From: an uncultured virus (IMG/VR IMGVR_UViG_3300034062_004002)
Taxonomy: Duplodnaviria > Heunggongvirae > Uroviricota > Caudoviricetes
Virus record (IMG/VR): IMGVR_UViG_3300034062_004002
Length of the DNA stretch: 64,000 nucleotides
Reading direction: 5' to 3' (one strand)
Made by a program: the position numbers and the translations under genes
Notes under the pieces: model-generated
Databases searched by the model: none
The model's input: only the letters and a program-made list of their open reading frames with translations
Told to the model about the DNA's origin: nothing
Shown here: one piece after another, positions 1 to 64,000 of the stretch
Layout of the letters: the number at the start of each line of letters is the position of its first letter
Numbering within the stretch: position 1 is the stretch's first letter

Positions 1-248
1 TGAACGATGATTTTATTTTTAGTAGTAGTAAACTAACTAGTACCAAAGAATTAGTTGAATTATTTTTTTCCAAATATGGGTTGGACATGAATAATTTTGT
101 TGTTCAAGATGAGACATTAAAAAGAAAAGATGACATTTGTATTTACGGAGATGATACAAAATTACAGTTAACAGGGTGGAGACCAAAAAAAAATCTAAAT
201 GATTTAGTTGTTGATATGGTTGAATTTGAATTAAATAATAATAAATAA
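1..248 (+). CDS. gmd: GDP-mannose 4,6-dehydratase-like (extended SDR) protein, C-terminal fragment; 5' end outside window
   Basis: Frame 3 is open from the window start to TAA 246-248: NDDFIFSSSKLTSTKELVELFFSKYGLD...IYGDDTKLQLTGWRPKKNLNDLVVDMVEFEL. This resembles the Gmd C-terminus (DDYVIATG..GD.SKA...LGW.P). Not in the ORF track. Confidence 0.65.
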   Translation, partial: NDDFIFSSSKLTSTKELVELFFSKYGLDMNNFVVQDETLKRKDDICIYGDDTKLQLTGWRPKKNLNDLVVDMVEFELNNNK

Positions 249-259
249 TTAAATATAAT

Positions 260-1192
260 ATGGATATACTATATATTAATCATGAAAAATCCCAATGCGG
301 GGTTTACGAAATCGGGAAACGTATTCACAAATTACTTGACCCTAATATAATACAATCGTTATATGTTGAAACAAAAGTTAATGGTATTCATGAGTATCGT
401 AAAATAATGGAAGAGAATAACCCCAAATATGTTTTTTATAATTATTTTCTTGTAACATTACCATATTTGAATAAAAATTTATTTAAAGAGTATCCAAATA
501 CTAAACATATTGGGATTATTCACGACCCACTAAGACCTAGTGATATTCAATTTTATGATTCAACTTTTGATGCGTGGATAATTCATGACGACACTAACCC
601 AATCCAAAGTAAAAATAAGTTTACGACAATACGACCAATATCTCGATTTAATAAACCTAAAATCAATAACAATGTATTAAACATAGGGTCACATGGTTTT
701 ACAGTATCCCCTTGGAAAATGTTTGATAAAATGATTAATCAAATTCATGATGAATTTGATGAAGTCAATATTAATATGAATTTAACTCATGCTACTTTTG
801 GTGGGACTAATCAAGGTCGTGAGATTGATATGTGGAGAAGTAAAATTACAAAACCTAATGTAAAGTTAAATATAACTACCCATTATTTTGAGGAGGAACT
901 TGATTTAATTAGGTTTTTATCTAAAAACGATTTAAATATGTATTTTTATAACCCTCCAAATCAGTATATCGGGGTTGGGGGTAGTGCCGACTTAGCGGTT
1001 AGTTCACAATCTAGTTTAGTTGTTAATAACACATATATGTACAGACATTTTCATAAACATTTAGGTTTTTATGACGAAACAAATAGTTTAAAGTCTTTCT
1101 TAAATAATAAAAATAAAGTTAAAGAACTTTATGATTTATGGTCACCAGAAAGAATGACGTTAGATTATAAAAACTTATTAGAATCGTTATGA
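260..1192 (+). CDS. putative glycosyltransferase (GT-B-like)
   Basis: 310 aa; N-terminal CGVYEIG, IGSHGF and SADLAVSS motifs are shared with the next ORF; lies in the glycan cluster. Confidence 0.5.
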   Translation: MDILYINHEKSQCGVYEIGKRIHKLLDPNIIQSLYVETKVNGIHEYRKIMEENNPKYVFYNYFLVTLPYLNKNLFKEYPNTKHIGIIHDPLRPSDIQFYDSTFDAWIIHDDTNPIQSKNKFTTIRPISRFNKPKINNNVLNIGSHGFTVSPWKMFDKMINQIHDEFDEVNINMNLTHATFGGTNQGREIDMWRSKITKPNVKLNITTHYFEEELDLIRFLSKNDLNMYFYNPPNQYIGVGGSADLAVSSQSSLVVNNTYMYRHFHKHLGFYDETNSLKSFLNNKNKVKELYDLWSPERMTLDYKNLLESL

Positions 1193-2097
1193 AGAATATA
1201 TTATTGGTTAATCGAAAAAAACAAAATTGTGGAATTTATCAGTATGGGGTGAACATATTTAATTCACTATCTAAAAGCCCCAAAAACAATTATCTTTATT
1301 TGGAGACTGACGATGAAAATACTTTAATGAATTACTGTCAAAATAATACAGTAGATATCGTTATTTTTAATTGGTATTTACATGTAATGAGATGGATATC
1401 CAACTCAACCGTAGATAAATTACAACCTAGAAATGTATATTGTATCTATCATGATGATATACCACCATCCTTTAAGAATATGAAGGGAGTGTTTTATAAT
1501 GACCCAACAAGACAAGTAAATAATATTAATGAATTTAATATTAATCGATGCTTATTTGATTATAAAAACACACAATTAAAAGATGATAGTCGAGTGATAA
1601 TATCATCATTTGGTTTTGGATTTATGGATAAAGGATTTCAGAATGTTATTAAGAGAGCTAATGAAGAGTTTTCAGATTGTTTAATTCGACTACATATTCC
1701 TGACGCGGGTGTTGACCGTAATAATGGTTTAAAAAACCAAACACTTCGAGAATGTTATAAAATGGTAAGTCCTCACAATCAATTAGTAATCACTACAAAT
1801 TATATGAATAATAATCAAGTTTTAGATTGGTTATCTGAAAGTACTATCAATTGTTTTTTTTATGATTTAAAACCAAGTAATGGTATTTCCTCAGTGATTG
1901 ATTATTCATTATCAGTGAATGTTCCGTTAGCAATAACTAATTGTAGTATGTTTAGACATATAAATAAAGATGAAATACTGATAGAAAAAAATTCACTTAA
2001 AAGTATTATAGATAGAGGATGTAAACCACTTTTAGAGTTTAAAGAAAAATGGTCAAATGATAATTTTTATAAAAATATCGATAAAATTTTAACTTAA
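1189..2097 (+). CDS. putative glycosyltransferase (GT-B-like), paralog of 260..1192
   Basis: 302 aa; CGIYQYG, ISSFGFGFMDKGF, GISSVIDYSLSVNVPLAIT; ATGA overlap with the upstream gene. Confidence 0.55.
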   Translation: MKNILLVNRKKQNCGIYQYGVNIFNSLSKSPKNNYLYLETDDENTLMNYCQNNTVDIVIFNWYLHVMRWISNSTVDKLQPRNVYCIYHDDIPPSFKNMKGVFYNDPTRQVNNINEFNINRCLFDYKNTQLKDDSRVIISSFGFGFMDKGFQNVIKRANEEFSDCLIRLHIPDAGVDRNNGLKNQTLRECYKMVSPHNQLVITTNYMNNNQVLDWLSESTINCFFYDLKPSNGISSVIDYSLSVNVPLAITNCSMFRHINKDEILIEKNSLKSIIDRGCKPLLEFKEKWSNDNFYKNIDKILT

Positions 2098-2147
2098 AAT
2101 TTCTATTGATTATATATACTCACCAATTATTATTAAAATAAAAAAAT

Positions 2148-3362
2148 ATGATGAAAGAATTATTTACGTTAGGAAATCTTTATGTTTCGGATTTCCTAAA
2201 TGAAGGAGAGTCGGCTAGAGGTGGTAGTGTTGAAATGAAAATGATGATGGATGAAAATGGTTCTGTTAGATTAGAACAGATTGCTCCATTAGATACTATG
2301 TATGGGAAATATTGGTATCGTTCAGGTATTAATGATACAATGAAAAAAGAACTTAACGGAATCGTTAATTCTATCACCGATATTGTAAAACTAAAAGAAA
2401 ATGACTTATGGGTGGATATTGCTTGTAATGACGGAACTTTATTAAGTTATGTCCCTAAGAATTTACTTAGAGTTGGAATTGACCCTGTTGATGATTCTTA
2501 TAAAGTAGAGTCGGAAAAACATTCAAATTTAATTATCCAAGATTATTTTTCTTATGAGGTTTTTAATAAATCTAAATTTGGCGACCTTAAAGCAAAGGTA
2601 ATAACCACAATAGCAATGTTTTATGATTTAGAGGAACCTAAAAAATTTGTAAACGATATTGTTAAAGTACTTGACGATAATGGTGTTTGGGTCTTACAAC
2701 TATCTTACACTCCACTTATGTTAGAACAATTAGCTTTTGATAATATCTGTCACGAACATGTTTATTATTATTCATTATTTAATATTAAAAAAATGTTTAA
2801 AGAATGTGGTATTGATATTATGGACGTTCAATTAAATGATACTAATGGAGGTTCGTTTAGAATTTATTGTATGAAAGAAACTTCAGATAAAACAAATTTT
2901 GGTTCTCAACCACATAGAGATATTTGTAAATTTAGAGTTAATTCTCTTTTACAATATGAAGAAACTTTAAAATTAGATTCTATCGACACTTGGTTGGATT
3001 TTTATAATCGAATAAATGAATTAAAGGAAAAAACCGTTTCATTTATTAAATCTGAAAAAGAAAAAGGTAAAAAAATATGGGGTTATGGAGCATCAACAAA
3101 GGGTAATACTTTGTTACAATATTTTGGATTAGACCATACCTTAATTGAGGGTATTGCCGAACGAAGTCCACATAAATTCGGACTAAAAACTGTTGGAACT
3201 AACATCCCTATTTATTCTGAACAAGAGATGAGAAATCAGAAACCTGATTATCTATTGGTATTACCTTGGCATTTCATTAATGAATTTGTTGAGAGAGAGT
3301 CCGACTTTTTAAAAGATGGTGGTAAATTTATTGTACCTTGTCCTAAATTTAAAATAATTTAA
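2148..3362 (+). CDS. NDP-hexose C-methyltransferase (SAM-dependent)
   Basis: VDIACNDGTLL SAM motif, FDNICHEHVYYYS, GGSFR, YGASTKGNTLLQY, PDYLLVLPWHF, GGKFIVPCP. Confidence 0.85.
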   Translation: MMKELFTLGNLYVSDFLNEGESARGGSVEMKMMMDENGSVRLEQIAPLDTMYGKYWYRSGINDTMKKELNGIVNSITDIVKLKENDLWVDIACNDGTLLSYVPKNLLRVGIDPVDDSYKVESEKHSNLIIQDYFSYEVFNKSKFGDLKAKVITTIAMFYDLEEPKKFVNDIVKVLDDNGVWVLQLSYTPLMLEQLAFDNICHEHVYYYSLFNIKKMFKECGIDIMDVQLNDTNGGSFRIYCMKETSDKTNFGSQPHRDICKFRVNSLLQYEETLKLDSIDTWLDFYNRINELKEKTVSFIKSEKEKGKKIWGYGASTKGNTLLQYFGLDHTLIEGIAERSPHKFGLKTVGTNIPIYSEQEMRNQKPDYLLVLPWHFINEFVERESDFLKDGGKFIVPCPKFKII

Positions 3363-3364
3363 TT

Positions 3365-4000
3365 ATGAAATACTACGCGGAGTTTGATACGGATAAAATA
3401 ATTAGAGAAAAATATTTTCCTAATTATGATTATAAAGGGTTAATAATTGAGGTTGGTGGTGCCACTCCAGAATTTTTATCAATGTCTAAACATTTTAAAG
3501 ATAATGGGTGGAGAACGATAATTATAGAACCAAACCCAACTTTCGCACAACAACATATTGAGATTGGTAATGAAGTATATCAATTCGCTTGTTCTTATGA
3601 AGATAAGGATGGTGAGTTTACAATAGTTGAACAACAAGTAAGTGCTTATGGTGGTATCGTTACAGACCATTCTTTTTCCTCTATCGAAGTTAAAGATTCT
3701 TACTTAAGAAAAACTAATTTTAATTTAACTAATTCGAATAGTAAAAAAATAAATGTAAAAATTAAAAAATTAGACACTATATTAAATGAGATTAATATAA
3801 GTAAGATAGATATTTTATCTATTGATGTTGAGGGGTGGGAAATTGAGGTTATGAAAGGTTTAAACACCGAAAACATAGACTGTAAATTAATTGTTGTTGA
3901 AAATTTTTTGGATGATGATTCATATAAAAAATATTTTGAAAGTATCGGGTATTATTTATCCGACAATATTCAATATAACCAAATATATTTAAAAAAATAA
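3365..4000 (+). CDS. FkbM-family methyltransferase
   Basis: IIEVGG, IIEPNP, KKLDTIL, IDILSIDVEGWEIEVMKG. Confidence 0.85.
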   Translation: MKYYAEFDTDKIIREKYFPNYDYKGLIIEVGGATPEFLSMSKHFKDNGWRTIIIEPNPTFAQQHIEIGNEVYQFACSYEDKDGEFTIVEQQVSAYGGIVTDHSFSSIEVKDSYLRKTNFNLTNSNSKKINVKIKKLDTILNEINISKIDILSIDVEGWEIEVMKGLNTENIDCKLIVVENFLDDDSYKKYFESIGYYLSDNIQYNQIYLKK

Positions 4001-4001
4001 A

Positions 4002-4613
4002 ATGTATTATTCTCAATCAAATCAAGACAAATGGGTCGTTGAATTTTTTAAATTCAAAAAAAATGGATACTTTATTGAATTAGGTGCTTATGATGGTATA
4101 CAAACAAGTAATACCTATTACATGGAGAAAAACTTAGAGTGGAAAGGAATTTGTGTTGAAGCAAATCCTAGAGTTTATCAATCTCTCATTAAAAACAGAA
4201 CTTCAAAAAATATTAATGTTGCTCTAAATGAGTATGTTGGTGAATGTTTTTTTACTAATGATAAAATTACTACAACAGGAGTTAAAGTCCCTTGTAATAC
4301 GTTAAATAACATACTACAAGAGTGCAATTGTCCAAAGGATATTGATTATTTATCAATTGATATTGAAGGATATGAGTATATTGTTCTTAAAGATTTTAAT
4401 TTTAAAGAATGGAATATTGGTCTTATCACAGTTGAACATAATTTATATTGTGATGGTAACGATAGGAAAAATAAATTATATGAACTGTTAACTAACAATG
4501 GGTTTACCAGAGTTGTTGAGGACGCTCCATGTTTAGATAAAAATCCATTATATTATAATAAACCTTACGAAGATTGGTATATAAATAGTAATTTATTATT
4601 ACAAAAATTATAA
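4002..4613 (+). CDS. FkbM-family methyltransferase
   Basis: YSQSNQD, FIELGAYDG..SNT, WKGICVEANP, IDYLSIDIEGYE, ITVEHN. Confidence 0.85.
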   Translation: MYYSQSNQDKWVVEFFKFKKNGYFIELGAYDGIQTSNTYYMEKNLEWKGICVEANPRVYQSLIKNRTSKNINVALNEYVGECFFTNDKITTTGVKVPCNTLNNILQECNCPKDIDYLSIDIEGYEYIVLKDFNFKEWNIGLITVEHNLYCDGNDRKNKLYELLTNNGFTRVVEDAPCLDKNPLYYNKPYEDWYINSNLLLQKL

Positions 4614-4626
4614 ATTCACTAAGAAT

Positions 4627-5361
4627 ATGAAAGTAGCGTTAGTTTGTATTGCAAAAAATGAAGATAGGTATATTCAAGAATGGACCGATTATAATAAAAA
4701 ATTAGGGTTTGACAATATTTTTATTTATCAAAATGATTGGAGATGCCAACTTGAAGACCCTAACATAGTTAAAATAGAGTTTGATGGTATTAATAAACAA
4801 AGAGAGGCCTATAATCATTTCATTAAAAATAACTATGATAACTATGATTGGGTAGCGTTTTTTGATGTTGACGAATTTTTAGTACTTAAAAAACACAGGA
4901 ACGTTAAAGATTTTATTTCCGATTATTCTCAATTTTCATCAATTGGTATTAATTGGGTTTTATTTGGTAATAACGGGTATTCTAAAATAGTCCACGAAAC
5001 AAGTGTCCTAAAAAGATTCACTAAACGCCAGAGTTCGACAAATCCTCACATTAAATCTATCGTAAAACTATCTGGTATTGTGACAATGTGTGTTCATAAC
5101 CCTCTATATATTTTGACTTGTGACACCAATAACAAAACATTTATCGGGCCTTTTAATAACCTTGGGGACGATAATATTGCACAATTAAATCATTACTTTT
5201 GTAAAACCGAAGAAGAGTTTGTCGAGAAATGTGAAAAAGGTCGTGCGGATACGGAAAATAAACGAACAATAAAAGAATTTGAACCCCATAATTTTAACGA
5301 GGTTGAAGATTTAACCGCGATGAATTTTTTATATGATAACAATAATTTACTCAACACATAA
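4627..5361 (+). CDS. glycosyltransferase (GT2/GT92-like)
   Basis: VCIAKNEDRYIQEW, WVAFFDVDEFL (DxD), INWVLFG, LNHYFCKTEEEF. Confidence 0.8.
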   Translation: MKVALVCIAKNEDRYIQEWTDYNKKLGFDNIFIYQNDWRCQLEDPNIVKIEFDGINKQREAYNHFIKNNYDNYDWVAFFDVDEFLVLKKHRNVKDFISDYSQFSSIGINWVLFGNNGYSKIVHETSVLKRFTKRQSSTNPHIKSIVKLSGIVTMCVHNPLYILTCDTNNKTFIGPFNNLGDDNIAQLNHYFCKTEEEFVEKCEKGRADTENKRTIKEFEPHNFNEVEDLTAMNFLYDNNNLLNT

Positions 5362-6841
5362 AGATTCTGAATATAATAACAAATTTAGACAACATTTGTT
5401 ACAAACTGTTGGTCTTAAAGATGTACAAATATTAGAATATGTTAACCATAATGAACATTCATTATCGGAACTTTACAATAAAGGTATTTCAGAATCAATA
5501 TACAATATTGTTGTATGTTGCCATAATGACATTAAGTTAGAGAAAGATTGGGGTAAAAAATTATTATTAGATTTTATTTCCAATGACGACTATGGAATTA
5601 TTGGTAAGGCAGGTTCTTGTTATTTCCCCGAATCAGGTGTGTATTGGGAAAGGATGGGTCAAACAATGGTTGGTCAGGTATACCATCATCCTGAAGGAAG
5701 TAAAAAATGGGTGAATAACTATTCGGCAAAACTACCTCACTTAATACCTGTAGTAACAATCGATGGTCTTTTTATATCGTTTGATAAAACTAAGATAAAA
5801 CATAACTTTGACGAAACAATTGGTAAGTTTCATTTTTATGACCATTCATTTTGTCTTCCAAATTATTTAGAGGGTGTTAAAATTGGTGTCACATCGTCTT
5901 TTGAAATAACTCACCAATCTGTTGGTCAACCAAATCAAGAATTTTTTGATAGTAAAATTAAGTTCTTAGAAAAATGGAAACATAAACTACCATTAGATTT
6001 AAAACCTACCAAGATATATGTTCCCGATATTAAAGAAAAACCGTTAAAAAATATTGGTAAAGTTGCGATTGTTATCCCAACAAAAGGAAAAGTTAATCTT
6101 TTATTTGATTGTGTTTCTTCGTTCTATGAACATTGTAACAAAGACCTATTTGATATTTTTATTGCCGATACTGGGTCATCAGACTCTGAAAAAGAGTGGA
6201 TTAAAAATAAAGTATTACCCTTTGGTAATATTAAATTATTAGAATACGATTATTATAATTTTGCTAAGATAAATAATGATGTGGTAAAAAACCATATTAC
6301 CAAAGATTACGAGTTTGTTTTATTCTGTAATAACGATATTAAAATATTAAATAACGTTGTTTATGGAATGTTAAAAACATTTAAAGACAACCATAGAACA
6401 GGTACTGTTGGTTGTAGACTTCACTTTGAGGATAATACAGTACAACATGATGGTATCGTTACGTTTCTCGATAAAAATCGGTCTTTCCAAGTCTCTCACT
6501 TAAATTTACGAAGTTACTACTCATATACCCTACCAACTAAAAAAATTGTTGGTAGTACAGGAGCGTTGTTAATGATTCGAAAATCGGTATTTGAGAAGTG
6601 TGACTATTTTAATGAAAACTATATCAGTTGTTTTGAGGATGTTGAATTAAATTTAAAATGTCTTTTATTAGGTTATAATAATTATTATGATGGTAGTTTG
6701 GTGTCTTATCATTATGAAAGTCAAACAAGAAATGAAGACCCTGAGATAATAAATAAGTTAACACAAGACTATCAAAAAAACTTACTCCCATTTGTTATAA
6801 AACATTTTGATAAATTGAAGGGTCACATTATTGTCACTTAA
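5333..6841 (+). CDS. two-domain GT2 glycosyltransferase
   Basis: N-domain YNKG..CCHNDI..IDGLF..FHFYD; C-domain AIVIPT..ADTGSSD..FCNNDI..GALLMIRK..FEDVELNL. Confidence 0.85.
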   Translation: MITIIYSTHKDSEYNNKFRQHLLQTVGLKDVQILEYVNHNEHSLSELYNKGISESIYNIVVCCHNDIKLEKDWGKKLLLDFISNDDYGIIGKAGSCYFPESGVYWERMGQTMVGQVYHHPEGSKKWVNNYSAKLPHLIPVVTIDGLFISFDKTKIKHNFDETIGKFHFYDHSFCLPNYLEGVKIGVTSSFEITHQSVGQPNQEFFDSKIKFLEKWKHKLPLDLKPTKIYVPDIKEKPLKNIGKVAIVIPTKGKVNLLFDCVSSFYEHCNKDLFDIFIADTGSSDSEKEWIKNKVLPFGNIKLLEYDYYNFAKINNDVVKNHITKDYEFVLFCNNDIKILNNVVYGMLKTFKDNHRTGTVGCRLHFEDNTVQHDGIVTFLDKNRSFQVSHLNLRSYYSYTLPTKKIVGSTGALLMIRKSVFEKCDYFNENYISCFEDVELNLKCLLLGYNNYYDGSLVSYHYESQTRNEDPEIINKLTQDYQKNLLPFVIKHFDKLKGHIIVT

Positions 6842-6892
6842 AAAATCAAATTAGTTTACATTAAATTAATTTAGCATAAATTTAAATTAAAA

Positions 6893-7633
6893 ATGTCTAT
6901 GACACAAAAAACAAAACCAAGTAAAAATCAACCTCCTGATGAATCAAAAAAGAATTTAAATAAGAAGGAGTTGATTTGGGAAATTCTTAAAAGAAAAACT
7001 AAAGAAAAATTTTTAACTACCAACCAAAAAAAATATTACGATTTACTAATCTCAAGTGAAATAACTGTTTGTTCAGGACCTGCTGGTGTTGGTAAAAGTT
7101 ATATAACCATGAAAGCGGCAATTGATTTAATTGCCGACCCATTAACACCTTACGAGAAGATAATCATTGTAAGACCTGCGGTAGAAGCCGAAGAAAAATT
7201 AGGTTCGTTACCAGGAAACGTTGAAGAAAAGTTGGACCCCTATATCTTTCCGTCATATTATTTATTAAATAAAATTATTGGTAAAGAGGCTCGAGAAAAG
7301 TTAAAAGAAATTGATGTTATTGAAGTGTTCGCATTGGCTTACATGAGAGGAATGAATATTGATAATTCAATTCTCATTTTTGAGGAGGGTCAAAACTCAT
7401 CTCCAAGTCAAATGAAACTATTATTAACTCGAATAGGTTTTAACAGTAAATTTTTTATTTCTGGTGATGTTGAGCAATCTGATAAATACAAAAATAAGAC
7501 TCAGAGCGGTCTATGGGACGCAATCGAAAAATTTAGAGATGGTAATGACATATCTGTTTTTGAATTTAAAGATAAGAACGATATTGTTAGAAATAAGTTG
7601 ATAAGTAAAATTTTAGATAAATACGAAGAATAA
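6893..7633 (+). CDS. phoH: PhoH-family ATPase
   Basis: GPAGVGKS Walker A, RPAVEAEEKLGSLPG, LAYMRG, EEGQN, LLTRIG, GDVEQSD. Confidence 0.92.
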   Translation: MSMTQKTKPSKNQPPDESKKNLNKKELIWEILKRKTKEKFLTTNQKKYYDLLISSEITVCSGPAGVGKSYITMKAAIDLIADPLTPYEKIIIVRPAVEAEEKLGSLPGNVEEKLDPYIFPSYYLLNKIIGKEAREKLKEIDVIEVFALAYMRGMNIDNSILIFEEGQNSSPSQMKLLLTRIGFNSKFFISGDVEQSDKYKNKTQSGLWDAIEKFRDGNDISVFEFKDKNDIVRNKLISKILDKYEE

Positions 7634-8235
7634 TGAGGATTGGTATTGAAATAAATGGGGTTCTAAGGAACACAATTGGTAAGATTGAACAGACATATCA
7701 AAAATTTTTAATTGATAAAACAGATGGTATTGAAAATAAGGACTCATTTGAATATGGAATGACTTTACCTGTCGATAGTTTGGTTTTAAAAAACCATTTT
7801 AAATTCGAAAATGATGAGGAGTTATTTTCATTTTTATATGAAGAATTTCCAATGGAAATTTTTGGTCACGCTCAATCATCAGAATATTCAACATTTAACG
7901 ATTTAAATGACGTATATATTAATCTACGAGATAATCACGATTTGATTATTGTTTCGGACGAAATTGGTAAATCTAAACCGGCATCTTTATTTTTCATATC
8001 TAAGTTTGGTTGTCAGTTAGAAAAAATAAAATTTTATAGTAATTATACAATTAATTCTATGTGGGATGAAATTGACCTTTTACTTACATCAAATCCCGCA
8101 TTATTATTAGAATATCCGTCAGATAAAATACTAATTAAATACGAAACTGACTATAATAAAAACATAAAAACTTCCCATTGTATTAAATCACTTAAGGAAT
8201 TGGAAGACAAATTAAAAGAGATTATAACATGTTAA
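7633..8235 (+). CDS. HAD-fold 5'(3')-nucleotidase-like protein with degenerate catalytic motif
   Basis: N-terminus MRIGIEINGVLRN aligns with the HAD motif I IGIDxDGVL, but both Asp residues are replaced. Confidence 0.5.
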   Translation: MRIGIEINGVLRNTIGKIEQTYQKFLIDKTDGIENKDSFEYGMTLPVDSLVLKNHFKFENDEELFSFLYEEFPMEIFGHAQSSEYSTFNDLNDVYINLRDNHDLIIVSDEIGKSKPASLFFISKFGCQLEKIKFYSNYTINSMWDEIDLLLTSNPALLLEYPSDKILIKYETDYNKNIKTSHCIKSLKELEDKLKEIITC

Positions 8236-8498
8236 AAATATTAGGAGAACACTATTACTTAGATTTGGAAAAAATCGAGGAGTTCACAAATGTAACTCCA
8301 TCAGAAAGTTTTACGGGTGTTTCTGAAAATCATATAAGCGTTGTTAAGTATGATATAATTAAACTACTTATTGAAATTTTAATGAGCGAAAATGAACAGA
8401 TTGATGAGACATTAGGTATAAAAAGTAAGGAGGTGACCATACCATTTAAACTAGCATTTAATAGTTTGATAAATAAAAAATTAATAAACAAATACTAA
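8229..8498 (+). CDS. hypothetical protein
   Basis: 89-aa ORF overlapping the upstream gene within the operon. Confidence 0.7.
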   Translation: MLKILGEHYYLDLEKIEEFTNVTPSESFTGVSENHISVVKYDIIKLLIEILMSENEQIDETLGIKSKEVTIPFKLAFNSLINKKLINKY

Positions 8499-8502
8499 AA
8501 AT

Positions 8503-9561
8503 ATGAATCAAGAACAAATTAAAAAAGTAGAAAAATCAATTCAGAACATGAAAGATAAAAAATCAAAAATTTATCTTTTAGTTCAAGACACTAAAGGTCA
8601 CGCAAAAGCGTCGATTGCTTATAGTTACCGTTTAGGTATGACCCTATCGAAAAAAGGATATAATATGATTATGTTACATGAAAAATCGGATTATACGGGT
8701 GTTTCGGAATGGTTAGGTGGTGAATATATGGAATTACCTCATCAACCAATTGAAGGTCAAAACTTAGAAGTTTCTCCTGAGGATTTTATAATTATTCCTG
8801 AACTTTATGGGTTCGTTATGAGTCAAATCACAAAATTACCTTGTGGTAAAATTGTTTTGTGTCAATCATATGACCATATGTTAGAAACATTACAACCAGG
8901 ACAAACTTGGGCACAATTAGGGTTTTATAAATGTATCACAACTTCTGAAGCCCAAAAAGAATACATCTCAAATGTTATGAGAGGAGTATCTATCGATATT
9001 ATCCCACCATATATTTCCGAAAATTTTAGATTACAAACATTACCACCAAAACCGATGATTGCTATTCACTCTAGAGAACAAAGAGACACCGCAAACATTA
9101 TTAAAAACTTTTATATTAAATTTCCTCAATATAGATGGATAACATTTAGAGATATGAGAGGACTAACCGAAAAACAATTTGCGGACGCACTACAAGACTG
9201 TTTTCTATCGGTGTGGGTGGATGAAACAAGTTCTTTTGGTACCTTCCCTCTTGAGTCAATGAAATCAAATGTTCCTGTATTGGGTTTAGTACCTAATCTT
9301 GTACCATCATGGATGAATGAAGACAACGGTCTTTGGATTAATAATAAAAATCAAATAGTAGACTTTGTTGCGGACTTTTTACAAAATTGGCTTGAGGATA
9401 ATGTTAATGAAAAAATGTATGAGTCAATGTCATTAACTGTAAACGAATCAAGTTCAAAAACAGATTTTGAAAATACGGTAACTTCCCTTTTTGACGGATT
9501 CCTTCAAACAAGATTAAATTCTTTTGAAGAACAATTAAATAAACTAGAACCAACAGAATAA
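8503..9561 (+). CDS. glycosyltransferase (GT4-like)
   Basis: DFIIIPE; SSFGTFPLESMKSNVPVLG resembles the GT4 EgFG...E motif. Confidence 0.65.
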   Translation: MNQEQIKKVEKSIQNMKDKKSKIYLLVQDTKGHAKASIAYSYRLGMTLSKKGYNMIMLHEKSDYTGVSEWLGGEYMELPHQPIEGQNLEVSPEDFIIIPELYGFVMSQITKLPCGKIVLCQSYDHMLETLQPGQTWAQLGFYKCITTSEAQKEYISNVMRGVSIDIIPPYISENFRLQTLPPKPMIAIHSREQRDTANIIKNFYIKFPQYRWITFRDMRGLTEKQFADALQDCFLSVWVDETSSFGTFPLESMKSNVPVLGLVPNLVPSWMNEDNGLWINNKNQIVDFVADFLQNWLEDNVNEKMYESMSLTVNESSSKTDFENTVTSLFDGFLQTRLNSFEEQLNKLEPTE

Positions 9562-9583
9562 AAAAAAAACAAAAATATATAAT

Positions 9584-10387
9584 ATGGAAAATTTTGATGT
9601 ATCAGTAATACTACCAATTAAATCGTCTAAAGCAAACGGATTTACGGACTATTTTGAAAAAGCAATTACTTCTCTTAAAAACCAAACAAAAAAAATAAAT
9701 GAACTAATAATTGTTCATACTGATGAAACATCTTTAGTTGAGTTTTTAAATAGTTTTGATTTTGGGGATTTAAAGGTAAATAAAATTGTTTGGACTAAAG
9801 ACCCTAATTTCTCAGAACAAGTAAATCATGGTGTTAGGTCATCAGAATCTAAATGGGTTTCATTATTCGAGTTTGATGATGAATATTCAAACATTTGGTT
9901 TAAAAATGTTGAGAAATATACAATCGCACATCCTGAAGTTGACGCGTTCTTACCTATCGTTATTGATACGGACGAAAAAGGTCAATTTGCGGGTTTTACC
10001 AACGAAGCAACTTTCGCATTAAATATTGCGGCGGAAATGGGTGTCTTAAGTAATGAAACACTTCAAACATACCAAAACTTCCAAATTTCAGGAATGGTTA
10101 TTAAAAAATCATCGTTTATTGATTTTGGTTTATTAAAACCGTCTTTTAAATTAACATTTGGTTATGAGTTCTTTTTAAGAATGACAAATAATTCGGTAAA
10201 AATCATGTCTATACCTAAAATTGGTTATAAACATATTAATTTACGTGAAGGGTCAATTTTTTGGAACTATAAGAATGGTGATGACAATCTAACAGATGAA
10301 GAAGTTAGATTTTGGGTAGAGTCGGCGAAAAAAGAATATTTCTTTATCAATGATAGGTCCATAAAATATGAACCCCAAACAGTTTAA
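9584..10387 (+). CDS. GT2-like glycosyltransferase
   Basis: VSVILP, AITSL..QT, NHGV, LFEFDDEY. Confidence 0.65.
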   Translation: MENFDVSVILPIKSSKANGFTDYFEKAITSLKNQTKKINELIIVHTDETSLVEFLNSFDFGDLKVNKIVWTKDPNFSEQVNHGVRSSESKWVSLFEFDDEYSNIWFKNVEKYTIAHPEVDAFLPIVIDTDEKGQFAGFTNEATFALNIAAEMGVLSNETLQTYQNFQISGMVIKKSSFIDFGLLKPSFKLTFGYEFFLRMTNNSVKIMSIPKIGYKHINLREGSIFWNYKNGDDNLTDEEVRFWVESAKKEYFFINDRSIKYEPQTV

Positions 10388-11136
10388 TGAGCGAAATACT
10401 AATTTTATCAGGCTCGACAGATACAGATTTAAAAAAGAAAGGAAGGAAACCAAAACAAGCAAATTATTTTGATGTCCGAGAAGAAATGGCTGTGGTAAGA
10501 TTTTTATCAACCGAATCCTCAGAAGAAAAAAATAAAATCTACAATGAGTTTTTAAGACACCCTTTAGACAAGATGATTTCCTCAATTATTAGGAGATATA
10601 AATTGTATCGTAAAGATATGGACTTCATAGAAATCCATACTGACACACATTCTTTTCTAATGACAAAAATAGATAAGTTTAAACCCGCGAAGGAAAAAAA
10701 GGCTTACTCATATTTTGGAACTATTTGTAAGAATTATTTAATGGGTCAAATAATTAAAGACCAAAAGGAAACTAATCGAAAAATTTCATATGAAGATATT
10801 TCAACAAGTATTGAAAATAGTCCTGAATTTTCATACCTAATGGATAAGGATTCGGTTAACTCAGAACAAATAATTAAAAATTTCTTAAGGGAATTAGATA
10901 AATTTTTAACTGAGCAAACGTTAAATGAAAATGAGATTAAATTAGGACACGCGTTATACGACCTATTCAATGACTATGAAAACATTTTTGTTGGGGCATC
11001 AAATAACAAATTCAATAAAAATATAATACTCTTATCCTTGAGAGAAATGACTAATCTATCAACAAAAGAGATACGTAGTTCTATGAAAAAATATAGAATC
11101 ATATATCTTAACTTAGTTGAAAAAATGGCACAATAA
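10387..11136 (+). CDS. phage sigma-factor-like protein (gp55-like late sigma candidate)
   Basis: Region-2-like KIDKFKPAKEKKAYSYFGTICKNYL; C-terminal helix-turn-helix-like LREMTNLSTKEIRSSM; lies just before the structural genes. Confidence 0.65.
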   Translation: MSEILILSGSTDTDLKKKGRKPKQANYFDVREEMAVVRFLSTESSEEKNKIYNEFLRHPLDKMISSIIRRYKLYRKDMDFIEIHTDTHSFLMTKIDKFKPAKEKKAYSYFGTICKNYLMGQIIKDQKETNRKISYEDISTSIENSPEFSYLMDKDSVNSEQIIKNFLRELDKFLTEQTLNENEIKLGHALYDLFNDYENIFVGASNNKFNKNIILLSLREMTNLSTKEIRSSMKKYRIIYLNLVEKMAQ

Positions 11137-11163
11137 AAAAACAAGGGTCAAATATTTATTGTA

Positions 11164-11535
11164 ATGGGAAGACCACAAAAAAAAGAGATTAATTTAACGA
11201 AAGAGTCAATTCTTTCTTTATTACAAGAAATTTACAATGAACTTGTAGAACAACGTAATACTGCTATAAGAATCCAAAACAAAATGTTAGCGATGATGAA
11301 AGAACCTGAGGATATGACTCTTATTGGTCCTGTTATTGAAAAACAACAAAAAATAATTAATGACTGTGTCGAGAAAAAATTATCTTTATCTAAATTACAA
11401 TCATCAATTTGGGAAAAATCAAACTCAACAGTAGAATCATTCTCAATATCAGACTTAAATATGGATGATGATATTATCCAAAATTTAATTGAAAAAGATA
11501 TTGCTAAAAATGACACATATAAAATGAAAAAATAA
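11164..11535 (+). CDS. hypothetical coiled-coil protein
   Basis: 123-aa ORF preceded by TATTTAT at 11153-11159. Confidence 0.7.
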   Translation: MGRPQKKEINLTKESILSLLQEIYNELVEQRNTAIRIQNKMLAMMKEPEDMTLIGPVIEKQQKIINDCVEKKLSLSKLQSSIWEKSNSTVESFSISDLNMDDDIIQNLIEKDIAKNDTYKMKK

Positions 11536-11537
11536 TT

Positions 11538-13463
11538 ATGAGTTTAGACCTTAATGCCGATTATAAAAAAGTACAAGATAAAGTTTCCGCAACTAAATCG
11601 TACACTGAAGCAAAAAAACAATACAACTCGGCAAAAAAAAAGGCAGGAGAAAGTTTTGATGATAAAAAATCAGATGTTACTCAAAGTATTAATAAGGTAA
11701 AAGAACAAACTAAACGTTTTGAAAAACAAATTAAAAACCAATTTGAACAATTATTAGATATTAATAATACTACTGGTGGTAAGGGGAGTAATTCAATTAA
11801 ATACGTTAAAAAATTATTACTACAAACTTTAAAAAATATTGAGCCAAAAATTTTAGAAATTCTTAATGAAGAGTCGTTAAATGCCGTTGGTTGTGACCAA
11901 CAACAAATGTTTAATGCACAAAATATATACATAAAGGTATCATCAATTGACCTTGGAGGACTATTAAAAAAAGACCCAACGGAACCTATTGGTAAAGTAT
12001 TATATGAAAAAGACCCAATACAAATCCAACAATACCCATTCTCTTTAAATAAGGAACTTTATAGACGAATTGAAAGTGGTCAACCATACTCGGTTGATAA
12101 TGGTCAATTATATATAGGACGGTCAGGTCAAAACCTTTTTGACATACAATATGTTGAGACGGATAACTTAGGACAAACAGGTCCTTGGTATAAAGTAACA
12201 CTGGTAAATAGAGTAAATAATATAAATAAGGTGGGGGAATTTATGGTTGACTATTATAAGACAATTAAAATAGTTGATTATCATAATATAATGGCGTCAA
12301 TAATGGAGTCCTTATCAGGCGCAATCTCCATTCAAGCAAATGTTGGTTTAGTTCAAGCGGAGGACGCAACAAAATTTCAATTAATTCTACAAAGGATATT
12401 AGGTCTTTGTTTTGATAATAAAACTGAGATTGATGTTAGTGGTGTTGCAAAAGTTGCAGAATTAGACGGAGTAGACGATGCGTTTTTTGAATTTACTGAA
12501 ATAGATTTAAGGAATATTGATTTAAAAGTAAATAACATTAAAAATGGTGTTGTCGAATATGAAAATTGTGATAACGTTAAATTACCTGTCAATTCTGTTG
12601 CGGTATTAAATTCCTTAGAGAATTTATTATACATTCCCGATAATGATTTGGTAAACGCCGCAGATACGTTAACACAATCTCTTACGGATAATCCTGAGTG
12701 GTCAGGATTAGCAATTTCGGGTAATATAAATGCCGCAGTTAACCTTAATTTTGTAAAATTACTTACACAAGGTTTAGTGACCGCAATTCTATCACCAAAA
12801 ATTCTTCTCCCAATTTTTACTATGTTAAAATCTTTGGGAAATACTGTTACCGACAAAATTAATTCTTTTATAGATTTTGCCAAAAACTTTAAAAGTTTTG
12901 TTTTCAATTTAGTTTCTAAAATAGGAGGGTTATTTGTTAAAGAATTATTTGAATTAATTAAAAAAGATATTAAAAATTTAATTCAACAAGTCATCATGGA
13001 TGTTGCTAAAGAAACAAAGGATAAAAGAATTATAATTATTTTAAAGTTAATCCAGTTATTATTAATCATCACACAATTTATTAGTGATTGGAGGAAATGT
13101 AAAAGCGTTGTTGACGAACTATTATGGTTATTAAAAGTCTCCACCTCAGGATTTAACGCTGCAGGAGCATTTTCAGCAAAAGGTCTACCTTTACCTTTAT
13201 TATTTGCATCACAGTTAATGGAAGGGTATTCAGAATCAAGAGCATTTCTTGGAGCTATTGAGGAAATGCAGAAGTTAGGTATTCCAACAGGACCTATGCC
13301 TGATGGTAGTCCTAACTTAGAAGTTTTAAGTAAATTTGCTCAGATGAAAGCCATGGCGAATGAAGAAGCCGAAAATGGTAAAGTACAAATTGCCGTTGGT
13401 CCATTAAGTATAACACCCGCAGGTTTAACAGTACCCGCAAGCGCTTTCGGTAAAAAATTATAA
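11538..13463 (+). CDS. hypothetical protein, probable virion/baseplate-region protein
   Basis: 641 aa; helical N- and C-terminal parts; co-transcribed with the gp5-like gene. Confidence 0.55.
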   Translation: MSLDLNADYKKVQDKVSATKSYTEAKKQYNSAKKKAGESFDDKKSDVTQSINKVKEQTKRFEKQIKNQFEQLLDINNTTGGKGSNSIKYVKKLLLQTLKNIEPKILEILNEESLNAVGCDQQQMFNAQNIYIKVSSIDLGGLLKKDPTEPIGKVLYEKDPIQIQQYPFSLNKELYRRIESGQPYSVDNGQLYIGRSGQNLFDIQYVETDNLGQTGPWYKVTLVNRVNNINKVGEFMVDYYKTIKIVDYHNIMASIMESLSGAISIQANVGLVQAEDATKFQLILQRILGLCFDNKTEIDVSGVAKVAELDGVDDAFFEFTEIDLRNIDLKVNNIKNGVVEYENCDNVKLPVNSVAVLNSLENLLYIPDNDLVNAADTLTQSLTDNPEWSGLAISGNINAAVNLNFVKLLTQGLVTAILSPKILLPIFTMLKSLGNTVTDKINSFIDFAKNFKSFVFNLVSKIGGLFVKELFELIKKDIKNLIQQVIMDVAKETKDKRIIIILKLIQLLLIITQFISDWRKCKSVVDELLWLLKVSTSGFNAAGAFSAKGLPLPLLFASQLMEGYSESRAFLGAIEEMQKLGIPTGPMPDGSPNLEVLSKFAQMKAMANEEAENGKVQIAVGPLSITPAGLTVPASAFGKKL

Positions 13464-13465
13464 TT

Positions 13466-13687
13466 ATGACGAAAAAAGAGACTTCCGAAAAGGCTTTAAA
13501 CATTATTAAAGAATATAAAACAAAATCAAACAAAGATTTAATATTTGTCATGGACATTATTCAAAAAGACTTTAATGTGACTAAAGAAACATTACTTAAG
13601 TTAACTCATCATATTGATAAGTTAGAATCAACTTACGACTTAATATTAAAAGAATTCGAATCAAGAACAAAGAATGGACGCAATTAA
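13466..13687 (+). CDS. hypothetical protein
   Basis: 73-aa ORF in operon, overlapping the next gene. Confidence 0.65.
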
Positions 13688-15245
13688 TAGAGACCAAATA
13701 ATATTTCCTGGGATTGTCTATGACGACCAAGACCCAATGATGTTGGGTAGACTTCGTGTTATACCCGAAACAAAAGACTACGCATCAATTATTAAGGCGG
13801 TGCCTAATTGGAATGAAGAAACGGATATATGGTCTAGTAAAGACCCTATCATTTTTTTACCGTTATTGCCATTTTATATCAGCCAAACCCCAAAAAAAAA
13901 TGAATATGTTCATATAATTTACCAAGATAAAAATTTTGTTTTTCAAAACCAATTTTATATTCAAGGACCATTCTCATCACCAATGACAACTCCTTTTGAA
14001 AATTATCAGGGGGCAAAAAAGTTTCTTTCGGCAGGTGATAGAATCAAACAAGGTAGAAGTATTAAAAATCTTGATGGGACTTATCGAGACATAAATAGTT
14101 ACGGTGTTTTTCCTGAACCTGGAGATAATTCTCTTTTAGGTAGAGGAAGTGCCGATGTTGTTGTAAAAGAGAATGAAGTTTTAATAAGAGCAGGAAAAAC
14201 TAAAACATTATCTAAAGACGAATTCCCTATTGGAAATCAATTTAGGTCATTTTTACAATTATCTAACTTTACCCAAACAAAGGTTTTAGGGGAACCTCAA
14301 ACTGAAACCAAATTACAAGAAATTGTTAAAGTTGTTAAAAAAATGGTCATATGGAATATCGATAATCTTGAAAATTCCCAAGACGTTTTTAATGGGACTG
14401 TGGGTTTATATAACGTATTACCAACCTCCGATATAGTAAACACTCAAAACTTTAAACCTAACACCATAACTAAATTAAGTATCGGAACTAACTATACAGG
14501 ACCATTAGAGGAGTTTAAATTTACTAATGTTTCGTTTGACGATGCGGTTTATTTAATCAATAAATTTGTATCAGGGTTGTTTGAGGGTTACTTAGATATA
14601 ACGGGATATACGATTAATAACCAACAAAACTTTTCTAACGACTCGTTCCCATTCATTGTAACCCCATCAAAATTAACGTATGAGACAGGAATTAAATTCT
14701 CAAACTCTACAACGGTCGATGATGTTACTGAATTAGGTAATTATGTTAGATTTTATTCTAAAATAAAATTATCTACGGGTAAAGTGACTAGTGGGTTTTT
14801 CTTGGTATCTGAGAATAAAAACGGTAAACCATTAATAGGTCCTCAATCCATGATTAAAAAGGAAAGATACACACCAGCAGAATTTACCCCATCATCAATT
14901 ACTTATGGAGTGTTAGGTGCTCAACGAGTTTATTTATTATCACAAGACTCAACGGGACCTAAAGGTCAGATTAGTTTACAACAAACTTTATATGGGATTC
15001 CTCAAGACAAATTTATTGGGGACGAAAAAAGTCTGTCAAACATAACATACCCTTCTGTAAGAGGAGATGTATTAATTAGTTTACTTAGAAAAATAGTTTC
15101 ATATGTTAAAGGACATGTTCATGCAATTTCGACAGTACCACCTATTCCTGTAGCCGCAGGTAATGGTCAGACCACAACAGAGATTGACCAAATACTTGCC
15201 GACGCTGAAAATTCAATCTTAAATCAAAATATCCGAATTAATTGA
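13674..15245 (+). CDS. baseplate hub/central spike protein (gp5/gpV/VgrG-like)
   Basis: N-terminal OB-fold signature [17 protein letters not shown]...PLLP..PKKNEYV; C-terminal RGD.L...GHVH. Confidence 0.6.
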
Positions 15246-15266
15246 TATTTATTGATAAAGTATTCA

Positions 15267-16751
15267 ATGTCAATTAACAATTCGTATTTCAGTAAAAATA
15301 ACACGATAGTATCTAATAGTTTTACCAACACGGGGAGAAACCCTGTGACGGAACTATTTTACGGCTCTTTGGCGACATCTCAGTTTCCAAATGGGTATAG
15401 TCGTTTCATTTTTGACTTAGACCTTTCATTATTAATGGAAAAGGTCTTTGATGGTACTATCAGTACCACTTGTCCCGACACAACTAAACATACGTTAAGA
15501 ATGACTAACACGTCATGGTTTAATGTTGAATTGTTGAACACTAAAACGTCTCAGACAAGAATGAGGGCTACTTCATTTGACCTAATCTTATTTAGAATTC
15601 CATATATTAATGATGACCCGACAACACCACAAGTGTGGGATGAAGGGGTTGGTTATGACTTTGCGGACTTAATCTATGAATATAGTAACTTTGATAAGAA
15701 CTTCTCCGACAGACCATCTAATTGGGTTCAAACAACCACTATTGGAGTATGGACTGAGCCTGGAATATATAACAACATGAATACCGCAACAGGTACAGGG
15801 GTTAATTATTCGGCAATAACTATTGTTGACACACAACATTTTGAGTTTGGTAATGAGAACGTTAGTTTTGATATGACCGATGAAATTAATAATATACTAA
15901 ATGGTAGTTTAACGAATATTTCAGGATGGGGAATTGCTTATAAACCTCAGGTTGAAAACTTAATAGGATTAACTGATGCGTATGAAGTACAATTTTTCAC
16001 AAGACACACTCAAACATTCTACGAACCATTTTTAGAAACTAACTATAATGACTTAATTGATGACGATAGAAATTTATTCACATTAGGTCACGTTAATAGA
16101 CTTTATCTTTATCTATACGATAATGGTCAACCTGTTAATTTGGATTACTTACCAAGTGTGGATTTATTAGACTCGTCAGGTAGTAAAATACCCGGACTAA
16201 CAGGATTAACAACTTGTCAAAAAACTAAAGGGGTTTACGAAGTGGTAATACCACCGTTATCTGGTTATAAAACACCTTGTACTTTCTCAGATAAATGGTA
16301 TGACTTAAGTCTAAACGGATTTCTAATTCCACCAATAACTAATGACTTTACATTATACCCATATAAAAATTCTATCCAAATAGGAACAACTTCGGTTGAC
16401 CCTAAATTATACGGATTTGATTTTTATGGTATTAAACAAGATGAAAAAATCTTAAATACCGATATTAGAAAAGTTGGTGTGATAATCAAACAAGCTTACT
16501 CAACTCAAAAATTATTACAGAAAGTTGATTCTTATTATAGAGTTTATGTTAGAGAAGGTCAGACTGAAGTGCAAGTACAAGATTGGACAAAAATAAATAG
16601 GACTCCAAATGAGTATTATTTCATGTTTGATACAAGAGATAAAATACCGAACGAATATTATGTGGATATAAAGGTCATTAGCAGTGGGGAAATAAATACT
16701 TACAAAAAACAAATCAAATTTCAGATTGTTAATGTGAAGTATTCAGAATAA
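15267..16751 (+). CDS. probable virion structural protein (beta-rich)
   Basis: SYFSKNNTI..SRFIFDLDLS..WDEGVGYD; ATG at 15267 follows TATTTAT at 15246-15252. Confidence 0.55.
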   Translation: MSINNSYFSKNNTIVSNSFTNTGRNPVTELFYGSLATSQFPNGYSRFIFDLDLSLLMEKVFDGTISTTCPDTTKHTLRMTNTSWFNVELLNTKTSQTRMRATSFDLILFRIPYINDDPTTPQVWDEGVGYDFADLIYEYSNFDKNFSDRPSNWVQTTTIGVWTEPGIYNNMNTATGTGVNYSAITIVDTQHFEFGNENVSFDMTDEINNILNGSLTNISGWGIAYKPQVENLIGLTDAYEVQFFTRHTQTFYEPFLETNYNDLIDDDRNLFTLGHVNRLYLYLYDNGQPVNLDYLPSVDLLDSSGSKIPGLTGLTTCQKTKGVYEVVIPPLSGYKTPCTFSDKWYDLSLNGFLIPPITNDFTLYPYKNSIQIGTTSVDPKLYGFDFYGIKQDEKILNTDIRKVGVIIKQAYSTQKLLQKVDSYYRVYVREGQTEVQVQDWTKINRTPNEYYFMFDTRDKIPNEYYVDIKVISSGEINTYKKQIKFQIVNVKYSE

Positions 16752-16779
16752 ATAGATATTTATATAAAAACAAATTAAA

Positions 16780-17145
16780 ATGGCAAATATATATTACTCA
16801 GGAACATCTTGCATTGATGGCTCACCAATTGAAATTATTTCGGTTGAGGGTCTGTTAACTGGAAAAACATATCAAGAATTGAATTTAAATTGTGTTTCAT
16901 TAACTTATAGTGCATCTACAAGTGGAGAAACTAACACAATATTCTTATATGGTCCGTTTGACGATTGTTCCGAATGTAACTCCCCATTATCCGCAGGAAC
17001 CGAATATAATGTATGTATAATAGATTGTAGTGGTGACACTGTGTCTATAATACCTCCACACCCTACTTGGACAAACGAACACGGTAAGGCGGTAGTTCTG
17101 TTAGATGCAATCGTATTAGGTGGAATGAACGGATTAAACTCGTAA
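16780..17145 (+). CDS. small Cys-rich hypothetical protein
   Basis: 121 aa with DCSEC and CIIDC; TATTTATA at 16757-16764. Confidence 0.65.
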   Translation: MANIYYSGTSCIDGSPIEIISVEGLLTGKTYQELNLNCVSLTYSASTSGETNTIFLYGPFDDCSECNSPLSAGTEYNVCIIDCSGDTVSIIPPHPTWTNEHGKAVVLLDAIVLGGMNGLNS

Positions 17146-17150
17146 ACAAT

Positions 17151-17462
17151 ATGAAAAAAATTGTTAAATTAACCGAATCTGATTTAAACCGACTTGTTAA
17201 AAGAATCATTAACGAACAAGAATTCGATGATGAAATTGGTAAACCTGAGTTTACCGTAGAACCACATGTTAGAATGACCCCAAGAGAAAAAGATATCGAA
17301 GGGTTATTCGGGAAATATAGTGACCAAATTCCCGCAGATATCTTACGTTATATGAGAAAAAATCCTCAATTGGTTATGGACAGATTGTCCGTTATCTATG
17401 GTAAAGATTTTTTACGATACGCCGATAATGCGTATATGAAAAACAATAAGTTTGATTTTTAA
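17151..17462 (+). CDS. hypothetical protein, probable internal head protein
   Basis: N-terminus KKIVKLTESDLNRLVKRIINEQ, a motif type that recurs in this window. Confidence 0.6.
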   Translation: MKKIVKLTESDLNRLVKRIINEQEFDDEIGKPEFTVEPHVRMTPREKDIEGLFGKYSDQIPADILRYMRKNPQLVMDRLSVIYGKDFLRYADNAYMKNNKFDF

Positions 17463-17492
17463 ATATTGGCTTTTATAATTAATATTTTTGTA

Positions 17493-17500
17493 TATCTTTG
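17493..17500 (+). promoter_or_regulatory. Bacteroidota-type -7 promoter element
   Basis: TATCTTTG 19 nt before ATG 17520. Confidence 0.55.
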
Positions 17501-17519
17501 TTAAAGATAAAAATAAACT

Positions 17520-17960
17520 ATGAAAAAAATATTTAAAAGGTTATATGTTAAATGGGTTATTTGGACACGTTATAATGACATTAAAACCTTCGAAAAATTA
17601 ACTGATAGCCAACGAATTTCTTTAGGGATTTGTCGTTCTTTAATAAATCACCCAAAATCAAAATTTCTTATAGCACCATTATCAGGTGAACGATTCATTA
17701 AAAATTCTCAATTAGGTTTATTCATTGTTCTTGATGATAGACATATTAGCGTCACTAATCATGTATATCATTATGATGTTACATTATACGAAAGAGAGTG
17801 GGATAGACTAACAAAGATGTATGATAATAAAACAGAAATTATTCGTCAACAATATAAGGAAGAAATCACCTCTCAAATTAAATATTCTTTACGTACAATT
17901 TTAGATAACATTGAATCCTCAGAAAGAGTCTCTCAATACACTCTTGATGAAATTTCTTAA
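17520..17960 (+). CDS. hypothetical protein
   Basis: 146-aa ORF with its own promoter element. Confidence 0.7.
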   Translation: MKKIFKRLYVKWVIWTRYNDIKTFEKLTDSQRISLGICRSLINHPKSKFLIAPLSGERFIKNSQLGLFIVLDDRHISVTNHVYHYDVTLYEREWDRLTKMYDNKTEIIRQQYKEEITSQIKYSLRTILDNIESSERVSQYTLDEIS

Positions 17961-18581
17961 CGGATTTACCTCAACAGGTAGTATTTCAATCCACTCATTA
18001 ACAGTATGAACATCGTGTTCAGGAGTATTGTAAGACCCATCAGAATTTTTTTCCCAAACACCAACAACTTTTTTAATATTGTTTTTTAATGTTTTTTGTT
18101 TTTTCTTATGGTTAAATTCAGTATCAACAAACTCTTGGAATGGACCTAAATGTTCTTTCCTCCATTTTTTTAGTCCAATCTCTATAGGCCCATTATACAA
18201 TCCTGAAGTAATTGTGGAACCAGCCTCTTTAATTGGGACCATTTTAAAACCTTTACCAGGCGTTTGATTAATATTATTACCATCATCATCACTTGTGGTT
18301 AAGTTAGGATGTTTCTTAAGATAGTCAGATTCTTTCTTGGCTTTACGTTCAATCTTAGAGATTTGTTTTTTAGGTAAACTCATTTTACCATCATAACTAT
18401 CATACGCCAACATTGCGTCATTATACTTCGATACAGGGATGTTAAAAGGTTGTAGGTCAGTCTTACTGAACTCCTTTGTTCCAGGTTGCATTGGACCAAC
18501 ATATGACCCTCTACCACCACCATCACTTGTCGCTTCTTTGATGAGTTCTTGTTTTAACTTGTTTAAAATATCTATTAACAT
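17919..18581 (-). CDS. hypothetical protein, probable internal head protein
   Basis: About 220 aa with LIKEA, IKEA and VNE sites; start uncertain. Confidence 0.6.
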   Translation of the reverse strand: MLIDILNKLKQELIKEATSDGGGRGSYVGPMQPGTKEFSKTDLQPFNIPVSKYNDAMLAYDSYDGKMSLPKKQISKIERKAKKESDYLKKHPNLTTSDDDGNNINQTPGKGFKMVPIKEAGSTITSGLYNGPIEIGLKKWRKEHLGPFQEFVDTEFNHKKKQKTLKNNIKKVVGVWEKNSDGSYNTPEHDVHTVNEWIEILPVEVNPLRNFIKSVLRDSF

Positions 18582-18626
18582 TCTGAAAATTATTACTTAT
18601 ACTTATAAATATCTTATACTATTAAA

Positions 18627-18860
18627 ATGGAAGAACAAAAACTATTTGGAAAATTATTTAACACCATACCTCTATTAAGTGAGGACCATTTGGATGTATT
18701 ACTACAGACAATGGATAAGGATTCCTCATTATACCTTCTAATTCAGTCAGTTAAATATGCTCATGAATCGGGCGTATATTCTTTGGGTGAATCAGAAGTA
18801 ATCTCAAAATGTATTAGAACATTATCAAAAATTGAAGTACCAACTGAAGATAAGGAATAA
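18627..18860 (+). CDS. hypothetical protein
   Basis: 77-aa ORF followed by a terminator. Confidence 0.7.
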   Translation: MEEQKLFGKLFNTIPLLSEDHLDVLLQTMDKDSSLYLLIQSVKYAHESGVYSLGESEVISKCIRTLSKIEVPTEDKE

Positions 18861-18896
18861 AAAAAATCGATGAAATTTTATCTTCATCGACTTTTT
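18859..18896. terminator. bidirectional intrinsic terminator
   Basis: A-run, TCGATGAA/TTCATCGA stem, T-run, between convergent genes. Confidence 0.75.
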
Positions 18897-18931
18897 GGAA
18901 ATTAAACCATATTAATTGATTGTATTGTTTT

Positions 18932-19732
18932 TTAACCTACGTCACTTGGTTCACCCTTGTCTCCACCAGCAATATCACCAGCATTTGCTGTTTTTGCGAC
19001 ACTTCCTGGTGAAGTTTTATTTGAACTTAAAGGTGTTTTTCCAACAGGTGTAGTTCCCGCCTTTGTTGCCGCATCAGGTGTTGTCTGCGATTGAGTTTTT
19101 GTTGCGGTTGAAGTCTCCGCACCTAAAGCACTTACAATACCATTAAGGGTTATGTTACCCATAACACCATCAACACCATCTTTATTAGGTCCTGAAGTAC
19201 CCAATTTAAATCCTTTTTGTTTTAATATTTGTTGGATTTGTGTTACAAGTGGTCCTTTAGTAGCCCTTGAAGCCGCAGCCAATTTATCCGCCACCGCTTT
19301 ATCCGCCACCGCTTTATCCGCTGCCGCTTTCTCCGCCGCCGCTTTCTCCGCCGCCGCTTTATTAGGATTATTAGGAATTTGTCCAACACTTCTAACCACC
19401 GCTTTACTTCCTGAGGCTTGTAAACCACCATTTCTTAATACCTCATCGCCACTATCTCTCCAAAAGTTAGCATAAGTACCCACCCCAAAGTCATTATCAA
19501 TTGCCTTTTGTTGTAAATCATTTAATAAAGCACCTTGAAATGTCCTTTTCATTTCTTTAGAATATTGCATAATTTTATCATACGCATCTTGTGAAATTCC
19601 TCCAGGGATTTCTTGTCCACTCTTTTCATCTATAACTTCTTTAAGATATTGTTTTTTAGTTGCTTCTTTATGAAGATTTAAAATTCTTTTTGACTCTTCT
19701 TCATTTAAAAAATATAATTTTTTCATACCCAT
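18932..19732 (-). CDS. peptidoglycan-binding-domain protein with Ala/Lys repeats
   Basis: VTQIQQILKQKGFKLG...GVDGVMGNIT (PG_binding_1-like); (E/D)KA(A/V)A 15-nt repeats at about 19285-19360; N-terminal LNEEESKRILNLH. Confidence 0.65.
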   Translation of the reverse strand: MGMKKLYFLNEEESKRILNLHKEATKKQYLKEVIDEKSGQEIPGGISQDAYDKIMQYSKEMKRTFQGALLNDLQQKAIDNDFGVGTYANFWRDSGDEVLRNGGLQASGSKAVVRSVGQIPNNPNKAAAEKAAAEKAAADKAVADKAVADKLAAASRATKGPLVTQIQQILKQKGFKLGTSGPNKDGVDGVMGNITLNGIVSALGAETSTATKTQSQTTPDAATKAGTTPVGKTPLSSNKTSPGSVAKTANAGDIAGGDKGEPSDVG

Positions 19733-19795
19733 TTCTGTTTAATATATAAATATCCGTTTTTCCAAAAAAAAAACGTTTTATTCAAAATTTATTTA

Positions 19796-21505
19796 TTATA
19801 AATCTAATTTGTATTTAAATAACCCACAATCCCATATTTTATCGTAACCTAATTCTGTGGTCAACTCCTTTTCAGTTTTGGTATAATCTAAATCAGGAAA
19901 TCTTTTTTTAAGATTGTTTTTACCAAACCCAAATTTATGGAATCTTTTATATTTACTAACCTTTGAATTATAATAATAATATGTTGGTTTTGTTATCGAC
20001 ACTAAATTAAATCCCAAGTTAGTATATAGATTATTTTCTGGGTTAATCGTCCATCTTCTATCCGCAAAACTAATTATTGATGTTGGGTTATATTCATTGA
20101 TAAAATGCTTAATAAATTTAGAGGCTAACCCCCTAATTAAGTAATTTTGTTTTGTAGCATATCTACTTAATTCAAATTCACCATCATTATTTTTAGTCAT
20201 ATTACGTTTATCGTTAAACGTCATGACACCAACCATAACATCTTTATAATACGCCCCATAAGAGATGTTAGATTTGTCAGTTCCTTGAATATGATTATTT
20301 TTTAAAAAAAACGATTTATCCTCTGTATTGATTTTTTTAATCGTAACATTTCTACCACCGATTTTAATCCCATCATTAACTTTTAACAAATGTTTTATTT
20401 TTGATTTAACCAAATTTTTATTTATCTTCCATTCATCCTCAAAAATATGAAATAACCTATATCCAATTTGATTGCAATCAATAGTTTTATTTAAATGATA
20501 AGAACTTGTTTTACCCATCTTCTCTGTGTGGTAATATAAACCATTATATTCAATACATATGTTTGTTCCCTCGATTACTATGTCAATTTCCTTACCATTT
20601 AACATTTTACGATTTTTACTTTTACCAACAATAAATCCAAGACTCTCAATAAATTCTTTAATTTCCGTTTCACCCTTTGATGTCCAAGTTGGTACCATGT
20701 TAATGTTGGTGGTTTTCGATAAATCACTTAATTTTTTTGATATGGAAGTTGATACAATTTTTTCGTTTGGGTATTTTAATTTATATTCTAATGTTGTGAT
20801 ATTATGTTTTTCTTTTAGGTGAGTATTTGTTATACTTTTCATTTTTTCACCACAAATTTTACAAATAACATAATTTTTACTTTTAGATAAAAATTTGGTT
20901 AATTCTGTTTTTTTTATATAATTTGGGTGATGTTTAACATCTTCAGGGAATTTTAATAAATAATCATCTAATGTTATTTTATGAGATTTACCTATATGTG
21001 TCTCAAAACAACCTGTTTTATTTGAAGTGTCCTCTGTTACCCATTCACATAATTTACATTTTCTTGTTGGTAAACTTTCAATCTCAATTATGTTGAAATA
21101 TTCCTCAAACCATTTTTTGTCGTTAATTAATTCGTATTTTTTTCTTTGGTAAGTATTAGTTGGAATCCACACATCCCCGTATAATTCAATAATATGTTTG
21201 GTTAATTTACCAGATAAATTATTGGGGTCTTTAATTACTACATTAGTTTTTTTACATTGTGCAATTAATTCGTGGGTATCTGAAGTTGTATATAAGTTAG
21301 ATTTTACGGTTTCAATTTCAAAACTATTACCCATTTGGATTTGACCACCCTTTTTATTAATCACAATATTATTTTCTTTTAATATTTGACTGATTTTTTT
21401 ATGACCAACTTTAAATTTTTCCGCTAATTTATGAGTACTTGGAATTTCAGTTTGATACAATTCAATAATGTTAACTATATTTTCAGGAGTTAATTTGGTT
21501 TTCAT
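19796..21505 (-). CDS. Hef-like homing endonuclease (Zn-finger repeats + PD-(D/E)xK nuclease + GNAT-like domain)
   Basis: CKLC..H..H and CKICG..H..H fingers; EIDIVI..IEYNGLYYH; FLKNNHIQG..ELSRYAT..SFADRRW..KIWDCG. Confidence 0.75.
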   Translation of the reverse strand: MKTKLTPENIVNIIELYQTEIPSTHKLAEKFKVGHKKISQILKENNIVINKKGGQIQMGNSFEIETVKSNLYTTSDTHELIAQCKKTNVVIKDPNNLSGKLTKHIIELYGDVWIPTNTYQRKKYELINDKKWFEEYFNIIEIESLPTRKCKLCEWVTEDTSNKTGCFETHIGKSHKITLDDYLLKFPEDVKHHPNYIKKTELTKFLSKSKNYVICKICGEKMKSITNTHLKEKHNITTLEYKLKYPNEKIVSTSISKKLSDLSKTTNINMVPTWTSKGETEIKEFIESLGFIVGKSKNRKMLNGKEIDIVIEGTNICIEYNGLYYHTEKMGKTSSYHLNKTIDCNQIGYRLFHIFEDEWKINKNLVKSKIKHLLKVNDGIKIGGRNVTIKKINTEDKSFFLKNNHIQGTDKSNISYGAYYKDVMVGVMTFNDKRNMTKNNDGEFELSRYATKQNYLIRGLASKFIKHFINEYNPTSIISFADRRWTINPENNLYTNLGFNLVSITKPTYYYYNSKVSKYKRFHKFGFGKNNLKKRFPDLDYTKTEKELTTELGYDKIWDCGLFKYKLDL

Positions 21506-21578
21506 ATTTATATAAATATAATATTATTTACGTAAAAGTCAAATTATAACCCATTTATTTTTAACCCATTTTATAAAT

Positions 21579-21607
21579 AAAAAAAGAGGACATATAGTCC
21601 TCTTTTT
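21579..21607 (-). terminator. intrinsic terminator of the capsid gene
   Basis: AAAAAAGAGGAC-atata-GTCCTCTTTTT. Confidence 0.8.
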
Positions 21608-21630
21608 GTTAAATATGATAAGATTTTTGA

Positions 21631-23526
21631 TTATCTCAATTCTCTTAAGTCAAAAGTTCTAACTCCATCAACCGTGATACGACCGTAAAAACGGTTATTT
21701 ACCATCTTTTTCGCGTATCTTGTCATAATTCCTTTAATTGGTGTGAAATTAAATGGATTATACATTGTTGGTGTTAATTGTAATGGTACGTATGGTGCGT
21801 AGATGTAACCAGTATCTAACAATGATGTTCCTTTGTGTCCAATCAAAACTTGGTTTGGTGGAAAGTAAGGGTCACGGTAAACTTGGTAACGACCAGCTAA
21901 TGTACCAACTCTTTCAATACCCATGTTGTATTGGTCTTGCTCAGGAGACGCGTTAGATACGTGGAAGTATTCTAAATCATCAAAAATTGCGGAAACTTCA
22001 GAAGAAACAACAATCCAGTTAGCTCCACCTCTTAAAGTAGACTTGTGAATTTGTGCTGACAACTGATTAATCGCAGTGATTAATGTTTGGTTCCAGTCTT
22101 TTTGAGTGTAGTTAGTTGTTGAAGAAATTCTTCTCCAACCGTTGTAGTCCCAACGTAAGTTCCAAGCCGCACCTTTACGTAAATCTCTTAAGATTTCACG
22201 GTCGATTTCAGCCGCAACTTGTTCAGATAATAAAGCTGTTAATTCAGCTTCAGCATCGATGTTGTGGAAAGCTGCAACGTCTTGAGCTAACTCAGGAGAC
22301 CATTGTGCTCTTAATTTTCTTTCAGTAACAGAAACTGTAACAGAATCCAATTCGAAAGAAACCTCACCGATTTTGTCTTCAAATTCTAATTCTTTGTAAC
22401 GTCTGAATACCGCAGTAAATGCCGTATCGGAAACATTAGCTCCAAGAGTAGTTCCTGTGTAACCATCTAATGTATCTGAACCACAATCAGCACATGCTGG
22501 ACATGATAAATCAACTTCTAAATAGATACAACCTGTTGGTGAACAGATGTCATTGTATTGACCACCATTACCATTAGTTGGCCATGTAGTTTGTGCCATA
22601 CTGTTTAATCCTGACACAATTCCTTGACCGTATTGTTGAGTAACAACTCTGAACAATAATGATTTTGGATTATGAGCCGCGTCAAATACGTTTTGACATT
22701 GTGTTGATGCAGTACTTGCAGACCATGTAGAGTCAGTATAAGTACCGTTAGCAAAAATTCTTAAATCAGATAAAAAAGTCTCAGAATCATATTCGTTACC
22801 ATCAGGTCCGATTAATTTTCCTGTACCTACATTTGCAAATCCGCACATAGAAACAATTACTTTTCTAACATTTTGATTGTCTAACGTTGTTCCCGTTCCT
22901 AAGTCAGTTAAGGCACCATTTTCCCAAACTTGGATATTTGTTCCAACAGTAACTGCTGACCATTGTCCTTTAGAGTAATCGAATAAACCTGGAGGGTCTA
23001 ATTGTCCTTCATTTCCTTCGTAAAATAAATCGTAAAGATTTTTCTTACCGTAAGTAGATGATGTACCATAACCAAGACCAGCTTGTCCTTGTGCCGCAGT
23101 TAAACCATCAACAGCACCAATTGGTCCGTAATGTTCACCTGATTGACCAGCGTAATCGTTACCTGGTGTTTGAGCGGTTCCGCCATCATACCCTTGAATT
23201 TTAGGTACGAAGTAGAACAATTTACCGATTGGTAAGTTCATCGCTTGTACAGAAACGATTTCATTCGCTAATAATTTAGAGAATACACGTCTAACGATAG
23301 GAAAAACAACAGTTTCAAATGAACCTGAAGAACCTTCCGCAGTAGCTTCGTTTATTAAGTGAGACGCTTGATTCTCATATAACTGAGCTACGTTCTCTTT
23401 TAGGTGACCTTTAAGGCCTTCTAGGAATCCTAATTTATCCCATTTGTTGATTGTATCTTCTTTGATAACTTTAAGGTGTTTTAACCCGATGTTACCTACA
23501 AGACCTGATTCTAATAATGCTCCCAT
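21631..23526 (-). CDS. major capsid protein (T4 gp23-like)
   Basis: VFPIVRRVFSKLLANEIVSVQAM, RKLRAQWSPELAQD, EIDREIL, GYIYAPYVPL, GIMTRY. Confidence 0.97.
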   Translation of the reverse strand: MGALLESGLVGNIGLKHLKVIKEDTINKWDKLGFLEGLKGHLKENVAQLYENQASHLINEATAEGSSGSFETVVFPIVRRVFSKLLANEIVSVQAMNLPIGKLFYFVPKIQGYDGGTAQTPGNDYAGQSGEHYGPIGAVDGLTAAQGQAGLGYGTSSTYGKKNLYDLFYEGNEGQLDPPGLFDYSKGQWSAVTVGTNIQVWENGALTDLGTGTTLDNQNVRKVIVSMCGFANVGTGKLIGPDGNEYDSETFLSDLRIFANGTYTDSTWSASTASTQCQNVFDAAHNPKSLLFRVVTQQYGQGIVSGLNSMAQTTWPTNGNGGQYNDICSPTGCIYLEVDLSCPACADCGSDTLDGYTGTTLGANVSDTAFTAVFRRYKELEFEDKIGEVSFELDSVTVSVTERKLRAQWSPELAQDVAAFHNIDAEAELTALLSEQVAAEIDREILRDLRKGAAWNLRWDYNGWRRISSTTNYTQKDWNQTLITAINQLSAQIHKSTLRGGANWIVVSSEVSAIFDDLEYFHVSNASPEQDQYNMGIERVGTLAGRYQVYRDPYFPPNQVLIGHKGTSLLDTGYIYAPYVPLQLTPTMYNPFNFTPIKGIMTRYAKKMVNNRFYGRITVDGVRTFDLRELR

Positions 23527-23571
23527 TTTAGTTTTTTTTTTGTTTTTTTTTGTTTAGTTTATTTTTATGTT

Positions 23572-25032
23572 TTATTTCATTTTAGACATTAAGTCTTTCA
23601 TTCTAAGGAATTGAGGATTTTCATAAGTTTTGTTCTCAATTAAGTTAATCGCTGAGCCTGTCGTTGGTGCGTTTTCAATTTTACGCTCAAATGATTCATT
23701 CATTGATTGACTTGTTGTAGGTGAAAGTTCGTCTTTAATGGTTTTGTACAAACCTTTAGATTCTTTGATTGATTCTACACCATCAAATCTTCTTAAAATA
23801 TTGATTTTTTCTTGTTTTGATGTTGAGTGTTCAGTGAACAAACGTGTAGCGTATGCTAAGTTTGAGTTGAATACTGCAACTTCATTCAATTTATTTCTGA
23901 AGATGTTTAATGCTTTTCTGTATTCTTCATTCTTTTCTCTAAGAACTTGTACTTCTTTTGTGTTACTTTCTTTAAGTGCCATGTTAAATGCTGAGTGAGC
24001 TCTTGGTTTTGGTAAACCACCTTTTCTACCCGCAATACTACCTGTACCTAATGTCCGTACACCTTCTTTGGTTTCCGCTTTTTTGACCATCTTGTTTTTT
24101 CCAAGTTTGTCACCTAAGTTTTCACCTTCCTTATATTCAAATTTTGCTTTACCCGTACCAACCGCACTAGGACCTTGTTTCATTTTTGTTTTGAAACCTG
24201 TTCCTTGATTTGGATTTTTAGAGTAAACTTTTACGTTAGGACCTTTTCCCATTCCAACTCCTTTTGGTTTGATAGTTTTCTTACCTGACTTAGATTCGTA
24301 CATGTTTTCCATGTCGTCTTCCATCATTTCTTCATCCTCATCATCAAATGAGATTTCATAAACGACTTCAGATTCATCCATTTCGTCTTCTTCAGAGTCA
24401 AATTCTTCTGAGGTAAAACCCATGTCTTCGTCTTCCATCATATCAGAGTCGTCCTCGTTAAAAACTTTTTCAATGATGTCATCAATATTAGAATCAGATT
24501 CGTATTCTTCTTCATCTTCCATATCATCATCATCGCTAAACATTTCATTAAACTCCATGTCATCTTCCATTCCTTCACCAACAATCATATATTCTTTGTT
24601 TGCTTGAGTATCCTTAAGATTAATATTACCGCCAGCATCTTTCGTTACTACGATATTATCATCAGGTCCCATCAATTGGAATACACGAAGAACTTCTTCG
24701 TCTGATTTGTTAGTTAAGTCGATTGGTTCTGCCATGTCATCATCTTCCATGTCATCTTCCATGTCATCATCTGACATGTCTTCGTCTTCAACGTCTGTAT
24801 CTTGGTTATCAGCGTCCATATCCATATCCATGTCATCCATGTCCATGTCCATATCCGCATCGTCTTCAACCTCGTCATCTGATTCTTGTTCAAATAGAGA
24901 TTCTTTTACCAATTCTTTGATTTCTTGCGACATTGTTGAAGCAAGTATTCCTTTTGCGTTTTCGGCAACCGCTTCTTCCAAATTTTTCATTTGAATGATT
25001 GCATCTTCTACTAATGATTTTTCTTTTGCCAT
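23572..25032 (-). CDS. prohead core scaffold protein (gp22-like)
   Basis: Very acidic D/E/M-rich middle; C-terminal coiled coil LNEVAVFNSNLAY; lies between protease and capsid genes; ATG 25032 chosen after TATTTATA. Confidence 0.8.
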   Translation of the reverse strand: MAKEKSLVEDAIIQMKNLEEAVAENAKGILASTMSQEIKELVKESLFEQESDDEVEDDADMDMDMDDMDMDMDADNQDTDVEDEDMSDDDMEDDMEDDDMAEPIDLTNKSDEEVLRVFQLMGPDDNIVVTKDAGGNINLKDTQANKEYMIVGEGMEDDMEFNEMFSDDDDMEDEEEYESDSNIDDIIEKVFNEDDSDMMEDEDMGFTSEEFDSEEDEMDESEVVYEISFDDEDEEMMEDDMENMYESKSGKKTIKPKGVGMGKGPNVKVYSKNPNQGTGFKTKMKQGPSAVGTGKAKFEYKEGENLGDKLGKNKMVKKAETKEGVRTLGTGSIAGRKGGLPKPRAHSAFNMALKESNTKEVQVLREKNEEYRKALNIFRNKLNEVAVFNSNLAYATRLFTEHSTSKQEKINILRRFDGVESIKESKGLYKTIKDELSPTTSQSMNESFERKIENAPTTGSAINLIENKTYENPQFLRMKDLMSKMK

Positions 25033-25147
25033 TGTGAGTTTTATATTTTTATATATAAATATTACCAATTGTGAAAAAAGTTTAATTTAACTCAATTCCA
25101 ATCCGTTTATTTATTAATTAATAAATATCACCCATTTGACAAAAAAT

Positions 25148-25176
25148 AAAAAAGGAGACCTTTTGGGTCTCCTTTT
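25148..25176 (-). terminator. intrinsic terminator
   Basis: AAAAAAGGAGACC-tttt-gGGTCTCCTTTT. Confidence 0.75.
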
Positions 25177-25197
25177 AATTTATTATTGAAATTTAAT

Positions 25198-25413
25198 TTA
25201 CTCTATTACTTCATTAATTTTACTTTCAACAATTGCCGTAATTCTCCAATCTTGGGTATACGACCCGAAAATCTTAGTTACTTTTGCCTCAACATCAGTT
25301 GGGGTGAATCCGTTCACTAATTTTTCTTCTCTTAATTTTTTAATTTTTCCTGATTCAGAATCTACTGAATCAATTGTAACTTTTGCTACGAAATACTTTT
25401 CTCCTTGTTCCAT
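25198..25413 (-). CDS. DUF4494-like protein
   Basis: YFVAKV...GKIKKLREEKLVNGFTPTDVEAKV resembles the Bacteroidota DUF4494 pattern. Confidence 0.55.
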   Translation of the reverse strand: MEQGEKYFVAKVTIDSVDSESGKIKKLREEKLVNGFTPTDVEAKVTKIFGSYTQDWRITAIVESKINEVIE

Positions 25414-25429
25414 GTTTAATAATTTTTTT

Positions 25430-26155
25430 TTATCTGTTTCCTAAATAATCGTTCAATTTTTTCATTAAGTCAAGCGATTTGTTTCCTGAATCCCCAACAT
25501 GTCTTTCTACCGACATTCTTTTTTCTTCTTCAATGTTCTCTTCAAAATTACCTTTATCTTCTTTATTTAAGAAAAGATACGCTCCTGGTGTTGATGGAGA
25601 AGAAACTAAGTCAAAACAGATTAATTCAAAATCGTCTTGTACTTCATTCTGTTCACCAATCTTTTTTAAAGACCCAACACCTCTTGATGAGATACCAAGG
25701 GTTACACCTTGTCTTAAGTAGTTTGCCGCCATATCTCCTTTAGTCGATACAATTCCTCTTTCGTGGAACCCTGGACTTGTCAATAATTTTAGTTTACCCA
25801 TTAAGGTTGGTCCTTCCCACCAAACATCTGTAATTAAATGAGACACTCGGTCTAAATCAATTAGTGATGATTCGGGGTGATTTAACTCAGATAAAGAGGT
25901 TCCCTTTTGGATTAGTTTTTTATAATTGTCCGCTTCTCTTTTAAGGATACGTTCAGGATATATTCTACCGTTTCTATTAGGTGTATTATATTTTTGTAAA
26001 ACCGCATAAAACTCAAATGGTTTAGAATGGTCCAACATATTCGTTGATTCTAATATGTAAGAATTTTGTTCGTTTTTTGGTGAAATATATCCAGCATCAT
26101 ACTCGACTAATATCCCCTTACCTGACTCACCAGGTTTTATAATTTTTAGATTCAT
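25430..26155 (-). CDS. prohead maturation protease (T4 gp21-like)
   Basis: NRNGRIYP, ELNHP, VSH, GISSRGVGS, FDLVSSPS. Confidence 0.95.
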   Translation of the reverse strand: MNLKIIKPGESGKGILVEYDAGYISPKNEQNSYILESTNMLDHSKPFEFYAVLQKYNTPNRNGRIYPERILKREADNYKKLIQKGTSLSELNHPESSLIDLDRVSHLITDVWWEGPTLMGKLKLLTSPGFHERGIVSTKGDMAANYLRQGVTLGISSRGVGSLKKIGEQNEVQDDFELICFDLVSSPSTPGAYLFLNKEDKGNFEENIEEEKRMSVERHVGDSGNKSLDLMKKLNDYLGNR

Positions 26156-26167
26156 CTTTAATTTTAA

Positions 26168-26647
26168 TTATAAATATTGAAGATTATCTATTTGTGTCAC
26201 CAATTCTTTTCTTTTCCCATTTTTAGTTGGGTAAAACTTAAAGTATTCATGTTCGTTGAAGCTTTGTTGTACAATGTCTTTTGTCATTTTTTTCAGAGAA
26301 TCTCGTAATCTAATTGATTTAAAATCTGTATCTTGTTCTTTTAGGTAAATGTTAATTTCTAAATTTAAGAACGATTTTTTTCCTGTTGATAATCCACTTG
26401 ACCGTAAATCTAAATCAACAATAAAGTTATCGTCAAATAAGTGTCTATCAATACTACCATGTACAATGTGTCTTATTTCCCGACTTAGATTTAAAACAAC
26501 CCTGTTCCAATTCTCTGTGTCTTTTATTGGTTCTACCCATGTTTGAAGATTTAAATAAAGTGATTTAAAGTTTATTGAGTCTACCGTGCCATACACGACT
26601 TTTGTAGACTTGAATCCTTGGATTTGTGAGGTTTTCCCCTTTTTCAT
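26168..26647 (-). CDS. hypothetical protein
   Basis: 159-aa ORF in the head module. Confidence 0.75.
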   Translation of the reverse strand: MKKGKTSQIQGFKSTKVVYGTVDSINFKSLYLNLQTWVEPIKDTENWNRVVLNLSREIRHIVHGSIDRHLFDDNFIVDLDLRSSGLSTGKKSFLNLEINIYLKEQDTDFKSIRLRDSLKKMTKDIVQQSFNEHEYFKFYPTKNGKRKELVTQIDNLQYL

Positions 26648-26741
26648 TAATTTCCATATTTTTATAGTTTATTTTCCAAAAAAATAGGTATTATTGTTCC
26701 AATAGTCAAAATAAATTAAAATGGAAAGATATTTGTAATAT

Positions 26742-26933
26742 ATGCTAATAATCAAAGTGGAAAAGGGTAATCTCGAAAGAGCCCTAAAAATGTACAAAAG
26801 TAAGGTCATTAAAACAAGACAAATGTCTGAATTAAATGGACGTAAAACATTCGTTAAAAATTCTGTGAAAAATAGAGAAATAATGAAGAAATCAAAATAC
26901 GTTCAACAAAAGTTTAAATCTAACGAAGATTAA
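26742..26933 (+). CDS. rpsU: phage-encoded ribosomal protein bS21
   Basis: 63-aa basic protein MLIIKVEKGNLERALKMYKSKV...RKTFVKNSV..KKSKY of the Bacteroidota-type S21 pattern; antisense to the flanking head genes. Confidence 0.88.
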   Translation: MLIIKVEKGNLERALKMYKSKVIKTRQMSELNGRKTFVKNSVKNREIMKKSKYVQQKFKSNED

Positions 26934-27646
26934 AGAGTTTCTTTAAGATTTTTTAATTTAAAATAAGATAGTTTGTCATACTTTTCTGATTCAACTTTTT
27001 CAATTGTTTCGGTAATTCTATTTAATGTACCGATATCAGAACCTTCTTGCAACGCTTTTAATTTTACAATTACCTCTCCTTTAATCGAATCAAAATTTTC
27101 TTTTAATACAGAATCATCTGTAGATAAAAATTTCATTAAATCTTTCTTTTCAGATTCATTTAATCCATTGATATAACTTGAGATTGTTTTATTTGCGACA
27201 CTCACCATGGTAGTTAGTGGTAATTGTATAATTTCTTTATTAATTGGTTTGGGAACCATTAAAGATTCTTTAATCAATTTTTTACTTTTGATTTTAGATT
27301 CGATAGTTAATACGTCAGTTGAAAATAATCCATCAACAGTTTCGTATAGGTTTTCTGATTTAACATTACCAACCCAAGTCTTTAGATTATTTAACTCAGA
27401 AGATTTAATTTTGTTAATGGTATTTTCATACATGGTAATACACTCATGTATATAATCATTAACCGTATTTTCCTTTAAACCTTTCTTAGAACTTAATTCA
27501 TCGTATAGATAAAATATCTTACTGATATTTTTATTCTCTAATACTAATTTTTTAAAATTTTTTAATTCATCTTTAAAAGTATCGTTAGAATATGATTCTA
27601 ATAAAACTTTTTCTATCTTAGATTTTAATATACCAAACTTAATCAT
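26930..27646 (-). CDS. hypothetical protein (head module)
   Basis: 238-aa helical ORF downstream of portal; LLES, IKES and LNES sites. Confidence 0.75.
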   Translation of the reverse strand: MIKFGILKSKIEKVLLESYSNDTFKDELKNFKKLVLENKNISKIFYLYDELSSKKGLKENTVNDYIHECITMYENTINKIKSSELNNLKTWVGNVKSENLYETVDGLFSTDVLTIESKIKSKKLIKESLMVPKPINKEIIQLPLTTMVSVANKTISSYINGLNESEKKDLMKFLSTDDSVLKENFDSIKGEVIVKLKALQEGSDIGTLNRITETIEKVESEKYDKLSYFKLKNLKETL

Positions 27647-27668
27647 TTTCGTTTTTTTATTATAAATA

Positions 27669-29483
27669 TCAATCTTTTAGAAGTTTACTCAGTTGAGCCT
27701 CCATTTCTCCTAAAGAATTTTTTCCCTTGGATAAATCAATATATGAATCCTCATCCGTTAATGAGTTTGATTCTAATAGAATTTTTAAGTTATCTCGTTT
27801 AAAAGATTCTGGTGTCATTCCCGCACCTCCACCTGGCTCAGGTGGGGGTGGTGGCATTGATTCTCCTCCTCCTTCATCACCTCCTGGAGGTGGTGGAGCT
27901 CCTCCCGCATTTGCGGTTGACCCTGATTTATTACCGTATAGTTTGTCAACGTTATCAAATATTCCTGAATGAGTAATGATTGTTGCGGTGTTTGTTAACT
28001 CAGCACCAACCGCTTTCTCAATACGTTGTTGTTGTAAATCAAGTTTAATTTCTTCATCAGAGAACCCTAACACATGTTTTTTGGCCCATGATACTGATAC
28101 AGGGGCAATACCTTCGATAGCGGTAACCGCGTCTTTATAAAGTAAAATCTTCTCTTTCCACAAATCAACTTTTAATAAATCCGCTTGAGATGATGGGTTA
28201 GTTAAACCTAATGTAAAGTTTGATAACTCGTCCTCAAACCCTAATAGGAATAAGTGAATGATTGCAATTTTATTCATTTCAGCAATCATACATTTTTGAA
28301 TTCTATTAATGGTTCTTGCAAAACGAATATCCATTAACGATAAGTTTTTGCCGTCACCAACAATTTCCTCAAAACCTAAAAAAGCTTTAGGAACACGTAG
28401 TGCGGTTAATAATTTCTTTTGGATGTATTCTATATCAGCGATTTCCGATAAGTTCTGTGCCCCTGGTAATGTCTCAATTGGTGATGCTTGCGCTGGGTCA
28501 CGAACAGGAATAAAGTAATCTTGGTCAACCGCCATTTGGTTGAATCGTAAATCTACGTTTCCTGTATTTTTATCAACAACTTGGTCTCTTTTAAATTTGT
28601 TTGCAACACGTTGTACATATGCCTCAACATCTTTATCATCCATGTTACCAACAAATACTTTAAATACTCTTCTTTCAGGGGCTCTTGATGTTCTATAAAT
28701 TAACATCGCGTCTTCAGATAACAATAACTGTTTCCAAATACGTCTTGCCTTTTCTAACATTGAAGTACCGTAGGGAAGTTTTCTATCATCACCTAATAAT
28801 CTAAAGTGAGCAATCTCCCATGAATTAAATTCCATCGCTTTGGCTTTCCAATTAAATCTTAAACCTTTGTTTTCAATAGGTTCATCGATGTTTTGTTTTG
28901 CCGCTTGAGCTGGCATACCTCTTTCTAATCGTTCAATTTCGATGTTTGGAAGTTGCATACAACCAACAATACCTTTATCCGAATCTAATTTTAGGTAGAC
29001 AAAGTTATCACCATATTTACATGTATTTCTTACCCACATAGGTAAGTTTGTATTAATATCTAACACATTATTAAATAAATCGGCTAGTATTGATTTGATT
29101 CTTTTTGATTCAGAATAGATTTGTAACATATATCCGTTTTCATCAACCGTTGTTGATTCTTCACCATAAATGTCTAACGCCGCAGAAATTTCAGGAGTAT
29201 ACTCCATAGATTCGTAATCGTAAAATGATGACAATCTTGTTGGTTCATAATAAATCGATTGGGTATACATGTTACTCTCAATCTTTGTCCATTGATTTGC
29301 TAAGTAATATGTTTGTTGAGCTTGTAATAACTCTTTATCGTATTCTTGTTTAGAAGTAGTCTTTAATAAGTCTTTTCTGTCAAACTTATATGTTGGGTAA
29401 TCCTGATTTAACAGGGCGTTAGGTCCAAATGCGTGGGATAACCTTTGCCATACTGTTAAATTTCCATTGTCGTTATTTTCCAT
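27669..29483 (-). CDS. portal protein (T4 gp20-like)
   Basis: YTPEISAALD, PYGTSMLE, EDAMLIYRTSRAPERRVFKV, DYFIPVR, LPG, DIRFARTI. Confidence 0.95.
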   Translation of the reverse strand: MENNDNGNLTVWQRLSHAFGPNALLNQDYPTYKFDRKDLLKTTSKQEYDKELLQAQQTYYLANQWTKIESNMYTQSIYYEPTRLSSFYDYESMEYTPEISAALDIYGEESTTVDENGYMLQIYSESKRIKSILADLFNNVLDINTNLPMWVRNTCKYGDNFVYLKLDSDKGIVGCMQLPNIEIERLERGMPAQAAKQNIDEPIENKGLRFNWKAKAMEFNSWEIAHFRLLGDDRKLPYGTSMLEKARRIWKQLLLSEDAMLIYRTSRAPERRVFKVFVGNMDDKDVEAYVQRVANKFKRDQVVDKNTGNVDLRFNQMAVDQDYFIPVRDPAQASPIETLPGAQNLSEIADIEYIQKKLLTALRVPKAFLGFEEIVGDGKNLSLMDIRFARTINRIQKCMIAEMNKIAIIHLFLLGFEDELSNFTLGLTNPSSQADLLKVDLWKEKILLYKDAVTAIEGIAPVSVSWAKKHVLGFSDEEIKLDLQQQRIEKAVGAELTNTATIITHSGIFDNVDKLYGNKSGSTANAGGAPPPPGGDEGGGESMPPPPPEPGGGAGMTPESFKRDNLKILLESNSLTDEDSYIDLSKGKNSLGEMEAQLSKLLKD

Positions 29484-29520
29484 ATTCTAAATTTAATTCT
29501 TATTAGGGATAACTAAATAG

Positions 29521-29691
29521 TTATGAATTCCCTTTGTTTTTGGTATTATTATTTGCGTTGTTGTCAGACCCCCCCTGTCGATTAATATTGTTATCTCCAC
29601 CGGGTTTTACTGAACTTATACCTTGACCAGGAACATTCAATTTACTTCCATTGAATTTTCTGCCTGATTTTTTTCTTCCTACTAATCCCAT
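29521..29691 (-). CDS. small basic Gly/Asn-rich protein (56 aa)
   Basis: MGLVGRKKSGRKFNGSKLNVPGQG...NKGNS*; TATTTATA motif at 29705-29712; below the ORF-track cutoff. Confidence 0.65.
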   Translation of the reverse strand: MGLVGRKKSGRKFNGSKLNVPGQGISSVKPGGDNNINRQGGSDNNANNNTKNKGNS

Positions 29692-29712
29692 TGTTTTGTT
29701 TTATTATAAATA

Positions 29713-31479
29713 TTAACGACCACCAAATAACCAACCGTATTTCGCATATTCCTCACGACCAACATTAGTATTTGAGAATTGGTTAATTCTGTCTCCACCA
29801 TAAGGCATTACAGGATTGAATTCAATTTGTTTACTGGCGGAGTGGTTATTATTAACCGACCAAGAATCTAACATAGCCTTAGTATGTTCAGTTACTTTAG
29901 TTAAATTACTAAAAGATGATTCGGCAACATATGTCGCCATAGCAATAGACATAATTAAATCATCATGGTGACCCTTTTGGTGGTCAGGTCTACCACTGAT
30001 ATAAATAAACGTATTCATCTCATTATAGAGTCTTGCACTATATATTTTAAAATCGTGTCTCATAACCTCTTCAAAAGACGCAATTATTTGAACTCGTTTA
30101 TTATTAAAATTTATTCCAGGAATTTTTTCTAAGGCTTTAGGGTCGTATTTCCATTTGTTTGCACTATCCACACCGTCAACATAAAGATTCTTGTAACCCA
30201 TTTCCTGCATCTTTCTTGCAGTTGAGACTCCCATACCCCCTGTGATATCTATCACAACAAAACAAGAATACATATTAGCCCATTTATAACAAATCTCGGC
30301 CATTGTGTCAGGAGGTAATTTACCAACATATTCGGCAACTTGTTCTCTCGTATCAAAATCAATTATTTGGAACGAACTAAAATCCTCACTATCTCCACGA
30401 CTGACATCGACACCCATAACATACTTGTGACCAATAACAGGTTCTTTCCATATCCATAAAGCATTCCCCATCATTTTAGTTTGGGGTTCAGTTATCATAT
30501 TTTCACGAATCTTTTGTAATAATACCGAATCAAATACGTTATCTCCCGAACCTAAAAAATTACACTCCAACTCTTGTGATACTTTTCTCTTATCGTATTT
30601 AAGTTTTTTAACCATCCCCTCAAACCAAGAAGAACAAGGTTTATATCCCTCGTCCATAATTTCTCTAAGTTTAATGTAGTCTCTGTCATCAAATGAAATA
30701 TCACCCCAACTTATAATATTATCTTTATCGTATTCTTCTTTGTTTAATAAATAATGAATAACATTATCTGTCTTAACAAGATATAAATCTTTAGTATATC
30801 TTGGGTCTCTATACCAAAACATTTCAGTGATTTTAAAATCGTTCATGTTTCTTAATGCTTGGTCATAGATTTCGTAATAAATTGCGTCATAACCATTCGG
30901 TGTTGAAACGACAATCACTTTACCTCCTGTTGATAGGGACGCCATACAAGCAGACCAAAAATCACTGTCGGCTTCGATAAAGGCCGCCTCATCAAATATT
31001 AATATTGTCGGTGTAAATCCACGTAAAGCATCCTTTGATGTTGCAACCGCTTTAACTTCACATCCGTTAGTTAATTTATAATGTTTCTGTGAGTTCTTAT
31101 CAAGTGAAAACCCTGCATTAGTCCATGACGGCCATTGAGACACAAATGCCTTAATTTTATTCGCCATCTCAACAGAAGTATCCAACTTATTTGCAATAAT
31201 TAGAATTTTTTCAGGTCGTTCTTTTTTAGCGAAAACTAATTTTTTTGATGCCCATCCTGCGGTTACTGTGGTTACTCCAGCCTGTCGGTATTTTAAAGCA
31301 ATGTTTTCATTATAGTTCTCATAATCCTCTAGCAATGAAATTTGGTCAGGAAATAATTCCAATGGGACATATTTTGACACAGTGTTATCATATGTTTGTA
31401 AGTATGTTCTTAACGCATAAGGTGTGTCCCTCATACATTTTACATACTCCATTAATAACTGTTCTTTTGTTAAAGTCAT
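29713..31479 (-). CDS. terL: terminase large subunit (T4 gp17-like)
   Basis: KYRQAGVTT Walker A, LIFDEAAF Walker B, STPNG, QELECNFLGS, GVDVSRGDSED, HDDLIM. Confidence 0.95.
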   Translation of the reverse strand: MTLTKEQLLMEYVKCMRDTPYALRTYLQTYDNTVSKYVPLELFPDQISLLEDYENYNENIALKYRQAGVTTVTAGWASKKLVFAKKERPEKILIIANKLDTSVEMANKIKAFVSQWPSWTNAGFSLDKNSQKHYKLTNGCEVKAVATSKDALRGFTPTILIFDEAAFIEADSDFWSACMASLSTGGKVIVVSTPNGYDAIYYEIYDQALRNMNDFKITEMFWYRDPRYTKDLYLVKTDNVIHYLLNKEEYDKDNIISWGDISFDDRDYIKLREIMDEGYKPCSSWFEGMVKKLKYDKRKVSQELECNFLGSGDNVFDSVLLQKIRENMITEPQTKMMGNALWIWKEPVIGHKYVMGVDVSRGDSEDFSSFQIIDFDTREQVAEYVGKLPPDTMAEICYKWANMYSCFVVIDITGGMGVSTARKMQEMGYKNLYVDGVDSANKWKYDPKALEKIPGINFNNKRVQIIASFEEVMRHDFKIYSARLYNEMNTFIYISGRPDHQKGHHDDLIMSIAMATYVAESSFSNLTKVTEHTKAMLDSWSVNNNHSASKQIEFNPVMPYGGDRINQFSNTNVGREEYAKYGWLFGGR

Positions 31480-31502
31480 AAAACCATTTTTATATAAATA
31501 TC

Positions 31503-31535
31503 AAAACCCCCATTTAAATTAATAAATGAGGGTTT
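31503..31535 (-). terminator. intrinsic terminator
   Basis: AAACCCCCATTTA...TAAATGAGGGTTT imperfect stem. Confidence 0.55.
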
Positions 31536-31555
31536 ATATAAATTTAATCTTTATT

Positions 31556-32899
31556 TTAAAAACCTAAAGAAGATAAATCAATGTCATCTAAGTCATCATC
31601 TTCATCATCGTCATTATTCATACTATCTTCGTAATCTTGTTTCTTCAAATCCTTAACAATTTCGTCAACCATTCTTTGGATAAATTGAGTTCCCTGTGGG
31701 TCACCATTTAAAATCAATTTTGCAACTCTAAAAAATTCTTTAGCATCTAACTTAGAGAATCTCATGAAAAGATAATGTTGGATATGTTTCATATCATCTT
31801 CGAATAATTCCGCAGGATATGTGTCAATAAATTTCTCCCAAAATACAGGACCTAATCTTGAATCCCAAATCTCAGCAGGTAACGTATCTTCAGCGTTCAT
31901 AACCAATTCTTGTTGTTTCGGGTCGTCAGGTAAACCATGGGTGCCAAATACCTCATAAACACCTTTTACTAATTCGTGAATAAGTAATGGGAATGTTGCC
32001 GCTCTTGCTTTAACTGTTGGTGGGTCGGTTTGTTCGTCAACTTCACTTTGACCCATTTGTCCACCGCCTCCACCAGCCATTCCTTCCATATCAGGATATA
32101 TCCAATACATATGTTCCATCAATGATTGTGTCACACCATAAAGGTTTAATAATTGTGGGTCTAATCTATTTAATTCTTCACCAACCAAAACATACATATG
32201 ACCACCTTTAAATGCCGCCCCTTGTATTAATGAGTTAATAAATCTTCTTTTTGCCTTTTCTAAATTGAATTGTTCAAACGCATCTGCAAAATTTAATAAA
32301 TCTTCAGTGTGTTCTTCCGCCTCTTTAAACGCATCTTCAACTTCTTCTTCTTCAGGTTCTTGAGGTTCTGTTCTCATACCTTTGGCGGCACTCATACCAC
32401 CATGAACTAATTTGGCGTCAAATTGTAACGAACCTTTAGGAATTCCAAGTTCTTTCTTAACCAAATCAATTGCCAAATTTTCAAGATATTCTTTGTTTTG
32501 ACTTTCTATTCTTGAGATTTGTTGTAAACCTCCCATAGCCATACCCATAAGGTTCATTAAAGGATTTGCACCTTGTAGTGGAGCCGTATTACCTAAATAA
32601 CGTCTAACCTTTTCCACAGAGTCTTTAAATCGTTTAGACGAAACCACCTCAATAAAATCTCTATCTCCACCTGGCATCGCAGGATGTTCGTGATACGGAG
32701 TTTCTTTAGAAGTAATTTTCCTTTCAATCCCTGGCTCCATTCTTTCAGGTCCTTCGTAATCAATCGGAGCCTCTCTTAAACTTGATTTAATTTCAGTTAA
32801 AAGAGAACGTTCTCTATTTGTTAAACCTTCAGATAAAGATTTTTTCTCTAACTGTCTTTTAATTCTTAATATTTTTTCCATTTTTAAATTCAAGCTCAT
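31556..32899 (-). CDS. hypothetical protein, probable virion protein
   Basis: 447 aa; LIHELVKG segment; N-terminal LSE, LTE and LREA sites. Confidence 0.7.
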   Translation of the reverse strand: MSLNLKMEKILRIKRQLEKKSLSEGLTNRERSLLTEIKSSLREAPIDYEGPERMEPGIERKITSKETPYHEHPAMPGGDRDFIEVVSSKRFKDSVEKVRRYLGNTAPLQGANPLMNLMGMAMGGLQQISRIESQNKEYLENLAIDLVKKELGIPKGSLQFDAKLVHGGMSAAKGMRTEPQEPEEEEVEDAFKEAEEHTEDLLNFADAFEQFNLEKAKRRFINSLIQGAAFKGGHMYVLVGEELNRLDPQLLNLYGVTQSLMEHMYWIYPDMEGMAGGGGGQMGQSEVDEQTDPPTVKARAATFPLLIHELVKGVYEVFGTHGLPDDPKQQELVMNAEDTLPAEIWDSRLGPVFWEKFIDTYPAELFEDDMKHIQHYLFMRFSKLDAKEFFRVAKLILNGDPQGTQFIQRMVDEIVKDLKKQDYEDSMNNDDDEDDDLDDIDLSSLGF

Positions 32900-32900
32900 G

Positions 32901-33848
32901 TTATTTTAATTTAATTCCTATCGATTTAAATGACAACCAACTTGGTAATTTTCCTTTAGACGCCTTTGGAGCCTTTTTAGGTCCTGGTTTAGGACTATAA
33001 GGTGTTGAGGGTTCATTTGGTTTTGTTATTGGTTCTTTAATCTTTGGTTTAGTTTCTTGTTCATCAAACTCACGTTTGTGTGCCTTTGGAGCCTTTTTAG
33101 GACCTGGTTTAGGACTATAAGGTGTTGAAGGTTCATTTGGTTTTGTTATTGGTTCTTTAATCTTTGGTTTAGTTTCTTGTTCAGATACTAAAGATAAGAA
33201 ATCTTTTTTAGACATTTTAGGTGTAATGTGTTTTTCGACTAATTTCATGATTTTTTTTTCAAGTTCACTTTCGCCCATACCTCTAACCCTTGGTGAAACC
33301 TTATCTAAGTTCATCAAATTAGCTTTAGTTATGGCTCCACCAACCATATCCATATAACCTTCCTTAGTTTCTTTTTTCTTTTCAGGCAATTTTTTAAAAT
33401 TTGTTTTCTCAGCAAATTCTTCGGCCATTTTACACCATTTTTTTTGTTCTTTGGTTTTACCATCACCACATTTTGCGAAGAAATACTTTTGTTGTTTTTT
33501 TGATTCGAATTTCTCTGCAAGATTTTTATATTCTTGTAATGAATCAGGGTCACCGTCACCTGTAGGACCTTTTTGAATAGGGTCCTGAGTATCACCTTTC
33601 ATTACCCACTCCATTTCAGAATCGGTGTCTTCATAAACTTCAAAGTCATCAGTTTCGGTTGTAAGTTGAACATTTGCGTTAGGGTCCATTTTATTAAGTT
33701 CTAAAGCCTTTTTAGGGTCGTTAGTCGTAATAGACTCAACAAGTCTTTTGTATAAAGAGTTTATTTGTCCCTCATTCAAATCAGAAAGAAGTGAACCACT
33801 AAATCCGTGGTTAATTAATTGAAGTATTTTTCTATTATTAGTTTTCAT
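32901..33848 (-). CDS. hypothetical protein with duplicated Pro/Lys-rich segment, probable head protein
   Basis: 315 aa; EQETKPKIKEPITKPNEPSTPYSPKPGPKKAPKA occurs twice. Confidence 0.7.
   Translation of the reverse strand: MKTNNRKILQLINHGFSGSLLSDLNEGQINSLYKRLVESITTNDPKKALELNKMDPNANVQLTTETDDFEVYEDTDSEMEWVMKGDTQDPIQKGPTGDGDPDSLQEYKNLAEKFESKKQQKYFFAKCGDGKTKEQKKWCKMAEEFAEKTNFKKLPEKKKETKEGYMDMVGGAITKANLMNLDKVSPRVRGMGESELEKKIMKLVEKHITPKMSKKDFLSLVSEQETKPKIKEPITKPNEPSTPYSPKPGPKKAPKAHKREFDEQETKPKIKEPITKPNEPSTPYSPKPGPKKAPKASKGKLPSWLSFKSIGIKLK
32962..33183. repeat. 102-nt direct repeat with 120-nt period
   Basis: 32962-33063 versus 33082-33183, two mismatches, in frame. Confidence 0.9.
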
Positions 33849-34248
33849 AAACTACTTTTTTTTCGAATTCAAGAACTATGTCCCTTTCATACAATTTATT
33901 TTTAACCGATTCCTCAGTTTCTCCGAATCTAAACACTAATCTTTTGTTTACCTCAAAATTAGTTGTTTCGGTTTCGTTCTCCCAAGATAAAGCAATTACA
34001 CCATCAATTGCATCCATCATTGAAAAATAATCAGAATTTTGTATTACCGATAAAGTTATTTTATCGTTTTTTAAAACCCCAACTTTATTTATGTGTTCCA
34101 AATCAGGTGGTGATGGGTATCCGTTAGATGGTTTAGATTCCCAAGAATCTCCCCAAATACTTTCCAAATCTACAGAGAAAATAAATTCGTAAATGTTATC
34201 TCCTTTATAGTTTGGTCCTAATTCGTTTACATAAATTAAATAACTCAT
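33838..34248 (-). CDS. hypothetical protein
   Basis: 136-aa ORF overlapping both neighbours. Confidence 0.75.
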   Translation of the reverse strand: MSYLIYVNELGPNYKGDNIYEFIFSVDLESIWGDSWESKPSNGYPSPPDLEHINKVGVLKNDKITLSVIQNSDYFSMMDAIDGVIALSWENETETTNFEVNKRLVFRFGETEESVKNKLYERDIVLEFEKKVVYEN

Positions 34249-35858
34249 AGAATACTACCTTTAGGTGTTACTCTAAGTGTTTTATTATTATATTCAAATA
34301 CTAAGTTATTATTTTTATTCTTTCCTAAAAGTTTCGCTTTTGGGTATTTTGTAATAATTTTTGTTGAAGATATCTCTTGAGAGATACTTTCCGATAAACT
34401 TTTAATTCTTTGAGCTGTTTTTTTGTTTTTTTCTGACTCAGTTAATTGTTTTTTCTTTTTTTGTTCAGTTAAAACTCTTTCTTTTTCGTCAATTTTAAAA
34501 TATTTTATTAAAATATTATCTACTTTAGATTCTGAGAACATTCCCTCAATCATCTCTTCCATGTGACTTGCGTGGTCATCGGATATTCTATGGTCTTTAA
34601 TTTTTCTAGACCCTCTTGGTCTGTGTCTTGGATACTCTTCAACATCATCATCAATATCACTTACTTCATTTGTGAATAAACCTCTAACAAATGCTTCAGG
34701 GTCAATCTTATCTTTATCTTCACTCATAAAATCTTCACCCATTTCAGATTTTTTGGTTTTCACTTTAAATGGTCTACCAGTTTTTTCTTTATAGAGATTA
34801 AACATTTTTTCTCCGTCATTATTACTAAACCACTTTTGTTTATCTCCGTATTTATCTTGTAACTTTTGAAAACTATCAAATTCTTCAGTATCAAAATCAT
34901 CATCATTACCTACACCGTAGATTTCAGAATCTTTAGCCATTCTGTCATTTTCATCATAATAGGTGTCACCTTTATAGTCATTTCTTCTCATATTACCGAA
35001 TGACCCATACATACTTTCACCCATTTCACCTTCAGGTGCCACAGGTGGTTCGGTTTCCACGCCTTCTTCACCCATACCTTCTTCACCTTCTTCACCCATT
35101 CCTTCTTCACCCTCAAATTTAGACATAATTTCTTCTTTATCCTCTTCTTCTAATGAATTTAAATCAAGTGCCGATAACACAGAATTAATAACATATTTTG
35201 TGTCGTTAGAAGTCATTTCATTTTCTTCATCAGATGAAAAAACTCTTAATTTTTGTGCTAACTTACCTGTTAGTTTTTGGATAGTCTTTAATGTTACAGG
35301 TTCGTCTTCTTGTCCTTCTTCATTACCCATATCATCTTCCATACCCATATCGTCTTCCATACCCATACTATCTTCAGGTGAAGGTGTTGGTGCGGGAGCA
35401 GGTTCAGGGGAGGGTGCTGGTGCGGGTGCAGGAGCGGGAGCAGGTGCGGGGGCCGCTTGCTCAACCGTTGGTAATTTCAAAGTGTATCTGTTTTCATCAA
35501 CTTCACTTTCAGTGAATAATGATAAATTTTTAGTATAACCTTCAGAAACATTAATTTCTTTAATAATTAAATTTAATCTTTTTAACGCTTGAGAGTATGA
35601 TGAATAATATTTTCTATTTTTCATAGGGTCAAGATACTCTTGAGTCGACTCATTAATACCTTTTTTAATTACGTATCCGTTTTTTTCTTTAACGATATTA
35701 TAGGTGTTGCCGTCAGACAATACTTTTTTAAATTCGTTAGATTTATCTTCATTAATAGGTTGAGGAATATTTTCATTATATCTTGATATCTCAATCATAC
35801 GTTTAATCTTATCCATACCTTGTAGTTTTTCACTACCAATCGGTCTTAAATTTCCCAT
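34245..35858 (-). CDS. acidic low-complexity protein, probable prohead core/internal protein
   Basis: 537 aa; (AP)n and MEDDMG/EEGMG repeats; many (I/L)xES sites. Confidence 0.65.
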   Translation of the reverse strand: MGNLRPIGSEKLQGMDKIKRMIEISRYNENIPQPINEDKSNEFKKVLSDGNTYNIVKEKNGYVIKKGINESTQEYLDPMKNRKYYSSYSQALKRLNLIIKEINVSEGYTKNLSLFTESEVDENRYTLKLPTVEQAAPAPAPAPAPAPAPSPEPAPAPTPSPEDSMGMEDDMGMEDDMGNEEGQEDEPVTLKTIQKLTGKLAQKLRVFSSDEENEMTSNDTKYVINSVLSALDLNSLEEEDKEEIMSKFEGEEGMGEEGEEGMGEEGVETEPPVAPEGEMGESMYGSFGNMRRNDYKGDTYYDENDRMAKDSEIYGVGNDDDFDTEEFDSFQKLQDKYGDKQKWFSNNDGEKMFNLYKEKTGRPFKVKTKKSEMGEDFMSEDKDKIDPEAFVRGLFTNEVSDIDDDVEEYPRHRPRGSRKIKDHRISDDHASHMEEMIEGMFSESKVDNILIKYFKIDEKERVLTEQKKKKQLTESEKNKKTAQRIKSLSESISQEISSTKIITKYPKAKLLGKNKNNNLVFEYNNKTLRVTPKGSIL

Positions 35859-35943
35859 TTTAATGTTTTTTGTTTTTTAAATTATTTTATATATAAATAT
35901 ACCGATTAACCCAAATTATCTTTTATTAATTCTAAAAATAAAC

Positions 35944-37887
35944 TTAGGCATATATTTTAGGTGGACTCACGTCATCAGTTGATAAAACTTTTGCAACTAA
36001 ATCCCCTGTTCCCCAAGTTTTTAATGATTCACATTTACTTAATTTGTCTGAACCAATATCATTTTTTAACCCATTAGTTATACATGTATAATACGGTAAC
36101 AATAATGTTTTAACGGTTGCCTCAATACCATAATTAGGTGTTGAATAGTTTTTAACCCCTACTTTATTGTAATCTGACATTCCTGAATCTTTACTTAATT
36201 TAAATGTTGTATTAAATGGGTTGTTAGTAGCCTTACCACCCTCACCCTTTCTCCAAGCGTAAAAGAATTTTAAATTTTCATCGGTAATTGGAGCACCAAC
36301 ACCCGTTAAAATTGCGGTGTAAAAATCCTTATCGTTACCAACATTAATTTTGTCAAAATCTGAGGTTGTTTGAATTTTACTCAAATTGGAATCTTTAAAT
36401 CCTTTTGAGGTTAATAAATCAAACAATTTTGTTAAATCTTCTTCAGATAATTTACCGTCAGAATTTATACCGTTGTCAGTTTCAAACGATTTTACTGCCA
36501 TTTCAGTTTCAGGGCCAAATAAACCATCAACCCCCCATTTAGGTAGCGAATAACCTAAAAACTGTAATGCGGTTTGTATTTTTTTAACATCCATATCATA
36601 AGGGATTTTTGAGTTTGGTTTTTTTAAATTCACAAATTCTTTTCCTGATTTTGAAATTGTGTTTAAATCTGATAGGAATGTTCCCCCTGTTTCTTTTGAG
36701 GGTGTTTGAGCACTCTCTTTTGAACCTGTGAATATTTGTTCAGAATTAACTAAAAGGTCTTTTAAATGATGACCTCTTGGTAACCCTATGTGTACGTGAG
36801 TAATATCTGGATGGTCTAACCATTCAGAGATTGCTCCGATATAGTCACCAACTTTAACAATATCACCCTTTTGTAATTTAACGTCTTTTAAATGGGTATA
36901 AAAAATATCAGGGAAATCTCCCGAACCTTTAATTGATACTTGAGTACCAAATATTTTACCCGAGTTTTTACCTGTATCCCTAACTTTACTAACCGTTCCG
37001 TCAGTATAAGAATTCACCACCGTTCCTGGAGGTGAAAATATATCCCAAGCATTATCCGATTCCCAATTACCGAGAGCTCTTCTTCCATGGTTTTTTGGTC
37101 CGTTTTCTAAATCAGTTTTAAATGTTCCACCAATATTTGTTGTCGATTCTTTAATTGATAGTTTTTTATCGGTATACTCATTTTCAAAATCAAATAATTT
37201 TTGCATATATCCGTTTCTTCTTAGAACTTTGAACACCAAATTTTCATCTGAATATTCCCCATCTTTTTCTAATCCACAAGTCCTATATTTCTTAATTTTA
37301 TCTTTATATTTTTGAATTAATTTTTTTGCATCATCAAGAGGTTCATCTTGAGCATTTTCAAGGGCTCCATCAATAATCTCCATCCATTTGGATGCTTTAT
37401 TTTTAATTAAATTTGTGTCAATCTCAACATTTTCTTTTTTAGATTTATTTATCCACTCGTCATGTAATACAGAATAGACACCACTACTAAAATGTGCTTC
37501 AGATTCGTTTTGTATGTATAACTCCACCTCATAACCGTATATTGTTATATTATGGTTATCATTATACATTGTTTTCTTTAGAGTGAATAACTCAGTATAC
37601 AACGGTAATTGTGATTCTGGAAATTGGTTGAAGTCAACTAAGATGTGTAAATCAATATCTGAAAAGGTTGACCAATTATAATTAGCCAAAGACCCCGTCA
37701 TAATTATATCTGACACAACAACATCAACTTTTAGGAATTCTATGAACTCATAAGCAATATCAAGAAGACGAGCTCTAACTTTAGGGTTCATCGTTTTTTC
37801 GTCATTTCCTGACGATTTCCATATCTTTGGATTTAATTCATCCTTTAAATGAAAACTATTTAAAATGTTTTTTAGGTTACTCATCAA
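35944..37887 (-). CDS. nucleotidyltransferase (Pol-beta superfamily) fused to M23 peptidase, PG-binding and lysozyme-like domains
   Basis: TGSLANYNWSTFSDIDLHI (GS..DxD); AWDIFSPPGT..YTHL..HVHIG; IQTALQFLGY..VDGLFGPETEMAVKSF; AWRKGEGG..NNPFNTT..VKNY. Confidence 0.75.
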   Translation of the reverse strand: MMSNLKNILNSFHLKDELNPKIWKSSGNDEKTMNPKVRARLLDIAYEFIEFLKVDVVVSDIIMTGSLANYNWSTFSDIDLHILVDFNQFPESQLPLYTELFTLKKTMYNDNHNITIYGYEVELYIQNESEAHFSSGVYSVLHDEWINKSKKENVEIDTNLIKNKASKWMEIIDGALENAQDEPLDDAKKLIQKYKDKIKKYRTCGLEKDGEYSDENLVFKVLRRNGYMQKLFDFENEYTDKKLSIKESTTNIGGTFKTDLENGPKNHGRRALGNWESDNAWDIFSPPGTVVNSYTDGTVSKVRDTGKNSGKIFGTQVSIKGSGDFPDIFYTHLKDVKLQKGDIVKVGDYIGAISEWLDHPDITHVHIGLPRGHHLKDLLVNSEQIFTGSKESAQTPSKETGGTFLSDLNTISKSGKEFVNLKKPNSKIPYDMDVKKIQTALQFLGYSLPKWGVDGLFGPETEMAVKSFETDNGINSDGKLSEEDLTKLFDLLTSKGFKDSNLSKIQTTSDFDKINVGNDKDFYTAILTGVGAPITDENLKFFYAWRKGEGGKATNNPFNTTFKLSKDSGMSDYNKVGVKNYSTPNYGIEATVKTLLLPYYTCITNGLKNDIGSDKLSKCESLKTWGTGDLVAKVLSTDDVSPPKIYA

Positions 37888-37914
37888 AAATAAATATTTG
37901 AGTAATTCAATTTG

Positions 37915-38157
37915 TTACAATTTTTTATATTTAAATGTTTTTGCAATCTTAGTGCTGAAAAACTTTCCTTGAGATTCGGACATTCTAAACTGAGTGTATA
38001 ATTGATGAGGGACTTCATCATATTCGTATTTCATACCGTTTTTAAACTCAATTATTAGTTTTTTACTTTCGGTATCATATTCTGTTTTTGTTAGATTACT
38101 TGAATCTATTTCATTAATAATCTTCGTTCCGATTATCTGTTCTTTTTTTATCGCCAT
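37915..38157 (-). CDS. KTSC-domain protein
   Basis: SSNL...YD....LIIEFKNG..YEYDEVP.......SESQGKFF. Confidence 0.9.
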   Translation of the reverse strand: MAIKKEQIIGTKIINEIDSSNLTKTEYDTESKKLIIEFKNGMKYEYDEVPHQLYTQFRMSESQGKFFSTKIAKTFKYKKL

Positions 38158-38455
38158 TTTTTAAAGGTATTTCTAAATCAATTAATGCCATTTTATTTTT
38201 AAGATACTCAACAAATTCATTATGGTCAATATCTGGAAAGAAACCTTTTAATTCTTCAAATAATTTTGAATGTAAAGAACTAAATTTTTGAAAATTTTTC
38301 ATAATATCATTTGGGTAGTAAGGTGGTTTCTCCAAGTCTTTTTCAGTCCATCCTTCTCTTCGGAACGCTCGTCTTAATTCTCTATATGTTTCTAAAATAT
38401 CTTCATCGGCCTTTAAAGTTGTGATATATTTTGTATAATGTTTTATCATATCCAT
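38114..38455 (-). CDS. hypothetical protein
   Basis: 113-aa ORF with TATTTATA just upstream. Confidence 0.7.
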   Translation of the reverse strand: MDMIKHYTKYITTLKADEDILETYRELRRAFRREGWTEKDLEKPPYYPNDIMKNFQKFSSLHSKLFEELKGFFPDIDHNEFVEYLKNKMALIDLEIPLKNGDKKRTDNRNEDY

Positions 38456-38524
38456 ACTTATAAATATAACGTTGTTTGAGTTGAAATTACCAAATTAAAG
38501 ATTATATTTAAAAAAAACACTTAC

Positions 38525-40564
38525 ATGATAGAATCAAAAGATGGTAACGGACCTATTAAAGATAAAGGAAGTAGTGGTGATTCTGCCACACCTGTTTTAG
38601 ACAACTTTAGTAGAGACCTAATTAAATTAGCCGAAGAAGGTAAATTAGACCCTGTAATAGGTCGAGAGAGAGAAATAACGAGAATCGCTCAAATCCTTTC
38701 AAGACGCAAGAAAAACAACCCAATCATTATCGGTGAACCAGGTTGTGGTAAAACCGCAATTGCCGAAGGATTGGCGATTAAAATTTTTAACGGAGATTGT
38801 CCAAGAAATTTAATGGATAAACGAATATTATCTTTAGATATGACTTCAATAGTTGCTGGGACAAAATATCGTGGACAATTTGAGGAACGTATGAAGGTAA
38901 TCATTGAAGAACTTCAAAACGCACCAAGTATTATTATTTTTATCGATGAAATACACACAATTGTTGGTGCAGGTAATTCATCTGGTTCAATGGACGCATC
39001 AAATATCTTTAAACCCGCACTTGCAAGGGGAGAAATCCAATGTATTGGGGCAACAACTTTAGATGAGTATCGTAAGAATTTTGAAAAAGACGGAGCCTTA
39101 GAAAGACGATTCCAAAAGGTAATTGTCGATTCCGCAACAAAAGAGGAAACAATCCAAATCCTACAACACAGTAAAGAGAGATACGAAAATTATCATAAAG
39201 TAAAATATTCTGACGAAATCTTATCACTATGTGTTGATTTAGCTGAACGATATATCACAGATAGAGAATTTCCAGATAAGGCGTTCGATATTATTGATGA
39301 GGTTGGAGCTAGAAGTCAAGTTGAGGTGAAGATGCCCGAAATTATTGAGAAGTTAAAAGAACAGGCTCAGGACATTAAACAAGAAAAACTTAATGTTGTT
39401 AAAAAACAAAACTATGAAGAAGCCGCAAGTCTAAGAGATAAGGAAAGACGAATTTTAGATAAGTTAGATTCAGAAAAGAAAAAATTTGAGTCTGAATTAC
39501 AAACACAAAAGAAAGAGGTTACTGTCGAATTAGTATACGAAGTTGTTTCAAATATGACTAAGATTCCACTATCTAAATTAAATGCTAATGAGACTCAATT
39601 ATTGGCCAAATTAGACGAAAGATTAGGTAGTAAAGTTATTGGTCAATCTGAAGCGGTGTCAAGAATTGCAAAGTCTATTAGAAGAAATAGATTGGGTATT
39701 AAAGACCCTAACAAACCAATTGGGTCTTTTATTTTCTTGGGGTCAACAGGTGTTGGTAAAACACATTTGGCAAAACAATTGGCTAAAGAAATGTTTGGTA
39801 GTGAGGAGAATTTGATTAGAATGGATATGTCAGAATTCCAAGAAAAACATACCATATCTCGTTTAATTGGCGCTCCTCCAGGATATGTTGGTTATGATGA
39901 AGGAGGACAATTAACCGAACAGGTTAAAAACAAACCTTATTCTGTAATCTTATTTGATGAGATTGAAAAAGCAAACAAAGACATCTTTTCAACATTGTTA
40001 CAAGTATTAGACGATGGTCATATTACTGACGGATTAGGTAGAAAAATTAACTTTAAAAATTGTGTCATCATTATGACTTCAAATATTGGAGTTAAAAAAC
40101 TACAGGATTTTGGGACAGGAGTTGGTTTTAAAACTTCATCAAACACTTACGTTAAGGAAGAACATAAACGAGACATGTTGAAAAAAGAACTTCAAAAATT
40201 CTTTGCTCCTGAATTTTTAAACAGAATTGACGAGGTCGTTATTTTTAACACATTAAAACGAGATGAAGTTAAACAAATCGTTAAATTAGAAATGGATAAA
40301 CTTTGTGAAAGATTAGTTAAATTAAAATATAACATAACTTATGATGAATCCGTATTGGATTTAATTTCAGAAGTTGGTTTTGATGAAACCTATGGTGCAA
40401 GACCATTAAAGAGAGCTATCCAAGACAAAGTTGAGGATTTTATTTCTGAAGAAGTTTTAAAAGGAGTTATTCTTGAGGACGTTAGTTATATTCTATATGT
40501 CGATAACACCGATGTTAAACTAAAGATAGTTAAAAAGACTAAAAAGAAAAAAGGGGAAAATTAA
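38525..40564 (+). CDS. clpC: ClpC-like AAA+ unfoldase lacking the N-terminal Clp-repeat domain
   Basis: LDPVIGR, GEPGCGKT, FIDEIH, UVR motif NYEEAASLRD, GSTGVGKT, GAPPGYVGY, GVGF loop, PEFLNRID, YGARPLKR. Confidence 0.88.
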   Translation: MIESKDGNGPIKDKGSSGDSATPVLDNFSRDLIKLAEEGKLDPVIGREREITRIAQILSRRKKNNPIIIGEPGCGKTAIAEGLAIKIFNGDCPRNLMDKRILSLDMTSIVAGTKYRGQFEERMKVIIEELQNAPSIIIFIDEIHTIVGAGNSSGSMDASNIFKPALARGEIQCIGATTLDEYRKNFEKDGALERRFQKVIVDSATKEETIQILQHSKERYENYHKVKYSDEILSLCVDLAERYITDREFPDKAFDIIDEVGARSQVEVKMPEIIEKLKEQAQDIKQEKLNVVKKQNYEEAASLRDKERRILDKLDSEKKKFESELQTQKKEVTVELVYEVVSNMTKIPLSKLNANETQLLAKLDERLGSKVIGQSEAVSRIAKSIRRNRLGIKDPNKPIGSFIFLGSTGVGKTHLAKQLAKEMFGSEENLIRMDMSEFQEKHTISRLIGAPPGYVGYDEGGQLTEQVKNKPYSVILFDEIEKANKDIFSTLLQVLDDGHITDGLGRKINFKNCVIIMTSNIGVKKLQDFGTGVGFKTSSNTYVKEEHKRDMLKKELQKFFAPEFLNRIDEVVIFNTLKRDEVKQIVKLEMDKLCERLVKLKYNITYDESVLDLISEVGFDETYGARPLKRAIQDKVEDFISEEVLKGVILEDVSYILYVDNTDVKLKIVKKTKKKKGEN

Positions 40565-40579
40565 TTCCCTTTTTTTTTT
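40546..40579. terminator. bidirectional terminator
   Basis: AAAAAAGGGGAA..TTCCCTTTTTTTT between convergent genes. Confidence 0.65.
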
Positions 40580-41405
40580 AATCAAATAGTATGTAATTAT
40601 TTTTTGGTTTAGGAGTAAAGGAATGTTTTGTATACCCCAATTTCTCAATCATTTTTTTACCTATTTCGATTCCACTGTAAACATCTTCAATTACAACATA
40701 TTCGTTTGGTGTGTGATAATTGTAATACCCGATTGCAAAATTAATACATGAAAAATCAAAAAGTTGTTTTAACGCATATACGTCAGTATAGGGGTGAGAT
40801 TGGTATTTTTGTCTTTTCTCAAATCCCTCTGTCAACACCTCATCACAAGATGTAAAAAATTCAGTATCTCTATCAAATAATTGAACCCCCATACAAAATT
40901 CTGAAACCATCCAATTACCAGGAGCATCAAATTGAATCGCATATCCCACATTTGTGAAGAATATTTTATCCGCCTTTCTTGACCCATGACAACCTGTTTC
41001 TTCAGATACAAAGAACGCGGCCTTTAAGTTAGGAAGTTCTTTTAATAACTCCAAACAAGCATAAATTCCACATTTATCGTCACCACCAATACCTGTTGGG
41101 TTACCCTTATCATTATACGCCTTTAAGGACGGCTTCAATTCATTCTGAGCGTTTGGTAATAATCCCTCACGAATATTGATTGTGTCAATATTGTGTACGG
41201 TATCGGTGTGAGCAACAACACATGGAAAATATTCAATATTTTCATCGGTTTGTTTTGTTGCGTAAATGTTAGACATTCCATCAACAAAAAACGGGATATT
41301 GTTTTCAGATAACCAATTGGTGATGAACTCAACCATTTGTTCTTCTTGGTACGTTTTGGATGGAACGGACAAAACACTCTTTAAAAGTTCGTAGTCTCTT
41401 TGCAT
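40578..41405 (-). CDS. M20/M28/M42-clan zinc peptidase
   Basis: VAHTDTVH, IGGDDKCG, SEETGCHGS, QFD, YTDV, GYYNYHT. Confidence 0.85.
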   Translation of the reverse strand: MQRDYELLKSVLSVPSKTYQEEQMVEFITNWLSENNIPFFVDGMSNIYATKQTDENIEYFPCVVAHTDTVHNIDTINIREGLLPNAQNELKPSLKAYNDKGNPTGIGGDDKCGIYACLELLKELPNLKAAFFVSEETGCHGSRKADKIFFTNVGYAIQFDAPGNWMVSEFCMGVQLFDRDTEFFTSCDEVLTEGFEKRQKYQSHPYTDVYALKQLFDFSCINFAIGYYNYHTPNEYVVIEDVYSGIEIGKKMIEKLGYTKHSFTPKPKNNYILFD

Positions 41406-41414
41406 AACACAAAG

Positions 41415-42818
41415 TTAAACCCTTTTTCGGAAATTCAAGATTTTATTTTCAAATAATTCAGGATTATGTAGGAAGTCTTGGAATTCCTCAAGAGTATAAC
41501 TTCTTGGTTCACCCATTGTCCCACCTGATTTGTAATATGTTAAAAATATTTTATTAGTTTTTGGGTCTATTTTTTGAATTCTAAAACTTTCGGATGGATT
41601 CCCTCTAGTTAATTTATAAGCTCTATTTAAATCGTATTGTGATAAAACTTTATCAATTATTTCTCTAAATTTAGTTAGATTTGGATACTTATTACTATCC
41701 TCAATTTCTTCTAATATTTTTTCTAACTCATACTTTGCGTTTCTATTAACAGAATCGATATCTAAATTTCCACTACCATAGTCGTACATAGAGTCCTCAT
41801 ATGGTCCAACCGACATTGTATGACCAATCTTTGATAACATCTCTGTTAAGTCCACATGTCTTTCTTTCTCAATATTATACATCGCCAATAAGACATTAAC
41901 AGTTGTTACATATGAGTAAAAACATCCTGACTTAGCAAATAACCCGTAATTTTGAAATGCGTCACATAATTCATTTGTTACATACTCTTCAGCGGCTTCT
42001 TGCATTGCAGAATTTTTTTCATTTGAAAAATCATCAATAATGTTGTCAATTTGTCGGCTAAAAGTGTCTCTCAATAATTCTGAAGCATCCTTATATGGTT
42101 CGTCATCCTTAAGTTCCGCAATTTCAGGTTTAACATAAATTAAAATTTGTTTAATTAACGCAATGTTTTCTTCATTAAGCTCACTCATTAAATAACCCTC
42201 ATCCCAATCATGATATCCCGTATCACTTGAGTAAAACATTGAGTCGTAATGGTATGATGAACTAAATAAAGTTTTTAAAAACCATATATCCCCCTCACCT
42301 AAATCAAATAAATTAAAATAATCCTCATTATCGGTAAATTTAAGTGTAACCATACTTTTACCAGGGGTGTTCTTGTTAAATTTGAATCCTCCTATTAATC
42401 CATCAATATCGGATAACTTATATACATCAATTTCTTCCCCACCACTAATTCTCTTTAATGCCCCATAAATGTTACTAACACCAATGGCCTCATAAAGTTT
42501 ATCTCTAATTACAGGAAATTTCTCAAGAATATCAGTAATTGTTAAACTATTGTTGTCATAACCAATGTATTCAATTACTCCTTTATGTGGTTTGTGAATT
42601 AAATACGATAATGTCGGAGTAAGATAATCACCTTCTTTATCGACAATAATATAATTATCCCCATCACGATATCTATTATAATATTTAGAAAAAAATGGAG
42701 GCCCAAAATATTTTGCGGACTCCAAAGTGTTACATTTTAATAACATAACCTTATCATCTTCATAGAAGATTTGACTACCGTCATAAGCTTCGTTTTTGTT
42801 TTCCTCTGTCTCTGTCAT
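41415..42818 (-). CDS. hypothetical acidic protein
   Basis: Long ORF; ATG 42818 preferred because the ORF-track start overlaps the tmRNA promoter. Confidence 0.75.
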   Translation of the reverse strand: MTETEENKNEAYDGSQIFYEDDKVMLLKCNTLESAKYFGPPFFSKYYNRYRDGDNYIIVDKEGDYLTPTLSYLIHKPHKGVIEYIGYDNNSLTITDILEKFPVIRDKLYEAIGVSNIYGALKRISGGEEIDVYKLSDIDGLIGGFKFNKNTPGKSMVTLKFTDNEDYFNLFDLGEGDIWFLKTLFSSSYHYDSMFYSSDTGYHDWDEGYLMSELNEENIALIKQILIYVKPEIAELKDDEPYKDASELLRDTFSRQIDNIIDDFSNEKNSAMQEAAEEYVTNELCDAFQNYGLFAKSGCFYSYVTTVNVLLAMYNIEKERHVDLTEMLSKIGHTMSVGPYEDSMYDYGSGNLDIDSVNRNAKYELEKILEEIEDSNKYPNLTKFREIIDKVLSQYDLNRAYKLTRGNPSESFRIQKIDPKTNKIFLTYYKSGGTMGEPRSYTLEEFQDFLHNPELFENKILNFRKRV

Positions 42819-42845
42819 ATTTATATCAAATAAATACTTTGAAAA

Positions 42846-42897
42846 TTTGTTATCGTCAGATTTATTCGTATATTTGTAAAACAATAGTTCTTTAACA
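42846..42897 (+). promoter_or_regulatory. Bacteroidota promoter plus boxA upstream of tmRNA
   Basis: TTTG (42846-49), 19 nt, TATATTTG (42869-76), then GTTCTTTAACA (42887-97). Confidence 0.8.
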
Positions 42898-42901
42898 TCA
42901 T

Positions 42902-43315
42902 GGGGGTAAATTGGAATTGACTGACATAGTTGGTTGTTCGGGGCATGTCAAGGCTGAGCTAACCTTGTAAAACTGGTTTAAATCGATATACGGCAACGTT
43001 ATCAACAAACTTTCTGCAGTAGGATTAATCCGCACTGAAGAAAATGTTTCAGTAGCCTAAGGCGAAAAAAACAACGGGTAGATAGACTTATACCTAGGAA
43101 CAGAACAGTCTTCATGGTGTGACATCTACCATAAAAGGTGTAAACTCTAACCAATCAGAGGATAATCAGATGGCAGAGGATAAGTTCTCAGTAAACCGAA
43201 CTGTATAATAAGGGAACTGTGGGATTTCGGATTGTTAGATTAAACAATGACCTAAACATGTAGTCCTTAATAATCGTTATGGACAACTACGAGGGTTCGA
43301 GTCCCTCTATCTCCA
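42902..43315 (+). ncRNA. ssrA: tmRNA
   Basis: 5' GGGGGTAAATTGGAATTGAC; acceptor GGGGGTA/TATCTCC with G3.U; T-arm GAGGG-TTCGAGT-CCCTC; tag frame 42992-43060 GNVINKLSAVGLIRTEENVSVA*; CCA not encoded. Confidence 0.92.
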
Positions 43316-43372
43316 CATTTAACATTTTTGTTCTTTTACTATATTTTGAAATATTTATAGTGAAAGAACAAA

Positions 43373-44053
43373 ATGCCAAGAAAAAAACCTAATTTCCACT
43401 ATATCTATAAAACCATTTGTAATTTTAATCAAAAATACTATATCGGAATGCACAGCACATCTAATTTAGAGGATGGGTATATGGGTAGTGGTAAAAGATT
43501 AAGATATTCAATAAGAAAGTATGGTAAGGATAACCACACTAAAATTATTATAGAGTTTTTACCTAACAGAGAATCATTAAAAGAACGTGAAATTGAAATT
43601 GTTAATTCGGATTTATTATTAGATGAAAATTGTATAAATCTTAAAACAGGTGGTTATGGTGGAGGGAAATTTTATTCTGAAGAACATAAATTAAAATGTT
43701 CTAAATCCGGTAATGAAATGTTTTTAAAAAAAATGCAAGATGAGGAGTATCGGAAAGAGTTTTCGAAAAAATTAAGTAATGCTTATAAAAAACAAGTTCT
43801 TGAAGGTAAACGAGAAAAAAAATATTTTTACCATTGGAATGGGAAAACTCACACAGATGAATCTAAACAAAAAATGAGTGAAGTGAAGAAAGGGACTGGT
43901 ATTGGTATTAAAAATTCACAATACGGGACTTGTTGGATAACTAAAAATAACGAAAATAAAAAAATTAAAAAGACTGACATTAATCTGTATTTAGATGATG
44001 GATGGGTTAGAGGTAGAAATACAGGTATAACCAAAAAGATAACTAAAGTATAA
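43373..44053 (+). CDS. free-standing GIY-YIG (Seg-like) homing endonuclease with NUMOD3 motif
   Basis: HYIYKT...KYYIGMHST..YMGSG; GKTHTDESKQKMS. Confidence 0.88.
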   Translation: MPRKKPNFHYIYKTICNFNQKYYIGMHSTSNLEDGYMGSGKRLRYSIRKYGKDNHTKIIIEFLPNRESLKEREIEIVNSDLLLDENCINLKTGGYGGGKFYSEEHKLKCSKSGNEMFLKKMQDEEYRKEFSKKLSNAYKKQVLEGKREKKYFYHWNGKTHTDESKQKMSEVKKGTGIGIKNSQYGTCWITKNNENKKIKKTDINLYLDDGWVRGRNTGITKKITKV

Positions 44054-44054
44054 T

Positions 44055-44088
44055 AAAAAACCCCACCTGTTTAGGATGGGGTTTTTTT
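44055..44088. terminator. bidirectional terminator
   Basis: AAAAAACCCCA..TGGGGTTTTTTT. Confidence 0.8.
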
Positions 44089-44089
44089 G

Positions 44090-44389
44090 TTAGGATTTAA
44101 ATCCCTCAATGATTTGTAATAGTTTGTCAGCTCGTTTGTCAGTATGACTTTTAGATTCTTGATGAAGTTCATCGATACGTCTATAGATGTGGTCAACAGT
44201 AACGTCTAACTCACGTTTATTTTCGTCTAAAATTCTTTGGTCGTAATCAACATCTCTTTCATAAGATATTCTGAAATCTTCCAAATCTTTTTTTGTTCTA
44301 ACAACCTTAACTAACCCCCAAACAAGAGCAACAATAAAAATTATTGCAATAATCGAAAGGACACCTAAAGTAAAATAAAATGTTTCCAT
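44090..44389 (-). CDS. single-pass membrane protein with coiled coil
   Basis: METFYFTLGVLSIIAIIFIVALVWGLV transmembrane segment followed by a charged coiled coil. Confidence 0.7.
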   Translation of the reverse strand: METFYFTLGVLSIIAIIFIVALVWGLVKVVRTKKDLEDFRISYERDVDYDQRILDENKRELDVTVDHIYRRIDELHQESKSHTDKRADKLLQIIEGFKS

Positions 44390-44458
44390 TATTTTAAGAT
44401 TTTGTTTTTTATACCTCAAGGGTAATAAAATATAATGGAGAGTGTAGAAAAAGGAAAT

Positions 44459-44501
44459 AAAAAAAAGGGAGATAATGATGGCTAGTCAAAATCTCCCTTT
44501 T
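44459..44501 (-). terminator. terminator closing the GOLLD/tRNA transcript
   Basis: AAAAGGGAGAT...ATCTCCCTTTT, followed by a long U-run on the minus strand. Confidence 0.65.
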
Positions 44502-44885
44502 AGCCTAAACATTGTCACTCGGTAAGTTCAACCCGAGGTAGTGATTAGTGAAACCTCTACCTAACTTCTATCGTGAGTTGTGATTGGTGTACGACCTAAA
44601 CGTTTGTATGTTTATTACCCTTTATTAATTTTAAGACTTAAAGGGAACGTGGTTATAACAAAATCCACATCCTATAAAAAAAGTCCTGACAATTTTTACC
44701 ACTATATCACCTCAGGTTGTCGTGTCAAAGACAGATTGGTACTTATTACTTTTTATATTTTCTATGAGGTAGAATCGTGAAGTCACAAGATAAAACAAAC
44801 ACGCAAAGACCCAAATCATTATGTTTTCCTTCAGTTTAAACTCGTGGTGGGTGTTATGATTTAAAAAAACACGTACGGAGTCACT
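44502..44885 (-). ncRNA. candidate structured RNA (~380 nt) downstream of tRNA-Met
   Basis: No credible ORF; serial stems CTCGG/CCGAG, AGGTAG/CTACCT, CCCTTTA/TAAAGGG, CCTGA/TCAGG, AAATCAT/ATGATTT. Confidence 0.4.
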
Positions 44886-44888
44886 TAG

Positions 44889-44961
44889 TTGCGGGAGAAG
44901 GATTCGAACCTCCGACCTAAAGGTTATGAGCCTTTCGAGCTACCAACTGCTCTATCCCACT
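44889..44961 (-). tRNA. tRNA-Met(CAT), initiator-like
   Basis: AGTGGGA TA GAGC AGTTGGTA GCTC G AAAGG CTCATAA CCTTT AGGTC GGAGG TTCGAAT CCTTC TCCCGCA A; 1:72 mismatch and A11-U24. Confidence 0.93.
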
Positions 44962-44977
44962 ATATTTGGCTATAAAT

Positions 44978-45838
44978 AAGGCTGAGATTACACCTGTTTA
45001 TGAGAAACTTTAGTAGGATTATTGATTCCCCACATATCCACTTCCTTTTGAGAAGTATTCCTCAGTGACGATTGGTTAGACCAATCACTTCTTGAGATAT
45101 CAGTTACTCTCTTATTACTTAACTCTCTTCAAAGATGCCTCTCCGACTCTTCCTTATGGGAATAGAGGTTTTTGGTAAGAATACAGTCAGACTTGCGGTC
45201 TTCATGTGCAATGAACGGCTCATTACTATGTAGTCACCTTTCACTGATACCTAACGGACACTTTTGCTTATTTTTAGTTAATTTTACTTAATTTAGTATA
45301 AGTTACGTGTTGTGGATGAATCAAAGTAGCGGTCCGTTGAAGGATTCGTTCTCTTTTGGAAAACGAAATACCAAACTACTCCGTGAGATGTCCCCATCTC
45401 CATATTTTAAGATTACTTCGTACCAAGACTTTGGTAAGTCTTTGATAAGGACAGTAGCGACACCACTCGTTCTCTATCTTACCTTTCGGTTTTAAGTCCC
45501 CTCTTATATTGGTAACCGCAATCATGTAGTTGGAGACCACATTTTTTGCTTGATACCTATGGGTTATTCTTATTGGAGTTCCCTCCTCAGACTGACAATC
45601 CACATTGCCGTTCCACCCAACCACTTTCCCTAAAGCGTTGCCCTCAGTACTAAAGGTCGGATGATATCCCACTTGTGTACTCGACCTCGGTTTCCCAAGA
45701 CGCGAACCTACTAACACTTGAAGATTCACTTTATCCCACTTTCGTGGTTTATTTAACGACCATACACGGCCGATTATCTTTTTTCAGTTATCTCAGAATC
45801 AACCCGAAGGTCTCATCATAAACATCCTGATGGATAAT
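44978..45838 (-). ncRNA. giant structured RNA, probably GOLLD
   Basis: About 860 nt, GC-richer than the flanks, many stems with GAAA/GCAA/UUCG loops; two domains split by an AU linker (~45270-45305); ends AGGTGTAATCTCAGCCT directly before a tRNA. Family assigned from size, context and recalled motifs; ends approximate. Confidence 0.68.
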
Positions 45839-45845
45839 ACAATAA

Positions 45846-46333
45846 TTCAAAGAACATATCGGACGTTTCCGATTTTGTTTTACAAAGATAGTAAACTTTT
45901 TTGATTTACCAAATCTTTTTTTGTTTTTTTTTGAGATTAGGAAACCACGATTTTACAACTAACTGTCAACCCATTCTCATTTTGTTTTACAAAGATAAGA
46001 CATTTTTTTCAATCTGTCAAATCTTTTTATGGTTATTATAACTGATGCGGTAACATATTTCATTTACACTTTAAATGCGAAGGAGTCCCGTAGTCACTTT
46101 CCTCACATACAACAGTAGCCCTACGGACCTAGACTGTTTCTATAACCAATTTCTTCAAAGAACTAAATCAGACGTTCCCGATTTGTTTTACAAAGATAGT
46201 AAACTTTTTTGATTTACCAAATTTTTTTTTGTTTTTTTTTAAAAGAACTTTTTTAAATAAAAAAGGTATTGTATAAATATCACCACTTCTTTCAAATGTT
46301 TTACAAAGGTAATAAAAAAATTTTATCTGACAA
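45846..46333 (-). promoter_or_regulatory. four tandem Bacteroidota promoters with boxA elements
   Basis: -7 TAnnTTTG at 45883-90, 45990-97, 46191-98 and 46304-11, each with (T)TTG 19-20 nt upstream; boxA GTTCTTTGAA at 45846-55 and 46154-63; the 45846-45930 block is duplicated at 46154-46240. Confidence 0.8.
46030..46148 (-). ncRNA. candidate small structured RNA (~120 nt)
   Basis: Starts just after boxA; closed by TGGTTAT/ATAACCA; inner stems AACAGT/ACTGTT, GTCCGTAG/CTACGGGAC, CATTTA/TAAATG. Confidence 0.45.
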
Positions 46334-46446
46334 GACCTGTAGGTTATTTTTTTATAAAAAATAAATTTAAAAAGAAAAAGTGACGAATAAGTCGACTTAT
46401 CGTAAATAAACACGTATTTATTTATACAAATAAAAACAACAAATTT

Positions 46447-46599
46447 ATGAAAAAAGTAATTTTCGCAATAGTAATTGCAGGTAGCGTAATGTTATCATCA
46501 TGCGGTGGTTCAACCACAAAATGTGAAGTCTCATCGACTGATACAACAACAGTTGATTCTGTGGTAACTCAAACAGTCGACACCGTTAAAACAAAGTAA
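46447..46599 (+). CDS. small lipoprotein (50 aa)
   Basis: MKKVIFAIVIAGSVMLSS-CGGSTTKCEVSSTDTTTVDSVVTQTVDTVKTK*; lipobox LSSC; followed by a terminator; not in the ORF track. Confidence 0.8.
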   Translation: MKKVIFAIVIAGSVMLSSCGGSTTKCEVSSTDTTTVDSVVTQTVDTVKTK

Positions 46600-46608
46600 T
46601 TAGTTTAG

Positions 46609-46636
46609 TCCCCTTAGAAATAAGGGGATTTTTTTT
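46609..46636 (+). terminator. intrinsic terminator
   Basis: TCCCCTTA-gaaa-TAAGGGGA-TTTTTTT. Confidence 0.8.
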
Positions 46637-47204
46637 AATGGTTAATTAATTTTTTTATTTTATTAATTTCCTCTTTAATAAGTGGGTTACCATTTATAAT
46701 ATTTTCCTTAAAAAACGCATTACCAACAACACCAAATGGTAACGCAATTAAATCAATGAATGGATTTCGGGTTTTACCTGTTCTATAAGTGGATGTAGAT
46801 TTAGTTTCCTTTTCCTTTTTATTCTCAACGTCTTTTTCTCCACCGTTAGATGTTACAATATTTCCTGATAAAAATTTATTGGCATCAATCTTATCATTAT
46901 TCTTATCCGTCACCGCATACTCAATTGGAGAATCTCCAACAGTCCCAATAATACTCCCTTGTTTAACTTTATCCCCAACAAATGACATTATTCGATTAAC
47001 CTTACAAAAATTAGAGAAATAAGTATTACCATTAATATTATGAGCAATTTTAATATTACCGTCACATTTAAATTTATCTGAAGATACAACAACACCTTCT
47101 GATGGGTTACGTATTACGTCAGAATTATATGAAGAGAACTCAATTGTTTTTGAAAACATCGGAGAACTTATTCTGGCATTTGGTAATGGATTTAAAATCT
47201 TCAT
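46635..47204 (-). CDS. degenerate M23-fold protein
   Basis: EGVVV..GNIKIAH....YFSNF...VGDKVKQGSIIGTVG, but no HxxxD or HxH; C-terminal LIKEEINKIKKLI. Confidence 0.6.
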   Translation of the reverse strand: MKILNPLPNARISSPMFSKTIEFSSYNSDVIRNPSEGVVVSSDKFKCDGNIKIAHNINGNTYFSNFCKVNRIMSFVGDKVKQGSIIGTVGDSPIEYAVTDKNNDKIDANKFLSGNIVTSNGGEKDVENKKEKETKSTSTYRTGKTRNPFIDLIALPFGVVGNAFFKENIINGNPLIKEEINKIKKLINH

Positions 47205-47887
47205 AAGTCTATCATTTTTTTAATACGAGCAATTTCCTCATTTAATGGATTTGTTTTGTCGTTAGTCGATTCTGCCGTAATGGCGTTCCATAGTTTATCA
47301 CCTGTGGCTTTTAATGACTTACCATCTAGACCTAAGACACCATAAATTGAACTCCCATAATTGGTTTTACTTATTGTCGTTGTTGTAGTTACGGAAGAAT
47401 CAGTTTTTGTATCAGTTTTTGGGGCTTCAGGTGCCTCGACAGCTTTATCTATTGAAATTTGTTTACCCTTATAGTTAGCATTAATCCATCTAATAAACTC
47501 TCTAAGTGTTGATTGGTTTCCCGAAAAATCTACTCCAGCACCAACTTTTGGTTGTCCTTGGAATTCTTTATAATGAAAACTATTTTTGGCGTGTTTTCCA
47601 ATTTTACCATCCGAATCATTTTTAGCGTATGGATTTTCAGTACTTGAAAGTCCCATTCCTTGTGCCTTTTCAATTAATTTCATCATTACATCTCGATTTG
47701 TTGTTCCGATATGTAAATGGTCATCATGGTTAGTCCAAGTTATTCTATCTTTTATTTTTCCACCATCAGAACCTTTATCAAACTCATCAGCGGGATTTCC
47801 TGTTACAGGATTATAAACCAATTCATCGATTCCTGCCAAATCCGATTCGGTAACGATTAAAATATCTTCTAGTTTTGTTTTTCTCAT
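47201..47887 (-). CDS. putative zinc peptidase (M15/DD-peptidase-like motifs in permuted order)
   Basis: HDDHLHIG precedes KHAKNSFHY...GVDF; C-terminal LNEEIARIKKMI. Confidence 0.5.
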   Translation of the reverse strand: MRKTKLEDILIVTESDLAGIDELVYNPVTGNPADEFDKGSDGGKIKDRITWTNHDDHLHIGTTNRDVMMKLIEKAQGMGLSSTENPYAKNDSDGKIGKHAKNSFHYKEFQGQPKVGAGVDFSGNQSTLREFIRWINANYKGKQISIDKAVEAPEAPKTDTKTDSSVTTTTTISKTNYGSSIYGVLGLDGKSLKATGDKLWNAITAESTNDKTNPLNEEIARIKKMIDL

Positions 47888-47910
47888 AGTTATAAATAGT
47901 CTAAATACTA

Positions 47911-48519
47911 TTAGTGTTCATTTAAATGTCCCATTAAAACACCACCTATTGATGTTGCATGAACCAATAAATGATTAATCGATTCCATATCAAGTTTAGT
48001 TTTTCTTTTTGTAAAATCTAAACCTAAAGTTCCAATAAATTTCCCTTCGATAGTTTTAATTGAAAATAAATAACTTGATTTACAACCTGATTCTTCTGCG
48101 GCATATTTTAAACCATATGTTGCAATTGTCTCATCTTTAAAATCAGGAATTTCAATAACATCATTTTCTAATAATTGATTTATTGATTTGGAAAAAAGAT
48201 TTACAGGGATGTTTTGGAATCCTGTTTGAATTGAGCCGACACCAATATTAACCGATTCATATATTACACTGAATTTAGCCATCGACTTACCTGTTGGATA
48301 AAAATGACCTCCATTATGAAATTGGGTTACCCATACTCTATCTGCTTTAAATTCTTCTTTAATGTGGTCAATTTTTGAAGTAACTAATTCACTTACCTTT
48401 AACGTTTCCATCACCATGTCAGGTTTGGTTTTTCTTTTATCTAATACATTTTTTACATATAATAGAGCTATTGGCCCTAATACCCCGGTTATAAAGGCAA
48501 CAATTACTTCGTTCGACAT
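47911..48519 (-). CDS. membrane-anchored GAF-like protein, holin candidate
   Basis: N-terminal transmembrane VIVAFITGVLGPIALLYV; ADRVWVTQFHNGG..FSVIYE..SIKTIEGKFIGTLGLDF. Confidence 0.55.
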   Translation of the reverse strand: MSNEVIVAFITGVLGPIALLYVKNVLDKRKTKPDMVMETLKVSELVTSKIDHIKEEFKADRVWVTQFHNGGHFYPTGKSMAKFSVIYESVNIGVGSIQTGFQNIPVNLFSKSINQLLENDVIEIPDFKDETIATYGLKYAAEESGCKSSYLFSIKTIEGKFIGTLGLDFTKRKTKLDMESINHLLVHATSIGGVLMGHLNEH

Positions 48520-48569
48520 TAATATGAATTTATTAAGTTTTTATTTTTCTAATAAATACTTGTAAAATT

Positions 48570-48598
48570 AAAAAAGTATGACATTACGTCATACTTTT
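48570..48598 (-). terminator. intrinsic terminator
   Basis: AAAAAAGTATGAC-attac-GTCATACTTTT. Confidence 0.75.
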
Positions 48599-49628
48599 AA
48601 AGTTTTCTAAACTCAGGTTTTATTAATCCCCATATAATATGGTCATATGGTTTTTTATCCCACATTGCAAACATTACAGAACGTAACTTTGGTTTAATAT
48701 TGTTTAGAACCATAAATTCAGCAAATTCTTTTTTTGTTGGTTCAAGTTCTTTGTCTCCAAATTTACCATATCTAAAACCATCGTGACTTTTTCCACAATA
48801 TTCAGATATTTGGAAGAAACCATATTTTAAATCTTTAACATAAGATTTAATCTTATTATAAGATTCATCGGGAACATCTTTTAATAAATCCAATACATCT
48901 TCACCATTCTTCAAATACTCCCAAATACCAGTTGTGGTAACATTAGTCATTATTTTGTGAAGACGAAGATACTCAATACCTTTAACTTTGATTCTATCCC
49001 CATTGGAGAATTTAACCACAAACCCCTCTTGGTCGTTTTTAACCATTTCTTTTAGTTCTTTATAGTCTTTGATACCATCGTATTTTTTAACCACGTCAAA
49101 CCCGTATTCTCCCCACATTTCTATATCGTATTCTTTTCCTGCGGTATCAAAGGTTCCTAATAGGACTAACCCTTCATAATCACCATAATCTACTACTATT
49201 TGATTATTTTTATAAAGCACTTCAAAACAAAAAGTCAGATGTCTGAACATTATGTCAGTATTATATTTTTTTAAAAGTTCTTTCGCTTTGATTGATTGGT
49301 CAGAAGTAAATGACCCACGAGTGGCAACAACCCATTGACCTTCATACCAAAATACAATACCCAATGAGCCGTCCATTTTTTCCCATACCTCAAACTTTTC
49401 AGTTGGGGTGTGTTTACCCTCTTCAATGTTAAAGAATTTTTTAAAAGGACGAGCAATTATATTCCCTTCATTGTCGGTTACCAATCCACGACACATCAAT
49501 GTTATTTCGTCCCAAAGATTTTCATACTGAACTTTTTCGCTATAGTTCCATATGGTTAATGGAAGGGTTGGATGTATTTGTTTATACACCAACCCTTTCT
49601 CATGATACTCGTTTAATTTTTCTAACAT
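48597..49628 (-). CDS. rnlA: RNA ligase 1 (T4 Rnl1-like)
   Basis: CRGL, ARPFKKFFN, EKMDGSLG (motif I), ATRGSF, EGFVV, KVKG..Y. Confidence 0.9.
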   Translation of the reverse strand: MLEKLNEYHEKGLVYKQIHPTLPLTIWNYSEKVQYENLWDEITLMCRGLVTDNEGNIIARPFKKFFNIEEGKHTPTEKFEVWEKMDGSLGIVFWYEGQWVVATRGSFTSDQSIKAKELLKKYNTDIMFRHLTFCFEVLYKNNQIVVDYGDYEGLVLLGTFDTAGKEYDIEMWGEYGFDVVKKYDGIKDYKELKEMVKNDQEGFVVKFSNGDRIKVKGIEYLRLHKIMTNVTTTGIWEYLKNGEDVLDLLKDVPDESYNKIKSYVKDLKYGFFQISEYCGKSHDGFRYGKFGDKELEPTKKEFAEFMVLNNIKPKLRSVMFAMWDKKPYDHIIWGLIKPEFRKL

Positions 49629-49671
49629 ATTACAAAGATAAGTTTATTTTTCGGATTTCAAAATGTTTTAA

Positions 49672-50322
49672 TTACCCCACAATCCCCTTTATTTCATCCG
49701 TATGGTGGTCAAACAACATATCTGACATAATCTCACGCTTATCCATCATCCTGATAATATCGTCCATGTCATATACCCCAAACTTTGGATGACCGTCCAT
49801 ACCAACGTCCATTTTTTTACCCTCACCAAATCTTAGATTTGTCGGTAAATGACAGTGCCCGTGAAGTTGGATATGACCTTTATTTAAACCATCCCAACTT
49901 TGGATAGGGTAATGACATAAGACAAATGTTTTAAATTTATACATCAATTTTGTGTAGTGATTTACACTCGTAAATAATTCCTGAACATTGTCTCGGTTAT
50001 TCTCAATATGTGTATCGTGATTTCCTAATACAAGGTGAATCTCTTTACACAAAATTCTATCTCTAAACTTTTGGATGTTTTCAAATCCCCCAAAACTAAA
50101 ATCCCCAAGATGAATTAATACATCGTCTTGTCCAACAACACTATTAATGTTATTAACAATTGTTTCGTTCATCTGTTCTATTGTATTAAAATTTCTTGTT
50201 TGAGATATTGGGATACTACCATCAGGAAGACGCCATTCGGTTACTCCTCTACAAATATTTTTGTGCCCGTAGTGAGAATCTGAGACCACCCATACTTTTC
50301 TATCTTTCACTATTTTAATCAT
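49672..50322 (-). CDS. calcineurin-like metallophosphoesterase
   Basis: SDSHYGH, HLGDF, LGNHD, LCHYP, LHGHCH, DVGMD. Confidence 0.9.
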   Translation of the reverse strand: MIKIVKDRKVWVVSDSHYGHKNICRGVTEWRLPDGSIPISQTRNFNTIEQMNETIVNNINSVVGQDDVLIHLGDFSFGGFENIQKFRDRILCKEIHLVLGNHDTHIENNRDNVQELFTSVNHYTKLMYKFKTFVLCHYPIQSWDGLNKGHIQLHGHCHLPTNLRFGEGKKMDVGMDGHPKFGVYDMDDIIRMMDKREIMSDMLFDHHTDEIKGIVG

Positions 50323-50372
50323 AACACAAATATAAACTTTTTTTTCAAAACAAAAAATTTTTTTTAACTTAA

Positions 50373-51383
50373 TTAAATACCATAAGGTGTTTTACTAAAA
50401 ATAATATTTTCTTTTAATTCGGTATGGTTTGATATAAAGTTTTTAATGTTTTCCTGCATTTCATCTGAATTATCATAAGTATAAATCACATTATTATAGA
50501 TTAAGTTAAAAACCCCAACTTTTTCCAAAATATCAATTTTATTAAAAATCAAATTTGTGACTCCATTTATGTTAATTGATTTAATAATATCATCCACATT
50601 TAACCAATTAACCTGTCTCGGTCTTCCTGTCGTTGCACCAAATTCTCCACCCTCTTGTCTTATTTTCTCAAAATATTCTGATTTACCTTCAAAAGATTTT
50701 AACCCCACATATGTTCTATATGCTTTGGCAATACCATATACTTTTCTAATTTTTTGTGGTGGAACACCATTTAATACCGCAGAACCAACGGTACAATGTG
50801 AAGATGTGACATATGGATAATCTCCCCAATCAATATCCAATTCAAAACCTTGGGCTCCTTCAAAAAGAATCGATACTTCATTATTCCCATACAACTCATC
50901 GTAAATATCAATAACCATATTCCTATCATTTAAACGGGAATTGTTCTCGGCTCTAACTCCAACTCTATAATATTTATCACGATAAGAAGGACCATTTCCG
51001 GTTTTTGTTGTTCCAATTTCAGTGTCTTTGGAATCTTCCTCAATATGACTCTTGGTGATAATGTGAACTCGTTTATCAACAAATAAATTACCGTCTACTT
51101 TAATCCCATTAGATTCCAGTTCGTTAATTTCCTCAAATAGTTTATCAATATTTACAACACACCCGGGACCTATAATTGATTTTATACCGTAAAGCACCCC
51201 ACAAGGGATAAGATGGGTTACAAATTTTTTATCATTATGATATATTGTGTGTCCGGCATTACCACCACCATTATACCTAATTACTGTTGTATAATCACCT
51301 GTTTTACATAAGGAATGTGTGACTTTACCTTTACCTGTGTCTCCCGCTTGTAGGTCAACAACAACATCTGCGAATTTAATCAT
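50373..51383 (-). CDS. purA: adenylosuccinate synthetase (short form)
   Basis: GDTGKGK, GGGNAGHT, IGTTKTGNGPSY, FEGAQG, DWGDYPYVTSS, EFGATTGRPR, NKID. Confidence 0.92.
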   Translation of the reverse strand: MIKFADVVVDLQAGDTGKGKVTHSLCKTGDYTTVIRYNGGGNAGHTIYHNDKKFVTHLIPCGVLYGIKSIIGPGCVVNIDKLFEEINELESNGIKVDGNLFVDKRVHIITKSHIEEDSKDTEIGTTKTGNGPSYRDKYYRVGVRAENNSRLNDRNMVIDIYDELYGNNEVSILFEGAQGFELDIDWGDYPYVTSSHCTVGSAVLNGVPPQKIRKVYGIAKAYRTYVGLKSFEGKSEYFEKIRQEGGEFGATTGRPRQVNWLNVDDIIKSININGVTNLIFNKIDILEKVGVFNLIYNNVIYTYDNSDEMQENIKNFISNHTELKENIIFSKTPYGI

Positions 51384-51394
51384 TATTTAATAAT

Positions 51395-51874
51395 TTAGTT
51401 ATATGTTAATTTAAAATCAAACCAAAATGGTTTTTCTCTGTTTTTCCATACCGCAAATCCTGACTTTGCCCCCATATAATAATTTCTATAGGATTCTACC
51501 ACGGATTTGACTTTATATTCATCCGGCATTGCCATCGCAGGTTCTGTAAAACCAATATCAGGAATGTTTGGTTTATTAATTAAACACCATTCAATAACAT
51601 CCTGAGATTTATGTCTTTTTCCGTATCGGTAAGTGTACTCCTTAGATAACTCCAACCCCAACTCACACAAGTACAAATAGTTTGATAATGACTTTCTCGC
51701 CCATATTGAACAGGGGTGATTTTTGTGGGATAACTTGTATGGTGCGGACCCTCCTGTAACATGGTGAGCCGAACATAAAAGTTGTGCGGTTTCCAATATC
51801 ATCTTAACAACGTGTTTGTCGCAATGGTATTCCGCACACTTTTTAACATCAAAATCTAAGAAGAAAATATTCAT
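51395..51874 (-). CDS. denV: pyrimidine-dimer DNA glycosylase (DenV family)
   Basis: MNIFFLD..HCDKHVVKMILETAQLL, HKNHPCSIW, EYTYRYGKRH, AMPDEYK, YRNYY. Confidence 0.8.
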   Translation of the reverse strand: MNIFFLDFDVKKCAEYHCDKHVVKMILETAQLLCSAHHVTGGSAPYKLSHKNHPCSIWARKSLSNYLYLCELGLELSKEYTYRYGKRHKSQDVIEWCLINKPNIPDIGFTEPAMAMPDEYKVKSVVESYRNYYMGAKSGFAVWKNREKPFWFDFKLTYN

Positions 51875-51876
51875 TT

Positions 51877-52284
51877 TTATACAGTATGTTCGATTTGTAC
51901 TCTGATACAATTTTGTGGTAAACAATTGATGTGGCGATAGTTATTGATGTAACCCATCATATTCGCGCTACCGATAGCGTTTGCTGAGTGTATTACTACA
52001 TCTACAACAGGTTCACCATCCATCCATTTTTCCACTAACCATTTAGTACAATCCATTCCTGTTTTTTCAGTAATGTTATCGTAATTCAATTCGTAGTTGT
52101 GGTAAACATTTTTATGCCATTCCGCCATCGCAGTATCACCTAAGTCATGGTCCAAAGAGATTACATCAATATTTTCGAATCCAACTTCAGTCACCAATTT
52201 AACGAAATCTTCATAGTTACGAACAACCAACCAACTTTTGTCTTTTGGACTTCTAACATCGTCCAAGTAAATTTTCTTTTTCAT
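51877..52284 (-). CDS. cyclic-phosphate-processing receiver-domain protein
   Basis: IYLDDVRSP, ISLDHDLG, TGMDCTKWL, HSANAIG. Confidence 0.8.
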   Translation of the reverse strand: MKKKIYLDDVRSPKDKSWLVVRNYEDFVKLVTEVGFENIDVISLDHDLGDTAMAEWHKNVYHNYELNYDNITEKTGMDCTKWLVEKWMDGEPVVDVVIHSANAIGSANMMGYINNYRHINCLPQNCIRVQIEHTV

Positions 52285-52313
52285 AACACAAATATACAAA
52301 TAATTTTTGAAAT

Positions 52314-52346
52314 AAAAAACCCCTCCGAATAGAAGGGGTTAAAAAA
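52314..52346 (-). terminator. intrinsic terminator of the candidate ncRNA
   Basis: Minus strand AACCCCTTC-tattc-GGAGGGGTT-TTTT. Confidence 0.8.
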
Positions 52347-52810
52347 GTCAGACACTCACACCGATAGGGTTCACATCGGAACTGACGTTAGGTTATATAG
52401 TATCCCTTAACTGCTATTATCCCTCCCGACTATCCCTTTTGAGTTAAAGAGCTTAGTAACCATCCATCGGGGGTTTCTACTTTCACACTCCGTCCATGTT
52501 TACTTATCTAATCGATGCGTCATAGAGTTTTCAACATAGCGTTCAGTGCTATCCTCAGAACATCTTCACCCTACCCCCAAAGTTACGTGGTGAGTCTCAC
52601 TCGGAAGAAGAGTGTATATTGTAAGATTGTTCAGTATTCTTACAACTTGTGGATTGTATTACGACTAATTAAAGCCCCTTACCCCCTTAACCCATAATGG
52701 GGAATCCTTACCTAACCTGTGTAGCCTCCCCCATAGCCTTGAAGCCTTCAAGTCAGGTTCACACGCCATAACAGTCGGATATCTCTGTTAATCGTGGGGT
52801 CTTATTTTGT
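52347..52810 (-). ncRNA. unclassified large structured RNA (~460 nt)
   Basis: Own promoter and terminator; G-rich; no sense ORF; stems TAACAG/CTGTTA, AACCTG/CAGGTT, TTGTAAGA/TCTTACAA, CACTC/GAGTG, TCACC/GGTGA, ATAGC/GCTAT, CCGAT/ATCGG, GTCAG/CTGAC. Confidence 0.7.
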
Positions 52811-52814
52811 TCTA

Positions 52815-52846
52815 CAAATGTAGTAATAGTTTTTCAAACTATCAAA
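52815..52846 (-). promoter_or_regulatory. Bacteroidota promoter
   Basis: TTTG (52843-46), 20 nt, TACATTTG (52815-22). Confidence 0.75.
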
Positions 52847-52850
52847 TATT

Positions 52851-52944
52851 ACCGTGAAATTGGTTAACCACATCGTGAAAGCCGCCCCTCACGCGTTGTT
52901 TAAAGGAATCCGATTGCGGCCTCATCCTATTAACTTATCACGGT
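52851..52944 (-). ncRNA. 94-nt bulged rod hairpin 3' of tRNA-Leu
   Basis: Nested stems ACCGTGA/TCACGGT, GTTAA/TTAAC, GCCGC/GCGGC. Confidence 0.45.
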
Positions 52945-52948
52945 TTTG

Positions 52949-53032
52949 TACCCTTGGAGAGATTCGAACTCTCAATGTCGTTATGACTCCTGAACCTAAA
53001 TCAGGCGGCTATACCAATTTGCCTACGAGGGT
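52949..53032 (-). tRNA. tRNA-Leu(TAG)
   Basis: ACCCTCG acceptor (one mismatch), CCTGA-TTTAGGT-TCAGG anticodon arm, long variable arm, GAGAG-TTCGAAT-CTCTC. Confidence 0.9.
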
Positions 53033-53037
53033 ATTTT

Positions 53038-53244
53038 TTATTGTTTCACATACATCATCATCTCACGCATTTTGAGAATCAGTAACTCCATTTCATCTTC
53101 ATTGAGATACATTCTTGGATTTCCTGTTTTATCATCCAATTCTTTTGTTTCTACAATGATACCGTCAAATGTTTCTGTTGGATAAACTTCTACATTCTGC
53201 TCTTCTGTTGATATTGTTATTTTACACCAAATTTTATTTTTCAT
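53038..53244 (-). CDS. hypothetical protein
   Basis: 68-aa ORF in a tightly packed run of genes. Confidence 0.65.
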   Translation of the reverse strand: MKNKIWCKITISTEEQNVEVYPTETFDGIIVETKELDDKTGNPRMYLNEDEMELLILKMREMMMYVKQ

Positions 53245-53245
53245 A

Positions 53246-53635
53246 TTATTTATTTTTAGCCATTTCTATTAATCTAATTAGACATTCAAGTTCTGCTTCT
53301 TCTGGAGAATGTAAATTAAAACTTTCATCCCAATTATTACTAAAGTCAGTAATCTCGTAGCACCATTTTTTGGTATCTTGTAATAAGGCAAGTGGATGAA
53401 TATAACTTATTAAACCATACTTCTCTCTAAACCATCTAAATGATTGAGAGAATGTTGGTGCATGACAAACATTATCTACCCATTTAAATTGTTCTTTTTC
53501 TGATTGAATTTGTATTAATTTAAACGGTATTTCTTTATTATCAGCAAAACTCACATAATAACCAAAACAAGGTTCATCAAAGCCTAATTCTTTAAGTGCT
53601 AATGCTTGTTCGTATGGTATAAATTCGTTTTTCAT
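53246..53635 (-). CDS. hypothetical protein, paralog of 53828..54298
   Basis: EFIPYEQALALKELGFDEPC...APTFSQSFRWFREKY...EEAELECL. Confidence 0.8.
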   Translation of the reverse strand: MKNEFIPYEQALALKELGFDEPCFGYYVSFADNKEIPFKLIQIQSEKEQFKWVDNVCHAPTFSQSFRWFREKYGLISYIHPLALLQDTKKWCYEITDFSNNWDESFNLHSPEEAELECLIRLIEMAKNK

Positions 53636-53655
53636 GTTATTTCTTTAAAAGTTTA

Positions 53656-53826
53656 TTAATTTTGATACTTGTTGTTTAATGAGGTAATAAATACTTTTAA
53701 AGTTTTGCCATCATCTTGATAAGACAATACCACTCTGCAATTGTAATTTGTGTATGCTCTGCCTTCCTCATCAATAACTTCAAATCTTGTTACTTTTGTA
53801 GTGTCGGCTTTATTTTCTTTTGTCAT
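53656..53826 (-). CDS. hypothetical protein
   Basis: KVTRFEVIDEEGRAY..LSYQDDGKTLKVFI; ATG 53826. Confidence 0.7.
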   Translation of the reverse strand: MTKENKADTTKVTRFEVIDEEGRAYTNYNCRVVLSYQDDGKTLKVFITSLNNKYQN

Positions 53827-53827
53827 G

Positions 53828-54298
53828 TTATTTGTTTTTACAGATTTCAATTAATTTAATTAAACAAGCGAGTTCTGCTTCTTCATAGGTTTCTGATGAT
53901 TTATGTTTAAAATCTTTTTCTACCAAACTATCATATGTTTCCATTGATTTATCTGATGCAATATCATCTTCATCACCTAATTCATCATCAGTAGGTAAAA
54001 CTAAACTAAAAATATCGTAGTCAAATTCCGACCCACCTTTGTACTTACTCCAACTTATTTCATGTACTAAACTATACTTCTCTCTAAAAAACTTAAAACA
54101 TTGGGAAAACGTTGGTGCAAGAACCTTTAAATTACTTGTTGTGGCTTCATTAATTCTGTTTAATGAGCTAATGTCCCAGTAATCAGATGTACATTTTTGC
54201 AAAACACCTTTGCTATCATATGCTTTAAAAGATGGTTCATCAAACCCTAACTCTTTAAGAGCTAATGCTTGGTTGTATGTGCAAAATTCTTTATTCAT
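53828..54298 (-). CDS. hypothetical protein, paralog of 53246..53635
   Basis: EFCTYNQALALKELGFDEPS...APTFSQCFKFFREKY...YEEAELACL. Confidence 0.8.
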   Translation of the reverse strand: MNKEFCTYNQALALKELGFDEPSFKAYDSKGVLQKCTSDYWDISSLNRINEATTSNLKVLAPTFSQCFKFFREKYSLVHEISWSKYKGGSEFDYDIFSLVLPTDDELGDEDDIASDKSMETYDSLVEKDFKHKSSETYEEAELACLIKLIEICKNK

Positions 54299-54316
54299 TT
54301 TTATATAATTTATTTG

Positions 54317-54404
54317 TGTTGGAGACAGGATTCGAACCTGTATTCAGGGACTTAAAGTAAATTCCCCCTCTAAGTTTGTATGGCAACCATTACGCCACTC
54401 CAAC
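54317..54404 (-). ncRNA. tRNA-like RNA with non-canonical anticodon domain
   Basis: Perfect GTTGGAG/CTCCAAC acceptor + A; D-arm with TAATGGT; ACAGG-TTCGAAT-CCTGT T-arm; ~40-nt middle without a 7-nt anticodon loop. Confidence 0.7.
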
Positions 54405-54441
54405 TATATTGCTCTTATTCTAATACCCTTTTATTTCGAGC

Positions 54442-54557
54442 TAACCTGCTTATCTATGAGAATGTATCCGATGATACTCCGCTCCTCTTTAGTAGAACGT
54501 CCACTTCTGAGTGTGGACCCTTTCTCAACAATACGAGTTTTTCAAGGGCACAGGTTA
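54442..54557 (-). ncRNA. candidate multi-way-junction RNA (~116 nt)
   Basis: TAACCTGT/GCAGGTTA closes CCCTT/AAGGG, TCCAC/GTGGA, CGTTCT/AGGAGCG and GTATC/GATAC. Confidence 0.45.
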
Positions 54558-54584
54558 TTAATTTCTATTTTTGTAGAACGTCCA

Positions 54585-54813
54585 CTAACATCGAAGTGTA
54601 TCATCATTATTCATTGGGAATATTGAATTTGGTTTGTGAATAGCATTTAATTCAGCTTGGTGTTTGTCATCACCCATACTTGGGTCAATTTCGTGTTTAA
54701 AATACCAAATTCAAATGGTTCTTAATCACTTGTGTTTGTTCTTTGGTTATTGTTTCAGCATTGCTTACTTCAAAAAAACCTTGTAGCCAAAAGGCAAAAT
54801 CTCTACTTTGCAT
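54585..54813 (-). pseudogene. small gene interrupted by a +1 frameshift (pseudogene, assembly error or recoded)
   Basis: MQSRDFAFWLQGFFE...NHLNLVF then TAA (54697-99); the +1 frame continues KHEIDPSMGDDKHQAELNAIH...TLRC*. Confidence 0.6.
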
Positions 54814-54814
54814 A

Positions 54815-55093
54815 TTATTTTAAATTAAAGGTTAACAATTTTTGAACTTCTATCATGTACTTGGTTACCTCTTCTTCAGAAAGGTGTCCTAATACATCGT
54901 TAGTTACAGGTGTTTTGTATGTGATATCCTCACCTGAATCTAATACGGCCAATTCATATAGACCCATTTTTCCACCATAAGAGAACGGTGTTTTAATTAC
55001 CGATACACCGTATCCGTTATCAAACATCATAACTGAATGGATACCATCCGCAGCACGATGAGGTCGGAATTTTAAATCTTCGAAAGTTTTCAT
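54815..55093 (-). CDS. hypothetical phage protein
   Basis: FDNGYGVSVI....SYGG..GLYELAVL....ITY.TPVTNDVLG. Confidence 0.8.
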   Translation of the reverse strand: MKTFEDLKFRPHRAADGIHSVMMFDNGYGVSVIKTPFSYGGKMGLYELAVLDSGEDITYKTPVTNDVLGHLSEEEVTKYMIEVQKLLTFNLK

Positions 55094-55095
55094 TT

Positions 55096-55683
55096 TTATT
55101 TTAATTTAAGTTTTAATTTACAGTTATTACAAAATTCACCATTACATGTCATTATGTTATGAGTTGCCATAATACATTTGTTATTAACACAATGGTCCAT
55201 TCCTAACGTATGACCAAATTCGTGAAGAACAGTTTTTCTCACATGATTACCAGTATTTGAGATAATAATGAATTTCCCATTTTTTTTTGCTGCCCCCGCT
55301 TTATATTTAGAACTAAGAGATTCGTTTGTAACATATACGGTCTTATTTTTTGGGTTAAGTGAAACCATACATTTATTTTCATCTAATCTATCAGTATTAG
55401 TGACATATAATTCAGAAGTAGTTTTAATTGGGTCAATAATTTCACACTTAAACCCAAAAACCTCCGTAATTTCTTTTGACGCAGTTTCTAAATCAGATTG
55501 GTTAAAATCGCCTAAACCTGAGATATAAATAACTTGGTCCTCAACTGAAATATCTGACTTAGGGATATCTCCACCATTTGTCATTTTTGAAAATATCTCA
55601 CTGTAATTTTTACAATGGTATTCTTCTTTCAACGCCACCATAACCCCAAAAGAAATAAAAAGAAATCCTAATATATTTTTCAT
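55096..55683 (-). CDS. archaemetzincin-like (M54) zinc metalloprotease with N-terminal signal/anchor
   Basis: HEFGHTLGMDHCVNNKCIM...FCNNC; start re-set to ATG 55683 behind the promoter. Confidence 0.8.
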   Translation of the reverse strand: MKNILGFLFISFGVMVALKEEYHCKNYSEIFSKMTNGGDIPKSDISVEDQVIYISGLGDFNQSDLETASKEITEVFGFKCEIIDPIKTTSELYVTNTDRLDENKCMVSLNPKNKTVYVTNESLSSKYKAGAAKKNGKFIIISNTGNHVRKTVLHEFGHTLGMDHCVNNKCIMATHNIMTCNGEFCNNCKLKLKLK

Positions 55684-55723
55684 AAAACAAAGATACAAAA
55701 AAAATTTAACCATCCAAGAAAAA

Positions 55724-55957
55724 TCAAATATTTTTTGTGTCTTCTTTCACATCTTTATTAAAAGTCGTTAAATCGTATTTCCACTCCTTCCAATAATCAA
55801 AATCTTTTAATCGTTCTAAAGTTTGTTCAGGTATTAAGATAAACCCTTCAGGGGCAATCCCATCATATTTGTGATAATGAGAATTTTTAATTTTATCCTT
55901 AATCATTTGACAAAATAGTTCGTCATTAACAAACTCATTATGTTCTTGTTTTCCCAT
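55724..55957 (-). CDS. hypothetical protein
   Basis: ATG 55957 preferred because the ORF-track start lies inside the tRNA remnant. Confidence 0.65.
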   Translation of the reverse strand: MGKQEHNEFVNDELFCQMIKDKIKNSHYHKYDGIAPEGFILIPEQTLERLKDFDYWKEWKYDLTTFNKDVKEDTKNI

Positions 55958-55971
55958 ATAAATTAAAATAG

Positions 55972-56006
55972 TAGTCCCGACAGGACTCAAACCTGTGACC
56001 TACGGA
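55972..56006 (-). pseudogene. 3' half of a tRNA gene (remnant)
   Basis: TCCGT AGGTC ACAGG-TTTGAGT-CCTGT CGGGACT A; no matching 5' half upstream. Confidence 0.6.
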
Positions 56007-56015
56007 ACTGTTTGA

Positions 56016-56192
56016 CTAAATTTTCTTAACCTCGTATTTGTAACCCGAATCAGAGTTTTGTTCAAATAGTACTCTCATAGATTCCGCTTCCTCAAGAGTG
56101 TCAAACTCCCAAATTTCCGAATCACCATTAATTAAAATTACAGGAACGTTAATACCTGATTTATTTTTTACGTGTTTAATAATAACAAACAT
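56016..56192 (-). CDS. hypothetical protein (58 aa)
   Basis: MFVIIKHVKNKSGINVPVILING..EIWEFDTLEEAE..NSDSGYKYEVKKI*; not in the ORF track. Confidence 0.65.
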   Translation of the reverse strand: MFVIIKHVKNKSGINVPVILINGDSEIWEFDTLEEAESMRVLFEQNSDSGYKYEVKKI

Positions 56193-56246
56193 ATCTTTTA
56201 TTTTTTGTAAATGTAAGAATATTTTTTTAAAAAATCAAAGTTAATC

Positions 56247-58061
56247 TCAACCTTTTCTTCTGTTATTACTACTAAAAATATTTGGAGGAGAACTTTTTTT
56301 ATTTTTTTTAACGTCACCAAACTCTCTTGATTGATAGACTAATGAATCTTTTTTAATTTCGGTTATCTTCATTCTGTCAACAGGTTTATTTTCTCTAATA
56401 GGTTTTATATGATTTACAGGGATATAAACTCCTTTTTGTTGGGTAATTTTATTTATTAAATCATAATCAACCTTTGTTTTAGGTAATTTGGGGTTAGTTA
56501 GAATATTACTCAACACCTCATTAACAACCATCTTTTTATGTTTAATTTCATCGAACCCTTCAATAGGGTTAAAATGATTGACAAAAACTTCGTAGAATTG
56601 AGATATCTGTAACATAGGTAAAGGTCCAAATGTTTTTTTATTTTCAATGAGGTTATTATATTTAGTCCTCACTATTGACCCATAACCTGTCTGTCTTGAT
56701 TGTGTTAAACTATTTTGATGTAGTCTTCTATAAAATAAAACTGTTGGGCTATTAATTGATTTACAATTATTTTTATATAACCTACCCATAAAATCTGTAT
56801 CAGCCGATGTTCTCCAACCTTCAAACCCATTCATAGATAAGAATAACTCTTTTTTTATACTAAAAACCCCTTCACCCCAAAAGTTTTCTTTACTTACAAA
56901 ATTATTGTTAGGTGTTTCTCCTGTAAAATTTAAATATTTAGGTCTTACGAAATCAATAAACATTTGTAATCTAAGAATTTCTTTAATCATATTTTCCCCC
57001 ATAACATCATCGGAATCAAAAAATAGAATTATATTTGAATTAGAATTTTTAACTAATGTGTTTTTAACAATGTATGGTCCAACATTTTGTTGGAAATAGA
57101 AAAATCGTATCCTATCATCAAAAATATTATGTTTAATAAACTCTAAAGTTTTTTCACAATTATCGATACCCACTAAAATTTCACAATTCAACGACTTTAC
57201 CGACTCAATAACTGACGATAAACATTGTATTATAAATTCGGTATTATTAAACGTAGGTATTATTATTGAAATCTCTTTGTTTGTCAGTATGTTAATTTGA
57301 GGTCGGTTAATATATTTTAATTTAATATCATTAAAAGACTCACCATTAACTTCAATAAAAGGAGCAATCTTTAACACATTTAAAGGTCCATGTTGGTTTT
57401 TTATTTGTTTTATTTTCTTTTTTTCGTGATATTTTTTTCTTAAAGGAGAATTCATACCAGTAATACCACCACCCGTTAAATTCGACTCATGTCTTCTATA
57501 AAAAAGACCCACCGTATTTAAAGTTTTTATTTTTTTTCCACTGGACAACATCCTCCAATAAAACTCACCATCCGAAGCACAAACCCACGGCTCAAACCCA
57601 TTTGAGTCAGTAAAAACTTTTTTAATTATTCCAAAAGTACCTGAATGGTAGTTGGAATCAGTCATAACCAATTCTATATTAGTAGGTAATGTAAGTTTTC
57701 CTTGGAATGTCCTATACCCATATCTAACATAATCATAAGATTTTAAAGAGTCGATAACCTTAGTTACTAACGTAGTTAACATAACATCATCAGAATCAAA
57801 AAATAATAGTTTATCATATTTTGAAATTGATACCAAAGTATTACGAATAATATACGTCCCGACTTTTTCGGTAAAAAAAAGAATTTTAATATTTGGGGGG
57901 AATGTTTTCTTAATTAAATTAAGATATGTTAAGGTTTTTTCACAGTTATCAATACCAACAAGTAACTCATATTCAGTATTTCCACAAGACTTTACTATAG
58001 AATCTAAAGCCTCTTTAATATAAAGAGTGTTATTGTGTGCGGTTACAATTATTGATATCAT
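56247..58061 (-). CDS. tandem two-domain GT2 glycosyltransferase
   Basis: The unit SII..T.NNT..I, LVGIDNC, VG.YI..NTL, FFDSDDVM, GFE.W..D.(E/D)F, YRR.H occurs twice. Confidence 0.85.
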   Translation of the reverse strand: MISIIVTAHNNTLYIKEALDSIVKSCGNTEYELLVGIDNCEKTLTYLNLIKKTFPPNIKILFFTEKVGTYIIRNTLVSISKYDKLLFFDSDDVMLTTLVTKVIDSLKSYDYVRYGYRTFQGKLTLPTNIELVMTDSNYHSGTFGIIKKVFTDSNGFEPWVCASDGEFYWRMLSSGKKIKTLNTVGLFYRRHESNLTGGGITGMNSPLRKKYHEKKKIKQIKNQHGPLNVLKIAPFIEVNGESFNDIKLKYINRPQINILTNKEISIIIPTFNNTEFIIQCLSSVIESVKSLNCEILVGIDNCEKTLEFIKHNIFDDRIRFFYFQQNVGPYIVKNTLVKNSNSNIILFFDSDDVMGENMIKEILRLQMFIDFVRPKYLNFTGETPNNNFVSKENFWGEGVFSIKKELFLSMNGFEGWRTSADTDFMGRLYKNNCKSINSPTVLFYRRLHQNSLTQSRQTGYGSIVRTKYNNLIENKKTFGPLPMLQISQFYEVFVNHFNPIEGFDEIKHKKMVVNEVLSNILTNPKLPKTKVDYDLINKITQQKGVYIPVNHIKPIRENKPVDRMKITEIKKDSLVYQSREFGDVKKNKKSSPPNIFSSNNRRKG

Positions 58062-58672
58062 TTCACGGGTTTTTCTCCTTCGTTTAATTTTGATAATGTA
58101 TTATTATCATGAATAACTAATTTTACATCACCAATTGCTGGAATGTAAATAATATTTCTAGTTATTCTAGGTAACAAGTCGTGTACTTGGTCAAAAATCC
58201 CATTTTTTACTTTTTTCTGTATTAAAGTTGAAAACATAGAACATACTTTACTATAATCCCTACTATGAAAATAATCTTTTCCTGTTAAATCATCATGTTT
58301 ATAGGGGTGAAAGTTTAAAATAAAATCATCATATTTAGATTTATTATTTTCATACAATTGATGTATTTTTTCTATATAATTAGGTGACATATAATCATCA
58401 CAATCATGTCTTGTTTGGATTGTAATATCATTATTTATCGCATATTCTCGATAATCGTTTTTAACGTCCCCAAACATTAAAATCTCAATATTTTTATCAA
58501 TAGAATCTCTTATTGTTTGATAATGTAATGGGTTCACTATTAAAGCAATTTTAAAATTTTTATCTGTTTGAGAATTTATTGAGGGTATATAATATTTTTT
58601 TATTGCTGAAAAATACTTATTAAACCTTTCATCATCTTTAAAATTACATCTGGTTACTATTAAATGTTTCAT
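58058..58672 (-). CDS. putative glycosyltransferase (rhamnosyltransferase-like)
   Basis: HLIVTRCN, YYIPSINSQTDKNF, QTRHDCDD. Confidence 0.65.
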   Translation of the reverse strand: MKHLIVTRCNFKDDERFNKYFSAIKKYYIPSINSQTDKNFKIALIVNPLHYQTIRDSIDKNIEILMFGDVKNDYREYAINNDITIQTRHDCDDYMSPNYIEKIHQLYENNKSKYDDFILNFHPYKHDDLTGKDYFHSRDYSKVCSMFSTLIQKKVKNGIFDQVHDLLPRITRNIIYIPAIGDVKLVIHDNNTLSKLNEGEKPVK

Positions 58673-58681
58673 ATTGTTAAT

Positions 58682-59362
58682 TTAACTATTAAAAAATTTA
58701 TTTCTTACATTATACAATTGAGCTTTATTCCCTAATTTTTGGAATTTTAATACAGGACTATACGTTAAAATATCTTTTTTAGTTGAGTTCTCTTTCCCAA
58801 TCCATCGTTCCCAATAATACCTATGACTTGTTGGTTCAGGGGGAGTAAGATGTTCTTTAACATACCTTGACCTAATCCAAAAAAAATTATACCAAATAAA
58901 CCCAAATTCACTAGGAAAAATTCCACCAATGTCTAAAGTTTTATTTTTTAAAAATTCGTTTAAATATTCTTCATAATTTTCAATTGTGTATTTAAATAAT
59001 TGTCCTCTTAAAATATTCCTTTCAGGATATTTTACATTAGAAAACATACCTTTAGTATGAAAATATAAAATTATTGAATCCTCTTTTTGGGATAAGTCGT
59101 AGATTGATTTAATTCCTGGATATTCATACATATTTTTTTCAACTCTATTGAATATTTGAATCTTCTTAAACTTACTCCATAAATGTTGTTTTATTCGTTT
59201 TAACTGTTGGTCATTACACTGTAGACTAATATAAATTTCATCGGCATCATCATATATCTTAGAATTTTTTAATGACCATAATTGTTCTAAAACAATTTCC
59301 TCCCATTTATCCTCTAATAAGGATGCGAAATATACTATTTTTACTTTTTCGTCACCAATCAT
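58682..59362 (-). CDS. glycosyltransferase-like hypothetical protein
   Basis: YEYPGI, ILYFHTKG, WYNFFW..S.Y, RYYWERWIG. Confidence 0.55.
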   Translation of the reverse strand: MIGDEKVKIVYFASLLEDKWEEIVLEQLWSLKNSKIYDDADEIYISLQCNDQQLKRIKQHLWSKFKKIQIFNRVEKNMYEYPGIKSIYDLSQKEDSIILYFHTKGMFSNVKYPERNILRGQLFKYTIENYEEYLNEFLKNKTLDIGGIFPSEFGFIWYNFFWIRSRYVKEHLTPPEPTSHRYYWERWIGKENSTKKDILTYSPVLKFQKLGNKAQLYNVRNKFFNS

Positions 59363-59443
59363 AATATCAATCTCTTTATATCAATTAAATATACTTTCGT
59401 TTCGAATCTTGTAAATTATTACTCGGTGGAGTTATATAAAACA

Positions 59444-59532
59444 CAAAAGGGTGTCTTTCAACACCCTATTTGCTTGATTTGGATACCCCCTTTCTTTAAT
59501 TTGGTTTATCCCGTGTGAGTAATTACCTCACA
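59444..59532 (-). other. 3'-terminal non-coding element: hairpin, 16S-3'-end-complementary tract, terminator
   Basis: TGTGAG/CTCACA hairpin; AGAAAGGGGGTATCCA (59495-59480); AGGGTGT/ACACCCT-TTTG terminator. Confidence 0.6.
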
Positions 59533-59538
59533 GGTATT

Positions 59539-61260
59539 TTAAGAAGTTGCTAACGCTTTTTGTTTTAACGTGTCGGTAGCAACATTCATCTTATTTTTAA
59601 CTCCTCCAAGTAACGGACAGATAAAACTTCCTAACGCTTCTTCGATTTTAGAACCCAAAGAAGTTTCGTCTAACATATCAACAATTGAGTTTCTAAGTAT
59701 ATCGTAGAACGGACCTTCAAGACCTTTTTCGTGAGTTAATTTTCTAACCGTCCCTTCAGCAACTGACTTTGAAATTAATTTTGTTAAGAAATTACAATCA
59801 GTTAATTTAGGAATGTCCCCAATCGGTAAGTTACCAATAGCGGTGATAACAATACTTCCTAACCATCCGTTAGAATCCATAGGAGTTAAATGTTCAACTA
59901 ACCATTTAGCAATGTATTCTTTAAAATATTCCATAATACCATCAGGTGCATGACCAAATAAACCTTTCAATGTATCCCAAAATCCTTCGTTAATAATTTT
60001 TTTGTCAAATCCTTGTGAGTTTAAATAAGTCATTTCAGATAACAATTCATCAAAAAACTTATCTTTTTGTTTTTTAGTTTTAAGACTAACATTTTCTGAA
60101 ATAATTGATAATCTAGCCTTAACTATTTTACCCTCACTTAACACATTTCTTTCTTTAGTTTTTTTAGTTTCAATTAAACTTTCTCTAATTAGATTTTTTA
60201 ATTGTTTTTCTTTACTTTCTCTTTGAACTGTTGACCCTGCATTAACATTTAAACTATAGTCAGTTAGACCACCTGTTTGTGTTTGTACGGGATTCGCAAA
60301 TTGTAATCTTTCCGCCGATTTTGCAAATTTAGGGTAATTATTTATACAATTTCTAATTACAGGTTTCATCATTTTAAGTCTTTCGGGACTTAACTCTAAT
60401 TTTTTATCATACGCATTACCGTAAAGTTCAATCGCATTTTTACAAGAAACTTTTCTTGTTTTTTCATCACCTGATTTAGCACTGTTCACCGCTACATCTA
60501 ATTTTTTAATAACGTCCGCATCAGCTAAAATATTAGGATTGTAGTACATGTAATACGTTGTTTGAAAATCCTTATAAGTTTCAGGATTATCCGATTCAAG
60601 TGATAAGTCAGCAACGATATAACCAAAAGAACTTCCTTCAGGTAAATCTTTTTTCTCAATCCAACCTAATGTTTTCCTTCTTTCAACAGTTTTAGTTGAT
60701 AAGTCTAAATCGTATTGTTGCGCCCCTTTTTTAACCCAAACTTTTGCGACACCAATATTATTTCCTAAGATTTTAACAAGTTCCTCAGCATAAGGTGAAT
60801 TCTTATTTTCAATAGTTGTAATTGCATCGGATAGTTTAACTAATGTCCAACCTTCACCTACAGGTTTTTCAACACCCTCGTTCCAAGCAACAACTTGATT
60901 TGATGTAAATTCAGCTAAACGGCCTAAAGCTTTTTGTTGGTCAGGAGTTAAAATAGAATCTTGAGTTTTATTTAATTTTTCGCAATACCATTTTGTTGTT
61001 CTAACAATTTTACCTGCTTTATCTCCTGTGGTTCTCCACTCTCTTTTTCCATCAGGGAAGTCAAATACGTGAGGATTAGCTTTATTATCGGGGTTTGTTG
61101 ATTGTTGGTAAACAACCTCTCCACCCCCCTTTGGGTCAATAAATGGTCCGGTGACTTTAGGCCAACATCCTGCGGTAAACGCTTTTTGAAGTTTTTCTTC
61201 TTTGAATTGAGCTGCCCCTGGATTAAGTACGTCTTCTTTTATAAATCTTTTATTTTTCAT
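59539..61260 (-). CDS. hypothetical protein, probable virion/internal protein
   Basis: 573 aa; FIKED, LIRESLIE, IISE, IINEGFWD. Confidence 0.7.
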   Translation of the reverse strand: MKNKRFIKEDVLNPGAAQFKEEKLQKAFTAGCWPKVTGPFIDPKGGGEVVYQQSTNPDNKANPHVFDFPDGKREWRTTGDKAGKIVRTTKWYCEKLNKTQDSILTPDQQKALGRLAEFTSNQVVAWNEGVEKPVGEGWTLVKLSDAITTIENKNSPYAEELVKILGNNIGVAKVWVKKGAQQYDLDLSTKTVERRKTLGWIEKKDLPEGSSFGYIVADLSLESDNPETYKDFQTTYYMYYNPNILADADVIKKLDVAVNSAKSGDEKTRKVSCKNAIELYGNAYDKKLELSPERLKMMKPVIRNCINNYPKFAKSAERLQFANPVQTQTGGLTDYSLNVNAGSTVQRESKEKQLKNLIRESLIETKKTKERNVLSEGKIVKARLSIISENVSLKTKKQKDKFFDELLSEMTYLNSQGFDKKIINEGFWDTLKGLFGHAPDGIMEYFKEYIAKWLVEHLTPMDSNGWLGSIVITAIGNLPIGDIPKLTDCNFLTKLISKSVAEGTVRKLTHEKGLEGPFYDILRNSIVDMLDETSLGSKIEEALGSFICPLLGGVKNKMNVATDTLKQKALATS

Positions 61261-61282
61261 ATTTCTTATGTTGTTTTTAATT

Positions 61283-62656
61283 TTAATCTACGTTAGTATA
61301 TTCCGTTTCTCTATCGGGACCTGGTGACGTTGTAGTAGTAGTTCCACCACAATTAGCCATAATTTTATCATAAATTTCTTGAGTGATTATCACATCATAT
61401 CCTTTACTCTTAAGGGCTTTTTCTGTGTCAGAACCAAATTTACCGTCAGACGTTATTCCTAAACAATCTTGGATTTTTTTGATGTCATCATTTTTACATC
61501 CTTTTTTGTATGGGAATGATGTACAGTTAGTCCATGTGGTTCCACCTCCGTTTGAAACACATTTTTCACCATCCCAAGTTTGACCTTCGGGACATTTATC
61601 AACATCAGAGACTAACCCTTCACAAGACATCGCATAATCAGTTCCATTAACAGTTATAACTATACCACTATCCGTTTCGTCCCATTTTCCTGTATATTTG
61701 TCATTTCCTGTGACAAATTTTTTATCATCAAAAAATTTACCACCACCATTTGTATCAATAGCCTTATTACCCGTATCAGTTATTAACACATAGTCCAAAC
61801 CTTCTTCACCCATTTTTTGTAAATCCTCTTCTGGAATATTTTTACTAATACAGTCAGGGAATGGTTTTGAGCCTTCGTCCATCCACCATCTATATAAAAG
61901 ATATAGTCCACCTGCGGCTAACAGATATTTAAATATTTTACCTCTTGTCATACCAACAATTTTAGTTTTGAAACTTTGCCACATTGTTGGTTTTCCTGGT
62001 ATCGGTTTTAAGTTTTTAGGTCTTTGTTTTACAGGTAGTTTTGTATTTTTTACAGGAGGGGTTTTACCACCTTTGACAGGAGGGGTTTTACCACCTTTGA
62101 CAGGGGATATTTTACTAAGACCTTTTTTATTTGCAAATTTTGCAGCAATTTCGTCCGCGATTGCTGGGTCGTATCCTTTTTTAACTAAACTCTTACTAAC
62201 TTGGGTCTGAGTCATGTTCGCATATCTAACGTCTTTAACCGCCATGTCCGCGGCTTTATTAGTAAGTGTAGTTCTTAAACTACCTGTGGCCTTACCTGTT
62301 TTCATAAGTCCTTTTGCTAATTCACTTAATTGGGCTTTATTTAACGTATTTTTGATTAACGCGGTCATAACTTCATCACCACTACTTAAACCTATTTTTC
62401 CGTATATTTTAACATCATTAAATAACGTAACACCAGCCGTATATTTAAGGTTTCTTGTTGTTTTTAAAGCTAAAGCCGCCGCTTCATCACTAGTTCCCAA
62501 AATCGATTTAAGCAAGGCTTTACCCGTTTGTTCGGAAATTATTTTTTTGGACTCAACCAATTTAATTATCTCTATGTTTTCACTTAACGTGTTTTTACTA
62601 TCATAACTCATTAATAGTTTTACTCTGTTAAGTTCTTCTAATACTATGTTTTTCAT
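61283..62656 (-). CDS. probable virion protein with transmembrane helix and C-terminal PG-binding domain
   Basis: EELNRVKLLMSY N-terminus; PVKGGKTP repeat; YLLAAGGLYLLYRWW; IKKIQDCLGITSDGKFGSDTEKAL. Confidence 0.65.
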   Translation of the reverse strand: MKNIVLEELNRVKLLMSYDSKNTLSENIEIIKLVESKKIISEQTGKALLKSILGTSDEAAALALKTTRNLKYTAGVTLFNDVKIYGKIGLSSGDEVMTALIKNTLNKAQLSELAKGLMKTGKATGSLRTTLTNKAADMAVKDVRYANMTQTQVSKSLVKKGYDPAIADEIAAKFANKKGLSKISPVKGGKTPPVKGGKTPPVKNTKLPVKQRPKNLKPIPGKPTMWQSFKTKIVGMTRGKIFKYLLAAGGLYLLYRWWMDEGSKPFPDCISKNIPEEDLQKMGEEGLDYVLITDTGNKAIDTNGGGKFFDDKKFVTGNDKYTGKWDETDSGIVITVNGTDYAMSCEGLVSDVDKCPEGQTWDGEKCVSNGGGTTWTNCTSFPYKKGCKNDDIKKIQDCLGITSDGKFGSDTEKALKSKGYDVIITQEIYDKIMANCGGTTTTTSPGPDRETEYTNVD

Positions 62657-62676
62657 ATCTATTTTGTTTTATTTTT

Positions 62677-63960
62677 TTAAAGTTCGAATTCTAAATCATC
62701 CACATTTATATTTTGTTGTAATTGGTCTTGTATTTCTTTTTCCGCTTGTTTAATTTGTTCAGGTGTAACTTCACCATTTTCTATTTTTTCAGTACATGTT
62801 GCCCCATTTAATCCTAACGCCGCACAAAGTGCCGTTGTGACTAAAAATGCGTTACCCGCTGATTTAACAATAACACCTTTAGCAGGAATTACCTTACCTA
62901 AATCAGGTCTATAGGATTTATTTAAAAAGTCCTTAGCTTTTTGTCCAGTACTAACAGGTTTAATTTTGGTTGACGCCTTTGTGGCGATTTTGCCTCCACT
63001 ACCCGCAACCATATCGTCAGTTATTTTACTTAATTGAGCGGTAGCTCTTGACCCCCAACTTTTTAATGTTGTCATTCCTAATTTTTCACCAAGCCAAGTA
63101 GCGGCTTGGGTTATATAACCACCCAATTTAACTATTCCACCTTTAATGGCGTTAAATACTTTTAATAATACTCCTCCTTTAGAAACCGCAGCTTTACCTA
63201 AACTAGCAAAACTTTTAATCCCCATGGTTGCCGCTTTAACAACTTTACCCAAGGCAGGTAATAATAATGAAATAGCGTCAATCACAATATCCATAACAGA
63301 CCATTGATATTCACCCGATTCATATTTACCACTCATCATTTTATATAAATCCCAAAGAAGTAATGCTCCAAAAATAATAACTGTTGGTATTTGACCGATT
63401 GCAGGAATCATAGATATTCCTGTTAATACAGCAACACCACCTGCAGACATAACTGCTCCTCTAATACCCTCCATTAAACACTCAACAAAATTATTTGATA
63501 AACATTTATATGCGGATTTAACGGCATTTTTAACGGTGTCCCAAAGAGCGGCACCTTTTTCTTTAGCGTAATTCCAAATACCTTTTTGTTGTATTTGATT
63601 TATTTGTGATGCTCCCCATTTTGCAAATTGTTGGGTTTTTTCTTTACCATAATTGTAAACATTTTTAGCTCCTTTGACAACTGCCCTACCCCAATCCGCA
63701 GGATTATACCATTGTTCTAAAAGGACCTTAAACGATTCCCATGACTCAGTAATTCTTGATTCAATAATAAGTCTATCGACAGATTCGTTAATTAATAATA
63801 AATCACCACCAAATATATTCTCCCATTCTTTAATTAAGGTTATGGAATTTTTGGGTCTGTATATTTCAATAATATTGGCTAAAAATTTTCTTGGTGCTGC
63901 GGCGTACTCGACAAGGTCTAATTGACCTGTCTTAAATTTAAAATCAAAATTTTCTTTCAT
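62677..63960 (-). CDS. hypothetical protein with hydrophobic hairpin, probable virion protein
   Basis: 427 aa; AGGVAVLTGISMIPAIGQIPTVIIFGALLLWD; LINES, IIES and ITES sites. Confidence 0.65.
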   Translation of the reverse strand: MKENFDFKFKTGQLDLVEYAAAPRKFLANIIEIYRPKNSITLIKEWENIFGGDLLLINESVDRLIIESRITESWESFKVLLEQWYNPADWGRAVVKGAKNVYNYGKEKTQQFAKWGASQINQIQQKGIWNYAKEKGAALWDTVKNAVKSAYKCLSNNFVECLMEGIRGAVMSAGGVAVLTGISMIPAIGQIPTVIIFGALLLWDLYKMMSGKYESGEYQWSVMDIVIDAISLLLPALGKVVKAATMGIKSFASLGKAAVSKGGVLLKVFNAIKGGIVKLGGYITQAATWLGEKLGMTTLKSWGSRATAQLSKITDDMVAGSGGKIATKASTKIKPVSTGQKAKDFLNKSYRPDLGKVIPAKGVIVKSAGNAFLVTTALCAALGLNGATCTEKIENGEVTPEQIKQAEKEIQDQLQQNINVDDLEFEL

Positions 63961-64000
63961 AATGTCTATAGCGACATTTAAATTATTATAGGTATATGAA

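What the first reader, a model, noticed from the sequence alone, without database searches (positions are those of the whole stretch)
52347..52810. Stand-alone ~460-nt G-rich structured RNA of no recognisable class
Seen: a complete transcription unit (TTTG-20-TACATTTG promoter, strong terminator) with no sense-strand ORF, at least eight helices, nested multi-stem domains, a G-over-C excess on the transcribed strand and several G-tracts. It lacks the hallmark motifs I can recognise for RNase P, tmRNA, SRP or group I/II introns. It sits between tRNA-Leu and the RNA-repair genes. This is the best candidate in the window for a new large phage ncRNA.
Basis: partly seen in the sequence, partly recalled or inferred. 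Interest (0 to 1): 0.8.

Follow-up and report, generated by a model that had tools for sequence, protein, structure and literature searches.

The report
New large pseudoknotted phage RNA
A roughly 460-base non-coding RNA with an unusually intricate, evolutionarily conserved fold sits among the tRNA genes of a group of large lake-water phages and matches no catalogued RNA family, so it looks like a new class of large phage RNA alongside the two known ones, GOLLD and ROOL.

Summary
On the minus strand, 52803→52347, lies a 457-nt ORF-free RNA gene. It has a Bacteroidota-type promoter motif (52846–52815) and an intrinsic terminator (52340–52318). No Rfam 15 family matches it or 10 diverse homologues, although the same scan finds a genuine GOLLD, a tmRNA and tRNAs in the window. 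I collected 131 distinct full-length homologues from uncultivated phage and lake metagenome contigs. I found none in 50,697 GenBank phage records, and none among the pattern hits in 185,579 prokaryote genomes. A 42-sequence alignment supports 17 helices, five of them pseudoknots or long-range loop pairings. 97.7% of cells are paired (34–45% in slid controls). 58 of 90 pairs show compensatory changes, and 0 of 500 shuffles reach the observed value on 4 of the 5 measures, 2 of 500 on the fifth. Homologues sit inside same-strand tRNA arrays, often 2–11 nt from the next tRNA. Contigs from four metatranscriptome studies cover the RNA almost end to end. The carriers are T4-like phages of up to 304 kb, and some also carry GOLLD. 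Verdict: this is a real, probably new class of large ornate phage RNA. Its function is unknown. By context it resembles GOLLD and ROOL, but it is not a member of either family.

The parts
52815..52846 (-). Bacteroidota-type promoter motif TTTG-N20-TACATTTG. It also matches a weak sigma-70 pattern, TTGATA-17-TACATT.
   Evidence: The same TAnnTTTG box precedes homologues L028/L026, L102, L093 and L100.
52347..52803 (-). The conserved RNA, 457 nt, from the 5' motif AAGACCCCACGAUUAAC to the end of the 3' hairpin.
   Evidence: alignments A3, A4 and A5; nhmmer profile hit at 52805-52377; RNA-library contigs span 52347-52804
52729..52799 (-). H1: CCCCA (52799-52795) pairs with UGGGG (52733-52729). 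It encloses H2 (52790-52787 / 52772-52769) and H3 (52757-52753 / 52742-52737).
   Evidence: H1 is nearly invariant (one CG->GU change in 42 sequences). H2 and H3 each have 2 covarying pairs.
52704..52780 (-). Pseudoknot A: the H2 loop AUCC (52780-52777) pairs with GGAU (52707-52704).
   Evidence: 4 of 4 pairs have changes on both sides; 98.8% of cells paired
52650..52703 (-). H4 (52703-52699 / 52686-52682). Its loop UGGGUU (52694-52689) pairs with AAUCCA (52655-52650), forming pseudoknot B. H5 (52678-52673 / 52666-52661) carries an invariant UUAA in its loop.
   Evidence: H4 and H5 each have 2 covarying pairs. Pseudoknot B is mostly invariant, with 1 covarying pair.
52558..52646 (-). H6 (52646-52638 / 52626-52618). 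Its loop GAACA (52632-52628) pairs with UGUUC (52562-52558), forming pseudoknot C. H7 (52614-52610 / 52602-52598) and H8 (52595-52588 / 52579-52573) lie between them.
   Evidence: H6: 7 of 9 pairs covary. Pseudoknot C: 2 of 5. H8: 4 of 7. CM R1, built on this core, scores 198 bits here (by construction, since the window copy is in the model) and nothing else in the window exceeds 11 bits.
52485..52549 (-). Exchangeable peripheral domain closed by H10 (52549-52546 / 52488-52485). It is replaced by a short hairpin in 8 of 42 homologues and by other inserts in further homologues.
   Evidence: H10: 4 of 4 pairs covary
52422..52473 (-). H11 (52473-52467 / 52429-52422) with the invariant internal loop GGAUGGUUACUA (GGUUACUA at 52461-52454), and H12 (52451-52446 / 52439-52434).
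   Evidence: H11: 6 of 7 pairs covary. H12: 6 of 6.
52354..52444 (-). Pseudoknot D: the H12 loop ACUCA (52444-52440) pairs with UGAGU (52358-52354) in the 3' side of the terminal hairpin.
   Evidence: 5 of 5 pairs covary. In the window's own 4-sequence subgroup the MAFFT register is off by one column; I checked the complementarity by eye.
52347..52409 (-). Pseudoknot E: AGGG (52407-52404) pairs with CCCU (52369-52366) in the loop of the 3' terminal hairpin. That hairpin is GUCAG/UCUGAC at 52386-52382 / 52352-52347, with inner stem CCGAU/AUCGG at 52379-52375 / 52365-52361.
   Evidence: pseudoknot E: 5 of 5 pairs covary. Outer stem: 5 of 5. Inner stem: 3 of 3.
52318..52340 (-). Intrinsic terminator (9-bp stem, 5 G-C pairs, T-run) that closes the transcription unit in this phage.
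   Evidence: The homologues lack it and are instead followed by a tRNA.
52860..52940 (-). Conserved leader element between tRNA-Leu and the promoter. In relatives L091, L101, L105 and L048 it runs straight into the RNA, without the promoter insertion.
   Evidence: RNA-library contigs join 52868-52929 to 52804 in two runs.
52948..53032 (-). tRNA-Leu (anticodon UAG) upstream on the same strand.
51877..52299 (-). Downstream gene for a cyclic-phosphate-processing receiver domain (cREC_REC). It is a neighbour only and not a constant partner.
   Evidence: PF20274, E = 2.9e-22

Best explanation
This is the gene for a stable, trans-acting, highly structured non-coding RNA of a family that is not in Rfam. 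T4-like, mostly jumbo phages of lake water carry it inside their tRNA islands; their host is probably Bacteroidota.

Shown:
- The RNA is conserved, non-coding and read from the minus strand. Many G-U pairs would be A-C on the other strand.
- It folds into about 12 nested helices tied together by five covarying pseudoknots or loop-loop pairings, with two exchangeable peripheral domains.
- It is present once per phage genome.
- It occurs in RNA libraries from lakes.

Inferred:
- In this phage it is made from its own promoter and ended at its own terminator.
- In most relatives it is co-transcribed with flanking tRNAs and cut out by the tRNA-processing enzymes: RNase P at the next tRNA's 5' end, 2-11 nt after the RNA, and a tRNA 3'-end nuclease at the preceding tRNA.

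Most likely mode of action (inferred by analogy, about 1 in 3): like GOLLD and ROOL, it acts as a compact particle made of RNA alone, possibly a homo-oligomer. It would accumulate during infection and serve the phage's tRNA and translation agenda. It would not act as a cis-regulator or a guide.
For: - Not a known family: Rfam 15 gathering and E<=10 scans are negative, and 10 diverse homologues are negative at E<=1. The scan works, because it finds GOLLD at 319 bits, tmRNA at 79 bits and the tRNAs in the same window.
That makes 131 distinct full-length variants. Pairwise identity among the 55 distinct variants from the viral-contig scans is 0.59-1.00, median 0.74.
- Structure: RNAalifold predicts 72 pairs, 38 of them with compensatory changes. 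My 17-helix model has 90 pairs with 97.7% of cells paired, against 34-45% when the partners are slid. 58 pairs change on both sides, against 12-22 when slid. 0 of 500 shuffles reach the observed value on 4 of 5 measures, and 2 of 500 on the fifth. In the 3' domain 30 of 31 pairs are compensatory. On 130 sequences the helices I could score are 86.5-100% paired.
- Non-coding: every frame carries stops in all 55 variants.
- tRNA-island context: 35 of 55 variant loci hold a same-strand tRNA and 0 hold an antisense one. In 21 a tRNA starts within 40 nt of the 3' end, and in 6 a tRNA ends within 10 nt of the 5' motif.
- Transcription signals.
- RNA libraries: 6 metatranscriptome runs hold 0.20-0.27 of the words of the 1,101-nt query. 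I laid four of them, from four studies. Their contigs cover 52347-52804, including variants with the 80-nt insert and with other leaders.
- Copy number: CM R1 finds exactly one copy in each of three phage contigs that CheckV rates 100% complete, and one in the window.
- The analogy: GOLLD and ROOL are phage RNAs 'often near tRNA islands', multi-pseudoknotted, of unknown function, and they form RNA-only cages (passages read in bioRxiv 10.1101/2024.12.08.627333).
Against: - The single-sequence MFE is no better than shuffles (z = -0.32).
- Expression rests on assembled contigs from RNA libraries. These cannot show strand, ends or level, and they can contain DNA (the tool's own caution).
- No oligomerisation, partner or activity was tested or could be tested here. 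The GOLLD/ROOL analogy is contextual only: there is no sequence or model similarity.
- H1, pseudoknot B and the GUAACU/GGUUAC pairing are almost invariant, so covariation barely tests them.
- The related sequences share ancestry, which inflates shuffle-based significance.
- Novelty caveat: the alignment archives of a catalogue of 8,495 IMG/VR candidate structured RNAs (PMC10690425) could not be read. Six contig ids were absent from the supplementary tables I could search, and the file searched holds no IMG/VR contig ids at all. Fragments of this RNA could be listed there under a number.
Confidence: 0.75

Rival explanations
1. It is a ribozyme. The conserved pseudoknotted core would form an active site that acts on the neighbouring tRNA precursors or on itself, for example to release itself from the tRNA array or to process or repair tRNAs.
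For: There are many invariant unpaired nucleotides held in place by five tertiary pairings. That much pseudoknotted tertiary structure would be compatible with a catalytic core; the comparison with large ribozymes is recalled and was not tested here. The RNA's ends abut tRNA ends in many loci. In the window it lies in a block with RNA ligase 1, a metallophosphatase and cREC_REC.
Against: No Rfam ribozyme family matches: RNase P, group I/II introns and the small self-cleavers are all negative. The window copy has its own promoter and terminator and no abutting tRNA, so self-release is not needed there. Host RNase P and tRNA 3'-end nucleases are enough to explain the processing. No activity was tested.
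Confidence: 0.12
2. It is a decoy, sponge or scaffold for a protein. For example it might trap a host tRNA-targeting defence nuclease, or organise the phage's tRNA-repair enzymes. In that case it works as an RNP and not as an RNA-only particle.
For: It sits in tRNA islands. In this phage it lies next to an RNA-repair cassette: Rnl1 at 48597-49628, a metallophosphatase at 49672-50322 and cREC_REC at 51877-52299. Its presence in RNA-library contigs fits a stoichiometric binder.
Against: No protein gene is constantly adjacent. The cREC_REC neighbour is separated from the RNA or lacks it in 73 of 79 related loci. No tRNA-like element was detected inside the RNA by ARAGORN or the Rfam tRNA model.
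Confidence: 0.15
3. It is only a cis-acting part of the tRNA operon or of the downstream operon: a long spacer, a processing signal, a terminator/antiterminator or a riboswitch-like leader.
For: It is co-linear with tRNAs on the same strand. Its 3' hairpin is followed by a U-run that looks like a terminator, yet a tRNA follows 2-11 nt later in many loci. In the window it lies upstream of cREC_REC.
Against: A 457-nt core with 17 covarying helices and 5 pseudoknots is far more than a spacer or terminator needs. The flanking tRNAs differ from locus to locus: Phe, Thr, Ile, Asp, Met, Glu, Pro and Ser downstream. In the window a terminator separates it from the downstream gene. The cREC_REC gene is usually found without it.
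Confidence: 0.05
4. It is a very divergent member of an already described family (GOLLD 5' domain, ROOL, RNase P RNA, tmRNA, OLE or a group I intron), or one of the numbered candidates of an existing phage structured-RNA catalogue.
For: It shares the same habitat and genomic context as GOLLD and ROOL. The catalogue in PMC10690425 mined IMG/VR, and its alignments could not be inspected.
Against: No Rfam hit appeared even at permissive thresholds, for 11 diverse members. It has no similarity to the GOLLD copy 7 kb away, which is itself complete against the model (positions 1-416 of 416). A genuine tmRNA is present elsewhere in the window. My three full-text searches listed no third tRNA-island large RNA.
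Confidence: 0.07

Closest known systems
GOLLD RNA (Rfam RF02032)
   Same: It is phage-encoded and found in lake metagenomes. It is large, ornate and multi-pseudoknotted, lies next to or among tRNA genes, and has variable peripheral domains around a conserved core. Its function is unknown. It co-occurs in this very window (44979-45383, with tRNA-Met 18 nt downstream) and in 2 of 5 other large contigs that carry the new RNA.
   Different: There is no sequence or covariance-model similarity. The new RNA is about half the size (about 400-560 nt, against more than 800 nt for many GOLLDs). The two are separate genes in the same genome, so they are not variants of one another.
ROOL RNA (Rfam RF03087)
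   Same: It is an RNA of phages and prophages, often near tRNA islands, with a complex multi-pseudoknot secondary structure, a size of about 500-650 nt, no known protein partner, and high abundance where measured (passages read).
   Different: There is no model match at E<=10. ROOL is reported from prophages and phages (passages read), and its rumen and Lactobacillales setting is recalled. Here 0 of 7 pattern hits in 185,579 prokaryote genomes are the RNA, and all carriers are uncultivated, T4-like phages of lake water.
OLE, HEARO, raiA and other large bacterial ncRNAs of unknown or partly known function
   Same: They are large, strongly conserved and supported by covariation, and were found by comparative genomics.
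   Different: They are cellular and not phage-borne (recalled). None of the Rfam families matched.
RNase P RNA and tmRNA
   Same: They are of similar size, pseudoknotted and functionally tied to tRNAs. tmRNA is also encoded by this phage (42902-43318).
   Different: No model match. ARAGORN finds no tmRNA or tRNA-like domain in the locus. I did not see the RNase P conserved-region motifs; I recalled those motifs and did not test them with a tool.

Membership tests
GOLLD (RF02032) | Match to the Rfam covariance model at or above 150 bits (conserved 3' domain) | tested here: not met
   No match at E<=10 in 52100-53100, and none at E<=1 in 10 homologue loci. The same library scores the window's true GOLLD at 319.1 bits.
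GOLLD (RF02032) | Phage-borne and adjacent to tRNA genes | tested here: met
   T4-like phage genes in the window. 35 of 55 variant loci hold same-strand tRNAs. This feature is contextual and does not establish membership.
ROOL (RF03087) | Match to the Rfam covariance model at or above its gathering score | tested here: not met
   No ROOL match.
ROOL and GOLLD as a functional kind | Self-assembly into RNA-only homo-oligomeric cages | not testable with these tools
   This needs native gels, mass photometry or cryo-EM of the transcript. Only indirect hints exist: five loop-mediated long-range pairings that covariation cannot assign as intra- or intermolecular.
Bacterial RNase P RNA (RF00010, RF00011) | Covariance-model match, including the P4 pseudoknot with its conserved regions | tested here: not met
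   No match.
tmRNA (RF00023) | tRNA-like domain plus a tag-peptide reading frame | tested here: not met
   ARAGORN and Rfam find none at this locus. Rfam finds a separate tmRNA at 42902-43318.
Group I and group II introns | Model match and flanking exons of an interrupted gene | tested here: not met
   No Rfam match. The flanking tRNAs are intact.
Riboswitch or cis-regulatory leader | Constant position directly upstream of the same regulated gene family | tested here: not met
   A terminator separates it from the downstream gene. The downstream neighbours are different tRNAs. Only 6 of 79 related cREC_REC loci have it within 4 kb.
Protein-coding gene or small ORF | A conserved open reading frame | tested here: not met
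   All six frames carry stops in all 55 variants. The window has only a 34-aa sense ORF.

The most novel reading that the evidence does not exclude
This would be a third, structurally unrelated class of self-assembling RNA-only nanostructure from phage tRNA islands. On this reading, some of the five covarying 'pseudoknots' are really contacts between copies. Candidates are the H12-loop/3'-hairpin pairing, the H6-loop pairing and the invariant GUAACU/GGUUAC pair. The particle would be released from tRNA precursors by RNase P and would hold or shield phage tRNAs, or tRNA-repair intermediates, during infection of Bacteroidota. GOLLD and this RNA occur together in some of these genomes, which would then mean that the two kinds of particle do different jobs in one cell.
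Probability: 0.2. Interest if true: 0.92.

Novelty: categorically new. Interest (0 to 1): 0.78.

Why it matters
Very few large, intricately folded RNAs of unknown function are known in bacteria and phages; GOLLD, ROOL, OLE, raiA and HEARO are the main ones. Two of them, GOLLD and ROOL, were recently shown to build RNA-only cages. Both share an unexplained tie to phage tRNA islands.

A further class with the same tie but an unrelated fold makes that association a pattern rather than a coincidence. This one has more than 130 natural variants, five covarying tertiary pairings and exchangeable peripheral domains. It also lives in the same genomes as GOLLD and a phage tmRNA.

That gives structural biologists a new cryo-EM target of about 460 nt with a ready-made deep alignment. 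It gives phage biologists a way to ask what tRNA-island RNAs do: what do phages with GOLLD, with this RNA, with both, or with neither have in common?

Tried and rejected
- Single-sequence folding gave no signal (z = -0.32).
- BLASTN of three diverse members against 50,697 GenBank phage records found no match.
- CM R1 found nothing in the two closest cultured phages I could identify, Flavobacterium phage vB_FspM_immuto_3-5A and Microcystis phage Mel-JY01. No cultured system is therefore in hand.
- The genome-contig scan gave 7 pattern hits, all chance matches in unrelated sequence. This covers one pattern only, so divergent prophage copies are not excluded.
- Comparison with the window's GOLLD region gave only random short matches.
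- I considered the cREC_REC/RNA-repair link and dropped it as a constant association.
- Flank coverage in RNA libraries: the adjacent coding sequence is little covered by the laid contigs, and X16 also shows isolated contigs at 51785-51861 and 53633-53700 with loose ends. Following the tool's caution, uncovered parts and per-contig depths are not used as evidence.
- Contig ends at 52347 and 52797 (X15) and at 52804 (X16, X17, with loose ends or a joint that lead into relatives' leaders) are at most a weak hint of the RNA's ends.
- RNAalifold's pairings 44-47/558-561, 85-91/197-203 and 216-219/247-250 were replaced by alternatives that show two-sided covariation.
- I considered G-quadruplex formation by the G-tracts and rejected it, because the tracts sit in covarying C/G helices.
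- Supplements of PMC10690425: six contig ids were not found in the readable tables, the file searched holds no IMG/VR contig ids at all, and the alignment archives were unreadable.
- The genome search on the window's own assembly and on relatives was not available.
Full report
**What is there**

The finding lies on the minus strand. Reading 5'->3' on that strand the order is as follows.
- tRNA-Leu(UAG), 53032->52948.
- A conserved leader element of about 80 nt.
- The promoter-like motif TTTG-N20-TACATTTG, 52846->52815.
- The RNA itself. It begins with AAGACCCCACGAUUAAC at 52803 and ends with a hairpin at 52347.
- A canonical intrinsic terminator, 52340->52318.
- The next gene, a cREC_REC protein, starting at 52299.

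No ORF of note lies in the RNA. The longest sense ORF is 34 aa and the longest antisense ORF is 60 aa. G+C is 44% against 31% for the window. The G-over-C excess (+0.18) is the same as in the neighbouring genes on that strand (+0.21), so it is not a mark of the RNA.

**More than chance?**

A single-sequence fold is unremarkable (z = -0.32), so the case rests on comparison with relatives.

The promoter motif is the Bacteroidota sigma-A type; that assignment is recalled. It is enriched in the window: 13 sites against 3.97 +/- 2.05 expected, with 0 of 100 shuffles reaching 13. Its other sites lie just upstream of the tmRNA, upstream of the GOLLD RNA (three sites) and upstream of the RNA ligase gene.

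**Relatives**

The window's own assembly is not held. An identical 22-kb IMG/VR fragment is held.

I first looked near relatives of the neighbouring cREC_REC gene. Leaving out the two loci that are copies of the window itself, 6 of the other 79 loci held the RNA within 4 kb. It was never adjacent to the gene, and it always sat among tRNAs.

Pattern scans built from invariant stretches, each confirmed with an nhmmer profile, gave the following.

| Collection | Loci with the RNA |
|---|---|
| viral contigs, pattern 1 | 28 of 29 |
| viral contigs, pattern 2 | 55 of 95 |
| viral contigs, pattern 3 | 71 of 73 |
| one genome per prokaryote species | 0 of 7 |

In all there are 131 distinct full-length variants of about 400-560 nt. 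Pairwise identity among the 55 distinct variants from the viral-contig scans is 0.59-1.00, median 0.74.

Three diverse members find nothing by BLASTN in 50,697 GenBank phage records.

DNA runs that hold the stretch are lake or freshwater metagenomes: 14 rows hold 0.88 or more of the words, from 12 studies. Two of the metagenome contigs are labelled marine.

**Is it a known RNA?**

No.
- Rfam 15 (4,227 families) at gathering thresholds finds GOLLD (319 bits, 44979-45383), tmRNA (79 bits, 42902-43318) and three tRNAs in the window. It finds nothing at this locus.
- At E<=10 over 52100-53100 the matches are the tRNA, one sub-threshold match inside it, and seven sub-threshold matches of small-RNA models to the terminator and 3'-hairpin end. 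None is to a large-RNA family.
- Ten diverse homologue loci give only tRNAs and one sub-threshold match on top of a tRNA.
- There is no similarity to the window's GOLLD region.
- Three full-text searches listed no further tRNA-island large RNA beside GOLLD and ROOL.
- A catalogue of 8,495 IMG/VR candidate structured RNAs exists (PMC10690425; I read passages and searched supplements). Six of my contig ids are not in its readable tables, and the file searched holds no IMG/VR contig ids at all. Its alignment archives could not be opened, so a numbered fragment of this RNA there cannot be excluded.

**Structure**

RNAalifold on 42 distinct sequences (alignment A3) predicts 72 pairs, 38 of them with compensatory changes.

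A scan of all column pairs replaced three of its helices with alternatives that covary on both sides. It also added five long-range pairings.
- Pseudoknot A: the H2 loop with a strand about 70 nt downstream.
- Pseudoknot B: the H4 loop with AAUCCA.
- Pseudoknot C: the H6 loop with UGUUC.
- Pseudoknot D: the H12 loop with the 3' side of the terminal hairpin.
- Pseudoknot E: a spacer segment with the terminal hairpin's loop.

| Measure (full model, 90 pairs in 17 helices) | Observed | Controls |
|---|---|---|
| Cells forming standard pairs | 97.7% | 34-45% with partners slid 1-3 columns |
| Pairs changed on both sides | 58 | 12-22 when slid |
| Shuffles reaching the observed value | 0 of 500 on four measures | 2 of 500 on the fifth |

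On a separate alignment of the 3' domain, 30 of 31 pairs are compensatory and 95.7% of cells are paired, against 32-47% when slid. On 130 sequences the scored helices are 86.5-100% paired.

Conserved G-U pairs would be A-C on the other strand, which fixes the transcribed strand as minus. Examples are G-U in 42 of 42 sequences at H5 and 41 of 42 at H6.

Some pairings are too invariant for covariation to test them.
- H1.
- Pseudoknot B.
- A possible sixth pairing, between the H8 loop GUAACU and the invariant GGUUAC of the H11 internal loop. It is complementary in 130 of 130 sequences, though the GUAACU side was fixed by the search pattern in 120 of them.

An A..C <-> G..U covariation at alignment columns 241/245 is coupled to the H4 pair 200:215. 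I cannot explain it.

Two peripheral domains are exchangeable.
- An insert of about 80 nt after H1 is present in 22 of 42 sequences: 20 share one form and L193 and L169 carry a different insert at the same site.
- The domain closed by H10 has several forms and is replaced by a short hairpin in 8 of 42 sequences.

**Context**

The window is a T4-like myovirus. It encodes Gp23 capsid, Gp20 portal, prohead protease and T4-type terminase. It also encodes PhoH, a ClpB-like ATPase, T4-type RNA ligase 1, a metallophosphatase, adenylosuccinate synthetase and cREC_REC.

Carriers include contigs of 219-304 kb that CheckV rates 88-100% complete. The core model R1 was run on three of them and finds exactly one copy in each. 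GOLLD is present in 2 of the 5 tested.

By portal protein, the closest cultured phages are only 41% identical (Microcystis phage Mel-JY01) and 37% identical (Flavobacterium phage immuto). Both lack the RNA. A Bacteroidota host is inferred from the promoter type. It is not shown.

Among the 55 distinct variants from the viral-contig scans:
- 35 loci hold at least one same-strand tRNA and none holds an antisense tRNA;
- in 21 a tRNA starts within 40 nt of the RNA's end, mostly 2-11 nt after it;
- in 6 a tRNA ends within 10 nt of the 5' motif.

ARAGORN misses some evident tRNA 3' ends, so these counts are lower bounds.

With only 2-11 nt between the RNA and the next tRNA there is no room for a promoter. 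Those tRNAs must therefore be read through the RNA's 3' hairpin. That hairpin is part of the fold, because it takes part in pseudoknots D and E.

**Expression**

Six metatranscriptome runs hold 0.20-0.27 of the words of the 1,101-nt query. I laid four of them, from four studies. Their contigs cover 52347-52804.
- One 523-nt contig carries 80 extra letters exactly at the optional-insert site (52709/52717).
- Contigs of two runs join 52804 to 52868-52929, which is the relatives' arrangement without the promoter insertion.
- One loose end leads into the other leader type.

So several variants of the family are present in RNA libraries. Contigs cannot show strand, ends or level, and DNA can be present in such libraries. 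I rate this as moderate evidence of expression and only a weak hint of the ends.

**How it most likely works**

Shown: a conserved, non-coding, minus-strand RNA with an intricate pseudoknotted fold. There is one copy in each of the three complete contigs searched, it sits in tRNA islands, and it is present in RNA libraries.

Inferred: it is transcribed from its own promoter and terminated here. Elsewhere it is released from tRNA precursors by RNase P at the downstream tRNA and by tRNA 3'-end processing at the upstream tRNA.

Inferred by analogy (about 1 in 3): it acts as a stable RNA-only particle, like GOLLD and ROOL, which are also tRNA-island phage RNAs and form cages. Covariation cannot tell pairings within one molecule from pairings between copies, so some of the five 'pseudoknots' may be quaternary contacts.

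The rivals are a ribozyme acting on tRNA precursors (0.12), a protein decoy or scaffold tied to tRNA damage and repair (0.15), a purely cis-acting operon element (0.05), and a divergent known family or an already catalogued candidate (0.07).

**Comparison and novelty**

It works in the same setting as GOLLD and ROOL, but it fails the one testable membership criterion for each, the covariance-model match. It also coexists with GOLLD as a separate gene. I therefore file it as a new RNA family and class, not as a member or variant of a known one. It belongs to the loose group of large ornate phage RNAs of unknown function.

**Verdict**

Confidence that this is a genuine structured ncRNA is about 0.95. 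Confidence that it is a family not yet described is about 0.85. Confidence in the whole best explanation, including processing and trans action, is 0.75. Interest is 0.78.

Noticed in passing
window 44979-45383 (-), with 44888-44961 (-) and 45883-46221 (-): A complete GOLLD RNA (319 bits, model positions 1-416 of 416) has tRNA-Met(CAU) 18 nt downstream. Three Bacteroidota-type promoter motifs lie upstream, and two of them are identical 31-mers 308 nt apart (45883-45913 and 46191-46221). This suggests a duplicated upstream unit, or a long variable 5' domain.
   Followed up: partly
window 42902-43318 (+): A phage-encoded tmRNA: Rfam scores it at 78.6 bits over the full model, but ARAGORN does not call it. 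A promoter motif lies at 42846-42876, and a gene carrying a NUMOD3 motif (probably a homing endonuclease) follows at 43373-44053.
   Followed up: no
window 54317-54404 (-): An 88-nt tRNA-like element just passes the Rfam tRNA threshold (32.5 bits against 29), but ARAGORN does not call it. It may be an unusual or degenerate tRNA.
   Followed up: no
window 48597-52299 (-): A block of RNA-repair-type genes: T4-type RNA ligase 1 (48597-49628), a calcineurin-like metallophosphatase (49672-50322), adenylosuccinate synthetase (50373-51383), a weak pyrimidine-dimer-glycosylase-like ORF (51395-51925) and cREC_REC (51877-52299). The last two ORFs, as listed, overlap by 49 nt.
   Followed up: partly
L108:1017-1091 (-), directly upstream of the RNA homologue: In a related phage contig, a tRNA with anticodon CUA (ARAGORN labels it 'Pyl'), a potential amber suppressor, ends 1 nt before the RNA's 5' motif. 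This hints at stop-codon recoding in some carriers.
   Followed up: no
window 52860-52940 (-); L102, L093, L100, L094, L096, L087, L083, L092 upstream of the RNA: Two unrelated conserved leader elements of 60-100 nt precede the RNA in different lineages. One follows tRNA-Leu(UAG). The other follows tRNA-Ser(UGA) or a TAnnTTTG promoter. Both appear in RNA-library contigs. They may be optional 5' domains or separate small RNAs.
   Followed up: partly
A3 columns 241-245 = window 52660-52656 (-): The segment AAUAC alternates with GUUGU. Columns 241 and 245 covary as A..C <-> G..U (mutual information 0.96), and both track the H4 base pair 200:215 (C-G <-> U-A). This could be an isosteric wobble pair or a base triple, or it could be shared ancestry.
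   Followed up: partly
window 2148-6841 (+), 9584-10387 (+) and 56247-58672 (-): The phage carries many sugar-modifying genes: a C-methyltransferase, two FkbM methyltransferases, several family-2 glycosyltransferases and a rhamnosyl-transferase-like gene.
   Followed up: no

What the first reader, a model, noticed from the sequence alone, without database searches (positions are those of the whole stretch)
59444..59532. Non-coding element complementary to the 16S rRNA 3' end: possible anti-SD decoy working with phage bS21
Seen: after the last gene of a virion-type operon comes a hairpin, then AGAAAGGGGGUAUCCA, then a terminator, with no start codon at SD distance. The tract lies partly in the loop of a GGAUA/UAUCC stem. 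Known: 16S 3' ends read ...UGGA(U/A)CACCUCCUUUCU, so the tract gives 11 contiguous pairs (one G.U) plus up to 5 more past a bulge; Bacteroidota mRNAs mostly lack SDs because bS21/bS18/bS6 hide the anti-SD. I saw no such SD before protein genes here. Inference: an RNA that captures 30S subunits with an exposed anti-SD (bS21-free or immature). It could silence SD-driven host rpsU feedback, favour loading of phage bS21, or protect the mRNA 3' end. With bS21, the leaderless genes, tmRNA and the variant initiator tRNA it suggests a coordinated ribosome-takeover system.
Basis: partly seen in the sequence, partly recalled or inferred. Interest (0 to 1): 0.78.

Follow-up and report, generated by a model that had tools for sequence, protein, structure and literature searches.

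The report
Phage hairpin RNA matching 16S tail
A freshwater phage that carries its own ribosomal protein S21 also carries a small, strongly conserved folded RNA, with no gene behind it, whose exposed loop and stem read as the mirror image of the very end of the host's 16S ribosomal RNA, so it may be a tool for grabbing or re-tuning host ribosomes.

Summary
On the minus strand, 3 nt after the stop codon of a 573-aa gene, lie hairpin P1, hairpin P2 and an intrinsic terminator (59538..59438). AGAAAGGGGGUAUCCA (59495..59480) sits in the P2 loop and 3' arm. It is not an isolated tract. It belongs to a ~105-nt structured RNA with no Rfam match, found after the same gene in 93 of 95 related phage or metagenome loci. 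It is single-copy in two complete ~300-kb genomes that also encode bS21. Of 21 tested base pairs, 11 show compensatory changes (0 of 500 shuffles reach that). No start codon lies 3-15 nt behind the tract in any of 58 variants. The tract is the best 16S-tail complement in the window (-22.5 against -17 to -19 kcal/mol for the next sites). In 23 of 58 variants the match covers all 16 nt of a common Bacteroidia 16S tail, and the opposite P2 strand resembles that tail. In another clade the match is only 9+5 bp and ranks 38th in its own genome. Best reading (about 0.4): a self-masked antisense to the 16S 3' tail, resembling the host rpsU extended SD but without a gene. The decoy and takeover story is untested.

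The parts
59427..59538 (-). Whole conserved RNA element (3' UTR of the 573-aa gene): ACC, P1, P2, linker, terminator
   Evidence: Covariance model R1 hit of 106.5 bits, the only strong hit in the window. 93 of 95 related loci carry it. No Rfam family matches.
59539..61260 (-). Upstream 573-aa gene of unknown function; its stop codon (59541-59539) lies 3 nt before the element
   Evidence: ORF list. 101 homologues, none named. No Pfam or PHROG match. AF2 pLDDT 68.6 and no Foldseek PDB match.
59533..59535 (-). Invariant ACC just 5' of P1. Predicted to pair with the GG of the P2 5' arm when P2 is opened (alternative conformation)
   Evidence: ACC in 57 of 58 unique variants. C-G pairs with no variation in the RNAalifold consensus. 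The pairing appears in cofolds with the 16S tail.
59514..59532 (-). Hairpin P1 (UGUGAG / CUCACA, 7-nt loop GUAAUUA)
   Evidence: Folds. At least 12 different helix sequences occur among relatives. All 3 outer pairs that were tested show changes on both sides.
59503..59512 (-). P2 5' strand GGGAUAAACC, which resembles the 5' part of the 16S 3' tail (GGAAUACC.. / GGAUUACC..)
   Evidence: P2 variants are GGGAUA/UAUUCC, GGGAUU/AAUUCY, GGUAUU/AAUACC and GGAAUA/UAUUUC. 16S tails.
59480..59495 (-). The tract AGAAAGGGGGUAUCCA. AGAAAG lies in the apical loop, GG pairs with CC of AACC, GG faces AA, and UAUCC is the P2 3' arm
   Evidence: mean unpaired probability is 0.63-0.91 for AGAAA and 0.19-0.23 for the middle Gs. 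The core AGAAAGGGG is present in 52 of 58 variants. Best 16S-tail complement in the window.
59468..59479 (-). Conserved single-stranded linker (AAUCAAGCAAAU here; AAAUCUARCAAA in most relatives)
   Evidence: Alignments. UCUA in 56 of 58 variants; the window and L011 carry UCAA. Its role is unexplained.
59438..59467 (-). Intrinsic terminator: 8-bp hairpin with a GAAA loop, then a U tract
   Evidence: Terminator scan. 6 of 7 stem pairs show compensatory changes.
26742..26933 (+). Context: phage ribosomal protein bS21 gene, on the opposite strand inside the head-gene cluster
   Evidence: PF01165, 36.6 bits against a cut-off of 27. The layout matches that described for freshwater bS21 phages (PMC9723584, passages).

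Best explanation
The element is a new, conserved, ~105-nt structured RNA at the 3' end of one phage mRNA. Its middle hairpin (P2) is built like a self-masked antisense to the 3' tail of host 16S rRNA. The apical loop displays AGAAAG, the complement of the last six nucleotides of the tail. The G run and the 3' arm continue that complement. The 5' arm is a weakened copy of the tail itself: two A-G mismatches and a conserved G.U pair. Proposed mechanism (inferred, not shown): a free 16S tail first pairs with the loop. Free tails are expected on 30S subunits that lack bS21 or are immature, because in Bacteroidia the tail is otherwise buried under bS21, bS18 and bS6. Pairing then spreads and displaces the weaker 5' arm. 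The freed GG of that arm pairs with the invariant ACC upstream of P1, which locks the open form. The RNA would thus behave like the extended SD of host rpsU but without a gene. It would hold such subunits on a phage transcript and compete with rpsU mRNA for them. The hairpin-plus-U-tract at the end also terminates transcription of the upstream gene.
For: SHOWN. (1) The structure is real. 98.5% of cells are paired, 11 of 21 pairs have changes on both sides, and 0 of 500 shuffles reach the observed values. G.U pairs place it on the mRNA-sense strand. (2) It is conserved. Among protein-found relatives, 45 of 48 sources carry it, 2 are divergent and 1 contig is truncated. After adding pattern- and protein-found viral loci, 93 of 95 sources carry it. 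These loci span upstream proteins down to 33-40% identity. It is single-copy in two complete genomes, both of which encode bS21. (3) The loop's 3' half and the G run are nearly invariant, while the loop's 5' half varies. (4) No start codon lies 3-15 nt downstream in 0 of 58 variants, and 1-nt indels break any common reading frame. (5) On complementarity: the F. johnsoniae tail is ACCUCCUUUCU, and its test SD oligo AGAAAGGAGGU differs from the tract by one A-to-G change (methods passage of PMC7797042). 23 of 58 variants pair contiguously with all 16 nt of the GGAAUA tail type, a type found in 23 of 55 sampled Bacteroidia tails. Net cofold gain after opening P2 is -17.5 to -20.2 kcal/mol in that clade and -16.0 for the window. 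Shuffled tails give a mean of -1 to -6. The tract is the top site in the window by 4-5 kcal/mol. (6) Authentic host rpsU leaders carry the same kind of sequence in 8 of 30 sampled genomes, for example AGAAAGGAGGU and GAGAGGAGGU, at -12.4 to -17.6 kcal/mol, and they tolerate G.U pairs. The literature gives 9-13 bp and -14 to -21 kcal/mol (PMC9976891, section 32). (7) Variants lean towards natural tail types. UGUUCC arms fit GGAACA tails best, the GGGAUU clade fits GGAUUA tails best, and the single G-to-A change in L003 faces the tail position that varies between C and U. (8) The alternative ACC-GG pairing is invariant. INFERRED: binding to 30S, strand displacement, competition with rpsU.
Against: No experiment or read data show binding, and none show a discrete RNA species. 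The RNA-run contigs were too sparse to tell. In the clade of complete genome G002 (25 of 58 variants with a 9-bp run), the match is 9 bp, a 2x2 mismatch, then 5 bp. It ranks only 38th of 142 sites at or below -14 kcal/mol in that 308-kb genome. An ungapped count of 14 or more pairs out of 16 is common by chance in the window, so only contiguous-run and energy measures carry weight. The central G is never A: GGAGG occurs in 1 of 58 variants. That G pairs with a C of AACC, so structure alone can explain it. The L112 type changed both P2 arms (GGUAUU/AAUACC) in a way that keeps the hairpin but worsens the fit to every sampled tail. The conserved linker and P1 loop are not explained by this model. 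Half of the tract is base-paired in the free RNA. Normal Bacteroidia ribosomes hide the tail (PMC7797042, PMC9976891), so targets may be rare. Pairing as far as G1529-G1530 may not be sterically possible on an assembled subunit (my own judgement, untested).
Confidence: 0.4

Rival explanations
1. It is a 3'-end module of the upstream mRNA that combines termination with stabilisation, or a site bound by a phage or host protein (for example autoregulation by the 573-aa protein). Under this reading the purine loop serves tertiary or protein contacts, and its likeness to an SD is a by-product of a purine-rich loop facing a pyrimidine-rich rRNA tail.
For: The element always sits directly after the stop codon of the same gene, whatever lies downstream: glycosyltransferase genes, a convergent gene, or others. 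It ends in a good terminator. Several conserved parts have no role in the 16S model: UCUA in the linker (56 of 58) and a UA-containing P1 loop. In G002 the 16S match is at background level. Purine tracts pair promiscuously with U-rich sequences through G.U pairs. The L112 type keeps the hairpin and loses fit to the tail.
Against: A plain stabiliser does not need about 12 invariant unpaired nucleotides across proteins that have diverged to 33-40% identity. It also does not explain why both P2 strands resemble the two partners of an SD/anti-SD helix, in register. Nor does it explain the conserved G.U pair (31 of 32) where a G-C pair would be more stable, or why 23 variants match all 16 tail nucleotides contiguously.
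Confidence: 0.3
2. P2 mimics the SD/anti-SD duplex and binds ribosomal protein bS21 (host or phage) or another platform protein, as reported for stem P6 of OLE RNA. It would then sequester host bS21 or buffer the phage's own copy.
For: OLE RNA P6 carries an anti-SD copy paired to an SD-like strand and is bound by bS21 (PMC12054373, passages). Here the 5' strand GGGAUAAACC or GGGAUUAACC resembles GGAAUACC or GGAUUACC of real tails, and the 3' strand is SD-like. All genomes in which both were sought carry both the element and bS21: the window, G002 and G003.
Against: The 'anti-SD' strand lacks the CCUCC core; it has AACC. The invariant AGAAAG has no partner inside the hairpin, so a duplex mimic gives no reason for it to be conserved. 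In Bacteroidia, bS21 holds a single-stranded tail rather than a duplex (PMC7797042, passages). The element lies 33 kb from the phage bS21 gene.
Confidence: 0.15
3. It is a small RNA cut from the 3' UTR that base-pairs with other mRNAs, phage or host, through the loop or the linker.
For: It has the typical anatomy of 3'-UTR-derived small RNAs (recalled knowledge): conservation starting at the stop codon, a single-stranded conserved stretch, and a terminator with a U tail.
Against: No complementary site lies in the 64-kb window beyond chance. There were 5 matches with up to 2 mismatches against 3.1 expected, and the only exact match is the element's own opposite strand. No promoter-like site or processing evidence was found. 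The host genome is unknown, so host targets could not be searched.
Confidence: 0.1

Closest known systems
Extended Shine-Dalgarno sequence of rpsU (bS21 gene) in Bacteroidia, used by bS21-lacking ribosomes for autoregulation (PMC9976891; PMC7797042)
   Same: Both are purine tracts complementary to nearly the whole 16S 3' tail, starting at its last nucleotide. The predicted strength is similar: -12.5 to -16.7 here for the 11-nt tail, -12.4 to -17.6 in 8 of 30 sampled rpsU leaders, and -14 to -21 in the paper. Both occur in genomes that otherwise lack SDs.
   Different: No start codon and no ORF follow it (0 of 58). It lies in a 3' UTR before a terminator. It is half buried in a hairpin whose other strand resembles the tail. 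It has GGGGG instead of GGAGG. It is phage-encoded.
SD/anti-SD duplex mimic in stem P6 of OLE RNA, bound by bS21 (PMC12054373, passages read)
   Same: Both are intramolecular helices in a non-coding RNA whose two strands resemble an SD and the 16S tail. Both are connected with bS21.
   Different: OLE carries an exact CCUCCU copy, while here the tail-like strand is degenerate (AACC). Here the SD-like strand is the well conserved one, and it extends into an unpaired loop. Organism, size and context all differ. bS21 binding was not tested here.
STAB-SD, an ORF-less SD-like mRNA stabiliser of Bacillus thuringiensis cry genes (search listing only; the original work is recalled, not read)
   Same: Both are SD-like sequences without a start codon, thought to act by binding the 16S 3' end on a transcript.
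   Different: STAB-SD lies in the 5' UTR and protects downstream RNA in a host that uses SDs. This element lies at the 3' end, is structured, and occurs in a host lineage whose ribosomes normally ignore SDs.
Stem-loop antisense RNAs that start pairing at an exposed loop and have imperfect upper stems (recalled general knowledge)
   Same: Both show a recognition loop on a stem weakened by an internal loop and a wobble pair, followed by a terminator.
   Different: The proposed target is rRNA rather than an mRNA or a plasmid primer. The element is part of an mRNA 3' UTR.

Membership tests
Ribosome-binding site of a gene (SD plus start codon) | Complementarity to the 16S anti-SD | tested here: met
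   7-11 contiguous pairs with ACCUCCUUUCU in all 58 variants. Top site in the window.
Ribosome-binding site of a gene (SD plus start codon) | Start codon about 4-12 nt downstream, followed by a conserved ORF | tested here: not met
   0 of 58 variants have ATG, GTG or TTG 3-15 nt after the G run. 1-nt indels between variants break any common frame.
Any Rfam family | Match to a covariance model at or near its gathering score | tested here: not met
   Nothing at gathering thresholds across the window. The best hit in 59300-59620 at E up to 10 was 19.3 bits, against a threshold of 80.
Intrinsic (rho-independent) terminator | GC-rich hairpin followed by a U tract at the end of a gene | tested here: met
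   Stem 59467-59448 plus UUUGUGUUUU, with compensatory changes in the stem. Actual termination was not measured.
rpsU-type extended SD | 9-13 bp helix with the 16S 3' tail at about -14 to -21 kcal/mol | tested here: met
   11 bp and -16.7 to -16.8 kcal/mol in the window. 9 bp and -12.5 in the other main clade. Criterion taken from PMC9976891, section 32.
rpsU-type extended SD | Precedes the bS21 coding sequence | tested here: not met
   The phage bS21 gene lies 33 kb away and has no SD upstream. A terminator follows the tract.
OLE-P6-type SD/anti-SD mimic | Helix with an exact copy of the host anti-SD paired to an SD-like strand | tested here: inconclusive
   The SD-like strand is present. The opposite strand shares GGAUUA or GGAAUA and CC with real tails but lacks CCUCC.
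OLE-P6-type SD/anti-SD mimic | Binding of bS21 | not testable with these tools
   No RNA-protein prediction or assay was available.
STAB-SD-type stabiliser | Located in the 5' UTR and protecting downstream RNA | tested here: not met
   The element lies after the stop codon, and only a terminator is downstream.

The most novel reading that the evidence does not exclude
A phage-encoded, self-masked antisense RNA aimed at the 16S rRNA 3' tail. It would trap the tail of bS21-free subunits, or pull the tail out of the bS21/bS18/bS6 pocket. That would shut off the host's rpsU feedback and ease replacement of host bS21 by the phage copy. Sequence variants would be tuned to the tail type (GGAAUA, GGAUUA, GGAACA...UUUCU or ...UUUUU) of each phage clade's host. 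This would be the 'product that facilitates bS21 exchange' that McNutt et al. speculated about (PMC9976891, discussion passage).
Probability: 0.2. Interest if true: 0.9.

Novelty: new variant of a known kind. Interest (0 to 1): 0.8.

Why it matters
bS21 is the ribosomal protein most often carried by phages, and how it redirects host ribosomes is an open question. In Bacteroidia the only known use of the anti-SD is rpsU autoregulation by bS21-less ribosomes. A conserved phage RNA that looks like that regulatory SD, but has no gene behind it, gives a concrete and cheap test of whether these phages interfere with that circuit. The strains, ribosomes and assays already exist for Flavobacterium johnsoniae. 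Whatever its function turns out to be, it is a well-supported new structured RNA family for phage and RNA catalogues. If the link to tail type holds, it could also become a host-prediction marker.

Tried and rejected
Rfam found nothing. The INPHARED phage collection gave no DNA match. The window's own assembly is not held, and the nearest record, G001, is a 22-kb fragment without this region.

Identity of the 573-aa protein: no Pfam or PHROG match, AF2 pLDDT 68.6, and no Foldseek PDB match with E at or below 0.001.

RNA evidence: 7 metatranscriptome runs hold parts of the stretch. Laying 4 of them gave only a few Logan contigs at depth 2-14. One 151-nt contig covers 59382-59532 and so crosses the terminator. 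This shows neither transcript ends nor that the signal is RNA rather than DNA.

A micro-ORF behind the tract was rejected. Read-through of the upstream stop codon was rejected because the frames differ among relatives. A regulated attenuator for downstream genes was rejected because the downstream context varies and is often a convergent gene. A DNA-level role was rejected because conserved G.U pairs exist only on the sense strand.

A pseudoknot between the P1 loop and the linker (UAGA:UCUA) is possible in only 29 of 58 variants and is absent from the window, so it is left open. Pairing of the tract with the terminator's 3' arm was seen by eye as 6-8 bp, but it is not specific for purine/U-rich partners and does not hold in the L074 type.

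No trans targets in the window beyond chance. The ungapped in-register pair count was rejected as a statistic because scores of 14 or more out of 16 are common by chance.

The route to host rpsU through the phage bS21 protein found only phage-like proteins and one 2.8-kb MAG contig. I used that MAG only as a handle to sample its class. Literature searches for a described motif of this kind found none.

Full report
WHAT IS THERE. The genes around the finding run on the minus strand. Read on that strand, a 573-aa ORF (59539..61260) ends with TAA at 59541-59539. AAU follows, then ACC at 59535-59533. Next is hairpin P1: arm UGUGAG, loop GUAAUUA, arm CUCACA (59532-59514). After P1 come C and GGGAUAAACC (59512-59503), an A-rich loop, and the tract AGAAAGGGGGUAUCCA (59495-59480). 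A linker follows, then a terminator hairpin (59467-59448) and UUUGUGUUUU. The 183-nt intergenic RNA folds better than its shuffles (z = -3.06; 1 of 200 shuffles folds as well). The terminator was also picked up by the consensus scan. The next gene (58682..59362) starts about 75 nt after the U tract, behind its own promoter-like site, and is followed by glycosyltransferases.

GENOMIC SETTING. The window is a T4-like phage. It has a gp23-type capsid protein, a gp20-type portal, a prohead protease and a large terminase. It also carries a GOLLD RNA, a tmRNA and two to three tRNAs. A 63-aa bS21 gene lies on the opposite strand inside the head-gene cluster (26742-26933, PF01165, 36.6 bits). That layout is the one described for freshwater 'bS21 phages' predicted to infect Bacteroidetes (PMC9723584; I read the abstract and passages; that text contains neither 'non-coding' nor 'tmRNA'). 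Window genes have A/U-rich leaders without SDs: 57 of 59 upstream regions are weaker than -7 kcal/mol against a tail motif. The bS21 gene itself has no SD.

THE TRACT IS PART OF A CONSERVED STRUCTURED RNA. I collected homologues of the 573-aa protein without regard to the RNA: 3 viral and 44 metagenome loci. The same element follows the stop codon in nearly all of them. A covariance model built from 26 sequences finds it at 86-122 bits in 45 of 48 sources. Two sources (L049, L050; upstream protein 33% identical) have a divergent version at 27 bits, and one contig ends before it. I then added 42 pattern-found and 21 protein-found viral loci and removed duplicates. After that, 93 of 95 sources carry it. 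There is one copy in the window. There is one strong match in each of two complete genomes, G002 (308,574 bp) and G003 (290,887 bp), and both encode bS21. The distance from the stop codon is 1-8 nt in most loci and about 10-19 nt in a few. The downstream neighbour varies: glycosyltransferase genes, a convergent gene, or others. The element therefore travels with the upstream gene.

On a model-guided alignment of 32 sequences, the three helices are 98.5% paired. 11 of 21 pairs carry changes on both sides, and 0 of 500 shuffles reach any of the five measures. Sliding the 3' partner by 1-3 columns drops pairing to 43-61%. P1 occurs with at least 12 different helix sequences. P2 occurs as GGGAUA/UAUUCC, GGGAUU/AAUUCY, GGUAUU/AAUACC and GGAAUA/UAUUUC. 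Conserved G.U pairs (31 of 32 at one P2 position) put the structure on the mRNA-sense strand. No Rfam family matches. Five literature searches found no description of such a motif.

ANATOMY OF P2. Above the 5-6-bp lower stem, AA faces GG, AA or AG. Then the CC of the invariant AACC pairs with two Gs of the run, and a 12-15-nt loop closes the hairpin. The 5' half of the loop varies freely. The 3' half and the G run hardly vary. Among the 58 unique variants the tract reads AGAAAGGGGG in 27, AGAAAGGGG in 21, AGAAAGGGGGG in 4, GAAAGGGGG in 3, AAGAAGGGGGG in 2 and AAAAAGGGG in 1. In partition-function folds of 56 variants, AGAAA is mostly unpaired (mean 0.63-0.91), the middle Gs are mostly paired (0.19-0.23), and the last Gs lie in the internal loop.

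NO GENE BEHIND IT. None of the 58 variants has ATG, GTG or TTG 3-15 nt after the G run; the nearest candidates lie 18-25 nt away, inside the terminator stem. One-nucleotide indels (UAUCC against UAUUCC, and the other clades) rule out a shared reading frame.

COMPLEMENTARITY TO 16S rRNA. Jha et al. probed F. johnsoniae 30S subunits with the oligo AGAAAGGAGGU and used ACCUCCUUUCU as the control. Their text names U1544 and C1543 as the last 16S nucleotides (PMC7797042, passages). The tract differs from that probe by a single A-to-G change, which gives a G.U pair. All 58 variants keep 7-11 contiguous pairs with this 11-nt tail, at -8.4 to -16.7 kcal/mol.

I then read real tails from genomes sampled evenly across the class Bacteroidia. 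Of the 62 read, 55 have a canonical CCUCC core. Among those 55, the nucleotides before ACCUCC read GGAACA in 23, GGAAUA in 23, GGAUUA in 5, GGACCA in 3 and GGAUCA in 1. Among the 50 canonical tails, the end reads UUUCU in 26 and UUUUU in 22. The five tails all end UUUCU. The other 7 of the 62 have altered cores.

Against these 16-nt tails, 23 of 58 phage variants pair contiguously over all 16 positions with the GGAAUA type, with one G.U pair. Three more (the GAAAGGGGG type) were mis-registered by my script and, by eye, pair over 15 positions. The window variant has a 1-nt shorter arm and pairs over 13 positions, then a bulge. After paying for opening P2, the cofold gain is -17.5 to -20.2 kcal/mol for the first group, -16.0 for the window, -14.5 for UGUUCC-type arms with GGAACA tails, and -8 to -13 for the GGGAUU clade with GGAUUA tails. 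Shuffled tails give means of -1 to -6. In the window the site stands alone: -22.5 against -17.2 to -18.6 for the runners-up.

The P2 5' strand occupies the same register as the tail and resembles it. GGAUUAACC compares with GGAUUACCU, and L040 has GGAAUA exactly. It is weaker as a pairing partner because of two purine-purine mismatches and one G.U pair. In the cofolds, the GG released from P2 pairs with the invariant ACC (57 of 58 variants) and extends P1.

COMPARISON WITH THE HOST CIRCUIT. McNutt et al. report that rpsU of many Bacteroidia has an extended SD of 9-13 bp (-14 to -21 kcal/mol). They report that it is essentially the only strong SD in Flavobacteriales genomes and that ribosomes lacking bS21 translate it preferentially. 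They speculate that bS21 phages may displace host bS21 and that the feedback would counter this (PMC9976891; section 32 read in full, other passages read). In my own sample, 8 of 30 rpsU leaders have 8-11 contiguous pairs with the tail (-12.4 to -17.6 kcal/mol). Examples are AAAAGAAAGGAGGUGA and GAGAGGAGGU, and the latter tolerates a G.U pair even though those genomes' tails are canonical. The phage tract is therefore of the same kind and strength as the host's regulatory SD.

WHAT SPEAKS AGAINST READING TOO MUCH INTO IT. (i) In the second large clade (25 of 58 variants have a 9-bp run), the match is 9 bp, a 2x2 mismatch, then 5 bp. In its complete genome G002 the element ranks 38th of 142 sites at or below -14 kcal/mol, and many sites beat it on the 11-nt tail. 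(ii) A pyrimidine tail pairs with almost any purine tract through G.U pairs. An ungapped score of 14 or more out of 16 occurs about 29 times in the window, so I discarded that measure. (iii) GGAGG appears in only 1 of 58 variants. The central G pairs with a C of AACC, so structure alone explains it. (iv) The L112 type changed both P2 arms in a way that preserves the hairpin but worsens the fit to every sampled tail. (v) The linker (UCUA in 56 of 58) and the UA-containing P1 loop are conserved for reasons the 16S model does not give. (vi) There is no expression or binding evidence. The metatranscriptome contigs are too sparse. (vii) Hosts are unknown, so the apparent tuning of variants to tail types is a pattern, not a test.

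MOST LIKELY MECHANISM. I commit, at about 0.4, to a self-masked antisense to the 16S 3' tail. Loop AGAAAG nucleates on the terminal CUUUCU of a free tail. Pairing then spreads through the G run and the 3' arm, the weaker tail-like 5' arm is displaced, and its GG is captured by ACC. The structure, the conservation, the lack of an ORF and the complementarity are shown. Binding, the conformational switch and any effect on rpsU or on bS21 exchange are inferred.

Rivals are a 3'-end stabiliser or protein-binding element whose SD likeness is incidental (0.3), an SD/anti-SD duplex mimic that binds bS21 as OLE RNA P6 does (0.15; PMC12054373, passages), and a 3'-UTR-derived small RNA with other targets (0.1). 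Against the duplex-mimic reading, the invariant AGAAAG has no partner within the hairpin.

NOVELTY AND VERDICT. The RNA is a new family: no Rfam match and no paper found. By kind it sits next to ORF-less SD-like elements (STAB-SD; search listing only, the original work is recalled), the rpsU extended SD and the OLE P6 mimic. It differs from each in position, masking, host biology and phage origin. I therefore file it as a new variant of a known kind, with a bolder reading kept open. Its decoy interpretation is partly supported and directly testable with existing Flavobacterium tools. No claim here rests on genome G092, which was flagged as unpublished.

Noticed in passing
window 44979-45383 (-), with tRNA-Met at 44888-44961 (-): A full-length GOLLD RNA (319 bits, model positions 1-416) lies directly beside a tRNA-Met gene. 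The tmRNA is 1.7 kb away at 42902-43318 (+).
   Followed up: no
window 54317-54404 (-): Rfam calls a third tRNA (32.5 bits, just over threshold) that ARAGORN does not report. It may be a divergent or intron-bearing tRNA, or a tRNA-like element.
   Followed up: no
window 8417-8436 (+): This is the second-best anti-SD complement in the window. AAGUAAGGAGGUGA lies inside an 89-aa ORF (8229-8498) that has no family match, and no start codon sits at SD distance. It could be chance or another ribosome-contact site.
   Followed up: partly
window 56247-58061 (-): The GT2 glycosyltransferase gene is one of only two window genes with an SD-like upstream sequence. AAGGAG lies 8 nt before an in-frame GTG just upstream of the listed ATG. 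This may point to recent acquisition or to a different true start.
   Followed up: no
G002 (loci L154), about 69,790-71,400 (+): A cluster of very G-rich repeats (runs such as GGGGGAAGGAGGGGAGGGGGG) gives many of the strongest anti-SD complements in that complete phage genome. Its nature is unknown.
   Followed up: no
L177, L202, L215, L225-L227, L229 (16S 3' ends of sampled Bacteroidia genomes): 7 of 62 sampled genomes have a 16S 3' end without the canonical CCUCC, for example CAUCUCC, AACUCC, or an A/U-only end. The nucleotides before ACCUCC and the last five nucleotides vary more than is usually assumed.
   Followed up: partly
L120 (2.8-kb contig binned in a Bacteroides MAG): This contig carries a bS21 gene 56% identical to the phage protein, in addition to the MAG's ordinary rpsU (two matches in G004). 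It is probably a phage fragment binned with the MAG.
   Followed up: no
window 38525-40564 (+), 48597-49628 (-), 50373-51383 (-), 51877-52299 (-): The phage encodes a ClpB-like double AAA+ protein, a T4 Rnl1-type RNA ligase, an adenylosuccinate synthetase and a cyclic-phosphate-processing receiver domain protein. Together with the tmRNA and tRNAs, this forms an RNA-repair and translation-oriented gene set.
   Followed up: no
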